64,000 nt of DNA from IMGVR_UViG_3300032562_000003:1-64000; one strand, 5' to 3'; shown: positions 1-64,000, counted from the first letter of the stretch. Numbers and translations are program-made. The notes: generated by a model not told the origin, from the letters alone.

Positions 1-354
1 TTGGAATCTAACATGTTCTTTATTAAGGAACACCTGAGCCTGCGCAAGAAACATTCTATTAACGGGGATTACCTGGCCATAGGTCAATTCAAGCTACAGT
101 TATTAGAAAATTTAGGTTTTGGTAAACTGGAAGCCAGGCATAGAAGCGACGGCTGGGAATTCGTAAAGAGATCCAATTTATGGTTAGATACTATACAGCC
201 CGTTATAAATTCTCGTGTGACTAACTCCAAACACACAAAAAGTATTATTAACTGGAATATGTCCATAGGAAACCTTTTAGAGATAGGGCCTGGCTCAAAT
301 GATAATTATGGTATGACAAATCTAATCGGGTTACTTCGCCGCAAAACTTTGTAG
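1..354 (+). CDS. C-terminal part of a gene begun upstream of the window; probable PP-loop ATPase-family paralogue
   Basis: FKLQLLENLGFGKLEARHRSDGWE resembles the C-terminal K..L...GF.....K..GFE motif of 430..1290 and 56840..57790. Confidence 0.45.
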   Translation: MESNMFFIKEHLSLRKKHSINGDYLAIGQFKLQLLENLGFGKLEARHRSDGWEFVKRSNLWLDTIQPVINSRVTNSKHTKSIINWNMSIGNLLEIGPGSNDNYGMTNLIGLLRRKTL

Positions 355-399
355 ACATACCGGTAATGATAAATAAGAATAGTAATGAAGGTCAGAAAT

Positions 400-504
400 A
401 TGTCGTTTATGCAAGCGTTGCGTGAAAAATTAACTGAAGTTAAGGAAGATATTATAGCAGACAAGAGCATCTCTGCTGTCTTTTCGGTTTTTAGCAGCCT
501 TTAG
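400..504 (+). pseudogene. Truncated paralogue of the small Cys-rich protein at 56609..56833
   Basis: GATAAATA late promoter at 368-375; MSFMQALREKLTEVKEDII resembles MTSFADKLKQRLTEVADQV, then runs into the antisense strand of the convergent gene before any CxxC motif. Confidence 0.55.
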
Positions 505-1290
505 GATATCAGTATATTTAAGCGTAACCGAATCGTAATGTTCTTTTAGTTTTTCGAATCCATTATATTTACGAGGTTGCGGTATAACGTCAAACCCGGC
601 CAATTGAAATAATAGACATTTATAGTGATATCCGTCTTTCTCTAATTGTTCATATTCAATTCCTTGCTGCCGACGTATAATCTCAAAAACCGGCATCAGA
701 TATTGGTCGTGCATCCAAAAATAAGGAACCATCGGTTGTTTGGAAATCTCAGAATATCTCTGCAACCCAAATTGTCCATAATTGATCGCTCCGAATTTTC
801 CGATAGATAAAACATAATTTCCGCTAGACACGACAGTACCTTCGGTAATCTTGCTTGCAATATACATGTGTGTGAGAATGTGTGGTGTGGTGCAGTTATA
901 AGTCTTAGCCCATTCTTGTAAATGATTTTCATGAAAATCAATAACATCGATGTCTAGGTAGTCGACCGAAAGCCCCTCACGTTCTGCTAATGCATTTAAC
1001 TCAACTAAATCATAATCATTCATATTGTCATTGTATCTAGCTGAAACGATTCTGAAAGGTACACCGCTGTGCTTCCAGGCTAAAATCATCGCTTGACTAT
1101 CTACACCGCCGCTGCACATCAAGGTATAAGGTGCAGGGTACTTACTAGATATACGTTCAATGGCCTCTTTAGATATTTCTAATGGTGTTTTGTCAGTAGT
1201 TGGAATAGCATTGTTGTAGTTAATATAAAACGGTAGCTTTGGGTCATGTGGTAGATAGTCTGGTCCAAACCCGTATTTTACCCAATCCAT
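430..1290 (-). CDS. PP-loop (adenine nucleotide alpha-hydrolase-like) ATPase, C-terminus probably truncated
   Basis: SGGVDS PP-loop motif; colinear similarity to 56840..57790 (YPAPY.LM.SGG.DSQ.M...W.HSGVPF; CT.PHI..HM); last ~15 aa diverge. Confidence 0.75.
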   Translation of the reverse strand: MDWVKYGFGPDYLPHDPKLPFYINYNNAIPTTDKTPLEISKEAIERISSKYPAPYTLMCSGGVDSQAMILAWKHSGVPFRIVSARYNDNMNDYDLVELNALAEREGLSVDYLDIDVIDFHENHLQEWAKTYNCTTPHILTHMYIASKITEGTVVSSGNYVLSIGKFGAINYGQFGLQRYSEISKQPMVPYFWMHDQYLMPVFEIIRRQQGIEYEQLEKDGYHYKCLLFQLAGFDVIPQPRKYNGFEKLKEHYDSVTLKYTDILKAAKNRKDSRDALVCYNIFLNFS

Positions 1291-1316
1291 AATGTATCCT
1301 AACTCTTTGATATTTA

Positions 1317-1324
1317 TATAAATA
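1317..1324 (+). promoter_or_regulatory. T4-type late promoter TATAAATA, overlapping a divergent copy on the minus strand
   Basis: Exact TATAAATA 5 nt before the ATG at 1330; TAAATA recurs before many late genes in the window. Confidence 0.75.
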
Positions 1325-1329
1325 CATAC

Positions 1330-2721
1330 ATGCGTATTACAGAATTAGTTGAAGCCATTAACCAAACCAGTGTATTGACTGACACTGCGTATACTTTGTT
1401 GCGTAAAGAGATTGATAAGTTCGTAAAAGAAAATCGCAACAGAATCTATCATGCTATAGGTGTAGAAAACATCATTGCTCGAATGGAATCAAATGATAAG
1501 AAAATTGCAGACATTCGTGAACAACAGCTACCGTGGCAAGAAGAAGAAAAACTAGTTGAACCTTTGCAAAATCAGACTATGGATTTGTGGGGCGACGTAG
1601 AGCGCGACTCCTACACTAGTGAACCTAACAAAGAAATTGTCGAAGATTTTAAACACACTTTGGAATTAGATTTACAGAATGTGGCTCGTGATTACATTGA
1701 GACTCAATTTGGTAAAATCATGACTAAAGATCCTTCTCAGAAGGACATCAATTGGGATACCCGAACCAAACAAAATCTATATTGGTTAGAACACATAATT
1801 GTTCAGTTGGATACTAAAGGGGCCAACGCTCGTACCGGAGAACCAAAGACAGGCGGAGGTTACTATCAAGCCTATCCTTCAAAAAACAAAATACAAAGCA
1901 GATATGGGCAAACCATCGATTGGTGGAATGATTTAGCTGTGCATGTTAATGTGTACACTAGCGAAAAGAAATTATGGGAAGTGCTGACCAATAGACTACA
2001 GCAACTAGAAACAGAAGATAGATATGGTGAAAGCAGTATCTCCAATCCAATCCCAAAGTTTTTAAAGGATATACTACATACTTATGTGCATGAAGTTGTT
2101 CACTTAGAACAGGATGCACGTTTAAGAATTAACAAACAACAGGCAGAACTTAGAGGGGAACCATACGGTGTCAATCGAACAGATCATACTATGTTGCCTA
2201 ACCCAGACCAGCCTCGCCCTAAGATAACGATTCTTGATCCGAATAGCACCAAAGGATCTGATGTTAAGAACGCAGATGCCAAATACAGAAAATATCGCGG
2301 TGGAAAACGCGGTAATCCGGTGCAAGATGTTGATAGATTTGAAAACAATCTAAATCGATGGTCAGCATATTTAGGATCAGTTAATGAGATTGAAGCGCAC
2401 GCCGCCCACGCCGCAAGTGAACTTTATATGGAAATGTTGTCAAATTTATCAACATGGAGAAGCTATAGCTATTCAGACATTGATCGACAGCGAGAGATAA
2501 ATCAGTTTGTAGACAATGAGATTGATAATATTCGATATGGGTATTTCCCTAAAAATTTTTATACGATGGCGTCTATAGAACAAACCGCCAAAGAAGCTAT
2601 GCAAAAACCAAACCCAACTAATCAAGAAAAGCGGTTTATTAAGGTATGGCAAACTTATGTTAAGAAGATCATCAAGCATCTGCAAAGCTACAAAAAACCA
2701 GTACCTAAAGAAGAATATTAA
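1330..2721 (+). CDS. Putative internal-head protein with zincin metalloprotease motif
   Basis: HEVVH (HExxH) plus downstream NEIEAHA; N-terminus MRITELVE; late promoter. Confidence 0.55.
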   Translation: MRITELVEAINQTSVLTDTAYTLLRKEIDKFVKENRNRIYHAIGVENIIARMESNDKKIADIREQQLPWQEEEKLVEPLQNQTMDLWGDVERDSYTSEPNKEIVEDFKHTLELDLQNVARDYIETQFGKIMTKDPSQKDINWDTRTKQNLYWLEHIIVQLDTKGANARTGEPKTGGGYYQAYPSKNKIQSRYGQTIDWWNDLAVHVNVYTSEKKLWEVLTNRLQQLETEDRYGESSISNPIPKFLKDILHTYVHEVVHLEQDARLRINKQQAELRGEPYGVNRTDHTMLPNPDQPRPKITILDPNSTKGSDVKNADAKYRKYRGGKRGNPVQDVDRFENNLNRWSAYLGSVNEIEAHAAHAASELYMEMLSNLSTWRSYSYSDIDRQREINQFVDNEIDNIRYGYFPKNFYTMASIEQTAKEAMQKPNPTNQEKRFIKVWQTYVKKIIKHLQSYKKPVPKEEY

Positions 2722-2783
2722 GATTTTTAGTTGACTTATTTTCCTAAAAAGCTTATATTTAATTATAGGAAATGGAGAGCGAA

Positions 2784-3041
2784 ATGCCTGAGACGTATCA
2801 AGAACGAGTTGGACGTTACCGTATTATCCGTCACGAAGAACTTCCTGCTGCGCATAAGGCGGAGTACCGGCTCCGCGGTATCGACCCTGATAATAACTGG
2901 TCTTTGATTTGGTCTTTTGATGAGCCGGCGTCCGCTGAAAAGTGTCTCGAAGACTGCAACTTGACCAAGGCTTCGTTTCAAACCTACAAGCTGGTTGATG
3001 CTGGCCAGACAGAGTATATCGAACGTACTATGTGGTTTTAA
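2784..3041 (+). CDS. Small early hypothetical protein
   Basis: ORF behind promoter/RBS module 1. Confidence 0.75.
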   Translation: MPETYQERVGRYRIIRHEELPAAHKAEYRLRGIDPDNNWSLIWSFDEPASAEKCLEDCNLTKASFQTYKLVDAGQTEYIERTMWF

Positions 3042-3101
3042 AAACCAGTTGACTTCTTTTCAGTAAAAGACTATATTTAATTATAGGAAATGGAGATCAA
3101 G

Positions 3102-3269
3102 ATGGCGCGTAAAACCTATAAGACCTATTTTGTAAGTAAGGAAAACAACTGGGGCACTCCTCGCTGGGTCGTTTGGAAGGAAAATTGTTCGCCCTTCGGC
3201 CGATATCCTACTAAAACGGCTGCTATCAAGGACTGTCGTACATATGGCATTAAGCTTGAAGAACGCTAA
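3102..3269 (+). CDS. Small early hypothetical protein (55 aa, not in ORF track)
   Basis: MARKTYKTYFVSKENNWG...; GGAGA RBS, module 2. Confidence 0.7.
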   Translation: MARKTYKTYFVSKENNWGTPRWVVWKENCSPFGRYPTKTAAIKDCRTYGIKLEER

Positions 3270-3328
3270 ACCCCGTTGACTTATTTTCAGCAAAAGACTA
3301 TATTTAATTATAGGAAATGGAGATAGAG

Positions 3329-3541
3329 ATGTCTAAGGACACTGAACAGTATCGCGACCGTATGGAATTCCCTATGGAAGCCCTTGCCATAGAGCTTTTT
3401 GGATTTGCCGATCTCTCATGCGGAACCATGTCTGACCCTGAAATTGTAGAGCATGCGACCCGTAAGAGTAAGATGCTGAAGGAAATGATTCTGGCTACGG
3501 GCTTCTCTGAGGAAATGCTCAAGGCTTGCATGATAAACTAG
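3329..3541 (+). CDS. Small early hypothetical protein
   Basis: ORF behind module 3. Confidence 0.7.
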   Translation: MSKDTEQYRDRMEFPMEALAIELFGFADLSCGTMSDPEIVEHATRKSKMLKEMILATGFSEEMLKACMIN

Positions 3542-3598
3542 TTGACTTATGGTTCCTATATCTCTACGTTATAGATATAGAAATTGGGACCGATCCAT

Positions 3599-3901
3599 AT
3601 GCTACCGCCTATATCTGACGAACAAATGATGTGGTATATTCTTAAGGGGTATACTATTGATTTGGGCGCATACGGCGATCGGCATTGGTATCTTAACGGG
3701 CAACGTCACCGAGAAGACGGCCCTGCTATTGAATATGCGAACGGCGATCGGCATTGGTATCTTAACGGACAACGTCATCGAGAAGATGGTCCTGCGTGTG
3801 AATATGCGAACGGAGCTCGGTATTGGTATCTAAACGACCAAAACATGACCGAAGAAGAACACCGAAAACTCACACAAAAGAAAATGGCTAATATCGGTTG
3901 A
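3599..3901 (+). CDS. 22-aa repeat (MORN-variant-like, WYLNGQRHREDGPA) protein, paralogue 1 (2 units)
   Basis: 66-bp tandem repeats; termini near-identical to 14173 and 35731 copies. Confidence 0.85.
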   Translation: MLPPISDEQMMWYILKGYTIDLGAYGDRHWYLNGQRHREDGPAIEYANGDRHWYLNGQRHREDGPACEYANGARYWYLNDQNMTEEEHRKLTQKKMANIG

Positions 3902-3958
3902 CATCACGTCTCTGATTTGCTAATATGAATCATAGAGATTCAGCAAACGGAACAAACC

Positions 3959-4126
3959 ATGAATAGTTTTGTTTTTCGGGCCTTTGGTAACTCTAAGGTC
4001 TTTAATGCGAATACGCACAACGAAGCGATGTTGATGGCTAATCGTCATTTTCCGCTTGGTTCTGGGGTTTGGCAGAAGATTTCGGATTCCCAATGGAATT
4101 GGGTCGAAGGTAATTTTTTCGATTAA
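3959..4126 (+). CDS. Small early hypothetical protein (55 aa, not in ORF track)
   Basis: MNSFVFRAFG...; follows TTGACA promoter at 3898. Confidence 0.6.
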   Translation: MNSFVFRAFGNSKVFNANTHNEAMLMANRHFPLGSGVWQKISDSQWNWVEGNFFD

Positions 4127-4237
4127 TTAGTTGACTTCGGGTATCTGATTGCTACTTTTATTAAGACACTTATTCGATAATTAACCGTTAGGTAGTTGAC
4201 ATTGGTCATCTATCGATATAATATAAAAATATAATTT

Positions 4238-4324
4238 GGACGTATTAGTATAGTGGTCGAATACACCTGGCTCTTAATCCGGACGCTTAGCGCATCGTAG
4301 GTTCGAATCCTACTACGTCCTCCA
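4238..4324 (+). tRNA. Atypical tRNA, anticodon CTT (Lys) with long variable arm
   Basis: Acceptor GGACGTA/TACGTCC, T-arm GTAGG-TTCGAAT-CCTAC, loop CTCTTAA, variable hairpin CGC-TTA-GCG, encoded CCA. Confidence 0.75.
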
Positions 4325-4333
4325 TTAAATTAT

Positions 4334-4409
4334 AGCAGTGTAGCATAGTAGCCAATGCAACAGATTCATATTCTGTCTATCGTGGGTGCGAGTCCCATCA
4401 CTGCTTCCA
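4334..4409 (+). tRNA. tRNA-CAT (elongator Met or Ile2)
   Basis: AGCAGTG/CACTGCT acceptor, ACAGA-TTCATAT-TCTGT anticodon arm, T-loop TGCGAGT, CCA. Confidence 0.85.
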
Positions 4410-4460
4410 CTTTTGCCCAATTCAATTGACACCTGAATTGTATTAGAATAAATTGAATAT

Positions 4461-5255
4461 TCAATGGCTCATGGGTCTGCTAGGTGTGGTCGAAGTAACA
4501 CACCTAGGAAGACGAATATCTTTGCTCATTATTCGTTCAATATTTCCTACCGCTGCTAAGCGTAAGTCGTCATCTTCTCGAATGTATCTCTCTCCTTTAA
4601 TTTCTACCCAGTGATCGTAGTCCTTTAGATAGAAATCCGGATAATATTTCCTTGTTTTGCCTGCAGAATCGGTGAATGAGAAATAAGTAGTGGTGTTTTT
4701 GATCCACTGTATTTGGTGTTTATCGAGTAAAAGCGCAAATTGATACTCTGCTCCAGAATCCATCTTGTGCCCGCGGTAAATGCATGTTTTCTTTCGTGTA
4801 GAATTGGGATGATATTTGTTCTTATTGCTACATGCAACGGAACAGTATTTCCTAGTCGATTCACATGGCGTCACCGAAAAAATAGTGCCACATTCTTTAC
4901 AGACCAGTTTGGATCTTATGCGGGTGCTTCGGATAGGTTTGGATTTTTTAGGTTTGGCTCTAGCAACGTTGTTAAATTTAGCAGCACATGATTGATCGCA
5001 GTATGTACCTCCTCTTCTAACATACGGCAGTGGATTATTACACTGTTTGCAATGTTTAGGATTATGTAGGTAAGAACTCGTTGCAATTTCTCGATCTTTG
5101 TTAGCTCTTATTCGAATTCCTTTGCTGATATTTTCACCATTATTAGAACATGCGGCTGCATATGTAGGATCGTGCCAATGTAAATGGGAACGCAGTCCGC
5201 GTTCCGAGTGAAAATATTTGTCGCACGCGGTGCAGGTAAAGGTATTATTTGACAT
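4461..5255 (-). mobile_element. Free-standing putative homing endonuclease (C2H2/Cys zinc motifs + PD-(D/E)xK domain) within the tRNA region
   Basis: CTACDKYF..L.SHLHWH, several CxxC, DSGAE...YYPDFYL...VEIKG. Confidence 0.75.
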
Positions 5256-5432
5256 CAGTGATCTCCAGATAAGTATGTTTGTGGGACAGCCCGGACTCCA
5301 GACTGGGTTTCAAAGAACTACAACTTCTTTGATTACCACAGTGTATTTATTCCTTTTAGCAGTTACCCAAAAAACTTTACAATCACCTAGTAATTTAGTA
5401 TAAAGAACAAGTAATTTACAGAGGAATAGAAA

Positions 5433-5999
5433 ATGAAGGTATCACTGCGTAAGGCAAATGCACTGCAAGTTGCTATCAATGAAGCAATCAAGGGGCTAAA
5501 CTTCAACTACACGGTTGGGCTGAATGAGTTCCAGGACACGATTGCTGCAATCGCAGCGGCTGCTACTACTTTTAGTACTAGCGTCGGTCGTCGTACGGCT
5601 CTGCTTGATGCCCTCTACGAGATTCGCAAGTCAGTTGATGCTGTTAATAACAGCTACGATATCAATAGCACGCTTGCAAATATCGCTCGCCTAGAAAAGG
5701 ACATTCAGTTCTACGGTTCTTATGCTAAGGCTGAGGTTCGTGCTGAACAAGCTGTCATCGACGGTAAGCTAGCTAAGATCCGCACTCGTGCAGAAGATGC
5801 ATTCGGTTATAGACGAGCCGGCGAAGTCCAAACGTCTGTACTCACTACCGAAGACGTAAAAAATTACCGCAGCATTGTTGCTGAATGCAAGAAGCAAAAG
5901 CAAAAGCTGCAAGATGAACTTCTCGAATCCAACGTTCGCAACGTCATTCATCTGACAGATAAGACTGTTGCGGTTCTGCAGGCCGAGAACATCATCTAA
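5433..5999 (+). CDS. Coiled-coil hypothetical protein
   Basis: 188-aa helical ORF with GAGGA RBS. Confidence 0.8.
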   Translation: MKVSLRKANALQVAINEAIKGLNFNYTVGLNEFQDTIAAIAAAATTFSTSVGRRTALLDALYEIRKSVDAVNNSYDINSTLANIARLEKDIQFYGSYAKAEVRAEQAVIDGKLAKIRTRAEDAFGYRRAGEVQTSVLTTEDVKNYRSIVAECKKQKQKLQDELLESNVRNVIHLTDKTVAVLQAENII

Positions 6000-6000
6000 C

Positions 6001-6275
6001 GGTTTGGTGGTATGCCTTGTAGCGCGAACTGCAGGGCAAAACCACCCGAAAAGAAAGAGAGATTAGAGTAGACACCGTAAGTTTCATTAGAAATTTACAT
6101 TTGACAGCTCCGTTTTTGGCATCATAATTACGTGACCCGAACTATTAAAGACATTTTGCACTTTGCTGTTCGAACATATGTAGTTTTTGTAGATTGTGAA
6201 GTGTCTATTGCACACAAGGGTGGCTCTTAAGAGCCCCGCTGTTTTTTGCACAGTCTATGACTTACTCTTTCTTTT
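6001..6275 (+). ncRNA. Candidate structured RNA downstream of the coiled-coil gene
   Basis: GGTGG.GCCTTGTAG/CTGCAGGGC.CCACC hairpin; AAAGAG..TAGAC pairs with GTCTA..CTCTTT; repeated TTGCAC/TTGT. Confidence 0.4.
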
Positions 6276-6515
6276 CGTATTTTTTAAAATAACTGAAAAA
6301 AGTTATTGACTTTGGTCTAGCATATAAGTATACTAACAAAATCGAGAGAGCGCAGAGAAACAAATGTTTCAACAGGTTCTCAATAAAAAATTTAAAAACT
6401 ATAAAAAGGTGTTGACATTCGTTAGCGTCTTTGATATAATGAAATATAAGCTGAGAAATCAGCGATCTTTGACAATTTAGAATAAGAATTGGGGGCATAG
6501 CCCCGATAATGAGAT

Positions 6516-6897
6516 AGCCTTGAGCAATTGAGGTTAAAGCAAGGTTTCCTATAAACTTGCGCCACCAATGGTCTCTCTATGCAAGCACGAACTAATCCGA
6601 AAGGATCCGTCCCTAGAAAGGCGGTAGTCGATAAGTTAGGTGTGTTGTCCGAAAGGATGTGTCACAGAGCCAGTCGGTGAGTGATAAGAGGGTTGGCGCC
6701 CTCATGACATGCAGCCAAACTAACGAACGATGAAAGTTAACGTGTAGTTATTGAGTCTGACCCTGCAAGGAAAGGCAAGATAGCATTTCGAGCGAAGAAG
6801 GTTTCATAAGGAGCCGGACCCGCAAAGAAACATTGAGTATCCCGCAAGGGATTCGGTAATGACCAAAGACGTTCGTTTAAAGCTGTAATCTCAGGCT
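6516..6897 (+). ncRNA. Large ornate ncRNA, GOLLD-like candidate (compact)
   Basis: No ORF; terminal helix AGCCTTGAG/CTCAGGCT; AACGAACG(6722)/CGTTCGTT(6870); many GNRA hairpins (TCC-GAAA-GGA x2, TCCC-GCAA-GGGA); upstream TTGACA..TATAAT promoter; next to tRNAs. Confidence 0.65.
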
Positions 6898-6920
6898 GTA
6901 CAAAAGATAAATAATATTAG

Positions 6921-7016
6921 ACTATTTTGATGAACACACTTACGAAAAAACTAAAAACGGTGATCATTGATCGGCCGGTGACGTTGAGATTAAGAAAGTG
7001 TGTTCTTCTAAATAGT
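6921..7016 (+). ncRNA. Long-stem small RNA candidate after a late promoter
   Basis: ACTATTT..GAACACACTT / AAGTGTGTTC..AAATAGT; GATAAATA at 6906. Confidence 0.4.
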
Positions 7017-7023
7017 TTAATGT

Positions 7024-7103
7024 CGCGGGGTAGAGAAGTCCGGTCGTTCTCGCCAGTCTCATAAACTGGAAATCGGTGGTTCAAATCCAGCCTCCCGCAT
7101 CCA
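7024..7103 (+). tRNA. Initiator-like tRNA-fMet(CAT)
   Basis: CGCGGGG 5' end with C1:A72 mismatch; anticodon arm CCAGT-CTCATAA-ACTGG; CCA. Confidence 0.8.
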
Positions 7104-7220
7104 TTCAGTTTCTTGTTTCTGTAAAAAACAATTGGTGGAGCCCGGTACTGCTGTATCGGTCCTATTAGGATAGAGGGTTGTAAGTGACCTGTACTTGACT
7201 GGGAACTTTCGAAGATTTAT

Positions 7221-7295
7221 GCGGGTGTGGTATAGGAGATGTGCCCTAGCCTTCCAAGCTAGAGAGGACCGGAGCGTTGCCGGCCACCCGCTCCA
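7221..7295 (+). tRNA. tRNA-Gly(TCC)
   Basis: GCGGGTG/CACCCGC, CTAGC-CTTCCAA-GCTAG, U73, CCA; non-canonical T-loop AGCGTTG. Confidence 0.88.
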
Positions 7296-7299
7296 ATAT

Positions 7300-7374
7300 G
7301 CTTCCATAGTATAATGGTCATTACAATGCGTTGCCAACGCGTGGAAATCGGTTCGATCCCGATTGGAAGCTCCA
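7300..7374 (+). tRNA. tRNA-Gly(GCC)
   Basis: GCTTCCA/TGGAAGC, ATGCG-TTGCCAA-CGCGT, TTCGATC T-loop, CCA. Confidence 0.92.
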
Positions 7375-7391
7375 CTTTTCATAAATACTAG

Positions 7392-7880
7392 ATGTTATTA
7401 ATCGCTTATCAGGGAATCTTTAACGGTCAAAATTATGATCAAGCCAACACACCAAACCAAATCGGTTTGGCGTTTAACCATGGATATTCGGTATCAGTGG
7501 ATGTTTGGAGAGTTAACGGTATTTTGTATTTAGGTACGGACCAACCGCTCACAGAAGTTACACCTGATTATCTGAAGGGTAATCGTTTTTGGATCAATGC
7601 TAGAAACGTCGAAATGCAAGAATGGATTTCTACACAGCCGATCAAATCATATCCTAATTATTTTTGGTATGACATAACCCATCCTCCACCGTACGTTACC
7701 ACTAGCGGCGGTCAACTGTGGACCTTCGGAACAGTACCCGTAAATAACTCTAGTATCGTCGTTCTTCCTGAAATAAATGACAGAGGGCTGTTGAGTACAG
7801 TCAAGCTAAATTGCTATGGAATCTGTAGCACATATCCTACGTTTATTAGACGTATGCGCACTGAAGGTAATTGGTACTAA
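7392..7880 (+). CDS. Degenerate glycerophosphodiester phosphodiesterase-like protein
   Basis: MLLIAYQG (usually HRG)...GYSVSVDVW...LYLG.D...GICS; catalytic His residues appear substituted. Confidence 0.5.
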   Translation: MLLIAYQGIFNGQNYDQANTPNQIGLAFNHGYSVSVDVWRVNGILYLGTDQPLTEVTPDYLKGNRFWINARNVEMQEWISTQPIKSYPNYFWYDITHPPPYVTTSGGQLWTFGTVPVNNSSIVVLPEINDRGLLSTVKLNCYGICSTYPTFIRRMRTEGNWY

Positions 7881-8326
7881 TAATAGTACACGCAATATGC
7901 GTTGTTACCAGTCTCGCTTGGGTTAAAATCGCTGGTTAACTTAAACCCAGACTTAGCATAGGTCTTCCAACTAACATCTCTGGGATAACTCCAACATAGT
8001 ACTGCCTTTTCTGATCTACCCTGTGCAATCGTAGCATTCAGCAGTACAACACCTATTCCCTTTCCCCGAAACTTTTCAAATACATATAATCCTCTAGAAC
8101 GATATTCTTTGTCATTGCACATGTGACCGCTGTTGACTCCTGCAATTTCTCCGTCTATCATGTAAGCGAAGAATGTTGCAGGTGTTTCCATATTTGAACC
8201 TAAATATCCGCCGGTTCTGCACATTGCACTGTTAGTTTCGATTGTCGAAATCCTATCGGGCCACAGATAGTTTCGCCAGATTGGTAAAATTTCATCGAAC
8301 GATATGGTTATAAGTTTGTCAGTCAT
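7877..8326 (-). CDS. GNAT acetyltransferase, paralogue of 57800
   Basis: RSRGLYV...FRGKGIG motif A; ILPIW...LWPDR, VNSGH shared with 57800; TATAAATA upstream. Confidence 0.8.
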   Translation of the reverse strand: MTDKLITISFDEILPIWRNYLWPDRISTIETNSAMCRTGGYLGSNMETPATFFAYMIDGEIAGVNSGHMCNDKEYRSRGLYVFEKFRGKGIGVVLLNATIAQGRSEKAVLCWSYPRDVSWKTYAKSGFKLTSDFNPSETGNNAYCVYYY

Positions 8327-8386
8327 TCTAATATTTATAGAACCAAACTGCTTGAATATTAATTTCAATTGTCATATAATTGCAAT

Positions 8387-8818
8387 ATGAATGAAAAAGT
8401 TACACCACCAGACTCTATTAGACTTGTACTAACAAAAAAGAATGAAGTTTCAGTTTGCACCAAATGTAATGGTATCGGGTCGTTTGAAACGGAAGAACTG
8501 ATAGATTATCACAAACGAGACTATAAAACTTTTAGAAAAACTTGTGTAAACTGCAATGGTGATGGTAGAGTGGTATCGTTGATAACATCGTATAAGTTTG
8601 AGCACGAAGCCGCTGCATACCCTAAGACTATTCCTTATCAAGATGCGATTGCACAGGGAATTGAACCACACTTAGATGAACGCTATGTTTTTAGCTATAA
8701 AATTAACAAGACAGACCATGTGTTAAATCGAAAATACCCTGAATTAGCAGCAGTGTCGTATGATGTGTATGACGATTTAGTAGAAAAATATCGCGTTATA
8801 GAGATTTTAAAAGAGTAG
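8387..8818 (+). CDS. DnaJ-type CxxCxGxG zinc-finger protein
   Basis: CTKCNGIG and CVNCNGDG. Confidence 0.6.
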   Translation: MNEKVTPPDSIRLVLTKKNEVSVCTKCNGIGSFETEELIDYHKRDYKTFRKTCVNCNGDGRVVSLITSYKFEHEAAAYPKTIPYQDAIAQGIEPHLDERYVFSYKINKTDHVLNRKYPELAAVSYDVYDDLVEKYRVIEILKE

Positions 8819-8882
8819 TTATTGGGTTGACATGTTCCTATAACTGCGTATAATAGGAACATGTATAGCAATAGGAAGAGTT

Positions 8883-9497
8883 ATGTCTAATCGTTTCGTA
8901 GTTTCTGATACCCATTTTGGTCATACCAATTCATGGGAAAAGTTTAAGAAGGCTGATGGTTCGCCTCTGCGTCCTTTTAACTCAACTGAGGAAATGGACG
9001 AAGCGATGGTTGAACGCTGGAACAATATTGTTAGCCCTAGTGATACGGTGTATCACCTAGGTGATGTGGTCATCAACAAGAAGTCTCTGCATCACATCAA
9101 GCGTCTGAACGGTCACAAGCGTCTGATTCGTGGTAACCACGACATCTTTGACGACAAGCTGTACTATGAGGTTGGCTTCGATAAAATTGTGGCTTACCGA
9201 GTCTTTGTGGATGAATTTGTGTTTTCGCATATTCCTCTGCATCCGGATTGCATCAGTGATCGGTTCAAGTGTAACGTACATGGACATACCCATAGCAATA
9301 TCGTCACGCGAACGATTGTTACTGAACAAGGAGTCGAACAAAAAGAGGTTGATCCTAGGTATCTGTGTGTATCAGTGGAACACACTAACTTTGCCCCTAT
9401 TAGTTTTGAAGAGGTGAAGGCTAGAATACAAGCTCAAAACGAAGCTTGTGGTTATATGCCACCCAATAACAGTTGGGGTAATGGATCACCTACTTAG
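8883..9497 (+). CDS. Calcineurin-like metallophosphoesterase
   Basis: SDTHFGH, HLGD, GNHD, HGHTH. Confidence 0.9.
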   Translation: MSNRFVVSDTHFGHTNSWEKFKKADGSPLRPFNSTEEMDEAMVERWNNIVSPSDTVYHLGDVVINKKSLHHIKRLNGHKRLIRGNHDIFDDKLYYEVGFDKIVAYRVFVDEFVFSHIPLHPDCISDRFKCNVHGHTHSNIVTRTIVTEQGVEQKEVDPRYLCVSVEHTNFAPISFEEVKARIQAQNEACGYMPPNNSWGNGSPT

Positions 9498-10221
9498 TAG
9501 TATTGTGCATCAACCGACCCTTCTTGAACCCAATTGGTAACGGTGATCCGACTTTTATTTTTAAGTTTGTTTCACCGTTATTTATCCACATTGTTTTGTT
9601 CGGTCCTAATTTTTTTCCTTTATTCCAACTCGTATATCCCCTTTTACTCCAATGATTTTTAATTCCATTTTGTTTGTGGGTTTCAGGCTGTTGTTTTCCG
9701 AACCATCTGCTACCATCCCGTCCTAGCACAAACCCAGGTGGAATAGTAGATGTGGGATCAACCATCATTTCAGTGTGGTCGTTGTGTATCCAAATTTTGC
9801 CTCGCTGCATATTTGCTCCAATAACACTACCGAAATTGTTAAACGGAAGTCTACCTAATTTAAATGAATCGTCTGGTGGCGTTTCTCGAAATATTGTAAT
9901 ATTTCCGTCATTCCAGTGCCTGGTAGTTACAGTTGATCCGTCACCGGCTTCTGGTTTTAAATTCGCCCAGGTCTTCTTTCCGAATTCGTCTTTATCTTCG
10001 ACTATGTTCCATAATGTACTATAATACATTCCCCATTCTTTTATTTCTTCAAGTGTTTGACATTCACGTAAAATTTCAGTAGTAATATCTTTTCCATGTA
10101 TTTTAATATGATCCTTCCAATACGTTCCGGAACCTTGATATTTATATGGATTTTGTGTAGTTTTTCCTAAATAGTGTAGACCTGTTTTGTTATGAGTTTT
10201 CTTATACAAATAAATAGTCAT
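9490..10221 (-). mobile_element. Free-standing GIY-YIG (Seg-like) homing endonuclease with WxNNG repeats
   Basis: IYLYKKTHNKTGLHYLGKT..Y.GSG..W; HWNDG/WIHND/WINNG repeats. Confidence 0.85.
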
Positions 10222-10293
10222 GTGCTGATGTTTCCTTTCGTAGCATTAGAGCGGGTAGATGCGCCAACATCGTGATCCGCAACATTATTTATC
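10222..10293 (-). promoter_or_regulatory. Late promoter + two-hairpin structured leader of the HEG (copy A)
   Basis: GATAAATA..GCGGAT-CAC-GATG-TTGGCG-CATC-T-ACCCGC-TCTAATGCTA..AGGA.ACATCAGCACATG; covaries with 30181 copy. Confidence 0.7.
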
Positions 10294-10335
10294 ATTATTC
10301 TTGACTTTTTCTAATAAACCCATTATTATTAATGT

Positions 10336-10527
10336 ATGGATGACTTATTTTCTGATATAATTTGGGCAATTTCTTCTACTATTAGAAATCCTTCGATCAA
10401 AGAAGAACTATTTGCGGAATTGATTCCTATTTTTGACAAACAAAAAACATTTGACGAGACGACTTGTTTCAACATAGATGACTCGTTTGATACTGTATGG
10501 AACAAATGGATAGATGAAACAAGTTGA
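10336..10527 (+). CDS. Hypothetical protein
   Basis: ORF after TTGACT promoter. Confidence 0.55.
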   Translation: MDDLFSDIIWAISSTIRNPSIKEELFAELIPIFDKQKTFDETTCFNIDDSFDTVWNKWIDETS

Positions 10528-10557
10528 CATTCTCTTTAATCTGTACTATTGTAAGTT

Positions 10558-11031
10558 ATGGTTAAGGAGAATGTCATGACTTTGAAGAAGGGTGAAATGC
10601 TTGGTAAGATGCTGGTCATCGCTACTAATGCTCACCAAGGTCAATTTGACAAAGGCGGCGCACCGTATATTCTTCACCCCTTGAAGGTTATGCATTATCT
10701 CAAGACGGACGATGAAGAATTGCAATGCATTGCTCTTGGCCATGATGTCATCGAAGACACTGCGGTCACATACCAAGACCTTCGTAGTCAAGGCATGTCT
10801 GAACGTGTCATCGACGGTATTCGCGCACTTACTAAGGTTCCGGGCCAAACCTACGATGAGTACAAAGAATGCGTCTTTGCGAATAAGGATGCTATGAGAG
10901 TGAAGATGGCTGATCTTCGGCACAACACTGATATTCGTCGTCTTAAGGGCGTTTCTGAAAAGGACATTGCTCGTATGGCAAAGTATCAGATGTTTTATCT
11001 TGAGATTCAGGCCCGCTTGCAAAAGGAGTAG
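10558..11031 (+). CDS. HD-domain hydrolase, stand-alone (p)ppGpp hydrolase (Mesh1/SAH)-like
   Basis: AHQGQ.DK.G.PYI.HP...HDVIEDT...LTK...VKMAD..HN. Confidence 0.8.
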   Translation: MVKENVMTLKKGEMLGKMLVIATNAHQGQFDKGGAPYILHPLKVMHYLKTDDEELQCIALGHDVIEDTAVTYQDLRSQGMSERVIDGIRALTKVPGQTYDEYKECVFANKDAMRVKMADLRHNTDIRRLKGVSEKDIARMAKYQMFYLEIQARLQKE

Positions 11032-11033
11032 AT

Positions 11034-11462
11034 ATGGAAGACGATGACTGGGACTATGCCTCCCTTGATTTGATGGAAAGCTGGACTCAAAACATCTATC
11101 CAATCACGAGTAACCCCTATTCTGAGGAATTAAAAGACATGCAAAACATTGCCAATGCAGCGGTCAAGGCTCTTGAACGCGGAGACACTTTGGATCAGTT
11201 GATCAAGCGCAACCCTTCTTTTAAAAAGTTGTACAAAGAGTACAAAGCTGAACAGGCAGCAATCGATAAGGCGAAGGCCGCGAATGCTGCCCGACTTGAA
11301 AAAGAAGCCGGCCGTCGCGCCGCCGAAGTTGCTGCTCGTACAGAAATCGCAGCCAAGTTAACTCCCGAAGAACTGGCTGTATTTGGTCTAAATGAGCAGG
11401 GTGCCAAAAAGAGGGCTCCTGTAAAGAAAGTTACTAACGCAAGGACAAGGAGTTATCGGTGA
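11034..11462 (+). CDS. Hypothetical protein
   Basis: In operon; C-terminal KLTPEELAVFGL motif similar to the next gene's KLSEKDRKALGL. Confidence 0.7.
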   Translation: MEDDDWDYASLDLMESWTQNIYPITSNPYSEELKDMQNIANAAVKALERGDTLDQLIKRNPSFKKLYKEYKAEQAAIDKAKAANAARLEKEAGRRAAEVAARTEIAAKLTPEELAVFGLNEQGAKKRAPVKKVTNARTRSYR

Positions 11463-11791
11463 GCGAAGAATCCGAAGAACACATCACTCAAGAAGTCTAT
11501 GATGAACTTCTTAAGGTTACTGATGCTAAGACCCGCTATAATAGGGACCACAGAGTCGCAATGAAGTCTATGGTTTCTTTGGTTAAGTCTGGGCACGCCG
11601 CCTTTCTATTCCTTAGGGATGATGAGTGCCGAGAATGGTGGTCAAAGGAAGTTAAGGCTGCTGCGACAAAAGTAAATAACCGAAAGGAAAAGCGTAGAAT
11701 TTACGAACTAAAGAAGTCAGCATGGGATAAGCTGTCAGAAAAGGACCGTAAGGCGCTTGGTCTTCGTAAACCCATCGAACCAAAAGGCTAA
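11459..11791 (+). CDS. Hypothetical protein
   Basis: Overlapping GTGA coupling. Confidence 0.7.
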   Translation: MSEESEEHITQEVYDELLKVTDAKTRYNRDHRVAMKSMVSLVKSGHAAFLFLRDDECREWWSKEVKAAATKVNNRKEKRRIYELKKSAWDKLSEKDRKALGLRKPIEPKG

Positions 11792-11794
11792 TCT

Positions 11795-12283
11795 ATGGAA
11801 GACTTTCTCCTTAGGAATCTTAAAGTAAATGACAGTGTGATTTTTATCGCGCCCGGATCTACTAAGAATTTGGCATTGGGTAGAGTTATCAAGCTTAATC
11901 CAAAAACCGTTAGAATTGTCTACAGAGATGACCGATACGATGGAACGCCATGGGCACAATATCAGCCCAGCAGTGAAGAAGCCAATCGGCCATATAAAGA
12001 AGTCGTCAAGGTCGATGGACCCGATCTAACTATGTATTTGTTGAAGAAGTAATAAATGGCGGAACTACCTAAACATTATGATCTTCTAGGTAGACAATTG
12101 GCAGTCGGTGATTATATCGCCTACCCTGATGGCAATAGTCTAAGACTCGGCACGGTTGACAAACTTAACCCCAAAATGGTTAGAGTTAGCGGGCTAAAAC
12201 GCACATGGAACGTCAATAAATATGCTAGTGACACAGTAAAGCTTGACGGACCCGATCTGGTCATGTATCTACTTAAGAACTAA
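11795..12283 (+). CDS. Two tandem paralogous SH3/KOW-like small proteins (11795..12052, 12056..12283)
   Basis: Shared L.V.D.....LG.V.KLNPK.VR...VK.DGPDL.MYLLK. Confidence 0.75.
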
Positions 12284-12296
12284 TAAAGGAAAACAA

Positions 12297-12602
12297 ATGT
12301 CTATCGCAGTCGTTGAGCCAGAATCTGATTGGACTGATTCTGATTGGAATGTATTTGAAAGTTCTATCAAGGAACTACTTCATAATAAGCTGGTTACAGT
12401 AAAGTTTACTAAAAAGGATGGTAGCGAGCGATTGATGCATTGCACGCTTCAAACTGATCTCCTTCCTCCTCAAGAGATTAAGGAGAATAAGGAACCGCGC
12501 AAGAGGTCTGACACCTCGATTGCAGTCTATGATGTGCAAGCTAATGGTTGGAGAAGCTTCACCTATCGTTCGGTTTATAGAATCGAATATGCTGTAGACT
12601 GA
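12297..12602 (+). CDS. WYL-like/SH3 beta-barrel protein
   Basis: VTVKFTKKDGSERLMHCTL...VYDV...GWRSF. Confidence 0.7.
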   Translation: MSIAVVEPESDWTDSDWNVFESSIKELLHNKLVTVKFTKKDGSERLMHCTLQTDLLPPQEIKENKEPRKRSDTSIAVYDVQANGWRSFTYRSVYRIEYAVD

Positions 12603-12721
12603 CTTAAAAAGTATAAGTGTTTTTAAACTACACCCTCGTACTAAATACTACTGTGTAGGCCTTGAGAAAGCCGAAACACAAAAGGCTTGACACTATATCA
12701 AGTTGGATGTATAGTTAGAAC

Positions 12722-12889
12722 ATGAAACGAGAAATTATTAAGTTTGAACCGAAACGCTTGAAGGCACGTGCCGCCGGACTCATTTTGTTCGGCGATACTC
12801 CCTTCAAGAACAAAGTAATCGAACCTAATACTCGCTACACGCGCAAAGCTAAGCATCCTAAAAAGGAATGTGACCTAAACCGTTACTAA
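12722..12889 (+). CDS. Small basic protein resembling ribosome-rescue factor ArfA (55 aa, not in ORF track)
   Basis: LFGDTPFKNKV....RYTRKAKH vs ArfA L.DPLFRQRV...YMRKGKH; own TTGACA promoter. Confidence 0.5.
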   Translation: MKREIIKFEPKRLKARAAGLILFGDTPFKNKVIEPNTRYTRKAKHPKKECDLNRY

Positions 12890-12914
12890 ACTTTTGATTT
12901 GTATAGTGAAGTGC

Positions 12915-13110
12915 CTGAGAGTCTCTATTGTGGAGATTCTCTGATTAACTGATATTTCAGTTAATTGCCAAATGGCCCTACGTAAGGGGATGCAAAACCC
13001 GTATCCAAGATACGGTTATCCCATTTATGGAAGGCTGATGGAAGTGCTACTGTATATACCTAACAGACTATCGTTGGTGTGGTATATAGCGGCCCAATTA
13101 AGGAAATACT
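12915..13110 (+). promoter_or_regulatory. Highly structured 5' leader of the cell-wall hydrolase gene
   Basis: Consecutive hairpins GAGAGTCTCTA/TGGAGATTCTC, ATTAACTGA/TCAGTTAAT, CTGTATATACC/GGTATATAG. Confidence 0.5.
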
Positions 13111-13695
13111 ATGTATACTTCTCAAACTACGGCTAGTAAAATGGCCAAACTATGTAAAGTTTTAGCTGTCGCACTTTGCATTTCTTTTTCTTGGCAGCAA
13201 CTACATGCGCAAGAAGCCGCAAATACTAATCCGGTTCCCGCTCTTAGTCCGGAACAATTACTAAAAGACGCATACGACAGTGCTAAATTCCTGTCAATCG
13301 TAGACACCGCAGAAAAAATTAACTATACTAATCGAGAACTGACGTGTCTAGCTAAGAATATTTACTATGAAGCAGGGCATGAGACTCAGGTAGGCAAACT
13401 AGCTGTGGCTCAAGTGACTATAAACCGTACTCAAAGTCCTAAATTCGCCAACTCCATTTGCGGAGTGGTACTAGCACCAAACCAATTCAATTGGGCTAGT
13501 AATAAAAAGACTAGGTTGTCATTGCCCAAAGGAGCTGCATGGGAAGACTGTTTGAAGGTCGCCCAACAGGCTCTTGATGGCAAGAGGGTTAAGGGCATAG
13601 AGCACGCCCTGTACTTTCATGCTAGTGTGGTTCATCCTCACTGGGCACGCTTAATACGCCTTGCTCAAATAGGTACTCAGATTTTCTACGGATAA
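13111..13695 (+). CDS. SleB-like cell wall hydrolase (Hydrolase_2)
   Basis: Signal peptide; CLAKNIYYEAGHE..GKLAVAQVTINR...ICGVV...QF.W...ALYFHA. Confidence 0.9.
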   Translation: MYTSQTTASKMAKLCKVLAVALCISFSWQQLHAQEAANTNPVPALSPEQLLKDAYDSAKFLSIVDTAEKINYTNRELTCLAKNIYYEAGHETQVGKLAVAQVTINRTQSPKFANSICGVVLAPNQFNWASNKKTRLSLPKGAAWEDCLKVAQQALDGKRVKGIEHALYFHASVVHPHWARLIRLAQIGTQIFYG

Positions 13696-13935
13696 TCATT
13701 GACTTTCCCTCGTTTTGATCTTATATTGACGTAAGATTGGAACGAGGGTTTTTTATGGATGAACTGGTAGAATTTACCAAAGAATGCGGAGCCCTTGTTC
13801 GTTGGGAAGCTGGCGAACGGCCACAATTTAGCACTGGTGTGTGTGAATCACTCACTTGCGGTTATAGAAAGTTAGATGAATATGGATATTGGGAATATCC
13901 TCTATATCCTGCAGAAAAATATTTGGAGATGTTGC

Positions 13936-14163
13936 GTGATCAATCTAACCGTATTTAAGTGGCTGGGCACTGGATTTACTATTGCAGGAGCAATGGCTAC
14001 TGCATTTAAGTTGGATCCGCTCAATGTAGTGTTGCTGAATTTGGGTTCTGTGTTTTGGCTTGTCGCTGCACTGCGAATGAAGGAATCTTCACTGATTGCA
14101 GTGAACGGTGCCTTGCTCGGCATCTATGTCGTCGGTGCTGCCATTCGTCTCCACATGTTTTAA
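13936..14163 (+). CDS. Small membrane protein
   Basis: Three hydrophobic segments. Confidence 0.6.
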   Translation: MINLTVFKWLGTGFTIAGAMATAFKLDPLNVVLLNLGSVFWLVAALRMKESSLIAVNGALLGIYVVGAAIRLHMF

Positions 14164-14172
14164 GGTTTAGTT

Positions 14173-14406
14173 ATGCTACCTCCGATATCTGACGAACAAA
14201 TGATGTGGTATATTCTTAAGGGGTATACCATTCATGTGGACGTATTCGGAACTCGGGATTGGTTTTTAAACGGGCAACGTCACCGAGAAGATGGTCCTGC
14301 GATTGAATATGCGGATGGAAGTCGGGCTTGGTATCTAAACGACCAAAACATGACCGAAGAAGAACACCGAAAACTCACACAAAAGAAAATGGCTAATATC
14401 GGTTGA
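14173..14406 (+). CDS. 22-aa repeat protein, paralogue 2 (1 unit)
   Basis: Last ~75 nt identical to paralogue 1. Confidence 0.85.
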   Translation: MLPPISDEQMMWYILKGYTIHVDVFGTRDWFLNGQRHREDGPAIEYADGSRAWYLNDQNMTEEEHRKLTQKKMANIG

Positions 14407-14468
14407 CTTCGGGTATGTGTTTTGTTACTATGAATCATAGAGATTGACTCAACAAACGGAGACGTGAA

Positions 14469-14882
14469 ATGGCTTATATGTCGCAAGATCGCAAGCAACA
14501 GATCGCCCCTAAGGTGAAGGAACTTCTTAAGAAGTACAATCTTACGGGTTCTCTTTCGGTCGATAATCACTCTACGTTGGTGCTGACTATCAAGTCTGGT
14601 AAGATTGACTTTGTTGCGAACCAAAATCGCGTTTGCAGCCAGGAGCTGATGCTTATGAAAGTGGCACGTGGATTCACTCCCACTAAGTCAGCTTACGTTA
14701 ACCCGTATCACTATCAAGAGCATTTTGACGGCGAAGCCCTCGCTTTTCTGTCAGAAGTTATTCCGGCACTGAATGAAGGTAACTGGAATAAGTCGGACGT
14801 CCAATCGGACTACTTCAATGTGGGGTGGCACGCGGATGTAAATATCGGACGGTGGAACAAGCCGTACGAAGTAACTGCGTAA
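14469..14882 (+). CDS. Early hypothetical protein
   Basis: GGAG RBS, TTGACT promoter; N.S.VQSDYF.VGW...NIG.W.KPY motif. Confidence 0.8.
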   Translation: MAYMSQDRKQQIAPKVKELLKKYNLTGSLSVDNHSTLVLTIKSGKIDFVANQNRVCSQELMLMKVARGFTPTKSAYVNPYHYQEHFDGEALAFLSEVIPALNEGNWNKSDVQSDYFNVGWHADVNIGRWNKPYEVTA

Positions 14883-14916
14883 AAACTTAACCCCAACACA
14901 AACAAGGAAAACTGAA

Positions 14917-15066
14917 ATGCATACCTATTGGATTCTGGTTCGTAACGATGCCGGCACTAACATTCGTGTCGAGATTCAAGCTAATAACAACTACGAAGCT
15001 ATTCAGCTTGCTAAGGCTCTTTACGGTCCTAAGCTTTACTCTGAGAGCGCGAACTTCATTCGCTAA
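14917..15066 (+). CDS. Small hypothetical protein (49 aa, not in ORF track)
   Basis: AAGGA RBS; MHTYWILVRND... Confidence 0.6.
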   Translation: MHTYWILVRNDAGTNIRVEIQANNNYEAIQLAKALYGPKLYSESANFIR

Positions 15067-15162
15067 TGCGTTTTGGGTATGAGAGTCATTGACTTTCATA
15101 CCCTTCCGTATTATATATAATAATGTGTAATTTTGCACAGGTTCAACTTTTAAAGGTATTAC

Positions 15163-15731
15163 ATGACTACTCAACTATTTAAGGTTGTTGGTATTACGGC
15201 CCATAACGGCAACGCTAAGGTTCGCTTCACTGACGATATGGTTCGCCGTGTAAAGCAATTTGCTAAGGGCGGCGCCCAACGAACCGACTTTATTGAACTG
15301 CCGAACGAAATGAATAAGATCGATGCGCTCAAGCACATGCTTACCCATCCTTCTTATCAATCTGCGGAAGATCAAGCCACTATCAGTGACACTCTCGCTG
15401 ATAAGGAAAAGGAATCTCGTAAGGGCGAGGTCAAGGTTAAGGCTAAGCCTTCGCTAGACGCCATCAAGAATCGTCCTAAGATCGACACTACGGTTGATGA
15501 CATTCTCAATGCTGTAGGTTCCGAGTAATGGCTAAGGTGTTAAAGATCGCTGACAAACTGACTAAGGTCAGTGAAAGTGTTACTGTTCACTTCTACGACA
15601 ATGCTTATATGGTCGAAGTTTCAGGCCACAATAAGAATGATGATTGGGCCAATCTTAAATTGGTCTGTCATGATCTAGATGAAGTTGCTACACTTCTGAA
15701 GGAAGCTGATTCTCTTCCTAAGGATTCCTAA
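15163..15731 (+). CDS. Two hypothetical proteins (15163..15528, 15528..15731)
   Basis: TAATG-coupled ORFs. Confidence 0.75.
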
Positions 15732-15734
15732 TAT

Positions 15735-15760
15735 AAAGAAGCCCCGTAAGGGGCTTCTTT
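15735..15760. terminator. Bidirectional intrinsic terminator
   Basis: AAAGAAGCCCC-GTAA-GGGGCTTCTTT between convergent genes. Confidence 0.85.
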
Positions 15761-16593
15761 TATGGATTGTTGACGGATTTTATGATCCAAAAGTCACTGC
15801 TCATGTTGGTATTTTGAATGACCGCATATGGCATATAAAAATACCCATGATCACCCCAATTGGATCCCCAACTGTTTTTCGCAATAAATTGTTGGGTACT
15901 ATTATTATATCCTACAAGAAGAACCGCATGTCCACCTAAAAGTTGCTCAGTGCGAACGTTAGGATACGGCATTATTCCGGTTCGTGCTACCGTGGTACTT
16001 TCAAAGCTACTGTATACATCAAACCCGACCGTAACAGGATACCCGTTAGACAATGCATTGATACACGCACTAAAATCTAACGCTCTCTCGTATAATGTTA
16101 CTTTGCGTCTCAATCCATCAGATACCGCAGCAGGAGAAGGTGCCTGCTTAAATCTAGTAATATTATAAGGCCAGAGACTTTCTAGAGAAGCACCGTATGT
16201 ATATGTGGCTCTAATACCGTCGCGTATGTATGCACCACTGTCGTAGCTAACTGTGCCTTCGATAAGACGTTCGTAATAGTAGATAAACAATCTACTTACT
16301 TCGGTGCTCTTATTGTTTTTTCTGTTTAGATACTCTATTGCCTCTGCGATGGCGTTTCCGGTACAACTTCCCAATGGACCCTGATTCTCTATTGGTGTCG
16401 AGTATGATCTAAGATCAACGGTCGACGGAGTTACGGATGCTATGGGTTTGTAAATATAATCACGAGAATCAGGTAAATCCCGTACCCAATGATATTTGGG
16501 AATGGCCATCGGAAGGTTAGCTGGCTTGAACTTTACGGGTGTGCGATTAATTCCCGGATCTTGTGATTGATCAATTACGGGCTGCTTTGTCAT
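15760..16593 (-). CDS. Papain-family (C1A) cysteine peptidase
   Basis: QGPLGSCTG, GGHAV, KNSWG catalytic motifs. Confidence 0.9.
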   Translation of the reverse strand: MTKQPVIDQSQDPGINRTPVKFKPANLPMAIPKYHWVRDLPDSRDYIYKPIASVTPSTVDLRSYSTPIENQGPLGSCTGNAIAEAIEYLNRKNNKSTEVSRLFIYYYERLIEGTVSYDSGAYIRDGIRATYTYGASLESLWPYNITRFKQAPSPAAVSDGLRRKVTLYERALDFSACINALSNGYPVTVGFDVYSSFESTTVARTGIMPYPNVRTEQLLGGHAVLLVGYNNSTQQFIAKNSWGSNWGDHGYFYMPYAVIQNTNMSSDFWIIKSVNNP

Positions 16594-16603
16594 TGTGTTA
16601 TCC

Positions 16604-17332
16604 TTATAGACCAAATCGTGAGCGATAATAATTAAAGTTTTGGGAGACTTCTGCATCGGTTAAGGCACGGTCGTAGATGTTGACCACAGCTATTTTGGCA
16701 TTTACTGTTTCATCCAAGTCCCAACGATGTCCAATAAAAAATCTCTGTGTAGGACTACTACCGTTAGGAGCTGCTCCGCCGCCAAAGTTGCCTGGCGCAT
16801 AACTTACAGCACCGTTGATGTAATCTTTATATTCTGCGGCACCTACTGCCATAGTAATATTGTACCAAGTTGATCCATCGTGTGTAAATGCTGTTGCGAC
16901 ATTGTTGGTAGCAAACTGTCCCTGCCAGTTAGTATCGTACCAGCCTGTTTGTAGATAATCAGCAGAGGCGTTTATTGTAAAGTTAAATTGCGCACCAGTA
17001 AATTCATCAGATATTAAACAAGGGGCACCGCCAACTTGACTGGCTGTAAAGTTAAACCATATGTCTATGGTGTAGGTAGGCTGAAATGTGGGCCAAGGCA
17101 CAGTAAAGTATTGAACCGACGGAGCATCCAATACAAAAGTTCCGCCATTAGTTGAACTCCAGGCTGGCGCATTTGTAGGAACCGCTTGAACGCCATTATA
17201 ACTATCAACCCAGTTGCCTGACCCTGAATATGTAGCGGCATCAAAATTTAACAGTAACCCATCAGTTACCAATGGAGGTGCTGTGTATATTCCTGCTCCG
17301 AGGGTTATTCCAGGTCCAAATGTTATTGCCAT
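16604..17332 (-). CDS. LamG/concanavalin-like lectin-domain virion protein
   Basis: VTDGLLLNFDA...YINGA...IYDRALTDAEVSQNF. Confidence 0.8.
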   Translation of the reverse strand: MAITFGPGITLGAGIYTAPPLVTDGLLLNFDAATYSGSGNWVDSYNGVQAVPTNAPAWSSTNGGTFVLDAPSVQYFTVPWPTFQPTYTIDIWFNFTASQVGGAPCLISDEFTGAQFNFTINASADYLQTGWYDTNWQGQFATNNVATAFTHDGSTWYNITMAVGAAEYKDYINGAVSYAPGNFGGGAAPNGSSPTQRFFIGHRWDLDETVNAKIAVVNIYDRALTDAEVSQNFNYYRSRFGL

Positions 17333-17340
17333 TGATTGTC

Positions 17341-18081
17341 CTAATCGGTACTGTAACAGAACTCACCAGTGGTGGAATTGTAATACACTGCTTTGAATCC
17401 TCCGCTGACTAAATTGGCTGTGCTATCACCACGCACAGGTTTCACTGTGAATGTGTTGGCTGTGGGTTGATCTAAGCTACTACCAGTGGCATTCAATATG
17501 ATTGAATTGTTGCCTTGATTGGTTGCACCAGCACTGGCACCAATGGCCACTGCAAAATTACCTTGATTACTAAAACCAGAACTTACACCAATGGCCACTG
17601 CTGAATTGCCCGCGGCACCGGCAGCCGCGCCAATTGCCACCGCGTAGACACCTTGATTGGTTGCACCAGCACCACCACCGATAGCCACTGCTTGTAACCC
17701 TTGATTAGTTTGACCAGCAAATGAACCAACCGCCACTGCGTTATTGCCTTGAGTGTCATATCCAGCCAGCGAACCAACAGCCACTGATTCAATGCCTTGG
17801 GTGTTCCCACCAGCCGAAGGACCAATAGCCACTGCTGAGTCGCCTTGCGATGTTTGGCCGGCACCTGGACCAAATGATACTGCGTTGCCCGCATTATCTT
17901 TTAATACAGCACCGTTTACAAGTGTGACAGTTCCAGTGCTGACATTATTAGCACCAGCGATGTTACCACCAGTTAAAGTGATATCTCCACCTGTGCCTGA
18001 GGTAGCAATGTTGCCACCAGTAATATTGCCTGTTGTGCTAAACCCGCCGTCCGAGTTAAATGGTGTTATGTTTGCTGACAT
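17341..18081 (-). CDS. YadA-head-like repeat fibre/adhesin protein
   Basis: Repeated QG..AVAIG..AG units. Confidence 0.75.
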   Translation of the reverse strand: MSANITPFNSDGGFSTTGNITGGNIATSGTGGDITLTGGNIAGANNVSTGTVTLVNGAVLKDNAGNAVSFGPGAGQTSQGDSAVAIGPSAGGNTQGIESVAVGSLAGYDTQGNNAVAVGSFAGQTNQGLQAVAIGGGAGATNQGVYAVAIGAAAGAAGNSAVAIGVSSGFSNQGNFAVAIGASAGATNQGNNSIILNATGSSLDQPTANTFTVKPVRGDSTANLVSGGFKAVYYNSTTGEFCYSTD

Positions 18082-18090
18082 TTATGATTC

Positions 18091-21000
18091 CTAATCAAAA
18101 GTTTGGTTGAATTCTACAACATCGAATGTAAAGTAGTATGATCCATTGGCAGCTGTTCCGTTGCCAGTAGCAGTGGCATTGATGAACATGGTGCCGTAGA
18201 TTGGATCATAGGCAGGAACAATCACCACATCATCTTCGGTTGGATCTGTTTTGAGTCGATTGGTTATGCTGTAAGTTATGTCGCCCGAATCATTTCTGGC
18301 GGCAAAAATATCGGCCATCTGCATGTTTTGCGGTGTGCCGGCTCCGTGTTGGATACGCATGGTCATCCGAAATGCCCAGACCTTTGCGTTGTATGCGGTG
18401 TAGACCACCTGTGGAGAGCCAAACTGTGGACTCTGTATGATGGTAGAAATTGTAACTTGATTGGTGTTGCCCGAGTTAGGTGATATGATTCTGCGTGTGC
18501 CGTATAGGCCCAGCTGCTCACCTTCGTAAGGATTGCCTGGATCATACGTGATTTCTGTACCGATCTTGACTGCGGGCAATATTACCTGACCGGATTCGTT
18601 GAACAGCGTGGCTTTTGAGTTGACAGTTAGAGTTATATTTCCCCAGTCACCGTCGCCTTGCCCGGCATTGATTAACACACTGCCGCCCACGGTCGCACAG
18701 CCAGTTGCGGTGCCACCATTTAATACCAAGGCTCCACCAGCCGACGGAAGTCCACCTATGCCGTTGGTTGTGCTGCCGCCACTCAAGACCAATGTGCCAG
18801 CTATACGGTCAGTATTGGCAGTTGCCCCGGTGATATACATTGGATTGCCAAGATTGTTGCCGATTATGTTGCCCGGCACAGTCAAGTTACCATCGTTGTC
18901 AAAGTTCCAAGATTGGGTATTGCCGGTGTTGCCAGAATTGCTTGTGATTACTGTACCAAAAGCATCTATGTTTAGTTGACCCATGTCCTCACGGATGTAA
19001 ACACTTTGTTCTGCGCTGAACACAATGCCAGCACCTTGGGATACATTACCGGGGCCAATCAAGTTGCCCGTGCCTGTTTCAAAGATCCAAGTTCCGTAGC
19101 CATCCGTGCCCACATTGACTACCAAATTACCGTCTGCTGTGGCTATATTGGCATAGCTGTTACCGTTGGCAATGAGATTAGTTGCACCACCACCGCCACC
19201 AATGTTGACCTGTGTGCCGTTGGCATAGTTAACAGCGAATGTATTACCAGGTAGTGTTAGATTACCATCATATCCTAAAGTATATGTGTTAGTTCCACCT
19301 ACTTTAAATGATAGATTAGCATTAAATGGTGTGCTTATAGATGCAGTGTTTCCTAATTCATTAGATGGTAAATATATATTACCGTCTATTCCAAATACAG
19401 TTTGATATCCACCTGCATCTATGGTAATGGGTACAATAGGGGAATAACCTGTAATAGTAGCAGTGCCATCTGTAGGTCCTACAAACGTTGTCCAAGTAGA
19501 TGAATCTACGGGTGTGCTATATGTATTATCCGTAAAGATATTAAATGCGTTAAACCAAGACGCCTCATAATACCAAGTACCTATCGCTTGAGTAGTTGAA
19601 TTAACATTGCCAATTACAACAGTACCTCTTTCTGCATAATTAAAAGTATTACCGCTGAGTGTTACATTACAGTTTGGTCCTATACTAATACCGGTTATGG
19701 AATCATTTATGTCTATCTGCGTAGGTATACCACCAGTAATAACTCCACCGCTCACTGCTAGATTGCCAGGAAGATTGAGATTTCCTGAACTAGTCAATAT
19801 TGCGCTATACGCACCGTTGCTTAAACGATCAACTGATAGTCCGGTACCTCCTAGCAAAGCGTCAAAAATAATAGTTAATCCAGTAGCATTTCCGTCGGCG
19901 TCATTCGGTAATACAGCATTAGTACTGTTTACTACTAGATCGGATTGCGGGTTTAAGAATGGTAAACAACTGAAATAGCTGTATTCCCATAGATCAGCTC
20001 CGCTGTTAAGAACCTGATTGACCGTGTTCCATCCGTCCGCATATCCTGCACCATTCTCACTGTTACCAAAATTCGGAGTAGACATGAATACAACACCTGT
20101 TGTGTTGTGTTCTGCTATATTTGCTGTTATAGTAGCAACGTTGCTGGTTGGGTTTACTTGATTGCTGTATTGTGGACCAGAACTAGTCCATGGATTGTTA
20201 AGATTTACATTTTGATAACTAGAAACTATAGTACTTTGATCATCTACATTTATGTCAAAGCTAATAGTAATGACTCCCGAAACAGGAGTAGCGCTGTTGT
20301 TAATAGCGTACCATATTTCACTCTTTTGCCCACATAATGTAGTTGGGTCAACGTAAGAACTTCTTTGAATCCAGGTTAACCCTAATCCAGTAATACCAGT
20401 AATACTTGCAACTGCATTTCCCCCGGAATTTCCGGTTTCACATGCACTGGCAACAACAATCACTGATTGGGCGCCTGCGGTATATGATACCGTAGTTAAG
20501 TTGCCACTTGACATCTGTCCAGTAGCTGACCCTTCAAGGCTAGGATTAGAAGTACCAAATATATGCCCAGAAAGATTAATGTTGTTTACAGTTAGATTGC
20601 CTGCCTGAATATTGTTGGCGCCGATAATATTTCCGCCGCCCACAAAATTAAGACTGCTTCCGGTACGGGATAACTCAAGTTCGTTGTTTGAATCGCTTAT
20701 TCTACCAAAGATATTTTCTGTCAAGAATCCGCCGGTACCGAATATGATGTCCTTAGTTGTACCCTGAGAACCTGTTGCCAACACTAAATTGCCGCCACCT
20801 ATAGCTGGGGCCTGATCCGGAAGATAGGCCTCAGCAAACAGATAACCATCACCTGAACCAGTTATAGTATAATTGGCGTCACTGAAGAATGAGCTAGTAA
20901 AGCCCACATCGACCCAACCCCCAGCGTCGTTGCCGTGATGCCCGTAAGCGACCCAGTCAGCAGAACCGATATCTGCTACGTTGGTGATAGCTGCCTGTAC

Positions 21001-22614
21001 ATATGCAGAACCATTATCACTTATTACAAGTGTGGCGTTTTGTAATGATGCTGCTAGTTCGCTTGCACCCGATCCAATTGTAACTACATTGCCATTGAAA
21101 TCTGCATTGCCAGGCGCTGTTAAGTTGCCATCGGTGCCGAACGTCCAAAGGTTAGTGTTGATTGTAGGGAAATACGTTCCAGTAGGAGGAACACTACCTA
21201 AAGGAGGATTAGTATTCCACTGAGTTAATGGATTAGTCAATGTTCCGATGTTCACATAAAGTGCTTGACCGAATCCTGGGGTCCAAATTCCCCACTCCGT
21301 ATCAAAAAGTATATAAGGATCAGTAGCTGGATTGTAACCCGCCGGATACCAACTTGGCGTTAGCTGATTGAGGTCTCTTATGTACGTAGTGTTCACCGTT
21401 GCAAAATCAGCACCGCTGATAACTATTGTAGTTGGTGCAACCGAAACAAAATCAGTTGATTGAATACTAACTGACCCGTTTGCATTTACTGATACATTTG
21501 CGTTATTATCTCTTCCAAGAATTAGATTTTCACCGTTACCTGCAATGTGAATATCTGGACCGATAGTTAAGTATATATCCAAAAATGCACCTGCATTGTT
21601 GGGATTAGGCTGTAAATGTAAATTACCAGTGCCAATGATGTTAATATCATTGAATGTAACATTACCTGTGTTACCACCTCCACCGTATGGGACACCATTT
21701 GCATAATTGATTGCCACTTCACCATTACCTGGAAGAGTCAAGTTACCTGCATGATCAAATACCCAACCTGCAGAACCAAAGCCCATACCCAACTGTGTCG
21801 AGATAGTTACACTATTTGAACTGTCTATTAATAAAGTATTGATAAATGGCGAGGGCAATAAGTTAGCAGTATTACCTAACCAACCCAAGAAAGCTTCTCC
21901 GGAATAACCCGGCAATGATATACCACCGATGTTCGCATCATCACTCTGTGGAGCAATTAACAGACTGACATTAGGACCCTCATCACCAAATTGCCATGCT
22001 AAACCGGAATTACCGGGATCAGGATTTATTGTAATAAATCCTCTAGTACCATTGATATTAGCATCAAGGTTTAGGTTACCAGTAACAGTTGCATCAACTG
22101 TTGCTAAAGGACCATAGATAGTAGCTTGCTCGGCAGCAAAATTTACAGTGTTTAATTGTGTGTTGGGAGAATCCCAGGTCAATGACGGGCTTCCACCAAA
22201 TAGACCAGAATCATTAAACTGAATCTGAGAGTTTGCTCCGCCCGGATTGCCGTTTCCTGAACCACTTTGAGCAGTCCACGATAGATTACCATTACCATTA
22301 GTCTGTAGAACATATCCATTGTTCCCGCCCGGAATCCTAACAGTACTGACATCAACGACTGACAAGTTAGCTAGTGTACCAACACTGGTTATGTTTGGTT
22401 GCGCGGCGTTAGTTACTGATTGTGCTAAAATTGCTTGGCCTGCCGGCGGAAAATATGATCCACCAGCACCACTAAGAATTAGATTCCCCACAATTTGAAG
22501 ATTAGCATTTTTAGTAGTCGGGGTACCTGACATATCAACCACAGGGAATAGAGAGGTGTAACTGAGATTAGACCCTATGTTGTTAAGACTAGTAATTTTT
22601 ATGCTGGAAATCAT
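18091..22614 (-). CDS. Large modular tail fibre-like protein
   Basis: 1507 aa, G/N/T-rich; AAQPNITSVGTL, YVLQTNGNGNLSW, recurring F..DGNL.LPGN joints. Confidence 0.75.
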   Translation of the reverse strand: MISSIKITSLNNIGSNLSYTSLFPVVDMSGTPTTKNANLQIVGNLILSGAGGSYFPPAGQAILAQSVTNAAQPNITSVGTLANLSVVDVSTVRIPGGNNGYVLQTNGNGNLSWTAQSGSGNGNPGGANSQIQFNDSGLFGGSPSLTWDSPNTQLNTVNFAAEQATIYGPLATVDATVTGNLNLDANINGTRGFITINPDPGNSGLAWQFGDEGPNVSLLIAPQSDDANIGGISLPGYSGEAFLGWLGNTANLLPSPFINTLLIDSSNSVTISTQLGMGFGSAGWVFDHAGNLTLPGNGEVAINYANGVPYGGGGNTGNVTFNDINIIGTGNLHLQPNPNNAGAFLDIYLTIGPDIHIAGNGENLILGRDNNANVSVNANGSVSIQSTDFVSVAPTTIVISGADFATVNTTYIRDLNQLTPSWYPAGYNPATDPYILFDTEWGIWTPGFGQALYVNIGTLTNPLTQWNTNPPLGSVPPTGTYFPTINTNLWTFGTDGNLTAPGNADFNGNVVTIGSGASELAASLQNATLVISDNGSAYVQAAITNVADIGSADWVAYGHHGNDAGGWVDVGFTSSFFSDANYTITGSGDGYLFAEAYLPDQAPAIGGGNLVLATGSQGTTKDIIFGTGGFLTENIFGRISDSNNELELSRTGSSLNFVGGGNIIGANNIQAGNLTVNNINLSGHIFGTSNPSLEGSATGQMSSGNLTTVSYTAGAQSVIVVASACETGNSGGNAVASITGITGLGLTWIQRSSYVDPTTLCGQKSEIWYAINNSATPVSGVITISFDINVDDQSTIVSSYQNVNLNNPWTSSGPQYSNQVNPTSNVATITANIAEHNTTGVVFMSTPNFGNSENGAGYADGWNTVNQVLNSGADLWEYSYFSCLPFLNPQSDLVVNSTNAVLPNDADGNATGLTIIFDALLGGTGLSVDRLSNGAYSAILTSSGNLNLPGNLAVSGGVITGGIPTQIDINDSITGISIGPNCNVTLSGNTFNYAERGTVVIGNVNSTTQAIGTWYYEASWFNAFNIFTDNTYSTPVDSSTWTTFVGPTDGTATITGYSPIVPITIDAGGYQTVFGIDGNIYLPSNELGNTASISTPFNANLSFKVGGTNTYTLGYDGNLTLPGNTFAVNYANGTQVNIGGGGGATNLIANGNSYANIATADGNLVVNVGTDGYGTWIFETGTGNLIGPGNVSQGAGIVFSAEQSVYIREDMGQLNIDAFGTVITSNSGNTGNTQSWNFDNDGNLTVPGNIIGNNLGNPMYITGATANTDRIAGTLVLSGGSTTNGIGGLPSAGGALVLNGGTATGCATVGGSVLINAGQGDGDWGNITLTVNSKATLFNESGQVILPAVKIGTEITYDPGNPYEGEQLGLYGTRRIISPNSGNTNQVTISTIIQSPQFGSPQVVYTAYNAKVWAFRMTMRIQHGAGTPQNMQMADIFAARNDSGDITYSITNRLKTDPTEDDVVIVPAYDPIYGTMFINATATGNGTAANGSYYFTFDVVEFNQTFD

Positions 22615-22629
22615 ATTTGTTTGTTCCTA

Positions 22630-23697
22630 TTATCCGAATGTAACGCTATTTTGGCCAACACAGAACCATTTACTATTTACGTACTGCAGGGTACATCCTG
22701 CACCTACAGCAGCAAATGTTATGGTTCCGGATCCGCTAGCTTTCCAACCAGCAGTAGCGACTGTGATGACCATATCTCCGCCGTGTGTTACCATCATAAA
22801 TGTCTTAATCTGTCCGGCTGTTCCAGCAGCTAATGTAGCAGTGCTTCCTCCGGTCGTGCTAAAGTAACTTGCCGTGACGGCTAGATTTGCAGCAGAACCA
22901 TTAGTTAAATTCTCGCTACTGAATCCAATTGGAGACTCAACGTTAATCGTACCGGCTGATACTATTGGACTACTAGTTACATTCAAGCTGTTGCTAGATA
23001 GTCCAACTGAAGTAACGGTTCCACCTGATGCAGTAGCAGAAATAGTGATATTTCCATTACTACCAGATGCAGTAATTCCGGATCCTGCTGTGATTCTAGT
23101 TACGCCGATGTTAGTAACTGTGATACTACCGTTAGTAGTAATTGGTCCACCGTTAATCTGAATGCCCGCGCCGGGTGTTAGCCCTACGCTAGTTACAGTT
23201 CCAGCTGATGCCCCGTTAGATGCAGATGTTACTCTACCGTAGGCATCAATAGTTAGTATTGGATTAGAGTATGTTCCTGCATTCGCGCCGGTCGTTGCTA
23301 AATCTATAGTGATATTCCCACTAGATACTATAGGAGTATTGGTAACTACTAATCTAGAAGTAGAAATAGGTGTTATACCTATTGAGGTTACAGTACCTAT
23401 TCCGCCTCCTCCGCCAACGAGCGAGATAGTAATATCACCGGTCGTTCCAGTTAACTGAACGCCAGAACCCGCAGAAAGAGAAGTAACACCAGTGTTTGTA
23501 AAAGTGACGATACCATTAGAAGAATCAGTAGTTATGTTTATAGCACCACCGGACGTAAATGTATTATACGGGCTCGCACAAGCAAAAAGTGTGGTGAAGT
23601 TGTTGCTAGCTTTAGTAAAAGCTGTATATAGTGAATCGCTACCTACCGACTCGTTAGGTAGACCAATATTTATTGATTCTTTTCCAGATATACTCAT
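22630..23697 (-). CDS. Virion structural protein with T4 gp9/gp10-like N-terminus and GTVTSV repeats
   Basis: INIG.PN...SDSL..AF.K..NNF..L; repeated GTVTSVG; late promoter. Confidence 0.65.
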   Translation of the reverse strand: MSISGKESINIGLPNESVGSDSLYTAFTKASNNFTTLFACASPYNTFTSGGAINITTDSSNGIVTFTNTGVTSLSAGSGVQLTGTTGDITISLVGGGGGIGTVTSIGITPISTSRLVVTNTPIVSSGNITIDLATTGANAGTYSNPILTIDAYGRVTSASNGASAGTVTSVGLTPGAGIQINGGPITTNGSITVTNIGVTRITAGSGITASGSNGNITISATASGGTVTSVGLSSNSLNVTSSPIVSAGTINVESPIGFSSENLTNGSAANLAVTASYFSTTGGSTATLAAGTAGQIKTFMMVTHGGDMVITVATAGWKASGSGTITFAAVGAGCTLQYVNSKWFCVGQNSVTFG

Positions 23698-23750
23698 TTT
23701 CAATCCTTATGATGTATTTATCAATAAGGATCGAAAGAATTGTCCGTATC

Positions 23751-24458
23751 TCAGTAAAATTCATTCTTTACGTGCGGAGTAAATCCTAAATCTATGACGA
23801 CTGGGCTACCTTTGTAGATTCCCCAGTTACTAGCACGGGAAAAATCACCCAAAAGAATGTTACTGCTGCTAGCCAAGGTCGCAAGTTCGTCTACATAGTG
23901 CATAGTAGTCTCTATGTCTTCTTCAGTGGCGCCCCTTTTAGTCATCCAACTTTTTGCCTCTATTGGATTTAATGACCTATACCGGTCCTGTCCTGATTTA
24001 TTTTCCGCAACTGCTATTAAGTTACGAAGGCCTAAAGTAGAGCACCTCATTAACTTGCATAGTTTTGCTTCAGACGCTTTTTCTGCCAACTCAGTTTGAA
24101 TCCAGACCGGCTTATGATTCTGCTTGTCATAGTCGATAAGAGGAATAACAATGTCTAGTTGTCCAATGTATCCATCTTCTAGAATATCTACCTCAGCTTC
24201 ATTCTGTGCCATGCCTTTAGCGTTCTTTGCAATCTTTAGAACAGTAGGTCTACCTTGATATTCAATAGTCATCGCTACACGAGCAGAACCAGTGCCTAAT
24301 CGTTTGGCACGCTCTAGTGCATACGCCAATCTACTTTTGAAGGATTTAGCTTTTGGTTTTTCTGGAGTAGGTCTGGTACTAAATTCGTTTGGGTCCCAAT
24401 CAGAAGGAAGCGGTACCTCCATAAGATTTTTTTCAAAGATGAACTCATTTGCTCTCAT
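23751..24458 (-). CDS. Protein-kinase-like fold protein, putative internal head protein
   Basis: LGTGSARVA, VLKIAK, QNEAE, D....NWG, VVIDLG; N-terminus MRANEFIFE. Confidence 0.65.
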   Translation of the reverse strand: MRANEFIFEKNLMEVPLPSDWDPNEFSTRPTPEKPKAKSFKSRLAYALERAKRLGTGSARVAMTIEYQGRPTVLKIAKNAKGMAQNEAEVDILEDGYIGQLDIVIPLIDYDKQNHKPVWIQTELAEKASEAKLCKLMRCSTLGLRNLIAVAENKSGQDRYRSLNPIEAKSWMTKRGATEEDIETTMHYVDELATLASSSNILLGDFSRASNWGIYKGSPVVIDLGFTPHVKNEFY

Positions 24459-25009
24459 AGTGACTTACCCCACCTGGTGTTAATCACATTCCAGTTGATG
24501 ATCTTCCAAAGTTCGGTAAGATACTTTTTCTTATCTGAGCCATAGTCAAGCACAAATGAATGTTCCCACCAATCTACTAACAGTAGAATGTCATCGCGCA
24601 CTTCATGGTTCTTGATTGTTTTGATTTTGCCGTCGTAGGCTAGGTAGATCCAACCGGATCCATGAATCTTCATGGCTTCTTCTAAAAAGTCAGCCTGAAA
24701 CTTGCGATAATCACCGAAATGCTTATTGATAAAAGTAAGCATAGGCCCGTTCGGTTTGTTACCGACTCGCACTGCTCTGAATTGAGTAAACCATAAGTTA
24801 TGTAGGAAAACGCCCGCATAATTAAAATCGGGGTCACCTTCTTTGTCATTGAATCTTGTTGCGTAGCCTTTTGCCAACTTCTCATAATGCAGATTAAGGG
24901 TCTCTCCGCTCATGACGGGAGACACTTCTTTGACATCGAAGTTTAGTGCAATAATTTCTACGTCTTGAGGTTTTGATTTGTCCTCGAGGATGGTAATATA
25001 CTCACGCAT
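24455..25009 (-). CDS. sod: Fe/Mn superoxide dismutase (compact)
   Basis: LHY, FLHN, GSGW, DWWEH metal ligands. Confidence 0.85.
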   Translation of the reverse strand: MREYITILEDKSKPQDVEIIALNFDVKEVSPVMSGETLNLHYEKLAKGYATRFNDKEGDPDFNYAGVFLHNLWFTQFRAVRVGNKPNGPMLTFINKHFGDYRKFQADFLEEAMKIHGSGWIYLAYDGKIKTIKNHEVRDDILLLVDWWEHSFVLDYGSDKKKYLTELWKIINWNVINTRWGKSL

Positions 25010-25023
25010 GAGTATATTTATCG

Positions 25024-25239
25024 TTACTTGCGCCGAACTATTCTTCCTCGTGTAAGATCATACGGAGTTAGCTCCACGTCGACCTTATCACCCATAAGTA
25101 TGCGAATTTGATGCTGTCGCATCTTACCTGCTAGATGACTAAACACAATTACACCGTTATCAAGCTTTACTTTAAACGTTGCATTTGGTAGTACGTCTAT
25201 AATTTCTCCTTCCACCTTAATTGAATCCTGATTTGCCAT
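25024..25239 (-). CDS. infA: Translation initiation factor IF-1
   Basis: EG...[12 protein letters not shown]....H.AGKMR...[22 protein letters not shown]. Confidence 0.95.
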
Positions 25240-25242
25240 AAT

Positions 25243-25740
25243 TTATTTCTTTAGTATAGACCATATCGACTCCTTTTCGATAATCTCTTTTTCTAGCTCA
25301 CGATACCTATCACCGAGAGCCTTAAGTTCTTCCCACTTTTCTTCTAGTTGTGGATTTGGGTGAAGAATAGCTAAACGAGCTTCAATATCTTCTAGTGTTT
25401 TAATAAGGTATTTTCCTTTAATTGAAACCTTACCCTGAAAGTCTGCGTCGACCGAAACAGACAAAGTTGAACTTGGTGTAGAAACCGTATACGGACTTGA
25501 TGTCGCAGTAATAGTAGAAGAATATATGCTAGGTGACCAATTAATTCCGTAAGTGGTTCCGTTGGTTACAGAATATCCGCCGGTAGTAATAGTAGAATTA
25601 CTGAAAGTTGTAGCCATTCCTATAGGATTGTTGTTCATATTATTTAACCCATACGTCTGTGTAGGGCTGGTCACTTTAATACTGTTCAATATACTATCTA
25701 ACCTAGAAGTAAAAATACCGTCATCGGTTTCTTCGCTCAT
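25243..25740 (-). CDS. Hypothetical protein (S/T-rich + coiled coil)
   Basis: ORF in operon. Confidence 0.7.
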   Translation of the reverse strand: MSEETDDGIFTSRLDSILNSIKVTSPTQTYGLNNMNNNPIGMATTFSNSTITTGGYSVTNGTTYGINWSPSIYSSTITATSSPYTVSTPSSTLSVSVDADFQGKVSIKGKYLIKTLEDIEARLAILHPNPQLEEKWEELKALGDRYRELEKEIIEKESIWSILKK

Positions 25741-25925
25741 TTGCTTGCCTTTTTAAGAAATATTTGGCCAGAATCATCGATGCCGATTTCCACGTCATCG
25801 CCCTCTTTCCAACCTAATTGTTTTAATAATGGAATAGGTAGCGGAATGATGAGGTCGCCCGTCTCAGCGTCCTCTTGTGTGATTACCTCATACCTTACGC
25901 CGTTTGAATTTTTTGAAGTAGTCAT
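25737..25925 (-). CDS. AbrB/MazE-like DNA-binding protein
   Basis: GDLIIPLP..LLKQLGWKEGDDVEI. Confidence 0.75.
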   Translation of the reverse strand: MTTSKNSNGVRYEVITQEDAETGDLIIPLPIPLLKQLGWKEGDDVEIGIDDSGQIFLKKASK

Positions 25926-25974
25926 TCGCATCCCAAGGGTTGCGAGAATATATTATTGGGTGTCATTATGATAT

Positions 25975-26142
25975 TTATTCCGAACATGAGCAACTGTCAC
26001 AGTTACCGCATCGCTTAGAGTCACATGAAGAACAGTACCAGCCCTTTTCAGTGTGAACTACAGTATTTTGTCCGCATTTACCGCATCGTTTTCCGACAGG
26101 TTTTTTGGGTTGTTCTATCTTAAATACAGGTTCAGTGGTCAC
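25975..26142 (-). CDS. Small Cys-rich zinc-ribbon protein (55 aa, not in ORF track)
   Basis: GTG start overlapping upstream TGA; CGKCG...WYCSSC...CGNCDSCSC. Confidence 0.55.
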   Translation of the reverse strand: MTTEPVFKIEQPKKPVGKRCGKCGQNTVVHTEKGWYCSSCDSKRCGNCDSCSCSE

Positions 26143-26693
26143 TTACTAGTTTCCTTAAAAGCAGAGCAAAGACCACTCACAACCTTATCCAACCTATCTT
26201 CGTCAGCCTGATACTTGATTCCGATTCCGCCGGCAGCAATCCACTTTCGAATATTTACGCCATAGTCATCGATGAGTATGTTTGGAGTACCGTCCTTCTG
26301 AACAGCGTATTTGGCCTTATCATGATCAAATATAACATGTTTTGGTTTCACCGTTATATTCTTATTCAACCATTCGCGCTTTCCCTTGATACTACCGTCC
26401 CGATCAAAGTTCAGTGGGCTACTAAGAATGTCGTAGTCACCGGCAAACTTCTTTACTATTTCCAGCAGTTCGTTTGAAGTGGGGAAAACACCGATGCTTT
26501 TAAACAGATGAAATGCGTTGGAATCTCTGAAAAATGTTTCCCATTGATCAGGAGTCATTTCATTGTAATGTTCTACGTCGTGAAGATCACCTGCGTAACC
26601 GAATAGATCAGCTAGTACGCCATCCATATCCACAAATACGGTTGGTTTACCCTTGTCTAATTGCTTACTTTCTATTAGTTCTATGATCTTCAT
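26139..26693 (-). CDS. HAD-family 5'(3')-deoxyribonucleotidase
   Basis: FVDMDGVLAD, ILSSP, GKREW, LIDD. Confidence 0.85.
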   Translation of the reverse strand: MKIIELIESKQLDKGKPTVFVDMDGVLADLFGYAGDLHDVEHYNEMTPDQWETFFRDSNAFHLFKSIGVFPTSNELLEIVKKFAGDYDILSSPLNFDRDGSIKGKREWLNKNITVKPKHVIFDHDKAKYAVQKDGTPNILIDDYGVNIRKWIAAGGIGIKYQADEDRLDKVVSGLCSAFKETSK

Positions 26694-26791
26694 AGATTAT
26701 ATTTATTCAAACTTACTAAATATTACGTATTATTACATGAAGAATCTTTGATGTCAAGGATCTTCATAGCCAAAAACAATAAGGAAAACAA

Positions 26792-27379
26792 ATGGCTCTA
26801 ATAGACACAGTAATGAACATATTTATGAAAACAACAAAGGACCCAAATGCTCCTAAGCCACCTCCCGGTTCTCGTTCAGAACGTGAGGCAAAAATTAAGG
26901 ACAAAGCAGGCATGGTAATCAACGTGTTTGCATTACTGCTTGCAGTAAATGCCTGGTACGGAGGAAAGTTGAGTAGCACAGTAATGAATAACACTATCGC
27001 TGCGAATGACGTTTGGAATTTTTATGAGGCTAAGTCCATTAAGCAAACACAGTATGAATTAGCTGCGCTACAGACACCTAATAAAATTCTTGCTAAGCAA
27101 TGGCAGGATAAGGCTGCTAGTTACGAAAGCGATCCTAAATCCGGCGAGGGTAAGAAGGAACTTATGGCTAAGGCAAACAAGCTAGAAGCAGAAAGAAATG
27201 AAGCTAAAAAACGCAGTCCATGGATTGGTTTTGCGGGTACTGCATTCCAACTAAGCATTGTTATTCTTTCAGCGAGCATCCTTGCGGTTAGTATGGATTT
27301 GTTTTGGGGTAGTTTTATTGTAGCAGGGATTGGTGTAGTGTTGATGACACAAGGTCTATGGCTTTGGATGCCATTCTAA
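26792..27379 (+). CDS. DUF4337-like membrane protein
   Basis: TM-coiled coil-2TM; W.FY.AKSIKQ. Confidence 0.65.
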   Translation: MALIDTVMNIFMKTTKDPNAPKPPPGSRSEREAKIKDKAGMVINVFALLLAVNAWYGGKLSSTVMNNTIAANDVWNFYEAKSIKQTQYELAALQTPNKILAKQWQDKAASYESDPKSGEGKKELMAKANKLEAERNEAKKRSPWIGFAGTAFQLSIVILSASILAVSMDLFWGSFIVAGIGVVLMTQGLWLWMPF

Positions 27380-27385
27380 CACGAA

Positions 27386-27862
27386 TCAGTGCCTAGTACG
27401 ATTACGACTTTTTCTAATAGGTACGTAATCTTTGTTTGGAATAGGTGATCTGTCGGGGATGATGTGATGAAAATCAATTGCATCGTCCCCGAATTTTATC
27501 ATAGCATATGCTATAATCTTATCCGCATCGTCATTATCACTGAATCCTATGATAAGATGCCCTAAAAAATGAACCTTTGTTTTGATATGCTTTTTGAGAG
27601 TTACATCTGTAAGGATATCAGTAAAATCGTTTGACTCTCTATGAAACAGTATCTTCTTCATTTACTTTTTCCAAACTAAAAATGCTACGTAGTCTCGTTC
27701 GGACTCAAATAGGAATTCAAATTCTTCATACATATTATTGCGAGCATGGTCGAATCCCCATTCTGCTTCACAGTTACGTTTACACCATTCTACAACGTGT
27801 TTTAATTCTCCATATGGAATAGTAACGTTGGCGCTATGAGCAGTCGGTACATTGATAGACAT
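27386..27862 (-). CDS. Two hypothetical proteins (27386..27661, 27662..27862)
   Basis: Coupled ORFs; the latter ends FLFESERDYVAFLVWKK. Confidence 0.65.
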
Positions 27863-28265
27863 TAATACCTCCTTGGGTCAAAAATTTTAAGCCACTGTCA
27901 TCTCTGTATTTTTCTTTATAATAAACAGTGGAAATTTTGGCTTGATATATGAGCTTCGCACAGTCGATACAAGGTGCGTGTGTACAAAAAAAAGTAGCAC
28001 CTTCACTAGATTCCGTACTACACGCTACCTTGCTAATTGAATTTGCTTCGGCGTGCAGTACTTCTGGACGAGTTTTGAGGGTACCGTCCTCTAGTGTAAT
28101 CTCGCAGTTATTGTCCCAACCGGCCGGCATACCATTATAACCAGTAGCAATAATTTGGGAGTCACCTTTAACTATTACGGCTCCTACTTTCAATCGTTTA
28201 GCATAACTGAGTGTAGCAGTTAGTTCAGCAAACTCCATAAAATACTTTATAAATTTAGGTTTCAT
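27834..28265 (-). CDS. dCMP deaminase
   Basis: VGAVIV..GYNG, HAEAN, PCIDC. Confidence 0.92.
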   Translation of the reverse strand: MKPKFIKYFMEFAELTATLSYAKRLKVGAVIVKGDSQIIATGYNGMPAGWDNNCEITLEDGTLKTRPEVLHAEANSISKVACSTESSEGATFFCTHAPCIDCAKLIYQAKISTVYYKEKYRDDSGLKFLTQGGINVYQCTDCS

Positions 28266-29030
28266 GTCTTGCATCGTTCATTGTGGTGTTTATAAAAATT
28301 AGGACTCTCGTTCGCTGTCATACCACATATATTGCATGTGACCTGTTTAATCGAAACCGGCTTTTTATTTGGATTTGTCTTGCAGTTATCCATATGCCAC
28401 CTTTTCATATTTTTATAGTCTCCGGTCTTACCGCAGTGGGAACAAGTGAGTACAGTGGTATCCTGCGGCCGCAATCGCATAGCCTCTTTATGTAATTCTG
28501 ATTTTTTCTTACCTTTAAGTGATTCACTGATTTTTAATGCCGCCACTGCGATCCTAGCATCAGTGTGTTTTGTTTTTCCGATATGCCAACTTTGATTATT
28601 AGGATTGTTTAACCTGGATTCTGTCCTACACCTAATATGTTTTTCTGATTGTTTTCTACCTCTCATTTTCTTTTTTTGCGAATCAATGCTGTGTTTTGAC
28701 TTGTGGTGCCCTAACGTCCCGTCGCCGCCTAATGTCATATTATAACCATTAGAGTTTTCCGAATAGAAATAGGAGTTGTATTCTACAATAAACCAGTTTT
28801 CCATAACTTTCAGTGTATAGTCTCCGTCTTCCGATTCATATATGACCTCCCATATAAAGTTTTCCCAACCATATTTTCGTATAGCATTATAGAACACAGT
28901 TGATCTTTCTGCGCCGCGATTAGCATTGTGTTTGTGTTGGGCCTTCCTGCGCGGCCACCTCGAATCGAAGCCTATATAAACCTTTTGATTCACTGTGTTA
29001 GTTGCTTTGTATATAACATAACTTCTTCAT
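28262..29030 (-). pseudogene. GIY-YIG homing endonuclease with NUMOD3-like repeats; start ATG one base out of frame
   Basis: YVIYKATN...VYIG..R...H; GYNMTLGGDG; ATG at 29030 (after late promoter) is +1 relative to the ORF. Confidence 0.7.
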
Positions 29031-29068
29031 AAACCTATTTATCGAAGGTTATGGGACTAAAAATTAAC

Positions 29069-29593
29069 CTAATCCCAAAGCGAACGGTAGTATGTGGCAA
29101 ACAAATCCAATCCTTCTTGGATTCGATCCTCATGCATTTGTGCACCGACATAATCATGCCAATGCTCTCCGGTATTCTTTAATCGGTAAGTTGGTGAAGA
29201 TTTTCCGGTAGTAGGATCAGTGTAAGATTCAACTTTTTCCCATTCTAGAGACAGATCACCATGATGATATTTGTCTTCGTAATCTTCGTATGCGATCTGT
29301 TGAAAAGACCAGATCATCTTGTCTAGTGTTTCTTCCCACTTATCGCAATTTTTTTGAAAGACTTCATCTTTGTCTTCCTTCATGAAATCGAAAACTGCTT
29401 GGTTGGAATAATCCTCACAAGACTCGTCTATAAATTCACCGGGTACACCGTGTTTAGTTTGCTTTAGCTGTATAAGCGCAGGTAGGATAATGAGGGCTAG
29501 AGTATGATCTAGCCCCCAAGTGTCGAATTTATCTATTTCGATACTAATTTTGCGGTGAGCGTTTTTTAGGAATTTTCCCAGACTAACTTTCAT
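29069..29593 (-). CDS. Phage hypothetical protein
   Basis: D.W.LDHTLA.II.P.L..LK...HG.P motif. Confidence 0.75.
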   Translation of the reverse strand: MKVSLGKFLKNAHRKISIEIDKFDTWGLDHTLALIILPALIQLKQTKHGVPGEFIDESCEDYSNQAVFDFMKEDKDEVFQKNCDKWEETLDKMIWSFQQIAYEDYEDKYHHGDLSLEWEKVESYTDPTTGKSSPTYRLKNTGEHWHDYVGAQMHEDRIQEGLDLFATYYRSLWD

Positions 29594-29933
29594 TGCTTAC
29601 TGATTTTGCCTTTCCGTTAATGAACCAAAATATTTTACTCGATCCAATGTCCGTAGGATAAGTAACGAACGCTAGGTTTATCCGTCTAGTATTTGACAGT
29701 TCTGCTGCAAGCCCATCGATTGTGCTTGATTGACCTAAAAAGGCCTTAGTTTCTTTATCATAAAGATAATAGTTTCCTGACTCATATTCTGCAATGCAGA
29801 ACGGAAAAGAAGACTTTCTCTTGATAAACTGATCCAAATTTTTAGTGAGTTCGGCCGTTAGCGCGGATCTAGTGCCGAGATAGTATCCGGCACCCAAACA
29901 GACCAACGCTAACAAGAGAAGTGCTGCATTCAT
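29583..29933 (-). CDS. Membrane-anchored hypothetical protein
   Basis: N-terminal hydrophobic helix; late promoter. Confidence 0.65.
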   Translation of the reverse strand: MNAALLLLALVCLGAGYYLGTRSALTAELTKNLDQFIKRKSSFPFCIAEYESGNYYLYDKETKAFLGQSSTIDGLAAELSNTRRINLAFVTYPTDIGSSKIFWFINGKAKSVSNES

Positions 29934-30180
29934 GATAATATTTATCCTTACCACTCAGGTCCAAAGACAGCCCCGTACATTAACTCAACTTCCTTGTCAA
30001 GCAAGATTCGGTCAAACTGATCAGTCATAGTCAGTTTACCAGTACTTTCAGTGAGACGCACTACCTTACAATCGTAGATGTCGTCTAATTTTGCTTCCCA
30101 GATAATCATAGTTAAATCTCCAAAAACTTGAGTTGAATGCAATATAACAAACAATAGCAGATGAGTCAACAAAAACGGAC

Positions 30181-30247
30181 TAAATAAAGATGTAGTTCGC
30201 GGATCTAGGAAATCCCAACTACTCTAACGCTATATAGGAGCATCAGC
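30181..30247 (+). promoter_or_regulatory. Late promoter + two-hairpin structured leader of the HEG (copy B)
   Basis: TAAATA..GTAGTT-CGC-GGAT-loop-ATCC-C-AACTAC-TCTAACGCTA..AGGAGCATCAGCATG. Confidence 0.7.
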
Positions 30248-30910
30248 ATGACTATTTATTTGTACAAGAAGACCCACAATAAAACCGGCTTACAATATCT
30301 TGGTAAGACCGAAAAGGATCCATATACCTATTGTGGTTCTGGTACTCGCTGGTTAACCCATCTTGATAAGCACGGCACTGACTTAACTACAGAAATCATC
30401 AAAGAATGTGCTACTAAAGAAGAAATGACTTACTGGGGCTCCTACTACAGCGAACTCTGGAATATTGTAAAGAGTGATGAATGGGCTAACCTAAGACCAG
30501 AAACCGGCGACGGAGGAGACACGAGCAAAACGGAGAACTTTAAGAAATGGATTCCCCGTATGGTTGAGGAAAATAAGCTACGCAGATGGTGGAACAATGG
30601 AACTAACCAAGTGTTTGAGCAACTACCACCAGATGATAGTTATGTTCCAGGTAGATTACAGTTTAACAACCTTGGTGCCAAAATAGGAACTGATAGACAA
30701 CGAGGAAAGGTTTGGATCAATAACGGGAAGCATGAAATGATGGTTCATGGTAATGGCATTCCCGCCGGATATACCGTAGGGAGATTATCATCTCCTAAGA
30801 AGAACAAGCCCAACTTACACGCAGCCGGTACTAAGTGGTGGAACAACGGAATCAAATCTACTATGGCAAGAGAATGCCCTGGACCCGAATGGACCCGAGG
30901 CAGACTTTAA
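30248..30910 (+). mobile_element. Free-standing GIY-YIG homing endonuclease, paralogue of 9490..10221
   Basis: MTIYLYKKTHNKTGL.YLGKT identical start; WWNNG/WINNG repeats. Confidence 0.85.
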
Positions 30911-31794
30911 TCTCTTGACCAGTTGACACCGTCAAACTTCTCCGGCATGTTATCCAAATCAATGAATCGTAGCTTGAAGTTTGCTGCGTTTGGTTCGTGC
31001 CCTGCATAACCTCGAGGGTTAGCTACGACAAAGGTATCACCCATATAGTAACTATGAGGATTATGAACATGTCCCAAAGTCCACAGGACTATCTGAGGAT
31101 GATCTAGGATGAACTCTGACAGGTCGCTATAGTAGCCACCGTTCATCCAGGTGTCCTTCTTATACATTTCATGAATGCTAAGCGATGTAGGAGCATGGTG
31201 TCCAACCACCACATACTTCTTAGTAGCATCACTTTCAACCACCTCCTGAATGTAATTCAGTGTGGCTTCGTGATGCAGCACAGCATCCAATGGGCTGAAC
31301 CTAGCATAGTTACGCCGGCTATTACGAATGATCCTAAAATCATTCATCATACCCTCGATGACATGCATAGTAGTAGGATCACGCTTGTTCATGTTTGACC
31401 AAAGTGTTCCGCCCACAAATGTAACATCGTCAATTACAACGGTGTCCATGTCAAGAAAGTGAATGTTAGGATAGTTCGTAAATTCTTCACGCAGCCAACC
31501 ATAAACATCAGGATAGGGACCATGATAAAACTCGTGGTTGCCCGCCACATATACCACATGCTCATATTCATCACTCACATGCTTGAAGAACTCACGATAC
31601 CTTACAGCGCCGCCTTGGTTTCTGCCAGGCTTCATCGCATCTTCTGGCACAGGCTTATCGATGGGATGATCATGTAGTGAGTGAGCTACACAGATATCGC
31701 CGGATAGGATCAGAACATCGGCCCCGTCGGTGTTGGTAAGGGTGATGGGCGCGATCTCCAAATGAAGATCCGATGCCAAAGCTATCTTAATCAT
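30907..31794 (-). CDS. Calcineurin-like metallophosphoesterase
   Basis: SDLHLE, SGD, GNHE, HHAP, GHVH. Confidence 0.9.
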   Translation of the reverse strand: MIKIALASDLHLEIAPITLTNTDGADVLILSGDICVAHSLHDHPIDKPVPEDAMKPGRNQGGAVRYREFFKHVSDEYEHVVYVAGNHEFYHGPYPDVYGWLREEFTNYPNIHFLDMDTVVIDDVTFVGGTLWSNMNKRDPTTMHVIEGMMNDFRIIRNSRRNYARFSPLDAVLHHEATLNYIQEVVESDATKKYVVVGHHAPTSLSIHEMYKKDTWMNGGYYSDLSEFILDHPQIVLWTLGHVHNPHSYYMGDTFVVANPRGYAGHEPNAANFKLRFIDLDNMPEKFDGVNWSRD

Positions 31795-31844
31795 TTATTA
31801 TACTCCTATCAATCTAAACATATTATCATAGGAGTATTTGAGTG

Positions 31845-32339
31845 TCAAGCAGTATGCCTGTGTTCCTCACAGAGAGTACGAAACCAGGGTCCGTCGGAGC
31901 CATCGCCGGGACTTCCGCAAACCTCACACATGACACCGGACATGTTTTCAGCCATATCAACTAGTCCACGAATGTAATTGTCCCCGCCGCAATAATAAAA
32001 TCGCAGAGTACCAAACTTTTCTTTGACTTGCGTGGCTACAACTTGTTCAATCGGATCGGGAATGGTTCGAGGTTCTTTGCCCCAAACATCCGCCCAGTTT
32101 TCCCAATTGTTATTTTTTGCGGTTTCTAAGTCAGCATTAAACTTGATAGTCCAATCTATGTCGCGTTGAACCTGATCGATATGATTTTGAATGGATATGC
32201 ACAACATATTGATAATAGGATACCATCCATCATCAATGTCAAATCCCCAGCACATCGAGGTCTGATCCATTGGTCCATTCCGATCCTTAAAGATCAACGG
32301 ATACTTCCTGCACAGTTCTTCATCTAGGTCTTTTTTCAT
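31845..32339 (-). CDS. Phage hypothetical protein
   Basis: QVKEKFGTLRFY, CEVCG, TLC. Confidence 0.75.
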   Translation of the reverse strand: MKKDLDEELCRKYPLIFKDRNGPMDQTSMCWGFDIDDGWYPIINMLCISIQNHIDQVQRDIDWTIKFNADLETAKNNNWENWADVWGKEPRTIPDPIEQVVATQVKEKFGTLRFYYCGGDNYIRGLVDMAENMSGVMCEVCGSPGDGSDGPWFRTLCEEHRHTA

Positions 32340-32474
32340 GGTGAAATCTTAACTCCCAATGCAATGCTCAATTGCTTAGCCAATCGAAGGGCACGCAGTT
32401 CTCCTTGCCAAACAAAGTCAGCCACAAACACTCCGTGCTAATAAAGATTTAGTTACTAAAAATAGTAGAGAAGG

Positions 32475-32882
32475 TCAGCGCCGCATTCGGGCGATTTCTT
32501 CCATTTGATTCTTGTTGATTACCGGAACTGCATTAGATTTATGCATAGTTGCGATGCCAGTAATCAACGTGCCGGTGTACTTATTTTCGGTCCTCGCAGC
32601 GACTGAACCCACTTGATCGCCGTAGGATGGAATCTTAGGACTTTGTCGAATGTGTGACTTAGCGTAGAGAGGTTCTTCAATGATTTTGGGTTGGTACTTA
32701 AGCTTACCCTGACGATAAGCAATATATTCATCTACAGTGCGTTCCTTGAGGCCCAAACGCTTTCGTTGCTTGTTGTGTTCACGAAAGTCAGTAGCAACTT
32801 TAGCATCAATGGTCACACCTTTGCTCTTACGCTTCTTAGAAGAAATCGTAGAATAAGCAGGACCGAGTAGATGCATAGTCAT
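32475..32882 (-). CDS. T4-like conserved hypothetical protein
   Basis: GIATMHKSNAVPV C-terminal motif. Confidence 0.7.
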   Translation of the reverse strand: MTMHLLGPAYSTISSKKRKSKGVTIDAKVATDFREHNKQRKRLGLKERTVDEYIAYRQGKLKYQPKIIEEPLYAKSHIRQSPKIPSYGDQVGSVAARTENKYTGTLITGIATMHKSNAVPVINKNQMEEIARMRR

Positions 32883-33491
32883 TGAAATACTCCTTAGTCG
32901 ATTATTGATTGTATCAAAGCGGTTGGATATTGTCAATCCTTAAAGTGGTCCAGCCAAACCGCAATAACCGTGTTCACCCTCGCTTACAACGGTTTTTCCG
33001 TTAGCAACAAAGGCCACTAGCTCATCCTGAATCCACCTCCAAGCCATACAACGTCCACCTATACAATGTGTGCCAGCCGGCGTAACTGCGGAGTCACCTC
33101 GGTTGTATGAGCCATGTGAATGATACTTCGCTGAATGCGGGCACCACTTATCCATTGCTTCCTGTTCAGTCATGCATTTTCCTTAAAATGGAATTTCGTC
33201 ATCATCGTCATTCTGATGCTTTACGGGATTTGACTTGATAAAGATGTAGTCCCTGATGATTGGACCGCCGTGGTTATCTACTTGTTCTTGAATCCACTGC
33301 AGTGGCTCCTTCATTAAATAACCACTGTTCAAATTTCATATTCTGATTGGATTTTCTATTAGCATGAGCGTATGATTGCCTCCATCCAACTTTGGCACCG
33401 CGCAACTCCGATGCATTTGGATAGTTTTCTTCCAACCAGGTTAACCAAATTCGATCTAGTGTTTTTGGACCGAGATATGCTGGCGTAACCT

Positions 33492-33878
33492 TCATGACTC
33501 GACGTGCTTACAAGTTTTTCGAAAACTGAATCCAGGACATGTACAAGTGGATTTACCATTTTCAGTAGTGACAATGTATGTACTACCTTTAGATCCTTGA
33601 ACGATTTTGGTCACCTTATCAGACTTTGCTGGCACGTAGTCAGTCACCGCCCCGTTCACCTCAACAATGTTTTCACGCAGAATACGCCGCATGGGAAAGT
33701 GGGGGATGCCAGAAGTAATACCAATTTCTTCTGCACTCTGCCAGGATTGACGAACAATCGTGCCCGTATATTCGACAAACTCCGGGATCACGATATGTTT
33801 GGCAACACGATCACGCGAAGCCCAATACGGGTTGCGAACCTTAATCGTGACGCGACTGCCTTCAGCGAGCATGTCCAT
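33492..33878 (-). CDS. SWIM zinc-finger protein
   Basis: GSKG..Y.V...CTCPGF.FR..CKH. Confidence 0.8.
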   Translation of the reverse strand: MDMLAEGSRVTIKVRNPYWASRDRVAKHIVIPEFVEYTGTIVRQSWQSAEEIGITSGIPHFPMRRILRENIVEVNGAVTDYVPAKSDKVTKIVQGSKGSTYIVTTENGKSTCTCPGFSFRKTCKHVES

Positions 33879-33880
33879 TT

Positions 33881-35654
33881 TTACACCATAGCCGCTTCGG
33901 CGGCTTCAAAGATGTTGATACAATCGGGCTGTTCTTTAGTCGTGAATTCATACCACAGCCCCAGATTCACATTTTCGTACTGACCTTCTTCGGCCCGCTC
34001 ACGAATACCGCATTCAAGGTCGATGACATGCTTGCCTTTAAGAATGTCACAAATGCCCCAATGGTTAGTTTTCACGTCACCGTAAAACACAATAGCACGA
34101 ACGAACCCGTTATGCTCGCCGGTGCGTTCGTCGCTGCAACGTTCGTAAGTGAGAGCAAAGTCGGTCATCTGTCAGCTCCTTCAATCAGCTTGTGATTCTT
34201 TATAGCTAATTGAGAAACGGGTGTCAACCGAATTTATTGTTTGGTGCAAATATATTCTTTAGGTGCAAGATATATCATTTGCGAGTCTAATGCTGCTTTC
34301 ACCTGATCCTTAGGCATCATGTGATACGGATCCAGTTTCTGTTCGTAGATGCTACGAATAGCTGCGTTACAGCTAGCCAACGTAGAGTAGCTACCCATTG
34401 AAGTATGCATAGCCAAAGAAATCAAAAAATACATTGTTTTACCTCATCAATAAAAAATAAACTAACAGTTTTTCGTCGTCAAATACAAGATACCAAGGGG
34501 TTGCCCCGTACCTCGTAAATCTCCAACCCTTACCGCCTATGCTTTTTGCAGTGTAGTGAGTGCGCGGCCCAACATGCTTAACTAACCACTGAATGATATC
34601 CTCATTCGGAACACATTCTATTTTGGTCGCGCACTCACTCATGTTTAATCGTTGGAGTTGTAGTTGGTAGACTTGAACATGAGGCTGAACAGAACCATCA
34701 GACCCCAAGCTTGCATCCAGCCGATCGGCTTAGCAAAGGTTACTGCCGGAACTAGACATCCGTTCCAAAGCATCATCGCGGGCCAACTAAGTAGAATACC
34801 TAGAATAAGAGCGACAACAAACAAAACCAAAGCCTTGATAAGAGCTTCCATAGTATTTTTCCTAATTAAAGTTTTTCATGATGAAGGTCTACGCCTTCAG
34901 AGTAGTACCCGTTTGACGCGCCCAACCACCTAACATCTACAAATCCCTTAAAGGTAGCGAATTTGTAGAAGGTCCAGGTGCACGATTCTCCTTCATAGTC
35001 CGGAGATTCGCCGTTGACTTCTGCGGCGACGAGCAGAGGCCAAAGTTCAAGGTCTTCCAAATCTCCCCAGATTTCCTCAATTCTGACAGTTTCACAACAA
35101 TCTTGAACATGCGTAAAGGTGTATCTCTCCTCGGCATTTTCAAAAACCATACAATCATCGTCAGCGTAAACCTTAGTAAAGATTTTGCCGACCATATCAC
35201 TTACATTAGGAGACATTTACCTTCAATCCCAATAGAGTGTTGCAGGCGGTATTTTCATCGGGCCAGAAATGCTTGCATTCACCGTCCACTTGATATTGGT
35301 TGAATTCGGCAAGAACCGCAAAGATAGAGGTATAACGTTCCTTAGCCATCTTAATGAGAATAGTGTGAGCCCTGTCCATCGTCATTTTGATTCTCACATC
35401 GACCAATAGCTTTCCCGACTGGGATCACAACATCCGGGAGTGTTCGTCGGGATTTGAATTTCCTTACCAGTCATCAGATTGCGAACAGTCTTCATGCCGA
35501 CCACCTTGTTGTGATAGTCTTCATTGCTCGCATAAGCATACTGAACACTGCCAGCGTTACGGTTCATGCAAGTGCGTCCGCGCTTGGCGCCAGTCTCGTC
35601 TTTGTAAGACTTGCTCAGTTGAGTCGAAGCGATGTGATAGACGATGTACGACAT
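33881..35654 (-). CDS. Array of small early hypothetical genes (33881, 34234, 34439, 34645, 34866, 35206, 35394)
   Basis: Contiguous minus-strand ORFs with RBSs and TTGAC promoters. Confidence 0.7.
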
Positions 35655-35730
35655 TGCAAGTTCCTCGTGTTTGTGTGCGAGAGCACCGTTGCTCTCTATG
35701 TTCTGAATATACAGATATGGATATCCGAAG

Positions 35731-36309
35731 TCAACCGATATTAGCCATTTTCTTTTGAGTGAGTTTTCGGTGTTCTTGTTCGGTCATGTTTTGGTCGTTT
35801 AGATACCAAGCCCGATTGCCGTTCTCCCATTCAACCGCCGGGCCGTCTTCTCGGTGACGTTGCCCGTTAAGATACCAATGCCGATCGCCGTTCGCATATT
35901 CAATAGCAGGGCCGCCTTCTCGGTGACGTTGCCCGTTAAGATACCAATGCCGATCGCCGTTCGCATATTCAATAGCAGGGCCGCCTTCTCGGTGACGTTG
36001 CCCGTTAAGATACCAATGCCGACCGAAGTTCGCATCTTCAACCGCCGGGCCGCCTTCTCGGTGGTATTCTCCGTAGCGATACCAATACCGAGTTCCATCC
36101 GCATATTCAACCGCCGGGCCGTCTTCTCGGTGACGTTGCCCGTTAAGATACCAATCCCGAATGCCGTTCGCATATTCACACGCCGGGCCGTCTTCTCGGT
36201 GAAGTTGTCCGTTTAGACACCACTCCCGATTTCCGAATACGTCCACGTTAATAGTATACCCCTTAAGGATATACCACATCTTTTGTTCGCCAGATAGCGG
36301 CGGTAGCAT
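35731..36309 (-). CDS. 22-aa repeat protein, paralogue 3 (6 units)
   Basis: Six 66-bp repeats; shared termini. Confidence 0.9.
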   Translation of the reverse strand: MLPPLSGEQKMWYILKGYTINVDVFGNREWCLNGQLHREDGPACEYANGIRDWYLNGQRHREDGPAVEYADGTRYWYRYGEYHREGGPAVEDANFGRHWYLNGQRHREGGPAIEYANGDRHWYLNGQRHREGGPAIEYANGDRHWYLNGQRHREDGPAVEWENGNRAWYLNDQNMTEQEHRKLTQKKMANIG

Positions 36310-36448
36310 TTCAATAGATCCTAAACAGATAACTATTAGTACCCTTGCTGAACCAAATCTCCACGACCAAAGCGGACAGCGGATCGTAGAACAGTTCGTT
36401 CTTCTCGCTAGTCTTTAGGTGATTAGGAAAATCAGGATTATCAACCTG

Positions 36449-37039
36449 CTAGTCGCGCTTAGTGACGATCTTATCGATAAGCCCGTATTCCAAAGCTTCT
36501 TGGGCAGACATAAACTTATCGCGGTCCATGTCACGCTCAAAATCTGCATACGTCTTTCCGGCAGAGTTATGTTCGACGTAGATTTCAGTCAAACGCTTCT
36601 TGAGATAGGTGATCTCCTTGTAAGAAATCTCGATATCACTTTGCATTCCGCGGGCGCCACCAGATGGTTGGTGAATCATGTGACGAGCGTTCGGAAGCAT
36701 AAATCGCTTTCCAGCTGCACCTGCCTGAGCAAGCAATGATCCCATCGAGCAGGCCTGTCCCATCACGATAGTGGAAACATCAGGCTTGATGAACTGAATA
36801 GCATCGTAGATCGCCATGCCAGCAGTAACGGAGCCACCTGGCGAGTTTATATAGAGCGAAATGTCAGCAGAAGAATCTTCGGATTCTAGGTAGAGCAATT
36901 GCGCTACGATAAGGTTAGCCATTTGATCATGAACTTCACCCTCCAAAAGAATCACTCTGTCTCTGAGAAGGCGCGAATAAATGTCATAACTTCTTTCGCC
37001 ACGGCTGGTTTGTTCAAGTACGATTGGAACGAGACTCAT
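36449..37039 (-). CDS. clpP: ATP-dependent Clp protease proteolytic subunit
   Basis: [31 protein letters not shown]. Confidence 0.97.
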
Positions 37040-37107
37040 TTAATATCCTTTGTTTGAGTTTATAGATTTATGTTATATAAGCAGGCAGTGAAAAGCAAAT
37101 GTTTCGG

Positions 37108-38049
37108 CTACCAATTTGGAATACTTAACGAAACCTTAGGCATCGCTTCACTTTCGGGTGCATACAGATATGCGCACTCGACCTTAATTTTACCCTTCAT
37201 TTCTTCGTAGGTGGTGAAATACTGTGCTTTTTCTTTTGGAACATCTATCATCAATATTCCATCAAACTTAGATAGGGTTTTGTAGTTGTTATATCCTGCT
37301 CGTAGAAGCTCGTCTAAAATAGTTTCTTTGTCACCGGTCACTAATGCCGTTTCAAATGCATTAGTATCTGTAGCAGTGAATAATCCAGTAGCTATTGTTT
37401 TACATACGTCAGGTAAATTAGTAGTAGGTATCTTAGGTCGATAGATATAAATCCAATCGGAGATAGATAATCTATCTGGTATCGAACTCCCGCTCTGGCC
37501 TTCAATAGCATGTTTTATAGCCGGCATGTTCATGTTAGCCTTGCGTGTATTTAACCATCGTCCGCCAGATTTAATCTTAGTCTTAACTTCAACGCAGATA
37601 CCGCCGACTACGATATCACCGCCACCAGGAACTTGTCCGTTCCATCGGATGGTAGGATTCATAGCTGCAATAGCAACCTCTCCGGGCCCAACACCCTGTG
37701 ACACCAAAGAAATACACAACTCCTTGTATAAGATAGCAGAAAAGCCTGAGCCAACTAACTCCCTAAAGGTGTGTGGATTCTTGTCTAGTAGTAAAGATAC
37801 ATCTAAGACACCTTTAGGATATCTGTTCAAGAAATCATTTTTCTCGATGACCGGAACATCAATGCTAATTATAGTGTTTGCTATTTGATCTGCAAAAGCA
37901 GCAGCAGTAGGATTAGTTTTTAGGACATTTAACGCTCGATTGCGAATATCGCCGTGCTCAAGAACCTTAAGTGAATTGGTCAATACACATAAATCGGTAG
38001 TGTTATTTATTAAATCTAGCATTTGATTTTTGATACGGGTAATAGTCAT
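37108..38049 (-). CDS. PD-(D/E)xK restriction-endonuclease-like protein
   Basis: G.GPGE...GD....VEVK. Confidence 0.5.
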   Translation of the reverse strand: MTITRIKNQMLDLINNTTDLCVLTNSLKVLEHGDIRNRALNVLKTNPTAAAFADQIANTIISIDVPVIEKNDFLNRYPKGVLDVSLLLDKNPHTFRELVGSGFSAILYKELCISLVSQGVGPGEVAIAAMNPTIRWNGQVPGGGDIVVGGICVEVKTKIKSGGRWLNTRKANMNMPAIKHAIEGQSGSSIPDRLSISDWIYIYRPKIPTTNLPDVCKTIATGLFTATDTNAFETALVTGDKETILDELLRAGYNNYKTLSKFDGILMIDVPKEKAQYFTTYEEMKGKIKVECAYLYAPESEAMPKVSLSIPNW

Positions 38050-38125
38050 ATTTTCTCTTTATTAGTTTAGTCCTATGGTAGTCATCATAAATACACTTGA
38101 AGACCAACAAATAGGAGAATATTTT

Positions 38126-38509
38126 ATGGTATTTCTATTAGGAATAATCGTAGTTGCAGCAGTAGCTACAGTTGTTTATTTTTATTACAAAAAGAATAAC
38201 AAGTCTATAACACAGGTTACCGAAACAGTTACTAGCGAGGCAGCCAAAGTAGAAGCAGTTATTGAAAAATATGCGCCGCAGGCTGAGGCAGTTGCTGCAA
38301 ATGTTGAAGTGGCTGTTAAACAATATGCACCGGAAGTCCAAGAAGTTGCTGAAAAGGTTGAAGATGTAGTTGAAGTAGCCTTAAAGAAGGCATCTCCTCG
38401 TATTAAGGCCGCTGCTAAGCAAGTCGAAAATGTAGTAGTTAATGAAGCTGAATCCGTAGTGAAGAAGGCCGGCACTCCACGTAAGCCTAAGCTAGATGTT
38501 GCAAAATAA
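38126..38509 (+). CDS. Membrane-anchored helical protein
   Basis: N-terminal TM, internal KY/QYAP repeats; late promoter. Confidence 0.65.
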   Translation: MVFLLGIIVVAAVATVVYFYYKKNNKSITQVTETVTSEAAKVEAVIEKYAPQAEAVAANVEVAVKQYAPEVQEVAEKVEDVVEVALKKASPRIKAAAKQVENVVVNEAESVVKKAGTPRKPKLDVAK

Positions 38510-38515
38510 TTATAC

Positions 38516-39214
38516 ATGCAAGACATAGGCTTTGATGTAATCAGTGACCTTAATCTATCTTCCCATGACAGTTTTAATTGGGAAGGTAAGGCAACCAGCC
38601 TTTATTGTATAGTTGCAGGTAATGTCAGTTCTGACATAATGACAGTCCTTCAAACATTAGCACATTTGGGTAGATTCTATCAAGGAGTATTCTATACTCC
38701 AGGTATATTAGAATACGAAACAGCCATTGATATTGTTTCTAGAACCGAAGAGCTAATGTCTATTTCACAAAGTCTACCTAAAGTCTGTATGCTTCATCAG
38801 CACGTTGTAATTATTGACGGTATTGCTATTGTAGGCATAAATGGATGGAGTAACGTTAGCGATGCTCTTACACTAGAGAATCTTTTACCGGCAGCAGCAA
38901 GACACGAAGATATTACATATCTACACAAAGCTATCGGTAAATTGCAAAAACACCTAGATGTTAAGAAAATAATCGTAGTGTCTAACGCAGTACCTAATCC
39001 AAATCTATATTTCGGTGAAGGACCCAATGTCGTAGAAGACCAAATACCACTAAATGTTTCTTTGGATAGTGATACCGAACACAAAGTAACACATTGGGTA
39101 TTTGGCACCTACGATAAGGGGTCTGATACTGTAGTTAGTAACATCAACTACATTAATAATCCATACATTAAAAAGTCGCCCTATTGGGCTAAGCGAATCA
39201 CAGTATTAGTTTGA
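38516..39214 (+). CDS. Degenerate metallophosphoesterase-fold protein
   Basis: ISDLNL, AGNV, PGILE, WVFGTY: metal-binding His/Asp replaced. Confidence 0.6.
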   Translation: MQDIGFDVISDLNLSSHDSFNWEGKATSLYCIVAGNVSSDIMTVLQTLAHLGRFYQGVFYTPGILEYETAIDIVSRTEELMSISQSLPKVCMLHQHVVIIDGIAIVGINGWSNVSDALTLENLLPAAARHEDITYLHKAIGKLQKHLDVKKIIVVSNAVPNPNLYFGEGPNVVEDQIPLNVSLDSDTEHKVTHWVFGTYDKGSDTVVSNINYINNPYIKKSPYWAKRITVLV

Positions 39215-39514
39215 TTCTGCTTCTACCTTCACTTGTAGAGGATATCCTTGTGCACGGGCATCAAGCGTGACTTCAATTCCTTTCTGTTCGGCGATTTCAT
39301 ATGGCAGAACAGCAACCACCGCGCTACCTTGCTCATGAATATCAACAGTAATGACTGATGCAGTGTCTGGATTGTAATTAAAGTACTCAACGAGAGAACT
39401 AATCACGAATTCCATAGAAGTATGATTATCATTGATGTAGATAATCTTGTATAGTGGCGGCTCCTTAAGAGCTACGTTAGGCTTAATTTTGCTTTTGATT
39501 TCTGCATTTGCCAT
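39206..39514 (-). CDS. clpS: Clp protease adaptor ClpS
   Basis: PPLYKII.INDN.TSMEFV...IHEQG.AVV...YEIAE.K...YPL. Confidence 0.92.
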   Translation of the reverse strand: MANAEIKSKIKPNVALKEPPLYKIIYINDNHTSMEFVISSLVEYFNYNPDTASVITVDIHEQGSAVVAVLPYEIAEQKGIEVTLDARAQGYPLQVKVEAESN

Positions 39515-39532
39515 TTTATTAATCCTTGATAG

Positions 39533-39563
39533 TGTGCTTGCAGCCACATCGGCTGCAAGCACT
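39533..39563. terminator. Strong hairpin between hsp20 and clpS
   Basis: GTGCTTGCAGCC-ACATC-GGCTGCAAGCAC. Confidence 0.6.
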
Positions 39564-39573
39564 ATTATTTATA

Positions 39574-40023
39574 TTACTTTTTATATGAAACCGCAATGGT
39601 TTTGGGTTTTTGTTCCTCAGGAACCTTGCGCTCAAGATCAATAGTTAGAATGCCGTTATTAACGTCAGCTCCTTCAACCTCAACATGTTCTGCTAAAGTG
39701 AACGAACGAGTAAAACTGCGGGCCGAAATACCGCGATGTAGATACACAGGTCCATTTAGATTGTCTTCTACTGCTTGTTTACCTTGAATAGTTAGAACGT
39801 TTTTTTCCAAAGTAACATCGATATCTCCTTCGTTAAATCCGGCCACAGCAAGTTCGATGCTGAATCTATCGTCAGAATGTTGTACTACATTAAATGGTGG
39901 ATAATTGACATTAGATTGCAGAAAATGTGCTCTACTCAATTCATTAAAAACGCTGTCAAAACCTACTGCAAATTTATGAATTGATGGAATGTCGAAGGCA
40001 CGAAGGGTTAGTTCATTAGTCAT
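39574..40023 (-). CDS. Small heat-shock protein Hsp20 (IbpA-like)
   Basis: NYPPFN, IELAVAGF, YLHRGIS.RSF, NGIL.IDL. Confidence 0.95.
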   Translation of the reverse strand: MTNELTLRAFDIPSIHKFAVGFDSVFNELSRAHFLQSNVNYPPFNVVQHSDDRFSIELAVAGFNEGDIDVTLEKNVLTIQGKQAVEDNLNGPVYLHRGISARSFTRSFTLAEHVEVEGADVNNGILTIDLERKVPEEQKPKTIAVSYKK

Positions 40024-40090
40024 GTTTTATCTCCTTTATTAAGCAAGACTATTATTGTAGACCTCATTGAGCATCTACAATAGTATTTAT
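40024..40090 (-). promoter_or_regulatory. ROSE-like RNA thermometer leader under a late promoter
   Basis: TAAATA, long hairpin, then TCTTGCTT-AATA-AAGGAGA pairing the UUGCU motif with the SD. Confidence 0.7.
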
Positions 40091-40128
40091 ACTACTATAA
40101 ATTCGTAAAAATTCTAGTATTTTGGGTA

Positions 40129-41325
40129 TTATACTAGTGGTGTAGGGTTGGTTATTTGATCTACATCGATTGTTATAGTTTTAATACCGCATTCCTTATA
40201 CTTATGAATGTGGAACATATGTTGCATTAGCACACGTTCTATTTCCGTGTGTAGGCCTCTAGCACCCGTATGTAAATCTATACAATTTTGCGCAGTCTTC
40301 ACGATAGCATCTTCGGTAAATGAGAGTTCAATTCCATCAAGTTCGAACAGATATTGATATTGCTCAATAAAGCTGTTTTTGATGGTAGTCAACACTGCAA
40401 CCAGTTGATCTAAAGTTAGATCCTGCAAGGTTATAGTAGTAGTAAATCTTCCGATAAACTCTGGAATCATACCAAACTTTGTTAAATCATCAGGACTCAC
40501 AGATGATAAACAAACAGCGTCATTTTTTGGTTTCATCACCGGGCCGAACCCGATAGACGATCCCTGTGTTCTACTTTTGATTATGTTTTCTATTCCGACA
40601 AAGGCTCCACCTGCAATAAACAGAATATTTTTGGTATCCACTTCAATCATTTCACCTTGTGGATGCTTGCGTTTGCCAATCGGGCTTACCCGGCATTTAG
40701 TTCCCTCTACCAACTTCAAAAGTGCTTGTTGAACGCCCTCTCCGCTAACATCACGGGTAATGCTAGCACTCTCACTCTTGCGAGAGATTTTATCAATCTC
40801 GTCAATAAAGACTATCCCGCGTTCTGCTTTGCTCACATCGTTATCTGCAAGAGCTAATAGCATTGCAATCATGGTTTCGGCATCTTCGCCTACGTACCCT
40901 GCCTCAGTCAAGTTAGTAGCATCTGCAATCACGAAAGGAACGTTCAGATATTTTGCTACTGTTTTAGCTAAAAGGGTCTTACCAGAACCAGTTGGTCCAA
41001 TCAGTAGCACGTTTCCCTTTTGAATTTCTAAATCCTTAGGTGGATTATTAATTCGCTTGTAATGATTAGAAATCGCTACCGACAAAACCTTCTTAGCTTC
41101 ATCCTGACCTATGACATGCTGGTCAAGATATTCCTTAATGCTATATGCATCAATCTCTGTTTGATCAGGTTTAATACTTGAGGAGGATTTTCCAGATGCA
41201 ATAAGTTGATTGCACAAGTCTATACAGTCGCTACAAATCGCTACGTCTTCACTAACGATAAGCTTTGTTACTTGGTCTTTATGAGTTCCACAGAAGGAAC
41301 AATGATCTAATTTTGTGTCTACCAT
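40129..41325 (-). CDS. clpX: ATP-dependent Clp protease ATP-binding subunit
   Basis: CSFC..C..C zinc finger, GPTGSGKT, GYVG, DEIDK, RKH, IGF. Confidence 0.97.
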   Translation of the reverse strand: MVDTKLDHCSFCGTHKDQVTKLIVSEDVAICSDCIDLCNQLIASGKSSSSIKPDQTEIDAYSIKEYLDQHVIGQDEAKKVLSVAISNHYKRINNPPKDLEIQKGNVLLIGPTGSGKTLLAKTVAKYLNVPFVIADATNLTEAGYVGEDAETMIAMLLALADNDVSKAERGIVFIDEIDKISRKSESASITRDVSGEGVQQALLKLVEGTKCRVSPIGKRKHPQGEMIEVDTKNILFIAGGAFVGIENIIKSRTQGSSIGFGPVMKPKNDAVCLSSVSPDDLTKFGMIPEFIGRFTTTITLQDLTLDQLVAVLTTIKNSFIEQYQYLFELDGIELSFTEDAIVKTAQNCIDLHTGARGLHTEIERVLMQHMFHIHKYKECGIKTITIDVDQITNPTPLV

Positions 41326-41362
41326 CTGATTTACTTATCTTACTGAAACGGTGTGTGTGAAA

Positions 41363-42799
41363 TTATGATTTTTTAGATTGTAGATATTGTTCCAATTCTG
41401 CTTTCTCGTTTTCAGAAAGCAATTCTACGTCGTACTCGCCCCTCTCAATTTTAGTAACAAGGTAGTTTAGGTATTCTTTATCATATAGATAGGAGTCAGT
41501 TTGTTCTTTATTAATCTCTATCCACTTTAAGCTATCAAACTTAAAGACTCGATTTGGCAGTGAATCCACTCTAACAAAGATATCGCCTTTTTTAGCAAAG
41601 TTAGGAAAAGACGTTCCGAAGTTAGTATTAACTTGTTCGGCGTCTGGTTTAGCGGCGAACAAGTCAGTTCTAAGTTCTTTGAGTGCATGACTAGGAATAG
41701 ATTTACCGGCATATGTTAAATAGACGCCCTCACTTTTTTCTAGCATCACGTTTTCAGTTTTGATATCAGACTCTAAAACTGGGGAAATTCTTGGCTCAGC
41801 ATCTTCGATAGTGTCTGGTTCTGTGATTGGTTCTGCTGCTCCTGAAGGTTCGTCTTCAACTGGTTCCAATTCTTCAACATGTTCAATTGCATCGGGAATA
41901 TGTTCTTTTGGTAAATCGTCTCCCAATTCAACATCCACGTCAACATCATCTGGTTGTATAGATTCTGATTCATCTTCTGGTGCCTCCTCTAGGACTTTTG
42001 GGCTATCTTGTTGTTTATTATCTTCTTCTAGCCACTCGTAACTGCTTTGTGCTGCAAGCACTAGCATCAGCGCTAATGGGTCAAACACAAATACAATTAG
42101 AATTATAACCCATCGCACTGCACGCTCTAGTAAATCGTTACTAGGGTTGTCTCCGTATATCAGTGCGGCGATGTATTTTATAGGCCCAACTTCCGCCTCC
42201 ACCTTGCGCGCGGCGCCCTTAATCGGGGCCATTTGCTCATTAAGTTTAGCACTGTTTGCCTGTTCGGTTTCAATTTCGTTGGCAAGACGATTGCGCTCAT
42301 CGGATTGACTTCTACGTAAAGATACCGCCCTTGCCGCGCCCTTCGCGTCCGTTGTTCTACCCAACGTTTGGTCCACTGCCTCATCGAGTTGTTTAAGTGC
42401 TTTACGGTCAGCATCTATCGTGTCCTTTGATGTTTGAAGTTTTTGTTCGTATATTTCTATTTTTGCTTGTACGTCTCCGCTTACCAAGCTTTGGTCGCTG
42501 TGTGCTTTTGCCAAATATCCATATATCCCCATGCTGGTCAAAAATGCTAGGGCGACTACAGATGGGACCAAATAAAGTTTCATCTGCCATTTAGCACGAT
42601 GCCAATATCGATGCAGCCAAACCGTGGTGACAACCTTAGCGAATTCTAATGATCCGCCCATAATCATGATAGGCAATGCTGCCGCAGAGAAAATTGCCAC
42701 AAGGCCCTGTATGGAGTACCAGGCAGCAATACTACCGAGAGAAAGTGCAACTAGAAGTGTTACGGTTGCAAAACTAAAAATTCTTTTAATTAAAGTCAT
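41363..42799 (-). CDS. Multi-TM coiled-coil protein with acidic linker
   Basis: 3 TM - coiled coil - TM (VFDPLA) - acidic region. Confidence 0.7.
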   Translation of the reverse strand: MTLIKRIFSFATVTLLVALSLGSIAAWYSIQGLVAIFSAAALPIMIMGGSLEFAKVVTTVWLHRYWHRAKWQMKLYLVPSVVALAFLTSMGIYGYLAKAHSDQSLVSGDVQAKIEIYEQKLQTSKDTIDADRKALKQLDEAVDQTLGRTTDAKGAARAVSLRRSQSDERNRLANEIETEQANSAKLNEQMAPIKGAARKVEAEVGPIKYIAALIYGDNPSNDLLERAVRWVIILIVFVFDPLALMLVLAAQSSYEWLEEDNKQQDSPKVLEEAPEDESESIQPDDVDVDVELGDDLPKEHIPDAIEHVEELEPVEDEPSGAAEPITEPDTIEDAEPRISPVLESDIKTENVMLEKSEGVYLTYAGKSIPSHALKELRTDLFAAKPDAEQVNTNFGTSFPNFAKKGDIFVRVDSLPNRVFKFDSLKWIEINKEQTDSYLYDKEYLNYLVTKIERGEYDVELLSENEKAELEQYLQSKKS

Positions 42800-43057
42800 A
42801 CTGTATTTAGTTCAAATAATGCAGTAACTACGGCAATTCTTCAAACAGATGTCCGTATGTTACTTTAAATTCGTCTAGCATCATTAGCAGCTTTCTAGGA
42901 ATACCGGGTCCTTGGTGAACATGGTACGTGACCCACGGACCAGTTTCTCTGCGTTTGATTTGTACGATTTCAATGCTATCGCCATCTTCAAATTGGTATC
43001 GTTTGCCAACCATTTGTTGGAGAGCAACGTAGTCTACTTCTTCTTCATCTTCCATCT

Positions 43058-43240
43058 TCAACGTCCCCGCCTAATGTCAAATATTCTTTCATGCGCATTT
43101 CAGTGACCGCCTCGTCCTTCATAGCACAGTCAAAACAAACTTCTTCGTGATTGAGTCCATATTGGACGTGTCTCAGCAATCACATCACACTGTTCACATC
43201 GTTGCGGTGGTTCTTCATAAATAATTCCAAATGTAGTCAT
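43058..43240 (-). pseudogene. Small zinc-finger gene with +1 frameshift
   Basis: CEQC..ETRP|YGLNHEEVCFDC needs removal of one A near 43162. Confidence 0.55.
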
Positions 43241-43730
43241 AATCAATCCTCTTCTACTTCCACATAAACAGGCTTAACAACAGATCCATAACGCTTGGCT
43301 ACGGCTTCTGTCTTATAGACCTTGATAGGTTCTTTTCGCTGAAACCATTGTCCTTCTGAACGAATATTACGAACAGGTCCAGACTCAGACCATACAATAT
43401 AACCGATAGTTTGCTTAGTCATTAAAGTCCCATCTTACCACAAGTCCTCTGAGAACAATTCATCCCCGTTATAGCCACCGGGCTTACGAGGAAGAACCTG
43501 ATTAGCTTCTGTTGCGATCTTAAATGCGGTTCGTCTATCGACAAACTCGCCGATATCAGTGAGGAACCCCTGATTCTTGGGTTCTATGATAGTGTCATAT
43601 CCCAGCGCATGAACCATATGTAAAATGTGATGGTGCCTGCATGGTCGCGGCATGGATAGGATGAGTTCGTCACCTGCTTTTACTGCACCCAAATCTACTG
43701 GAGCAATCAGTCTACATGCCACAGAAACGA

Positions 43731-45152
43731 TCATTTATCATCCCTAAAGCGAACAAATCGAGGGAAACGAAGCGAATAAGTGCCGTCTCGATTTTGAGTT
43801 ACAGCATCAGCCATAACCTCAACCGTATTACCAATGTGTTGAGTTCCACTAGGAGTTTCAGTCATAGTAACCCAAACCTTGTTAACCTTCTTTTCCCAAG
43901 TAACAGTAGTGTTAGTAATGTCTGCCCAAATTTGAGCCCGAAGCTGGTCATCGTATCCACTTCCGACATTTACCGTGATTTCTCGACCATTATCTACACC
44001 GGCGCAAATCAATGCCCCCAACCTGCCTTCGTTACGACCAGTACCTTCTTCGGACCCGACAATTTGAAGATCAACCGTAATAGTAGGTTTCCACTTCATC
44101 CATGCAGTGCTGCGATCACAGACGTATGGTTGATCTAGGTCTTTGATCATAATACCTTCATACCCAAGTGCGACCATCTCACTGGCGTACTTCTCTAGCT
44201 CAGACTTACCTTCTGCGGTGTCAAGATTAACCTGAATATGAGGCAGCAGTTCCAAATTTGGCATACGGTCAAACGTAGAGCGCACGGTCTCAAGAAGGGC
44301 AATTCGATCAGACAGCGGGGTCGACCAAATCTTTTTGCGGAAATCTACCAGAGGAATAATGTCAAACACATGGAAAACGCTGTCATCTGCTTGCACGTCT
44401 GTTTTACGACGAGCCTGTCGCATAAGTTCTTGAAAAGAATTACCAACGACTTCACCGTCAAGCACGAAACTGTACCATCCTCCGTTTTGACCAAATGCAG
44501 ACATGATCGGCGTAAGATTAGCTTTGATCTGATTTTCGATTCCAGTGAAATTTTCAAAAACCTTACCATTGCGGCTGTACGAAGTCACAGTGATAGTAGG
44601 AATCGCACCCGGGCCCAGGTCAACAACCATAAGAACACGAACACCATCAAGCTTGGGTTCAAGACGCTTGATGCCGCGCATTTCGGGGCGCCCTTCACAG
44701 TTAGTAGCCAACTGACATTCAAAAGTCGCTACTTCATACGGAGTACCCTTAAACACCTTGTTGATTGTGCTAGTGCTGATACCCGCACGAACATCACGAC
44801 GAAGAACGGCAGCAGCAAAAGTGTTCCATTCATCGCTGTCAAAGCGTTCAGCCATTGATTGAATAGCGTCTCGCGCAGCATTACCTGACAATTCACGCTT
44901 AGCAAGACGATTCAGAAGTCCCATAAAATCTTCGTATGGGTTCTCGCCGCCGACAATTCCGTCAGTGGTAGGAATCTGCTTGACTCCGTACGTGCTGAAT
45001 GGGTCGTAACATGCACCCAACAGGGTTATAAAAGTGCTAGCGGTCTTATTGCCGATTGCAGCAGCAGTATACGCCTTCTTAAGGACCTCTTCTTTGTGCA
45101 GACGAGATTCGCTTTTGTTGAGTTCTTTAATCCAATAAGCCGACATGTGCAT
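43731..45152 (-). CDS. ATP-dependent DNA ligase
   Basis: KLDGVR, SRNGK, LDGE, EGIMIK, KWKP, SLRFPRF. Confidence 0.95.
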   Translation of the reverse strand: MHMSAYWIKELNKSESRLHKEEVLKKAYTAAAIGNKTASTFITLLGACYDPFSTYGVKQIPTTDGIVGGENPYEDFMGLLNRLAKRELSGNAARDAIQSMAERFDSDEWNTFAAAVLRRDVRAGISTSTINKVFKGTPYEVATFECQLATNCEGRPEMRGIKRLEPKLDGVRVLMVVDLGPGAIPTITVTSYSRNGKVFENFTGIENQIKANLTPIMSAFGQNGGWYSFVLDGEVVGNSFQELMRQARRKTDVQADDSVFHVFDIIPLVDFRKKIWSTPLSDRIALLETVRSTFDRMPNLELLPHIQVNLDTAEGKSELEKYASEMVALGYEGIMIKDLDQPYVCDRSTAWMKWKPTITVDLQIVGSEEGTGRNEGRLGALICAGVDNGREITVNVGSGYDDQLRAQIWADITNTTVTWEKKVNKVWVTMTETPSGTQHIGNTVEVMADAVTQNRDGTYSLRFPRFVRFRDDK

Positions 45153-45206
45153 TCCTTAATGATTTAAAAGTATTATAGCTTAGGAGCGTGAGGTTGTCAA
45201 ACTAAA

Positions 45207-46107
45207 TCATCCCCATCGAAGAATGCACCAAGAGGCATCTTCACCTGAAATGAACAAAATCTCACTGTAATCAAATTTAGCTATATAGGGCTCTGTACAG
45301 GCCTGCGCAAGCCAAATCTTAATTTCTTCCGCTTTTGGATTGTTTATAGTGACAACATGATGTTTGCTGCTCAACGATTTGACTACTTCCCAATCGAGTT
45401 CTTTGGATACTTCTTCTGAAAGTTTTTTCCAGAGTTCCGTATCGAGGTCATCCGCTGATTGTATTATCAACGGGTCCATCGTCCATTTAGCATCTAATGT
45501 TCTCGGCGTTGAGTTAACAACCGTTCTATTAATTTTTGGAATCATTAAAAATCATCTTTACGTCTGCGAGACCATAAATTACAGGATGAACAGGTTCTAG
45601 TTTGTACAGCGTGAATGCCGTCTTTTTTGGGTTCTGACCATTTCAACCAACGATGCCAGCCAAACCTACACCAAAAACTAGTAACCAATAATGGTTCATC
45701 TTTTAAGACTCTAAAAACATTTTCTTTTTCAGCACTAGACATTATTCCCACCTCAACGCAGCAAAGGTTTCCCAACTAGGATTGGTTGTTTGTAAAGTTA
45801 TATACGGACATGGCCAATCAATGTATCCATGATCAGGTTGACTAAGCCACATAATTCTTTCAGGAACTATATCAACGCTGAGACGCCAGCCCGAACCATC
45901 AATTCCGTTGACAACATTTTCTTGCCACGGAAGTGAAGGACCAAAGGTTTCCTCGCACCACGTCGTGATCTCACCGAAATCCTCTATGTTTTTACCGAGC
46001 CTAATCACGATAGTATATAAATGCCTGAGAGACAGTCCACTTAGGGAATTTACAACCCACTTAAGGGAGACCCAATTTACGAAAGACCACTCGGGTCCCT
46101 CAGGCAC
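45207..46107 (-). CDS. Three small hypothetical proteins (45207, 45545, 45742)
   Basis: Coupled ORFs; two end in ..LRW. Confidence 0.6.
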
Positions 46108-46269
46108 TTATTCAGTTCCCGCAGACTTTGTTAATTTCTTCGGGAGTGTGGTTATACTTAGAATAGGCGATTCTGCACTGAGCCTTGTAGTGAGAATCAT
46201 ATGCCTGCTCAGCAAACATACTAGCAAAAATCACAGCTATTGCAATAAAATACCACTTCATATCCATAA

Positions 46270-46920
46270 TTAAATAACCTTTGTGTGTGATAGTTGGGTG
46301 GAACCGTCCCGGTGAGCCTTAACCCGACCGCTGACCTTAATAGTGTTGCCAACAAGCAGACGTTCCCGATAGCTAAAGAACACCGCTTGCTTGTCGGGAG
46401 TGAGGCACGTAATGAAATACACACCGTACTTTTCAGAATAGACGGACTTCATAACCTCAAGCACAACATCATTGACCTTAACGCCCGGAGCAGCAAGATA
46501 GCCACCATTAGCGTAACGAACCTTGCGTTCGGCTTCATCGCGGGCGATAGAACGAAGATAGCAAGACGGAAGAGACGTGATCACTCCGACGCCTAGAGAA
46601 GTCTCGATAGTTTCACAGTTAGCGAGCGTCAGAGCCTGATATTCAAAATCATTCAGCGTGATTCCCTTAAGAATCTTGAAAGTAAGGCCCTGATAATACT
46701 GCCGAACCTTGGCGCCTTCAATGCGATCCTCTTCGGTAATTTGAGTAGTATCAGCCAAAAGGCGGTTGACGATGTTACGATTGAGTTGAGTACCTTCGGG
46801 GGGTTCAGCAGTGAGTTCCCGAATATAAGAACCGTTGATGCGTTGCGCAGCAGTAGCCGCAGAAAACACGTCGGCAGTTTCGTAAGAGCGAATCACTTTT
46901 TGATAAGAAGGGCGAGCCAT
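46270..46920 (-). CDS. Hypothetical protein with C-terminal OB-like fold
   Basis: VSGRVKAH...TQL..KV; early promoter. Confidence 0.6.
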   Translation of the reverse strand: MARPSYQKVIRSYETADVFSAATAAQRINGSYIRELTAEPPEGTQLNRNIVNRLLADTTQITEEDRIEGAKVRQYYQGLTFKILKGITLNDFEYQALTLANCETIETSLGVGVITSLPSCYLRSIARDEAERKVRYANGGYLAAPGVKVNDVVLEVMKSVYSEKYGVYFITCLTPDKQAVFFSYRERLLVGNTIKVSGRVKAHRDGSTQLSHTKVI

Positions 46921-47030
46921 TTCTTTGTTCCGTTGCTTCAAACTATGTACTAGTTATAATGCTGAATGAGGAAAAGGTCAAGCCGAAAGTTTACCTATTT
47001 TCGTATTAGGTTATGCACTGACTTAGTAGG

Positions 47031-47474
47031 TTATCTAAGCCAGGATTCAATTAGGGTGTTCAAGTCATCGTCGCAAGGGTCAGCGTCTTCTTTTGCAAGG
47101 CGCTTCGCCATATTTTGTTGAATTTTTATGTTGGGTGGTTGGCCCGTACCCAATTGAGCATGGGTGAATACTCCGTATAATTTAATTGTTGTAGGCTTTC
47201 TACCGGATAGTTCATACACTATAGACATGTCCGAAGACAAGTGGGCCTTTCTAGCTTTTGGCATATACTGGGCGTATGCCCCTTCGGATTTAAAGCGATT
47301 ATCACTTGGACCAAACGGTGTTATTGGATCCCGACTCTTAACTTCTTGAAACTCCTCAATCTTCTTGAGAATATTAGGAGTGTCCTTGATGGCAGAAATC
47401 AATGACTCGTCCCAAAGAGGTCCGTAATCAAACACCACTGTGTTTACAGGTTGACCTTTAAAAGGAGATGCCAT
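47031..47474 (-). CDS. RelE/YafQ-like mRNA interferase toxin
   Basis: R.AHL..D..IVY.....I.LYGVFTH..L pattern of YafQ-type toxins. Confidence 0.6.
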   Translation of the reverse strand: MASPFKGQPVNTVVFDYGPLWDESLISAIKDTPNILKKIEEFQEVKSRDPITPFGPSDNRFKSEGAYAQYMPKARKAHLSSDMSIVYELSGRKPTTIKLYGVFTHAQLGTGQPPNIKIQQNMAKRLAKEDADPCDDDLNTLIESWLR

Positions 47475-47658
47475 TAGCTTCCGCTACCGCTCGCAACCGA
47501 GCCTTAGATTCCTCAAGGGTGTAAGGCCCAGACCACGGACCGTTCTTGCTCTTGATGATCTTGACAACATCTTCGGTACGAAGACCGGTGTCATTGTTAG
47601 CATCGATAGCTTCAAAGAGCGCTTGCTCGCTCGGTTGCATGACTTCGTTGATATTCAT
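47458..47658 (-). CDS. Small protein overlapping the toxin gene, putative antitoxin
   Basis: TATAAATA promoter, AAGGA RBS, MNINEV start; 17-nt overlap. Confidence 0.5.
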   Translation of the reverse strand: MNINEVMQPSEQALFEAIDANNDTGLRTEDVVKIIKSKNGPWSGPYTLEESKARLRAVAEANGISF

Positions 47659-49282
47659 GTGACGTTCCTTAGATGTATTTATAAATCTACGAATTATAAT
47701 AGTAGAATGGGCAATAGGTGTCAACCTATATTTTGAAATCTTTTGATTTAATTCTCAGCCTGTTCAAGTTGAATGATCTTTTGTCCGAGACGGAGGAGTT
47801 CAAACTGCGCCGCCATAAGAGCGTAGTGATGCTTTTCATCAGAAGATTTGATAAGAGCGTCAAGTTCCTTAACGCGATTATCAATCATGATTTTAACGGC
47901 AAGCGGTGTCATGTCTCGTCTTTCTCAATGCTTCACAATAGCTAATGGTCTATATTTTTGGGACCTTGGATTTTTATCTCAAATTTTCTCTTTGGACCAA
48001 AAATCATGATTTTTGTGCAGCACTTAAAGTCGCTATAAAGCCGGGCGCTGGATATTTAAAATGTTTAGCCATTATTCTTACTCTGTAATTTTAGATTCGT
48101 CGAAATTTTGCATAGCAATAGTTAGCGATTCCTCAATCAATTGATTGAGTGTTATGTCTCGCTCGTGTGCCATAAGCATAAGATCATAAATTTCTTCATG
48201 CTCTAGCTCGATTTCCAAATCTACTCGGTTGTCTTCCTTCTTCGCTCTCGGTGCAAATTCCTGAACGTATAAGCTCCATTTTTCCATAGCATCAGCGTAG
48301 CTAGCCTTCACCCGTGCTAATTCCGAAGCTAACTTTTCGTTTTGCATAGCCAACTGTGCCGCGCGCCGATCAGCTTCCTCAGCCCGATTCATGTAGATAA
48401 TAGTATGAGTGTCCATTGTTTTTCAATCCTTAAACGTGAATACCCAATTTGGTACCGGAAGATTAACATACGAGTTTTTAAACCAGGCCGGCCACGTTAA
48501 CGCAATATATGCTTCTCCGTACAAATTGATTGCAGGGATATTACTCTTAAAGAGTAATCCTACATACGAACCAACAAGCAAATATGTACTAATTACGGCG
48601 ATACATAGAAGGCTGATAATCTGTTTCCGATTACCTGGCATGCGTTATCCGCTCATCAGAAAAACAAATCCGGCAACTGCGGCCGCAATACCAAGCACAG
48701 ATCCGGCCACGACAAGCTTGGCGCCCTTAGAGAAAGTAGGACCCTTCCTAGAACCAGACCAAGCAACTTCGCCGGCTTGAAGACCAAGGCCCTTAGCAGA
48801 ACCATGACGAAGCATGGATTGATACGTTTCACCCGGCATACGCGGAAGTTCAGAAGGCATTGTCGTTCTCCATAAGTTAGATCGTATTAGTACTATACAC
48901 TAAGAATGCAGCAAGTCAACCGTTTAATCATAACTCGCGTTTGATTCGATTTCAGCATATGAAGACGGCATCCAAGCTTCTTCATACACACCGTGATTAT
49001 ATCGATACTTCAATACTTTGTATGATTGAAACAGACCAAAGAAAACCGGCTTTGCACTCCAGGAAATAGGTTGCTTAACTTTCCAAAAATGATCATGTAA
49101 TACTAGCTGACCATCTTTATTGACATACATTCCCATCGGAGTTCCTCTTCATCCAGTCAAAGAAATGCCATCCCAGCACTGCTGGCGTCCATTCCTTATC
49201 AGGATTGGCGTCTTGCCATTCACGAATTTGCCGAAGATTTAGTTCGGTAATTACGGTAATGTTGTTCTTTACCCATTCGTAG

Positions 49283-49714
49283 CTATTCATTGATTTTGCT
49301 TTCTAGATATGTCTTAATGCTAGATGGATTGGCCTTACCGCCAACAGACTTCATGGTTTGTCCGACGAACCAGCCGATAGTCTTTTCAGACAGAATCTTC
49401 TCAGGATTGCCAGCAATCAGTATATCACAGACAGGCTGAAAATCAACCATGTCTGTTTGTTGACTGTAGGCAGAGACAATCTGTACTTCACGTTCTAGTT
49501 CCGGAGAACTCATCTTGACTGATGCAAGAGCCTGAATGTTGGCGTCTAGATTCTTTAGAAACTTGCGAACACCCTTACCAACTTGATCGTCATTCGGTTC
49601 CTTAGTTTCTCGGCATAGCTCTGCAATGAGCGTATTAAGTACGTTCACCTTAGCCTGGTCACGGTCCTTACGAGCCTGAAGGACATCAGCTTTGATAGTT
49701 TCAAAAATAGTCAT
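49283..49714 (-). CDS. GatB/YqeY domain protein
   Basis: IK.D...ARK.RD..K...L; GWFVGQ.MK..GGKANP. Confidence 0.8.
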   Translation of the reverse strand: MTIFETIKADVLQARKDRDQAKVNVLNTLIAELCRETKEPNDDQVGKGVRKFLKNLDANIQALASVKMSSPELEREVQIVSAYSQQTDMVDFQPVCDILIAGNPEKILSEKTIGWFVGQTMKSVGGKANPSSIKTYLESKINE

Positions 49715-50490
49715 TTATTTACCTTCATTTTTAGTAGTCCAACCGCCTGGCGGAGGTTGTTGTCTTTTGCTGATAAGATTAGGGTTACGGAACTCATCGA
49801 TATGAATCGTCTTGTGCGGTTCATTCCAAGTAGCATACGCTACCCAATCGTTTGGTTCTATTCCTTGATCCCAGCAGGTGCTTCTAGTTATTTCAGTCAT
49901 AATATTTTAGTTTAGCCAAAGTGAGTGTCGGTGGGTATACAACCAATGAACGGTCAATAAAACAAAACTCATAGTTGACATACCGAAAATAAACATCAGT
50001 AACAAGTAAAAGCCAATAGCACTGAAAACTTTAAATGACGGTCTTTTCCATTGAATGAAATTTTTCTTAGCCTTTTTCTTACTGCTCGGGTTTCTGCTTT
50101 CTAGAATAGCACGAACCTCCGAAATGATTGAATCCGGATTAGTGAATCCAAACATCGGCAAAAAGAAAAAGGGCGTGTTATTCTCGCGCAAGAAGTCTGC
50201 ACCCTGAATCTCAAATGCAGCATATCGAGCTACTGAACACGTAAAAAGATTTTCCTGCGTAAGAAGATCAGCGTGATGTCCTGCTAATTCCATCTTCTCA
50301 TAATCACATTTATGAGCCATGATCGCAGAAACCTGAGCCTTCGTTTCAGCATCAGAGTAATGTTCATCGTGTTCCCATAAGTTTGGTTTCGCTGCACACA
50401 ACGCACCTATAACATTACCATGATCTTCCGGAATCATCTTCATGAGATAGCACAAAAATGCTTCGACAGATTTAGTTTTAGGTCCGTACT

Positions 50491-50664
50491 TCATTCGGCC
50501 CGTCCGCAGCGCCTCTCATCCTCAATGAATTCTTCATATTCTTGATCACGAGCAGCATTCCATCCACGCATAAATTCTTTATAGTCGTTGATATCTTCGG
50601 GTCGATATCCGTTACCCGAATAGAAGGCATTGTGCCCTTCAGAAAAGTAATTGCGTTGTGTCAT
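50491..50664 (-). CDS. Small Rmf/CrpP-fold-like protein (57 aa, not in ORF track)
   Basis: F.EG..AF..G.........FMRGWNAA. Confidence 0.4.
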   Translation of the reverse strand: MTQRNYFSEGHNAFYSGNGYRPEDINDYKEFMRGWNAARDQEYEEFIEDERRCGRAE

Positions 50665-50972
50665 ATTACATCACCTGCGAGTCATCAAAGGAAAACATCT
50701 GTGGAGTATCGAATTCGGTACCTTTGGCAAATACCACCGTATCCCAATCCATAACCATAGATTTGGCTCGACCGTCCCAAAAACGATGGATGAAATCGGG
50801 CTTGCCAAAAAAAGCACAGGCCCTGGTGAATTCATCACCGTTAAATCCGACGAAATGTGTGCAACTCTTTTCCATAATTCATAGTATCAAAAATTGTAGC
50901 TGTAGTCAACCTCTTTATCCAAAATAAATGCCCGACGAATCGAGCATTTATCCCCCTTACCGATTGGGTAGT

Positions 50973-51251
50973 TTATTTAGATGCAGTTGGTCGACTTTGA
51001 TTAACAAAATCGTACATCTTTTGTGCAGTTTCTAGAACCTTGTCCAGTCCTGGAAATTCCGGAGCTTCAACCCGCGCAACAAGCTGACCGGTCTTCTCGT
51101 CCCGATACTGTTGCATTTCCCATCCCGCCCACTTCATGTTATATTCAGCTTGCACTAGGTCTTTTGCCATTGCAAGGACGTCGGTCCTAATTTCGTAGCC
51201 GTTCTTATTGAACTTTACTTCCGGTAAATTATGAATCTTATTTTCGCTCAT
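50973..51251 (-). CDS. Phage hypothetical protein
   Basis: NGYEIR.DVL.MA...A.KMY.FV. Confidence 0.7.
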   Translation of the reverse strand: MSENKIHNLPEVKFNKNGYEIRTDVLAMAKDLVQAEYNMKWAGWEMQQYRDEKTGQLVARVEAPEFPGLDKVLETAQKMYDFVNQSRPTASK

Positions 51252-51382
51252 TTGTGCGTTTCCTGTATTATATAGTGAAAATTGTAAAAACGACGAGAGA
51301 TAACACACCGAGCGTAGCTCCGCCCGCTACTGCTACCTTACCGATCACGTCGTCTAAATCTAGTTGACAATTCTTAAACAAT

Positions 51383-51658
51383 TTACTTACCTTTCTTTGA
51401 AGTTGGGAATAGAGTTTCGACCTGAGCCTGTGCGTTCTTGAAAGCATCTTCATAGAACTTTGGAGTAGACAATGTGGTCGCAACTTTGGTGCCAGCATCA
51501 ACTGATGCATCTACAAACTTTTTGGTGTACTCGGTTTGAGCATCCACAAAATCAGTGAGAGATTTGGCAAGTCCTTCGTGCTTCACGAAAGTATCGACAG
51601 CTACCTTTTTAGCTGACTGAACCGTTTCAATAACGGTGTTGGCAAATAATTTATACAT
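51383..51658 (-). CDS. Phasin-like helical protein
   Basis: Amphipathic helices FVDAQTEYTK; late promoter, AAGGA RBS. Confidence 0.5.
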   Translation of the reverse strand: MYKLFANTVIETVQSAKKVAVDTFVKHEGLAKSLTDFVDAQTEYTKKFVDASVDAGTKVATTLSTPKFYEDAFKNAQAQVETLFPTSKKGK

Positions 51659-51732
51659 ATTAGTTCCTTTCTGTGTGTGTTTGTAGTAAAACTACAGTAG
51701 TATTTATACTATATGTAACCGTGTTTTTAAAG

Positions 51733-53613
51733 TTATTTGGGTAATCGAATAGATTCCAAATAACTATTAGTATCACCGTACAGCGTCATCATCACTGCAA
51801 TGCGATGATCGTATATTCTAATAAAAGGTTTTCTTTTTTTATCTACTATTTCTGTACCTAAATAGTACGGACATTTAATTTTCTTATCTAGCTCTAATGA
51901 ATACATCGACCATCCGCCGGTCGATGGAGCCCCTGACAGGTCTTTGGGCCCATCAAATGGAAGATCATAATGCGCTATTTTGGCATACTCAAACGCATTG
52001 CGACCAGGATCAGTCAATCGTAGTCCACTACCAGATCGCCCTGTTGTCCACCAGGCAAACATCAACTTATCTACAGGGATATCCTTCCATGGACTATCAG
52101 GATCATCTCCTATCTCTGCAAGAATCTTTCTTGTGATTTCTTCTTTAGAATTAGGATAGGTCATCGGGATATACGGTTCTTCCGGAATTTAGAAAAACAA
52201 CCGTAAATTTGTCGGTCCTGAACTGTGAGTTTAACTTTCGACATAGATTTCTAGCGTGTCCTGGATTAGAGAAACTAGTTTTCTTGTACTTAGGGGCAGC
52301 ATCATCCTTGAGATAATGTGAGGATTTAAGATTGATAGGTTGATCATCATAGAATACTGCCCAAATACCTGAGGCTTCTACAATTTGATCGCACTTGTAT
52401 GTTTTTTTATCTACATGTTCTAACAGAACATTAGGTTGCGTCCTGCTCATTTAAAGGTGCCTCCTTTTATCTCAATCTGCATAACCTCATTATCAATAGG
52501 ACGCGCAACATTCAATTCATGTAGGTCAGCTAATAATTTAGCTACGTCATCACGCAATCCACGGGCTTCTGCGATAGGAAGAACCAAATCCTTATTAAGT
52601 TTGGCCTCAACCACTGCCATCTTGTCCAAAAATCGCTTGATGTGTATCATAACTAAGTATTTAGTGCCGCTTTAGCATCTTCCTCAGATTTGAACGGGCC
52701 CTTATAATTGTAGCGCTGAATGAAGATATACTTCGGACAAAACGATATAGTTTGAGTTCCATTTTGATCCATAACAAACCATCCGGCAGCATATTGGCAC
52801 TTGCTCTTGTTAGTCTTAGTAAACAGATGTAATCCGCGTTTGATATCAAACACAGAGTTATATGTGCGAGCGGTTGTTGGATATTGCGGATACGGCAAAG
52901 CCGCCTTCGTCTTGTTAGACTTGAGCGGTTCAAACTTTATTTGTGTCTTTTTCTTTAATTCAGTAGCATTGTTAAACTGTAAAAAGTGACCATTGATCTG
53001 AACGCCGTACCCTGCGTTGTTTGCCTCAATGTTTCCTACTTTCTTTTCACCGTCTGTTACAATCCAGAATTGATTCTTAACGATTGGCTTAGCAATTAGC
53101 TCTGTCATTTTGTTAGTACGCTCCATATATATTCCTTTTCACTGAGACATATTTCCCTGTCAGGTATGTAGTCTATGAACTCAACTCCGTAGTAGGCCTT
53201 TTGCAAAAATAGAAACTTACCTGATTTTTCACATTTACGGAATGGGTTGTAGACTCTCCTTTGGTCCCAACGCCATTCAGACTCGCCGGTCATCCAGTCT
53301 TCATACATCATTCTGAATGGTCCTTTGTAATCAATTTAAATAGGTCTTTCTTGTGTTTAGGAGACCACAACTTAGCGTTCGGACCGCACACACTAGTAGC
53401 TCTGGTCATTCGACAGGATTCATATTCAGCCTTACTTTTTTGGGGGCCAGTCACTACATCCTCTTTCTCAACCGATTCCTTATAATTTTTGAGGCACTTG
53501 TAATCATATGATGGAGGATTTCCGAAATAAAAAACCATGTCTGCAAATGACACAGAACTATGCTTACAGTCCTTGCAGAGATATTCAGTGTGCTTGGTTT
53601 GGTTGTCACTCAT
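51733..53613 (-). CDS. Run of hypothetical genes (51733, 52151, 52447, 52653, 53105, 53308)
   Basis: Overlapping/coupled ORFs downstream of the RNase H gene. Confidence 0.7.
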
Positions 53614-54604
53614 GTAATGCTCCAGAATAAGGCTTGTTCAGCCATTTAGAGAAAGTTTCGGCTTGTTCAGAAATCTTATTAAGTTCGTACTTACCACAGA
53701 ACTTCATCAGATGAACGCCGACCTGAGGAGTAATGTTAGTACGAACATCTCCGCGAATAACAGCATCGACCGCCTCTTTAATTTCTTGCGGTTGAGCAGT
53801 TAGATCGATGAGAGTACGATTACGCTCATAATCATCCTTAACACGGTGTTCGACACCGTTATGGTCAGTCCACCGTTGAAGCATCAGATTATTCCACTTG
53901 AAGCCCTGCTTCGTGCGGTCGTCAAATGCTTCCTTAATGCCTACTGTATTTTTACTTCCCTTTTCTCGCACGCCAGGATAAGCACTAAACACGTTATCAG
54001 TGGCGTCACCACGAATGATCTTCTTGAACAGCAGATATTCGGGGTCTTCCAAAAGCTTTTGTGTGCCGGACTTCTTGTCCTTAACAGGACGGCCACGATC
54101 ATCATAGTAACCGTCAAGCTTGATCAGTTGACCAGCAACACCGTTGTACTGACTCACATTCTCGCTAATCAACTGCACAAAGTCAGTGTCAGACGACAGG
54201 ATGTAGTGCTGATCCTCAGGATGCAGATGAATGAAGCGAGCGATAAGGTCATCGGCTTCTGCATTCTCGCAGCGAAGGACACTAGTGTTGGTCTTTTCAC
54301 GAAGATAGTTAGTAAACGTTTCATACGTCTCCCAAAACATCTTGTTTTCTTCGACTTCGGCCTCAGTAGCATTAGTAGCTACTCGATTGGCCTTATAAGG
54401 AGCATAGAACTTCTTGCGCCAAGAACGTCCTTCAAGACAAAACACAACGTGGTCAATGTCAAACATGCGAACAGCCTGATTGACAGACGACAGCGTTAGG
54501 TGCATCGCCATCCCGATCTTTTCCCACGTGTCGCTATTGCGAGACGCGACGTGCCGAGCGCGAAAGAATGTGTTAGCAGTATCTACTAATGCATACTTTA
54601 TCAT
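53606..54604 (-). CDS. T4 RNase H-like 5'-3' exonuclease / flap endonuclease
   Basis: LVD..N, YKANR, EADD, SSD.DF.QL, GD..DN. Confidence 0.92.
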   Translation of the reverse strand: MIKYALVDTANTFFRARHVASRNSDTWEKIGMAMHLTLSSVNQAVRMFDIDHVVFCLEGRSWRKKFYAPYKANRVATNATEAEVEENKMFWETYETFTNYLREKTNTSVLRCENAEADDLIARFIHLHPEDQHYILSSDTDFVQLISENVSQYNGVAGQLIKLDGYYDDRGRPVKDKKSGTQKLLEDPEYLLFKKIIRGDATDNVFSAYPGVREKGSKNTVGIKEAFDDRTKQGFKWNNLMLQRWTDHNGVEHRVKDDYERNRTLIDLTAQPQEIKEAVDAVIRGDVRTNITPQVGVHLMKFCGKYELNKISEQAETFSKWLNKPYSGALHE

Positions 54605-54722
54605 CTATATCCTCATTATTTTCACTATAATACAATGATTATAAGATAATGTCAATGTTTAATTTGATAAGATGATCTCCGATGATAAATAAGACATATA
54701 CTCCCGATTATAGGAACCCATT

Positions 54723-56606
54723 ATGAATTATCTAATCGACTTTGCTACCACGTTATCTGATGCTGATATCAACGCATATTTAGCCGCTAATAACATGACC
54801 TCAGTAAAGGCATACACGACTTTCAAGAATGTACATCTTGTTTCCTCAGAGGTAGAACCTAAGGTCGATTCCTCAGTACTAAAAGTAAATTCTGATGATG
54901 GCAATGATATCAAACTTCTAGATTTTGATATCACAGTGACTCAACCAAAGAGCGAAGAATTAGATATACAGGTACATGACGATAAGGATTGGTGGAAGGT
55001 AGTTTCTCTTAATGACGTTGATCTTTCCAAGCCAACTTACACACAGGAACGTCGTGGTTTTGGTAGCGTCGTATATATTATGGACAGCGGAATCGAAGCT
55101 ACTCATCCTGATTTTACGAACGCTAAAGTTACTTTGTTACATAGTTTTACTACTGACTTTACTGATACAAAGGGACACGGCACTGCTTTGGCTAGTTTAG
55201 TTGCAGGTGATACTTGTGGGCTGACTAGAGCTGAAATTAAGGTAGTTAAGGTATTCGATATTAACACTGCCACTAAACAAAGTGATCTATTATCAGCACT
55301 AGATGCGATTGCAGTAGATTATAATAGCAATGGTCTTCCTCCATCAGTTCTTAACTTAAGTTGGTCTATTGCCAGAAACATATATGTAGACTCTAAAATT
55401 CAAGAGCTAATCGATTTAGGTATTTTTGTGGTAGCTGCTGCTGGTAATAGTGGAACTACAATCGGTGACGTTACCCCTGCTGCTATTCCTGATGTATTGA
55501 CTATTGGTTCATTTGGTCACTCACTAACCCCTAGTGATTTTTCTGATTACACAGGCAGCGCTATTTCGGTAACGGGTTCTACTACAAACTCTGGCGCGCT
55601 AGACGGCTGGGCACCTGGAGAGAAGATTTGGGCTGCTGGATTAAAAGGTACATATGCATTTATTGCAGGTACTTCAGCTTCTTCTGCAATTGCTTCAGGA
55701 GCTATTGCTCATAATTTAAGTGTATATGTAGATAGTAACGGAAATACACCTAGTGTTTACACAAATCATAGTGCCAGAAAAGATTACTTTGCAGGGGTAT
55801 TGTCAACTTCAAATATTACTATGGACGATAATACGATGTACAGAATGATGTGTTTAGGTAAGAAAGATGTGCTGAATCTTTCTGACCCTAAATATGCTCT
55901 TTCTGAGAATTTAATCGCATCATACCTACAATCAGTTGCTATAGTGTCTCCTACAATCAGAATAATTTCAGAATCAGGTAAGCCGTACTATTCAGATGTA
56001 CTAGTCAATGCACCTATCACTAGAATCACTGGACCAGATTTACCTAGTTACGTCACAATCGATGAAACCGGACTAATGACTATTACCTCTCCGACAATAA
56101 CCGATCCATATGAACAACTTCCTTCTTTGAGCTTAACAACGTACTCAGCCTCTGGTGCAACTCAAAATATTAGTGTTATGTTGTTTGTATTCAGAGATGG
56201 GGTAACGTTAGGCAATATCTCTACACTAGTTCCTACGACAGATCCTGTAGTAAATGCAGTATTACTAGCCAATACCTGTTTGACTAACGGATATTGCGGC
56301 GTTGACGACTGTTATCTTGAAGGACCTTTTGCGTGTCTGGGCAGCGGGAAATTTGGTTGCTATTGTCAATATGGTAGTGACGAGAGAGTTAAGGACAATA
56401 TCCTCTTAGAGGACACTATAGATGGACTGAATATCTATTCATACAACTATATTTGGGATAAGCATCGTAGGCTTTCTGGTGTAATGGCACAAGAGCTGAT
56501 CGGTACAGTTCACGAAAAGGCTGTGGTCAATACAGAATCCGGTTACTTCAAGGTCGATTATAATCGGTTACCTTCTAACGTAAAGTTCAGAATTTTCGGT
56601 AAGTAA
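54723..56606 (+). CDS. Subtilisin (S8) protease fused to a Cys-rich segment and a C-terminal S74 intramolecular chaperone
   Basis: MDSG, HGT, AAGN, GTS; 6-Cys segment 56277-56375; SDERVKDNI...GVMAQEL...KVDY; late promoter. Confidence 0.85.
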   Translation: MNYLIDFATTLSDADINAYLAANNMTSVKAYTTFKNVHLVSSEVEPKVDSSVLKVNSDDGNDIKLLDFDITVTQPKSEELDIQVHDDKDWWKVVSLNDVDLSKPTYTQERRGFGSVVYIMDSGIEATHPDFTNAKVTLLHSFTTDFTDTKGHGTALASLVAGDTCGLTRAEIKVVKVFDINTATKQSDLLSALDAIAVDYNSNGLPPSVLNLSWSIARNIYVDSKIQELIDLGIFVVAAAGNSGTTIGDVTPAAIPDVLTIGSFGHSLTPSDFSDYTGSAISVTGSTTNSGALDGWAPGEKIWAAGLKGTYAFIAGTSASSAIASGAIAHNLSVYVDSNGNTPSVYTNHSARKDYFAGVLSTSNITMDDNTMYRMMCLGKKDVLNLSDPKYALSENLIASYLQSVAIVSPTIRIISESGKPYYSDVLVNAPITRITGPDLPSYVTIDETGLMTITSPTITDPYEQLPSLSLTTYSASGATQNISVMLFVFRDGVTLGNISTLVPTTDPVVNAVLLANTCLTNGYCGVDDCYLEGPFACLGSGKFGCYCQYGSDERVKDNILLEDTIDGLNIYSYNYIWDKHRRLSGVMAQELIGTVHEKAVVNTESGYFKVDYNRLPSNVKFRIFGK

Positions 56607-56608
56607 CA

Positions 56609-56833
56609 ATGACTTCGTTTGCTGATAAACTTAAGCAACGATTGACTGAGGTAGCAGACCAAGTAAGTTCGGCCATCGAAGTTGTAACATCAATCGAAGC
56701 CGAGCAGCGACTAGACATATGTAAAGGGTGCCCGGAGCTTACTCATCTTACTCACCAATGTAAGTTATGCGGCTGCTTTATGTTAGCAAAAACTAAATTA
56801 AAATCAGCTTCCTGTCCGATTAATAAATGGTAG
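56609..56833 (+). CDS. Small Cys-rich metal-binding protein
   Basis: RL.ICKGC...CKLCGC...K......CP..KW. Confidence 0.8.
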   Translation: MTSFADKLKQRLTEVADQVSSAIEVVTSIEAEQRLDICKGCPELTHLTHQCKLCGCFMLAKTKLKSASCPINKW

Positions 56834-56839
56834 GATTCA

Positions 56840-57790
56840 GTGCACCAATGGACTAGGATGGGTTGGGGAAGCGAATTCTCTGATGTTTTTCATGAAGAAA
56901 AGCAGTTACACATAGACCTATCTAATCTTACCCCAACGTACAATAAAATAACTGAAATCGCTAAGAGAGTCATACGCGATATTTCTAACCAGTACCCTGC
57001 ACCATATAATCTTATGGTAAGCGGTGGTTCCGACAGTCAGACTATGCTTTGGTGTTGGATGCATTCTGGTGTTCCTTTTAATTGTATCTCTATAGAATAT
57101 GTAGACAATACTGGAAAGGTTTACAACGAACATGATCTTGAACAGTTAAAAGAATTTGCAAATAAATTCAACATACCTATAACTTACAAACAGCTTAATA
57201 TCTTTGACTTTCTAGAGAACCATCTTTACGATTATGCTGCCAAATATCGTTGCACAAGTCCTCATATATGCTCTCATATGAAAATAGCCGAAATGGTATC
57301 TGGTACAAATATATTCAGCGGAAACTTTATTCAAGAAGGATGCTATACCTATACTGTTTTGGGTCTTAAGAGATACGCTGACGTAAACACTAATGTAATT
57401 CCGTTCTTCCTTCTACACGACGCAGAGTTAGCTGCCGCTATGGCTCAGTTTATGTATGATCCTCTAGAGGACCAAACTAAAGGCTTAGAGTGGCATATAG
57501 AAATGCTTCATAAGTATAATAATAAAATATCAATACTTCATAAAGCAGGTATACCCGTTATTCCACAGAAAACCAAATTTACCGGATTTGAGTTAATCAA
57601 AGACTATTATGACGAACATAATACGTTAACACCTATAGAACGCATTCGATATGGTAATATGCCTAGTAAAAGAGCATTTGATATACTATTTCGATATAAA
57701 TTATCAGAACAAGTTAAATATAATGATATGGTAGTGTATTTGTACAAAGACGAACTCTACTCAAACCAGAAATTAACTGTAGGCACGTAG
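56840..57790 (+). CDS. PP-loop ATPase
   Basis: SGGSDS; paralogue of 430..1290. Confidence 0.8.
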   Translation: MHQWTRMGWGSEFSDVFHEEKQLHIDLSNLTPTYNKITEIAKRVIRDISNQYPAPYNLMVSGGSDSQTMLWCWMHSGVPFNCISIEYVDNTGKVYNEHDLEQLKEFANKFNIPITYKQLNIFDFLENHLYDYAAKYRCTSPHICSHMKIAEMVSGTNIFSGNFIQEGCYTYTVLGLKRYADVNTNVIPFFLLHDAELAAAMAQFMYDPLEDQTKGLEWHIEMLHKYNNKISILHKAGIPVIPQKTKFTGFELIKDYYDEHNTLTPIERIRYGNMPSKRAFDILFRYKLSEQVKYNDMVVYLYKDELYSNQKLTVGT

Positions 57791-57799
57791 GATACTCAT

Positions 57800-58369
57800 A
57801 TGCTAGATGTTCAGGTTATAACTTTCACTCAGATTCTTCCTATTTGGAAAAATGAACTATGGCCCGACAGAATGTCAGAAATTGAAACACATAGTGCTAT
57901 GACTTGGCCTAAGCCAAAAGCTGAACCATACGACATGGGTATATTCAGTAATCCAGTTTATTTTTGGGGAATTTACGATGGGGGAGATTTAATTGCCGTT
58001 AACAGCGGACATTTATCTAGTCCACTAGAGTTTAGGAGCCGCGGTCTTTGGGTTCATCCTAATTATAGAAGTTTAGGTTTATCTCAGCAGCTTTTATTAG
58101 CAGCAAAACAAACTGCGATATCTTCTACCACAGATGGTGTGATGCCAGTTTTACTCCAACTACTAAAAATTTTCAAGATATTTATCTGGATACTTAAGTG
58201 CGAGTGTAATAAAATTCTTAAGGTCAGGACTTTCTATGTTAAGAGGAAGATATTCCTTTTTTACAATATGTACAGATGGAATACCTTCAATTTTTTTGCG
58301 AAAATATTCTTCTACCACAGATGGTGTGATGCCAGTTTTACTGACACTTATATATTCTGTACGATCTAG
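57800..58369 (+). pseudogene. GNAT acetyltransferase, C-terminally truncated near 58120
   Basis: RSRGLWV.P.YRSLG; the WS.PR..Y...GF end seen in the 7877 paralogue is missing and replaced by antisense read-through. Confidence 0.65.
58121..58342 (+). repeat. 35-bp exact direct duplication (58121-58155, 58308-58342)
   Basis: TCTTCTACCACAGATGGTGTGATGCCAGTTTTACT occurs twice. Confidence 0.95.
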
Positions 58370-58594
58370 TCCATTAAATCTAGACCTATGGGGTTTTAGG
58401 TAGGTTTTCCCGTCTTCCTCTAAGGTTCTGATCTGCCCCTCAAAACCTGGCTGAGCAATAGCTAAAAAATGTATTACTGCTGTATTTCCGATTTTAGTAT
58501 ATGCATTGGTGCGACTGTATAAATCTGTTGTAATTCCAGGTTTGGTATAGGTGTCAACCCCTTTTATTTCTGCGATATACAGAACTAATGTCAT
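58163..58594 (-). CDS. GIY-YIG/T5orf172-like nuclease-fold protein
   Basis: LYIA......YTKPGIT.....R...Y; TEY. Confidence 0.5.
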   Translation of the reverse strand: MTLVLYIAEIKGVDTYTKPGITTDLYSRTNAYTKIGNTAVIHFLAIAQPGFEGQIRTLEEDGKTYLKPHRSRFNGLDRTEYISVSKTGITPSVVEEYFRKKIEGIPSVHIVKKEYLPLNIESPDLKNFITLALKYPDKYLENF

Positions 58595-59817
58595 TTTAAG
58601 ATAGCAGTCTGCTTAGCCTGCGACAAAGCATGAAACAACGTATATCCGTTGTCATCATAGTCGTCCAAAAAATTCTTAGATATGTTTTTGAAAGTTCCGC
58701 CGGCCTGATAATATATCTGCAACCATAGAGCCAATGAAGCGTCTGCTGGTGTGTTAGGTATCTTCTCCTTAGGATATTTCATACTATACCAGTGTTTGTA
58801 CGTGGCGTCTGCTAAGAGTCGAAATTCTCCGGGAGAACCTTCAAGATTGTAAATGATGTTACCTAAAGTATGTAAAAATTCTTTTATTGTTTTGTTAGAC
58901 AGTGACGTAGTACCTTTAATTTTCCTACGTAGGGTTACCATCGGTAAAACCTCAACCGAATCTACTGCTCGGTCATCCCAGTTCCATTTATGAATTTGGC
59001 ACCACCAATGCATTTCTTCTACAGTAAGATCCTTAAGCAAATCTACCCGAGTGAAGGCTCCGGGTTTATCCTTGTTTTCATCATCTCTTTCGTGAACCGG
59101 AGTGATGTCATATGATTCCATAATTTTCTGAAATGCATATGCAGTTTCATACTTGTCGAGCGTTATGGAATTCGGACTATCCTGACGTTTAGCCAATACG
59201 TAATTTTTCCATTTGTCAAAGGACGCAAGTTTCTTTTTGTCATCTCCGTTAATACCTAAAAAGTGTTCCCGTGCAAATATAAAGTTGTCAAATTCCACAA
59301 CCTGACATTCAATTTTTAGATCAAGCCACTTATCTGATGAAATGCCTTTGCTAGAATGATAGTATCCCCATTTGGCTAATATACCATGACAGATCGCGGT
59401 GTGTTGCCCGTCTGTGATGTAATAATTAAGCTTATTTCCGCGCTTGATTTTCAGCACATTGACGAACTGAGATTTTTTACTATCAAAGTTTTCTAATATC
59501 TTTTTGATATGTTTTGGGCTATACGGTCGCTGGACGGCCTGCGCACTGAGTAATTTGCGCAACGGAATCTCCTCAGGCTTTGGCTTGATGGCCAGATTCG
59601 GAGTCGATTTCTTTTCTAAAATGTCCTTCGTTTTTACACCGAGCGGACAACTAACAAAATCATTTACTAAACTTTCTACAGATACCCCAGCAACGTCTCC
59701 TGGTTTCTTGTCCAATACGTTAGTAGGTCTAGCGGCCGAATCAATCGTATCTTGACCCTTTCTATTGTTTAGAATATCAATCCGTTTGAAAACTGACGGA
59801 AACTTAGAACTTGACAT
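58591..59817 (-). CDS. ParB/Srx-like DGQH-domain protein
   Basis: VQR....H...I...F; YYITDGQHT; F..IN. Confidence 0.65.
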   Translation of the reverse strand: MSSSKFPSVFKRIDILNNRKGQDTIDSAARPTNVLDKKPGDVAGVSVESLVNDFVSCPLGVKTKDILEKKSTPNLAIKPKPEEIPLRKLLSAQAVQRPYSPKHIKKILENFDSKKSQFVNVLKIKRGNKLNYYITDGQHTAICHGILAKWGYYHSSKGISSDKWLDLKIECQVVEFDNFIFAREHFLGINGDDKKKLASFDKWKNYVLAKRQDSPNSITLDKYETAYAFQKIMESYDITPVHERDDENKDKPGAFTRVDLLKDLTVEEMHWWCQIHKWNWDDRAVDSVEVLPMVTLRRKIKGTTSLSNKTIKEFLHTLGNIIYNLEGSPGEFRLLADATYKHWYSMKYPKEKIPNTPADASLALWLQIYYQAGGTFKNISKNFLDDYDDNGYTLFHALSQAKQTAILK

Positions 59818-59847
59818 ACTTAATAAATCCTTTTTGTCGTTAGGTTT

Positions 59848-60360
59848 TTAATGAAAAATATGTGGTCTGCAAACTTCTTGGAATGAACAAGCGTACTTCA
59901 TGAGCGGGCTAGTGGGAGTTCCACCCGATCCTAAGCCAAACTTCAATGCAACTTGTTCGGCGTTGCTGTTTTTAATATATTGCTGGTAAGCTTCATGCGG
60001 TATGAATAGGAAAAACAATTTGTGAAATTTCTGTCCAGGTACACATAGACACACTCTCAGAGGTCCAATTTTATTTTTTATTCCGGATACTTAGGCTTGA
60101 AAAGTGAGATTGCACTCGCCTGTACGGTAGAATGTTGCAAATTTTGCATCAGTGTTGTCATCATAATCCCTACCTACCGTCTGTTTCCCAAGCCATGTCG
60201 TGTGACCCGACATGGCTTTAGCCAAAACACCCTCCCAAAAATATCCTTTGTTATTGTCTGTGGTTTTTACGACCTGTTCTGTGACATATTGTCGAACACT
60301 TTCGGTAGAATCGCTGTGTAAGTAGTCTACTAGTTCATGTAAAAATTTAAAATTATTCAT
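59848..60360 (-). pseudogene. Single gene split by an in-frame TAA at 60091-60093; putative PD-(D/E)xK nuclease
   Basis: ORFs 60091..60360 and 59848..60054 are in frame (QA*VSGIKNKIGPLRVCLC); WE...D.DD..DAK motif. Confidence 0.6.
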
Positions 60361-60813
60361 TTAGCTGACCTCAGTAAATCCGTTACCCAAATCTCGCTGA
60401 GCTATGATACGAACATCGTCACGCTTAGCCGGGTCTGCTTGTTCTTGCTCATACACTTCTAGTGCAATATTGCGACAAACTGTTTGAAACCAGCGGTCAA
60501 CAATCTCTGCATCAGTGTCATTTTGTCTAAATTTGTAACCTTGTTTGACAAGATTTAACACAAACTTGTCATTCCAGTCTAATTCAAACGATCCATTGTT
60601 AATGTCTTTGGGATCAAGTTCGACTTTAGTAATTGCGATATATGGTTGACCAGCAGCAGTAGCCAGTTCCTTAGCAGTCAATGCGGGTACCGCTGGTTTA
60701 GGAGCCCTAGGCTTTCTAGGCTTTCTAACCTTAGGAACTTCGACTAGTTCTGGGATAGGTGCAGGCTGCTCAACAGGTGTGCCATTCCACCACTTTTTTA
60801 ATGCATCAAACAT
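60361..60813 (-). CDS. Phage hypothetical protein
   Basis: G.FELDWND.F...L...GY......IVD.WF. Confidence 0.7.
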   Translation of the reverse strand: MFDALKKWWNGTPVEQPAPIPELVEVPKVRKPRKPRAPKPAVPALTAKELATAAGQPYIAITKVELDPKDINNGSFELDWNDKFVLNLVKQGYKFRQNDTDAEIVDRWFQTVCRNIALEVYEQEQADPAKRDDVRIIAQRDLGNGFTEVS

Positions 60814-60822
60814 AATTTTTCC

Positions 60823-61410
60823 TTATATAGTAGTATATATCGTCTTGTCCTTAACCCGTTGAGAAACAACAGCACCGTCAATCCAAACAGGAGGCTCTCG
60901 ATTAGACCAGCGATGCAAGTCTTTCTTACCTTTGTTGTAATAATTTCGATAGTTGACGATAGGATCATCACTGATAATAAATTCGACAGCCATGCAAGAC
61001 GGCATTTTAGTCATTGCGTTTCGGCGCAAGTTCGTTGGGGTAGTCTCAAGAATCCGAGCTACGCTTTTCATAGTAGAATGCTGCTTGCCATAACGATGAG
61101 TATACTCATCACCTAATGCGATCAAATGTGCATGTAGCCACTTGTAATTATCCAATGATTCCCGGGCCCAAACAGCAGACGGGTGATTTGCGTGGGTACT
61201 TTTGTACAGATGATCCTCGCGGCTATCTGATAGAACATATCGCTTAATGTTACGGCCTCGGGCCGTCTTTTGAGCTTCCTGAACCCCGTCGAGCATACGA
61301 TGGGCAGTTGATAGCAATTGTGCTGTCTCGATGATCATTTTGACCACGTGCCGATCGACCATAGACTGCGCAGCAAGCTTGGGATCAGAGTTTACATAGA
61401 AAATGTTAAT
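60823..61410 (-). CDS. DenV-like pyrimidine-dimer DNA glycosylase family protein, apparent ATT start
   Basis: (M)NIFY...P..AA....D.HVVKMI.E.AQLLSTAH, H.NHPS..W, Y..RYGK.H; GGAG RBS before ATT. Confidence 0.75.
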   Translation of the reverse strand: MNIFYVNSDPKLAAQSMVDRHVVKMIIETAQLLSTAHRMLDGVQEAQKTARGRNIKRYVLSDSREDHLYKSTHANHPSAVWARESLDNYKWLHAHLIALGDEYTHRYGKQHSTMKSVARILETTPTNLRRNAMTKMPSCMAVEFIISDDPIVNYRNYYNKGKKDLHRWSNREPPVWIDGAVVSQRVKDKTIYTTI

Positions 61411-61463
61411 CGTACTTCTCCAGATGAATGATAAATAGTTTATACTTAACAATGGGATTATAT

Positions 61464-62666
61464 ATGGACATTCGTAGAATTATAGACATAATAAATGAAA
61501 ACACCGGAGAAGTCAAGGGAACACCTCCGTTTTCGGATAACTTGAATGTCATGACGTTGGGACAGTTTCTAAACATGTCAGGAATCCTCACTCCAGATGA
61601 GAAAGAGGAAGAGGTTGACGAAGCAAAACTAGATGCGACCGCGAGACCTTTTGGCAAAGAGGAAATGACAAAGTACCTCGATACAATCACAAGCAAAACT
61701 AAAGGCAAAGCAGATAAGTATAAAAAGCCATATATTCATGGTAGTAACATTCCTATTGTTGGTGAAGGCGGCGAAAAATACGATCTAAAGAAACTACGTT
61801 CAGATATCACTAAGAGGCCAGCCAAAGTACTCAAGCAGAACGAAAAGATGCAACACAGTGATGGTACTGCAAGCGTCTTCTACAATGTAGGTCTGCCTGC
61901 GCTTAAAGGCTTAGCGGTCGATGAAGACAACGGAGAATTCGTAATCATCGACACTTGTCCGGGTGCGGGTGCATGTCAAACATATTGTTACGCTATGAAG
62001 GGCGGCTACATACAATGGAAGAATGTATCGATGGACCAGTCACAGCTTTTAAACTTCCTCTATAATGATCCATCAGGATTTATGGACATGATGGGTAGTG
62101 AAATTGAAGCAGCAGACAAAAAGTTTAACAAGAAAGACAAGAAGACCAAACTAGTAATTCGTTGGCACGACGCAGGTGACTTCTTCTCTCCACAATATCT
62201 TGCAATGGCATATTCACTAGCTAAAAAGTATCCTAAAGTAGACTTCTATGCTTACACAAAATTAGCATCGGTTGCTAAATCAGAAAAGCCTGATAACTTC
62301 AAGATTAACTATTCAATGGGTGCAAAACCTTCTCAAGAAAAAGAAATCGATTTTGCTGTTACTAAAAACAGTAGAGTTGTTCCTCGTGAATTATTCACTG
62401 ATCTTATTGCTAAAGACGGAGCAAAACTACTGAAGGACGCCAAAGGTCGTATGCAGTTCAAAACAAAACAGGATCTCAAGGCATTCAAAGAACGCCTTGC
62501 TGCAAAATACAGTGTAGATCCAAAGTCAATACTAACATACGATGAAATGATGTCAACCCCAGTTAGTTCCGAAAAAAACAAGTACAACGTGATCGTCATG
62601 CCGGGAGACGGTGACGACTCTGCAAACAGAAGTGACGTTCTAAACAGCTTCCTGCTAATGCACTAA
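61464..62666 (+). CDS. Gp88-like Cys-cluster protein, putative internal head protein
   Basis: TCPGAGACQTYCYA, RWHDAGDF, FYAYTK; N-terminus MDIRRIIDIINE; late promoter. Confidence 0.65.
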   Translation: MDIRRIIDIINENTGEVKGTPPFSDNLNVMTLGQFLNMSGILTPDEKEEEVDEAKLDATARPFGKEEMTKYLDTITSKTKGKADKYKKPYIHGSNIPIVGEGGEKYDLKKLRSDITKRPAKVLKQNEKMQHSDGTASVFYNVGLPALKGLAVDEDNGEFVIIDTCPGAGACQTYCYAMKGGYIQWKNVSMDQSQLLNFLYNDPSGFMDMMGSEIEAADKKFNKKDKKTKLVIRWHDAGDFFSPQYLAMAYSLAKKYPKVDFYAYTKLASVAKSEKPDNFKINYSMGAKPSQEKEIDFAVTKNSRVVPRELFTDLIAKDGAKLLKDAKGRMQFKTKQDLKAFKERLAAKYSVDPKSILTYDEMMSTPVSSEKNKYNVIVMPGDGDDSANRSDVLNSFLLMH

Positions 62667-64000
62667 AATTCAAATAAATCTAGGCCCGATAGTTCTTTCT
62701 TAGGTTCGAACATCGGGTCTTTTGTTAAGTATGTATCGTTATCCGTATAGATAACTCTGAACTTATGCTTATTGGTTAGAACAGACTTTATGTCATCGAT
62801 GCAGATTATCTTTCTACCTAAATCTTTTATAAAATCAGCATACTTTACAGTGGTTTCATTGCATATCTTAGCAGTGCTATTGTTTGACTTCTTTTCAACA
62901 AAGTTATTGATACAGTTACTCCAGCTGTGAAATACCGTTGATTCCATAGCTATAGCATTGGATAGTGATCCTACTTGATACCAATCATTTGCAGTAGGGT
63001 ACTTTTCATAAGCAACTATGATGTCATTAGCCATCGTTTTCTTATTGGTTTCAAAAAAGAATTTCTTGTTAAAGTTATTAGTCCATCGCTGATTTTCAAG
63101 CACAAATGTAGGTAATTGTATGTGCTGTTCATAAAAAGCCATGCCATAGCTTTCTACGGTGCTAGGATTAAATGCTATCCTAGACCCTGAAATGAAATCT
63201 ACTTTTTCTTGTCCTATGATCCCTACCTTAATTTCGTATTTGGCATTGATAGTTTTCAGACGATCTTCAAACTTCTTAGCGCCGGTGGCACTGGTCATGA
63301 TACGGGCCGGCAGTTTAACCTGATTTATCAATTCTATAAAAAGTTCGGGCTGTTTTCCGTCTTCCCATCTACCTACAAATAAAATACCCTCGCGAGGTCC
63401 GCTGTATTTTTCGAGCAATCCTTTTTCTGATATAGGAATAGGTAGATACTCTGCGTTAGAGAATGTCGATTGATTAAACCTACTTTGTGTTCCAATAGTA
63501 AGGCTATTCAACTGTAACTGCTCACGCATCATTTCATTGACACTGTCCAAAAAAGGATTTTTAGTATCTTTAAAAATCTGTGATTCTAGGTGAGTGTAAG
63601 CGATATTTTGAATACAATCAGATAATCCTAATGCGGCGGCAACTTGTATAGTTTCATAGGTGTTGCATACAAATGCGTCATAGATGTTAGTTGTTAATGC
63701 TTTAACGATTGCATCTCTAAAGTTAGCCATGCGTTCATAACAATAGCTATCTTCATACATAAAAATTGCACTGTGATCAGTGTATTGAAGCGGAACCTTA
63801 GGATAAATTACATTAACCTTAAGCTCTTTAACAAAATCTTCTGCAAGACCCTGTGGAACTTTATCTGTAATGATATCAACTTTTATGCCATGACTACTCA
63901 TCATTTCACAGAAACTCTTTGCGAATTGTCCAATTCCACCATGCGGAATTAGGGTCTGTGAACTAACCAAAAAGCCAATTCTGTGAGTATATAAGTTCAT
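62663..64000 (-). CDS. GT-B (family 4) glycosyltransferase
   Basis: GGIG, LFVGR...K, ESYGMAFYE. Confidence 0.8.
   Translation of the reverse strand: MNLYTHRIGFLVSSQTLIPHGGIGQFAKSFCEMMSSHGIKVDIITDKVPQGLAEDFVKELKVNVIYPKVPLQYTDHSAIFMYEDSYCYERMANFRDAIVKALTTNIYDAFVCNTYETIQVAAALGLSDCIQNIAYTHLESQIFKDTKNPFLDSVNEMMREQLQLNSLTIGTQSRFNQSTFSNAEYLPIPISEKGLLEKYSGPREGILFVGRWEDGKQPELFIELINQVKLPARIMTSATGAKKFEDRLKTINAKYEIKVGIIGQEKVDFISGSRIAFNPSTVESYGMAFYEQHIQLPTFVLENQRWTNNFNKKFFFETNKKTMANDIIVAYEKYPTANDWYQVGSLSNAIAMESTVFHSWSNCINNFVEKKSNNSTAKICNETTVKYADFIKDLGRKIICIDDIKSVLTNKHKFRVIYTDNDTYLTKDPMFEPKKELSGLDLFEF

What the first reader, a model, noticed from the sequence alone, without database searches (positions are those of the whole stretch)
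54683..58160. Candidate new system: subtilisin-Cys-peptide-S74 fusion with dedicated PP-loop ATPase, Cys metal-binding protein and GNAT (RiPP-like or virion-protein tailoring module)
Seen: one late promoter (GATAAATA) precedes four tightly spaced genes. These are (i) an S8 protease with intact D/H/S triad and no signal peptide, ending in CLTNGYCGVDDCYLEGPFACLGSGKFGCYCQYG immediately followed by an S74 SDERVK domain, (ii) a 74-aa CxxC/CxxCGC/CP protein, (iii) an SGGxDS PP-loop ATPase and (iv) a GNAT. Known: S74 domains trimerise their passenger and autocleave near the Ser-Asp, normally on tail spikes and fibres. PP-loop enzymes adenylate substrates (asparagine synthetase/lasso cyclase, TtcA/ThiI). 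S8 proteases and GNATs are common RiPP tailoring enzymes. Inference: autocleavage would expose the 6-Cys peptide as the new C-terminus, and the in-cis protease could release it. The neighbouring enzymes could adenylate, cyclise, amidate or acylate it. That would be a self-processing modified-peptide system, or a modified trimeric virion protease. I do not know of a described phage system with this architecture.
Basis: partly seen in the sequence, partly recalled or inferred. Interest (0 to 1): 0.85.

Follow-up and report, generated by a model that had tools for sequence, protein, structure and literature searches.

The report
Phage protease with hypervariable cysteine tail
A large uncultured phage carries a tight gene cassette found only in viruses: a proteinase-K-like protease ending in a fast-evolving, cysteine-knotted tail, always next to an asparagine-synthetase-like ATP enzyme and usually a small cysteine protein, which looks like an undescribed system for tailoring a protein's C-terminal end.

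Summary
The four ORFs sit at 54723-58369: S8 protease plus S74, DUF6171, a PP-loop enzyme and a GNAT. The GNAT here is only a 5' remnant, cut at residue 107 by a rearrangement; a full copy lies at 7877-8326(-).

The cassette is not a chance neighbourhood. In 46 of 46 untruncated viral loci found with the PP-loop protein alone, an S8 gene lies on the same strand within 900 bp, in either order.

- Across 145 distinct proteins the S8 tail is hypervariable.
- It always has an even number of Cys (6, 8, 10 or 14) and at least one Lys, usually just before a terminal CxC.
- It ends 0-8 residues after the last Cys.
- Two unrelated self-cleaving domains, S74 (here) and Hint, have been fused at exactly that end in different lineages.
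- DUF6171 tracks the Cys tail. Cys-less tails come with an Asp/Asn-hydroxylase-like cupin instead.
- The PP-loop enzyme folds like the asparagine synthetase B synthetase domain.

Best reading: a virus-specific system that matures the protease's own C-terminal tail. The chemistry is inferred, not shown. No description of it was found in the literature searched. Interest is high.

The parts
54684..54691 (+). GATAAATA motif, 31 nt upstream of ORF1; a possible T4-type late promoter (unverified)
   Evidence: Sequence. The ATAAATA core occurs 31 times against 21.6 +/- 4.5 expected. Perfect TATAAATA motifs precede the paralogues at 1290 and 8326.
54723..56606 (+). ORF1, 627 aa: I9-like propeptide, proteinase-K-like S8 domain, beta-sandwich, linker, Cys-rich tail and S74 cap
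55035..55802 (+). S8 catalytic domain (residues 105-360). Triad D121, H152, S318 and oxyanion N242.
   Evidence: Pfam E 3.2e-16. Triad columns are invariant in 35 sequences. AF2 pLDDT is above 90 here. The best PDB matches are the proteinase K family, TM about 0.83 normalised by target length.
56223..56276 (+). Conserved junction (residues 501-518) with the P-x-x-D-P-hydrophobic strand motif before the first Cys. The predicted disorder starts here.
   Evidence: T501, P504, D507, P508 and L514 are invariant in A1. The motif is seen across homologues. pLDDT is below 50 from residue 507.
56277..56375 (+). Hypervariable Cys tail (residues 519-551). Cys at 519, 525, 530, 538, 546 and 548; the single Lys is K543. 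It ends QYG551.
56376..56603 (+). S74 / intramolecular-chaperone self-cleaving domain (residues 552-627). Ser552-Lys557 dyad in the sequence SDERVK.
   Evidence: Pfam 23.9 bits against 22 and PHROG 6121 at 1e-10. The S-D-x-x-x-K motif is present in all 18 S74-bearing homologues. Cleavage rule from PMC8326128.
56609..56833 (+). ORF2, 74 aa: DUF6171 small Cys protein (C38, C41, C51, C54, C56, C69; ends CPINKW)
   Evidence: Pfam 32.9 bits against 27 and PHROG 13558 at 2e-18. Alignments. The related Atlas clusters are almost all viral.
56840..57790 (+). ORF3, 316 aa: PP-loop enzyme with an asparagine-synthetase-B-type synthetase fold and no glutaminase domain. SGGSDS at residues 61-66. The GTG start is kept because W4 is nearly invariant.
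57800..58120 (+). ORF4: 5' remnant of a GNAT gene (residues 1-107 of about 152). The open frame runs on to 58369 as unrelated sequence.
58121..58155 (.). First copy of a perfect 35-nt direct repeat. It marks the breakpoint of the GNAT gene. The second copy is at 58308-58342, inside the minus-strand ORF 58163-58594.
430..1290 (-). Paralogue of the PP-loop enzyme (286 aa, 37% identical). It has no adjacent S8 gene and its C-terminal end has diverged.
   Evidence: (L025).
7877..8326 (-). Full-length GNAT paralogue (about 149 aa from the ATG at 8326). It is closer to the cassette-linked GNATs of other phages than ORF4 is.
   Evidence: tblastn 43-53% identity over the whole length. Pfam Acetyltransf_1 at 1.7e-9. 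Start codon seen.

Best explanation
ORF1-ORF3 form a virus-specific cassette that makes and matures a proteinase-K-like protease carrying a swappable, disulfide-knotted C-terminal mini-domain.

Shown:
- The protease and the AsnB-like PP-loop enzyme are an obligate gene pair.
- The tail is a hypervariable cassette with an even Cys count, an invariant Lys and a free end just after a terminal CxC.
- The kind of accessory gene follows the kind of tail.

Inferred:
1. The tail is the substrate of the neighbouring enzymes.
2. In this phage, S74 trimerises and cuts itself off between G551 and S552. This unmasks the C-terminus that most relatives have natively.
3. The PP-loop enzyme adenylates a carboxylate of the tail. 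The alpha-carboxylate of the free C-terminus is the most likely target, because it is the only carboxylate every tail has. The adenylate is then resolved to an amide: either C-terminal amidation or an isopeptide to the invariant Lys.
4. DUF6171, with its two CxxC pairs, assists folding, oxidation or presentation of the Cys-rich tail.
5. A GNAT, supplied here by the intact copy at 7877-8326, may acylate an amine such as the Lys.

It remains open whether the finished tail stays on the protease as a targeting module or is clipped off in the conserved linker.
For: Linkage:
- The PP-loop profile alone retrieved 55 viral loci. All 46 untruncated PP-loop genes have an S8 gene on the same strand within 900 bp, in both gene orders.
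- The closest S74-bearing relatives carry S8+S74, DUF6171 and the PP-loop enzyme as a three-gene island on the opposite strand to their neighbours.
- The family is essentially virus-only: one unrelated hit in 185,579 cellular species.

Tail:
- In 145 distinct tails the Cys count is 6 (91 tails), 8 (52), 10 (1) or 14 (1), and never odd.
- Every tail has a Lys, and 119 have exactly one. It lies mostly 4-8 residues before the last Cys. Arg makes up only 0.8% of tail residues.
- L021 against L022: body 95% identical with dN 0.024 and dS 0.34, while tail DNA is 45% identical.

Free end:
- S74 follows the tail in the window, in L034 and in 18 of the 120 best database homologues.
- A Hint domain starting with its catalytic Cys follows it in L027, L032 and L037.
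- These cases lie in separate clades of the S8 tree.

Accessory swap:
- DUF6171 is present in 24 of 27 Cys-tail loci and 0 of 18 Cys-less loci.
- The cupin c5 (motif HRD...H, Asp/Asn-hydroxylase-like) is present in 0 of 27 and 17 of 18 respectively.
- The tail state changes three times on the tree, and the accessory gene swaps the same way each time.

Enzyme:
- The AF2 model has pLDDT 91.5. The best PDB match is AsnB 1ct9 (E 1e-6, TM 0.50), followed by beta-lactam synthetase.
- The nearest named Atlas clusters are asparagine synthases.
- No Cys is conserved across the family, which argues against an Fe-S thiolase.
- Precedent: the AsnB-like TsrC amidates the C-terminus of thiostrepton (PMC4525488).
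Against: - No chemistry has been observed. No mass, structure or complex links the PP-loop enzyme to the tail.
- AF2 gives no confident structure for the tail (pLDDT about 34).
- The fold ranking of AsnB over TtuA, LarE, NadE and TilS covers only about two orders of magnitude in E-value.
- Three Cys-tail loci lack DUF6171. DUF6171 also pairs with QueC-like PP-loop genes in some loci, so it may be a partner of PP-loop enzymes rather than of the tail.
- Hint-bearing variants would already produce an activated thioester at the C-terminus, yet they keep the PP-loop gene.
- In Cys-less relatives the Lys is the very last residue, which fits a Lys-to-C-terminus ring poorly.
- Three independent contrasts cannot reach statistical significance.
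- Disulfides are unexpected in a reducing cytoplasm.
Confidence: 0.4

Rival explanations
1. Released RiPP. The 500-residue protease acts as a giant leader and as the protease for its own chain. After tailoring, the Cys peptide of about 33 residues is cut off in the conserved linker. It then acts as a free modified peptide, for example as a toxin, a signal or an inhibitor.
For: - The tail is a hypervariable core behind a conserved junction motif.
- The linker is predicted to be disordered and is rich in hydrophobic residues, which suits a proteinase-K-type enzyme.
- The catalytic triad is invariant.
- Tailoring-type neighbours are present: the AsnB-like enzyme, a GNAT, a hydroxylase-like cupin, and a 280-aa P-loop protein in some loci.
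- An enzyme fused to its own core peptide has a precedent in the borosins (my own knowledge).
Against: - No cleavage site has been shown.
- Keeping a full propeptide, catalytic domain and beta-sandwich in more than 400 homologues suggests the protease has a job beyond releasing one peptide.
- No recognition element or export gene was seen.
- The even Cys count points to a folded disulfide knot, which works equally well as an attached domain.
Confidence: 0.2
2. Protease with a binding module. The tail is simply a small disulfide-rich targeting or adhesion domain, comparable to the Cys-rich C-terminal domains of proprotein convertases or small carbohydrate-binding knots. It sits on a protease that is released at lysis or carried on the virion. 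The PP-loop enzyme and DUF6171 act on something else and are merely co-expressed.
For: - The even Cys count and the G/S/T/N/P-rich loops are typical of knotted binding domains.
- Replacement of the tail as a cassette resembles the exchange of receptor-binding tips.
- S74 normally caps the distal tips of trimeric fibres.
- The S8 domain is structurally similar to PCSK9 and proteinase K.
Against: - Adjacency in 46 of 46 loci, in both gene orders and down to about 25% identity, is hard to explain by co-expression alone.
- The kind of accessory gene follows the kind of tail.
- There is no N-terminal virion-anchor domain; an I9-like propeptide sits there instead.
- The cassette lies among replication and accessory genes.
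Confidence: 0.2
3. DUF6171 is the real substrate. The 74-aa Cys protein, which ends CPxxKW, is a conserved precursor of a cofactor-like peptide. The PP-loop enzyme matures it and the S8 protease trims it, as in the QhpC/QhpE or PQQ type of pathway.
For: - It is a small Cys-rich protein with a conserved C-terminal K-W. In several phages, this one included, it ends exactly there.
- The S8 gives a weak, sub-threshold match to the QhpE protease model.
Against: - DUF6171 is absent from all 18 Cys-less loci and from 3 Cys-tail loci, all of which keep the S8 and PP-loop pair.
- In other loci it pairs with QueC-like genes.
- In other viral proteins it occurs as a fused domain.
- The QhpE hit is generic S8 similarity: 35 bits against a cut-off of 165.
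Confidence: 0.07
4. Nucleic-acid modification. The PP-loop enzyme, with DUF6171 and a GNAT, modifies phage tRNA or DNA in the manner of TilS or QueC. The protease is unrelated.
For: - There are weak sequence hits to TilS, QueC and the PP-loop family.
- QueC-like genes, and in one case a FolE-like gene, lie nearby in some loci.
- The paralogues in the window flank a tRNA cluster.
Against: - All of those hits fall below their curated cut-offs.
- The fold is closest to AsnB and beta-lactam synthetase.
- This reading does not explain the obligate S8 adjacency or the co-variation between tail and accessory gene.
Confidence: 0.08

Closest known systems
Asparagine synthetase B-type amide-forming PP-loop enzymes acting on peptides (lasso cyclases; thiostrepton TsrC; beta-lactam synthetase)
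   Same: - PP-loop SGGxDS motif.
- The predicted fold is closest to the AsnB synthetase domain and to beta-lactam synthetase.
- It is genetically paired with a protease and a peptide-like substrate.
- TsrC amidates the C-terminus of a RiPP.
   Different: - There is no glutaminase domain.
- Pfam Asn_synthase is not hit, and sequence identity is about 10-14%.
- The partner protease is a subtilase, not a lasso B-type Cys protease.
- Several tails have no Asp or Glu at all, so a lasso-type ring is impossible.
- The family is restricted to viruses.
RiPP precursors fused to their own enzyme (borosins such as OphMA), and Cys-framework hypervariable peptides (prochlorosins, conotoxins)
   Same: The core is the C-terminal end of an enzyme. 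A conserved body and junction carry a hypervariable core on a fixed Cys framework.
   Different: - The fused enzyme is a protease, not the tailoring enzyme.
- No lanthionine synthetase, YcaO or radical SAM enzyme is present.
- The even Cys count suggests disulfides rather than thioethers.
- The comparison rests on recalled knowledge of those families and was not tested here.
S74 / intramolecular chaperone auto-cleavage domains of phage endosialidases, T5 L-shaped fibres and MyRF
   Same: The Pfam hit is above its cut-off. The Ser-Lys dyad with Ser+5 spacing (SDERVK) is present, and the domain is at the extreme C-terminus.
   Different: - The upstream passenger is a Cys-rich tail of about 33 residues on a globular protease, not a triple beta-helix or fibre.
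- The domain is optional within this protease family (about 15% of homologues).
- In other lineages it is replaced by a Hint domain at the same position.
Subtilases with C-terminal Cys-rich domains (proprotein convertases, PCSK9) and proteinase K
   Same: The catalytic domain superposes on proteinase K and PCSK9. It has an N-terminal inhibitor-like propeptide and a Cys-rich C-terminal appendage.
   Different: - The appendage is far smaller (23-70 residues) and hypervariable.
- It requires a free end.
- It comes with dedicated accessory genes.
- There is no signal peptide.

Membership tests
Peptidase S8 (subtilase) | Asp-His-Ser triad in that order plus the oxyanion Asn; Pfam PF00082 above its gathering score | tested here: met
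   59.9 bits against 21.8. D121, H152, S318 and N242 are invariant in 35 sequences. The fold matches proteinase K.
Peptidase S74 / ICA self-cleaving domain | Pfam PF13884 above its gathering score; catalytic Ser with Lys at +5 | tested here: met
   23.9 bits against 22. S552 and K557. S-D-x-x-x-K is present in all 18 S74-bearing homologues. Dyad rule.
Peptidase S74 / ICA self-cleaving domain | Trimerisation-dependent self-cleavage; an upstream trimeric beta-helix or fibre passenger | tested here: inconclusive
   Cleavage cannot be tested with these tools. The upstream segment is predicted to be disordered and no beta-helix is seen. The monomer model of the domain itself has low confidence.
PP-loop ATP pyrophosphatase superfamily | SGGxDS PP-loop at the start of a Rossmann-like fold | tested here: met
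   SGGSDS at residues 61-66. AF2 pLDDT 91.5, with 46 PDB matches at E <= 1e-3; all 50 matches listed are PP-loop enzymes. Pfam sequence hits are below their cut-offs (19 against 27).
Asparagine synthetase B / lasso cyclase / beta-lactam synthetase clade | Pfam Asn_synthase signature; an N-terminal (possibly degenerate) glutaminase-type domain | tested here: not met
   There is no PF00733 hit and only about 45 residues precede the PP-loop. The resemblance is in fold only (TM 0.50 to 1ct9; Atlas neighbours).
Lasso peptide system | Core with Asp or Glu at position 7-9 to close a ring on the N-terminal amine; a B-type Cys protease | tested here: not met
   The tails of L007 and L008 contain no acidic residue. 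The partner protease is a subtilase.
GNAT acetyltransferase (ORF4) | A complete GNAT fold including the C-terminal part that follows the acetyl-CoA P-loop | tested here: not met
   The Pfam hit covers profile positions 15-90 of 116 only. Homology ends at residue 107 of about 152, at the 35-nt repeat. The paralogue at 7877-8326 is complete.
DUF6171 | Pfam PF19668 above its gathering score | tested here: met
   32.9 bits against 27. The Cys pattern is conserved in 26 homologues.
RiPP biosynthetic cluster (generic) | A ribosomal precursor with a variable core next to tailoring enzymes | tested here: met
   Hypervariable tail. Obligate AsnB-like neighbour. The kind of accessory gene follows the kind of tail.
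RiPP biosynthetic cluster (generic) | The core is actually modified and released from its leader | not testable with these tools
   This needs mass spectrometry of the expressed product.
Known anti-phage defence systems (PADLOC) | A match of the cassette proteins to a defined system | tested here: not met
   Only a generic subtilase hit was found. There was nothing for ORF2, ORF3 or the GNAT.

The most novel reading that the evidence does not exclude
Phages encode a previously unrecognised class of ribosomal, post-translationally finished mini-proteins. Each is a swappable cystine knot of 23-70 residues displayed on, or released from, a subtilase. Its free C-terminus is activated by a virus-specific AsnB-like ligase and joined to the single invariant Lys, or amidated. 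Self-cleaving S74 or Hint caps serve as timers. Because the knot is replaced as a cassette between near-identical phages, it would be a host- or competitor-targeting determinant in an arms race.
Probability: 0.2. Interest if true: 0.9.

Novelty: new variant of a known kind. Interest (0 to 1): 0.78.

Why it matters
The cassette is abundant. There are at least 416 protease clusters at 90% identity with E <= 1e-30, and 288 PP-loop clusters at 50% identity with E <= 1e-30. It is confined to viruses and carries no functional annotation: sources call the protease only a generic subtilisin-family protease and the other genes hypothetical. No paper in the searched library mentions DUF6171.

If the tail really is enzymatically finished, this would be a new route to modified Cys-knot peptides or proteins. 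It would also be a rare case of peptide-tailoring chemistry carried by lytic phages.

Two further points stand on their own. Two unrelated self-cleaving domains have been recruited independently to the same junction. The accessory enzyme changes together with the tail type. Together they give clear, cheap experimental handles: mass shifts of a single C-terminal peptide. The system could also supply a natural scaffold for displaying variable knotted peptides.

Tried and rejected
- Megablast of the region against GenBank phages gave no match.
- tblastn of the PP-loop proteins of both subgroups against GenBank phages gave no match. The S8 hits only generic Bacillus-phage subtilases at about 27% identity.
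- The PDB sequence search with the PP-loop profile found nothing meaningful. Only fold search worked.
- The scan of cellular genomes gave one hit, a different PP-loop gene in a spirochaete MAG beside radical-SAM and restriction-type genes. I rejected it as unrelated.
- Pfam and NCBIfam found nothing for three families: the cupin c5, the 280-aa protein with a PRSGS motif (which I suspected to be a sulfotransferase, unconfirmed), and the conserved neighbours c6-c9.
- PADLOC gave only a generic subtilase hit.
- Literature searches for DUF6171, for S74 with subtilisin, and for viral Cys-rich subtilases found no description.
- The independent-contrast test of tail against accessory gene has only 2-3 contrasts and cannot reach significance.
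- The promoter question is unresolved.
- AF2 did not fold the tail or the S74 monomer.
- An attempt to identify the host or habitat from NCBI-held homologues gave only an anonymous contig in a very fragmented assembly.
- A lanthipeptide-like or metal-cluster reading of the Cys was considered. I set it aside because the Cys count is even in 145 of 145 tails and no matching synthetase is present.
- A DGR-type mutagenesis origin of the variability was considered. I set it aside because tail DNA is about 45% identical, that is, replaced rather than point-mutated.

Full report
**Where the window comes from.** The window is the first 64 kb of a 258,859-bp uncultured viral contig, IMGVR_UViG_3300032562_000003. 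Window and contig coordinates coincide. It carries five tRNA genes. Replication genes surround the finding: a flap endonuclease at 53606-54604(-), an ATP-dependent DNA ligase, an AAA ATPase, and a ParB-like protein at 58591-59817(-). No GenBank phage is close at the DNA level.

**The observation.** Four plus-strand ORFs follow each other with gaps of 2, 6 and 9 nt.
- ORF1 (54723-56606, 627 aa) is a subtilase. Pfam S8 scores 3.2e-16. D121, H152, S318 and N242 are invariant in 35 homologues.
- The AF2 model of ORF1 has mean pLDDT 78.7. It shows an N-terminal beta-alpha-beta propeptide-like unit and a catalytic domain at residues 105-360, which superposes on proteinase K and PCSK9. A beta-sandwich follows at residues 411-490. 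From residue 507 onward confidence is very low.
- That low-confidence stretch holds the Cys-rich tail at residues 519-551, with six Cys and one Lys (K543). An S74 domain follows. Its Ser552-Lys557 pair matches the catalytic dyad of endosialidase and MyRF.
- Those domains cut N-terminal to the Ser, so the mature end would be G551.
- ORF2 (74 aa) is a DUF6171 protein.
- ORF3 (316 aa) has the SGGSDS motif. Its Pfam PP-loop hits are below their cut-offs, but its AF2 model (pLDDT 91.5) matches PP-loop enzymes. The synthetase domain of asparagine synthetase B comes first (E 1e-6, TM 0.50), then beta-lactam synthetase, then TtuA, LarE and NAD synthetase. The language-model atlas also places it next to asparagine synthase clusters.
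- ORF4 starts as a GNAT. It loses all homology at residue 107 of about 152, exactly where a perfect 35-nt direct repeat begins (58121-58155 and 58308-58342). It is a gene remnant.
- An intact GNAT of the same family lies at 7877-8326(-), and a second PP-loop paralogue at 430-1290(-).
- The GATAAATA motif exists at 54684-54691. Its promoter role is untested.

**Is the neighbourhood meaningful?** I searched viral contigs with a profile of the PP-loop protein only and obtained 55 loci. HMMs of the four families were then run on all ORFs of these loci.
- After removing duplicates, all 46 PP-loop genes that are not cut by a contig end have an S8 gene on the same strand within 900 bp. Either gene can come first, and pairwise identities go down to about 25%.
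- DUF6171 and GNAT genes recur in the same loci.
- The closest S74-bearing relatives show S8+S74, DUF6171 and the PP-loop enzyme as a three-gene island among oppositely oriented genes, with no GNAT.
- A scan of one genome from each of 185,579 bacterial and archaeal species found only one unrelated PP-loop gene. The family is therefore effectively restricted to viruses.
- It is large. There are 416 protease clusters at E <= 1e-30 and 288 PP-loop representatives at E <= 1e-30.

**The tail.** I pooled 145 distinct proteins.
- The segment after a conserved P-x-x-D-P-hydrophobic junction is 23-70 residues long, with a median of 32. It is rich in Gly, Ser, Thr, Asn and Pro.
- The Cys count is 6 (91 tails), 8 (52), 10 (1) or 14 (1). 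It is never odd.
- Every tail has a Lys, and 119 have exactly one. It usually sits in the loop before a terminal CxC, 4-8 residues before the last Cys. Arg and His are nearly absent.
- Between phages whose protease bodies are 95% identical (dN 0.024, dS 0.34), only 6 of 29 non-Cys tail positions match, and tail DNA is 45% identical. The tail is exchanged as a cassette.
- An always-even Cys count on a hypervariable background is the signature of paired Cys, most simply three or four disulfides. It argues against thioether or metal-cluster readings.

**The free end.**
- About 85% of homologues stop 0-8 residues after the last Cys.
- In the window, in L034 and in 18 of the 120 best database hits, an S74 domain starts 1-3 residues after the CxC. 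All of them have S-D-x-x-x-K.
- In L027, L032 and L037 a Hint domain begins with its catalytic Cys at the same place.
- On a tree of the protease bodies these variants lie in separate clades. The window's sister, L013, has no cap.
- Two unrelated self-removing domains recruited repeatedly to one junction argue that the end of the tail must become free.

**Accessory genes follow the tail type.**
- A second group of cassettes, plus L019 and L033 inside the first group, has no Cys tail. In most of them a conserved tail ends in an invariant C-terminal Lys.
- DUF6171 occurs in 24 of 27 Cys-tail loci and in none of 18 Cys-less loci.
- A 210-aa cupin with an HRD...H motif occurs in 17 of 18 Cys-less loci and in no Cys-tail locus.
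- The cupin resembles Asp/Asn beta-hydroxylases, but only weakly: PDB E 0.05, and atlas score 0.97 to viral clusters carrying PF05118.
- On the tree the tail state changes three times and the accessory gene swaps with it each time. One case is L019, sister to L009 with 99% SH-aLRT support. Three contrasts cannot be statistically significant.
- Some loci add a QueC-like second PP-loop gene, often just after a second DUF6171, or a 280-aa P-loop-like protein.

**Mechanism.**
- The data show an obligate protease and AsnB-like pair, a swappable knotted tail with a required free end and a required Lys, and accessory genes that match the tail.
- I infer that the tail is the substrate.
- The only carboxylate shared by all tails is the C-terminal one. 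The L007 and L008 tails have no Asp or Glu at all. AsnB-type enzymes adenylate carboxylates and form amides. I therefore propose activation of the C-terminal carboxylate, giving either an amide or an isopeptide to the invariant Lys. The thiostrepton enzyme TsrC is a precedent for amidation.
- DUF6171 would help fold, oxidise or present the Cys tail. A GNAT could acylate the Lys.
- S74 here would act as a self-removing cap that works only after trimerisation.
- None of these chemical steps is demonstrated.

**Points against.**
- Hint variants keep the PP-loop gene even though they would already yield an activated thioester.
- DUF6171 also pairs with QueC-like genes.
- The C-terminal Lys of Cys-less tails fits a ring model poorly.
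- Disulfides are unexpected in the cytoplasm.

**Comparison with known systems.**
- It works most like a RiPP or protein-tailoring cluster in which the substrate is fused to an enzyme.
- It is not a lasso system: the tails lack an acidic ring residue and the partner protease is of a different kind.
- It does not pass sequence criteria for the asparagine synthase family: there is no glutaminase domain and no PF00733 hit.
- It is not a known defence system.
- The S74 domain passes its sequence tests but has an atypical passenger.
- Literature searches found no description of the cassette, and no paper mentions DUF6171.

**Verdict.**
The comparative predictions hold; the chemistry is open.
- It is best filed as a new, virus-specific variant of peptide or protein C-terminal tailoring systems.
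- Interest is 0.78.

Noticed in passing
window 430-1290(-) and 7877-8326(-): Second copies of the PP-loop enzyme (286 aa, with a diverged C-terminal end) and of the GNAT (intact) lie 50 kb from the cassette. They flank a tRNA cluster at 4238-7374 (Lys-CTT, two Met-CAT, Gly-TCC, Gly-GCC). No S8 or DUF6171 gene is beside them.
   Followed up: partly
window 58121-58155 and 58308-58342; ORF 58163-58594(-): A perfect 35-nt direct repeat marks where the GNAT gene breaks. The second copy lies inside a 143-aa minus-strand ORF with no family match. This suggests that a gene was inserted, with a duplication, and destroyed the GNAT 3' end.
   Followed up: partly
window 2723-2786, 3041-3104, 3268-3331: There are three copies of a 64-nt element: TTGACT, a 17-nt spacer, TATATT, a strong ribosome-binding site and ATG, each in front of a small ORF. 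They look like repeated early promoters.
   Followed up: no
window 1311-1317(-), 8332-8339(-), 54684-54691(+): A perfect TATAAATA lies 20 nt upstream of the PP-loop paralogue's ATG, and another lies 5 nt upstream of the true ATG of the intact GNAT. The S8 operon has GATAAATA. The 13-mer ATGATAAATAAGA occurs identically at 366-378 and 54682-54694. This may indicate shared late-type regulation.
   Followed up: partly
window 35722-36273 and 17510-17839: A 69-nt unit is repeated tandemly about eight times across 35722-36273 (six overlapping 207-nt copies at 69-nt spacing), inside ORF 35731-36309(-). A 48-nt repeat occurs six times inside ORF 17341-18081(-). Both encode repetitive proteins of unknown role.
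   Followed up: no
window 3598-3940 and 14172-14445: A segment of about 340 nt is duplicated at 84-89% identity. The copy at 3584-3901 encodes a protein with MORN-like repeats (YANGxRHWYLNGQRHREDGPA).
   Followed up: no
window 18091-22614(-): A 1507-aa ORF has no PHROG match. Its neighbours at 22630-23703(-) and 1330-2721(+) also have none.
   Followed up: no
L016 5402-10595: One phage carries two tandem PP-loop and S8 pairs with different 8-Cys tails and a single DUF6171 between them.
   Followed up: no
L008 11469-12343; L024 4068-4930; L009 10520-12730: In L008 and L024 a second DUF6171 gene is followed directly by a QueC-like PP-loop gene of about 205 aa. L009 has the QueC-like gene, without a second DUF6171, and a GTP cyclohydrolase I-like gene nearby. 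This may be 7-deazaguanine chemistry, or DUF6171 may be a general partner of PP-loop enzymes.
   Followed up: partly
L039-L059 (Cys-less cassettes): In this subgroup a conserved minus-strand gene of about 265 aa sits between the PP-loop and S8 genes. A conserved gene of about 260 aa follows S8. Neither has a family match.
   Followed up: no
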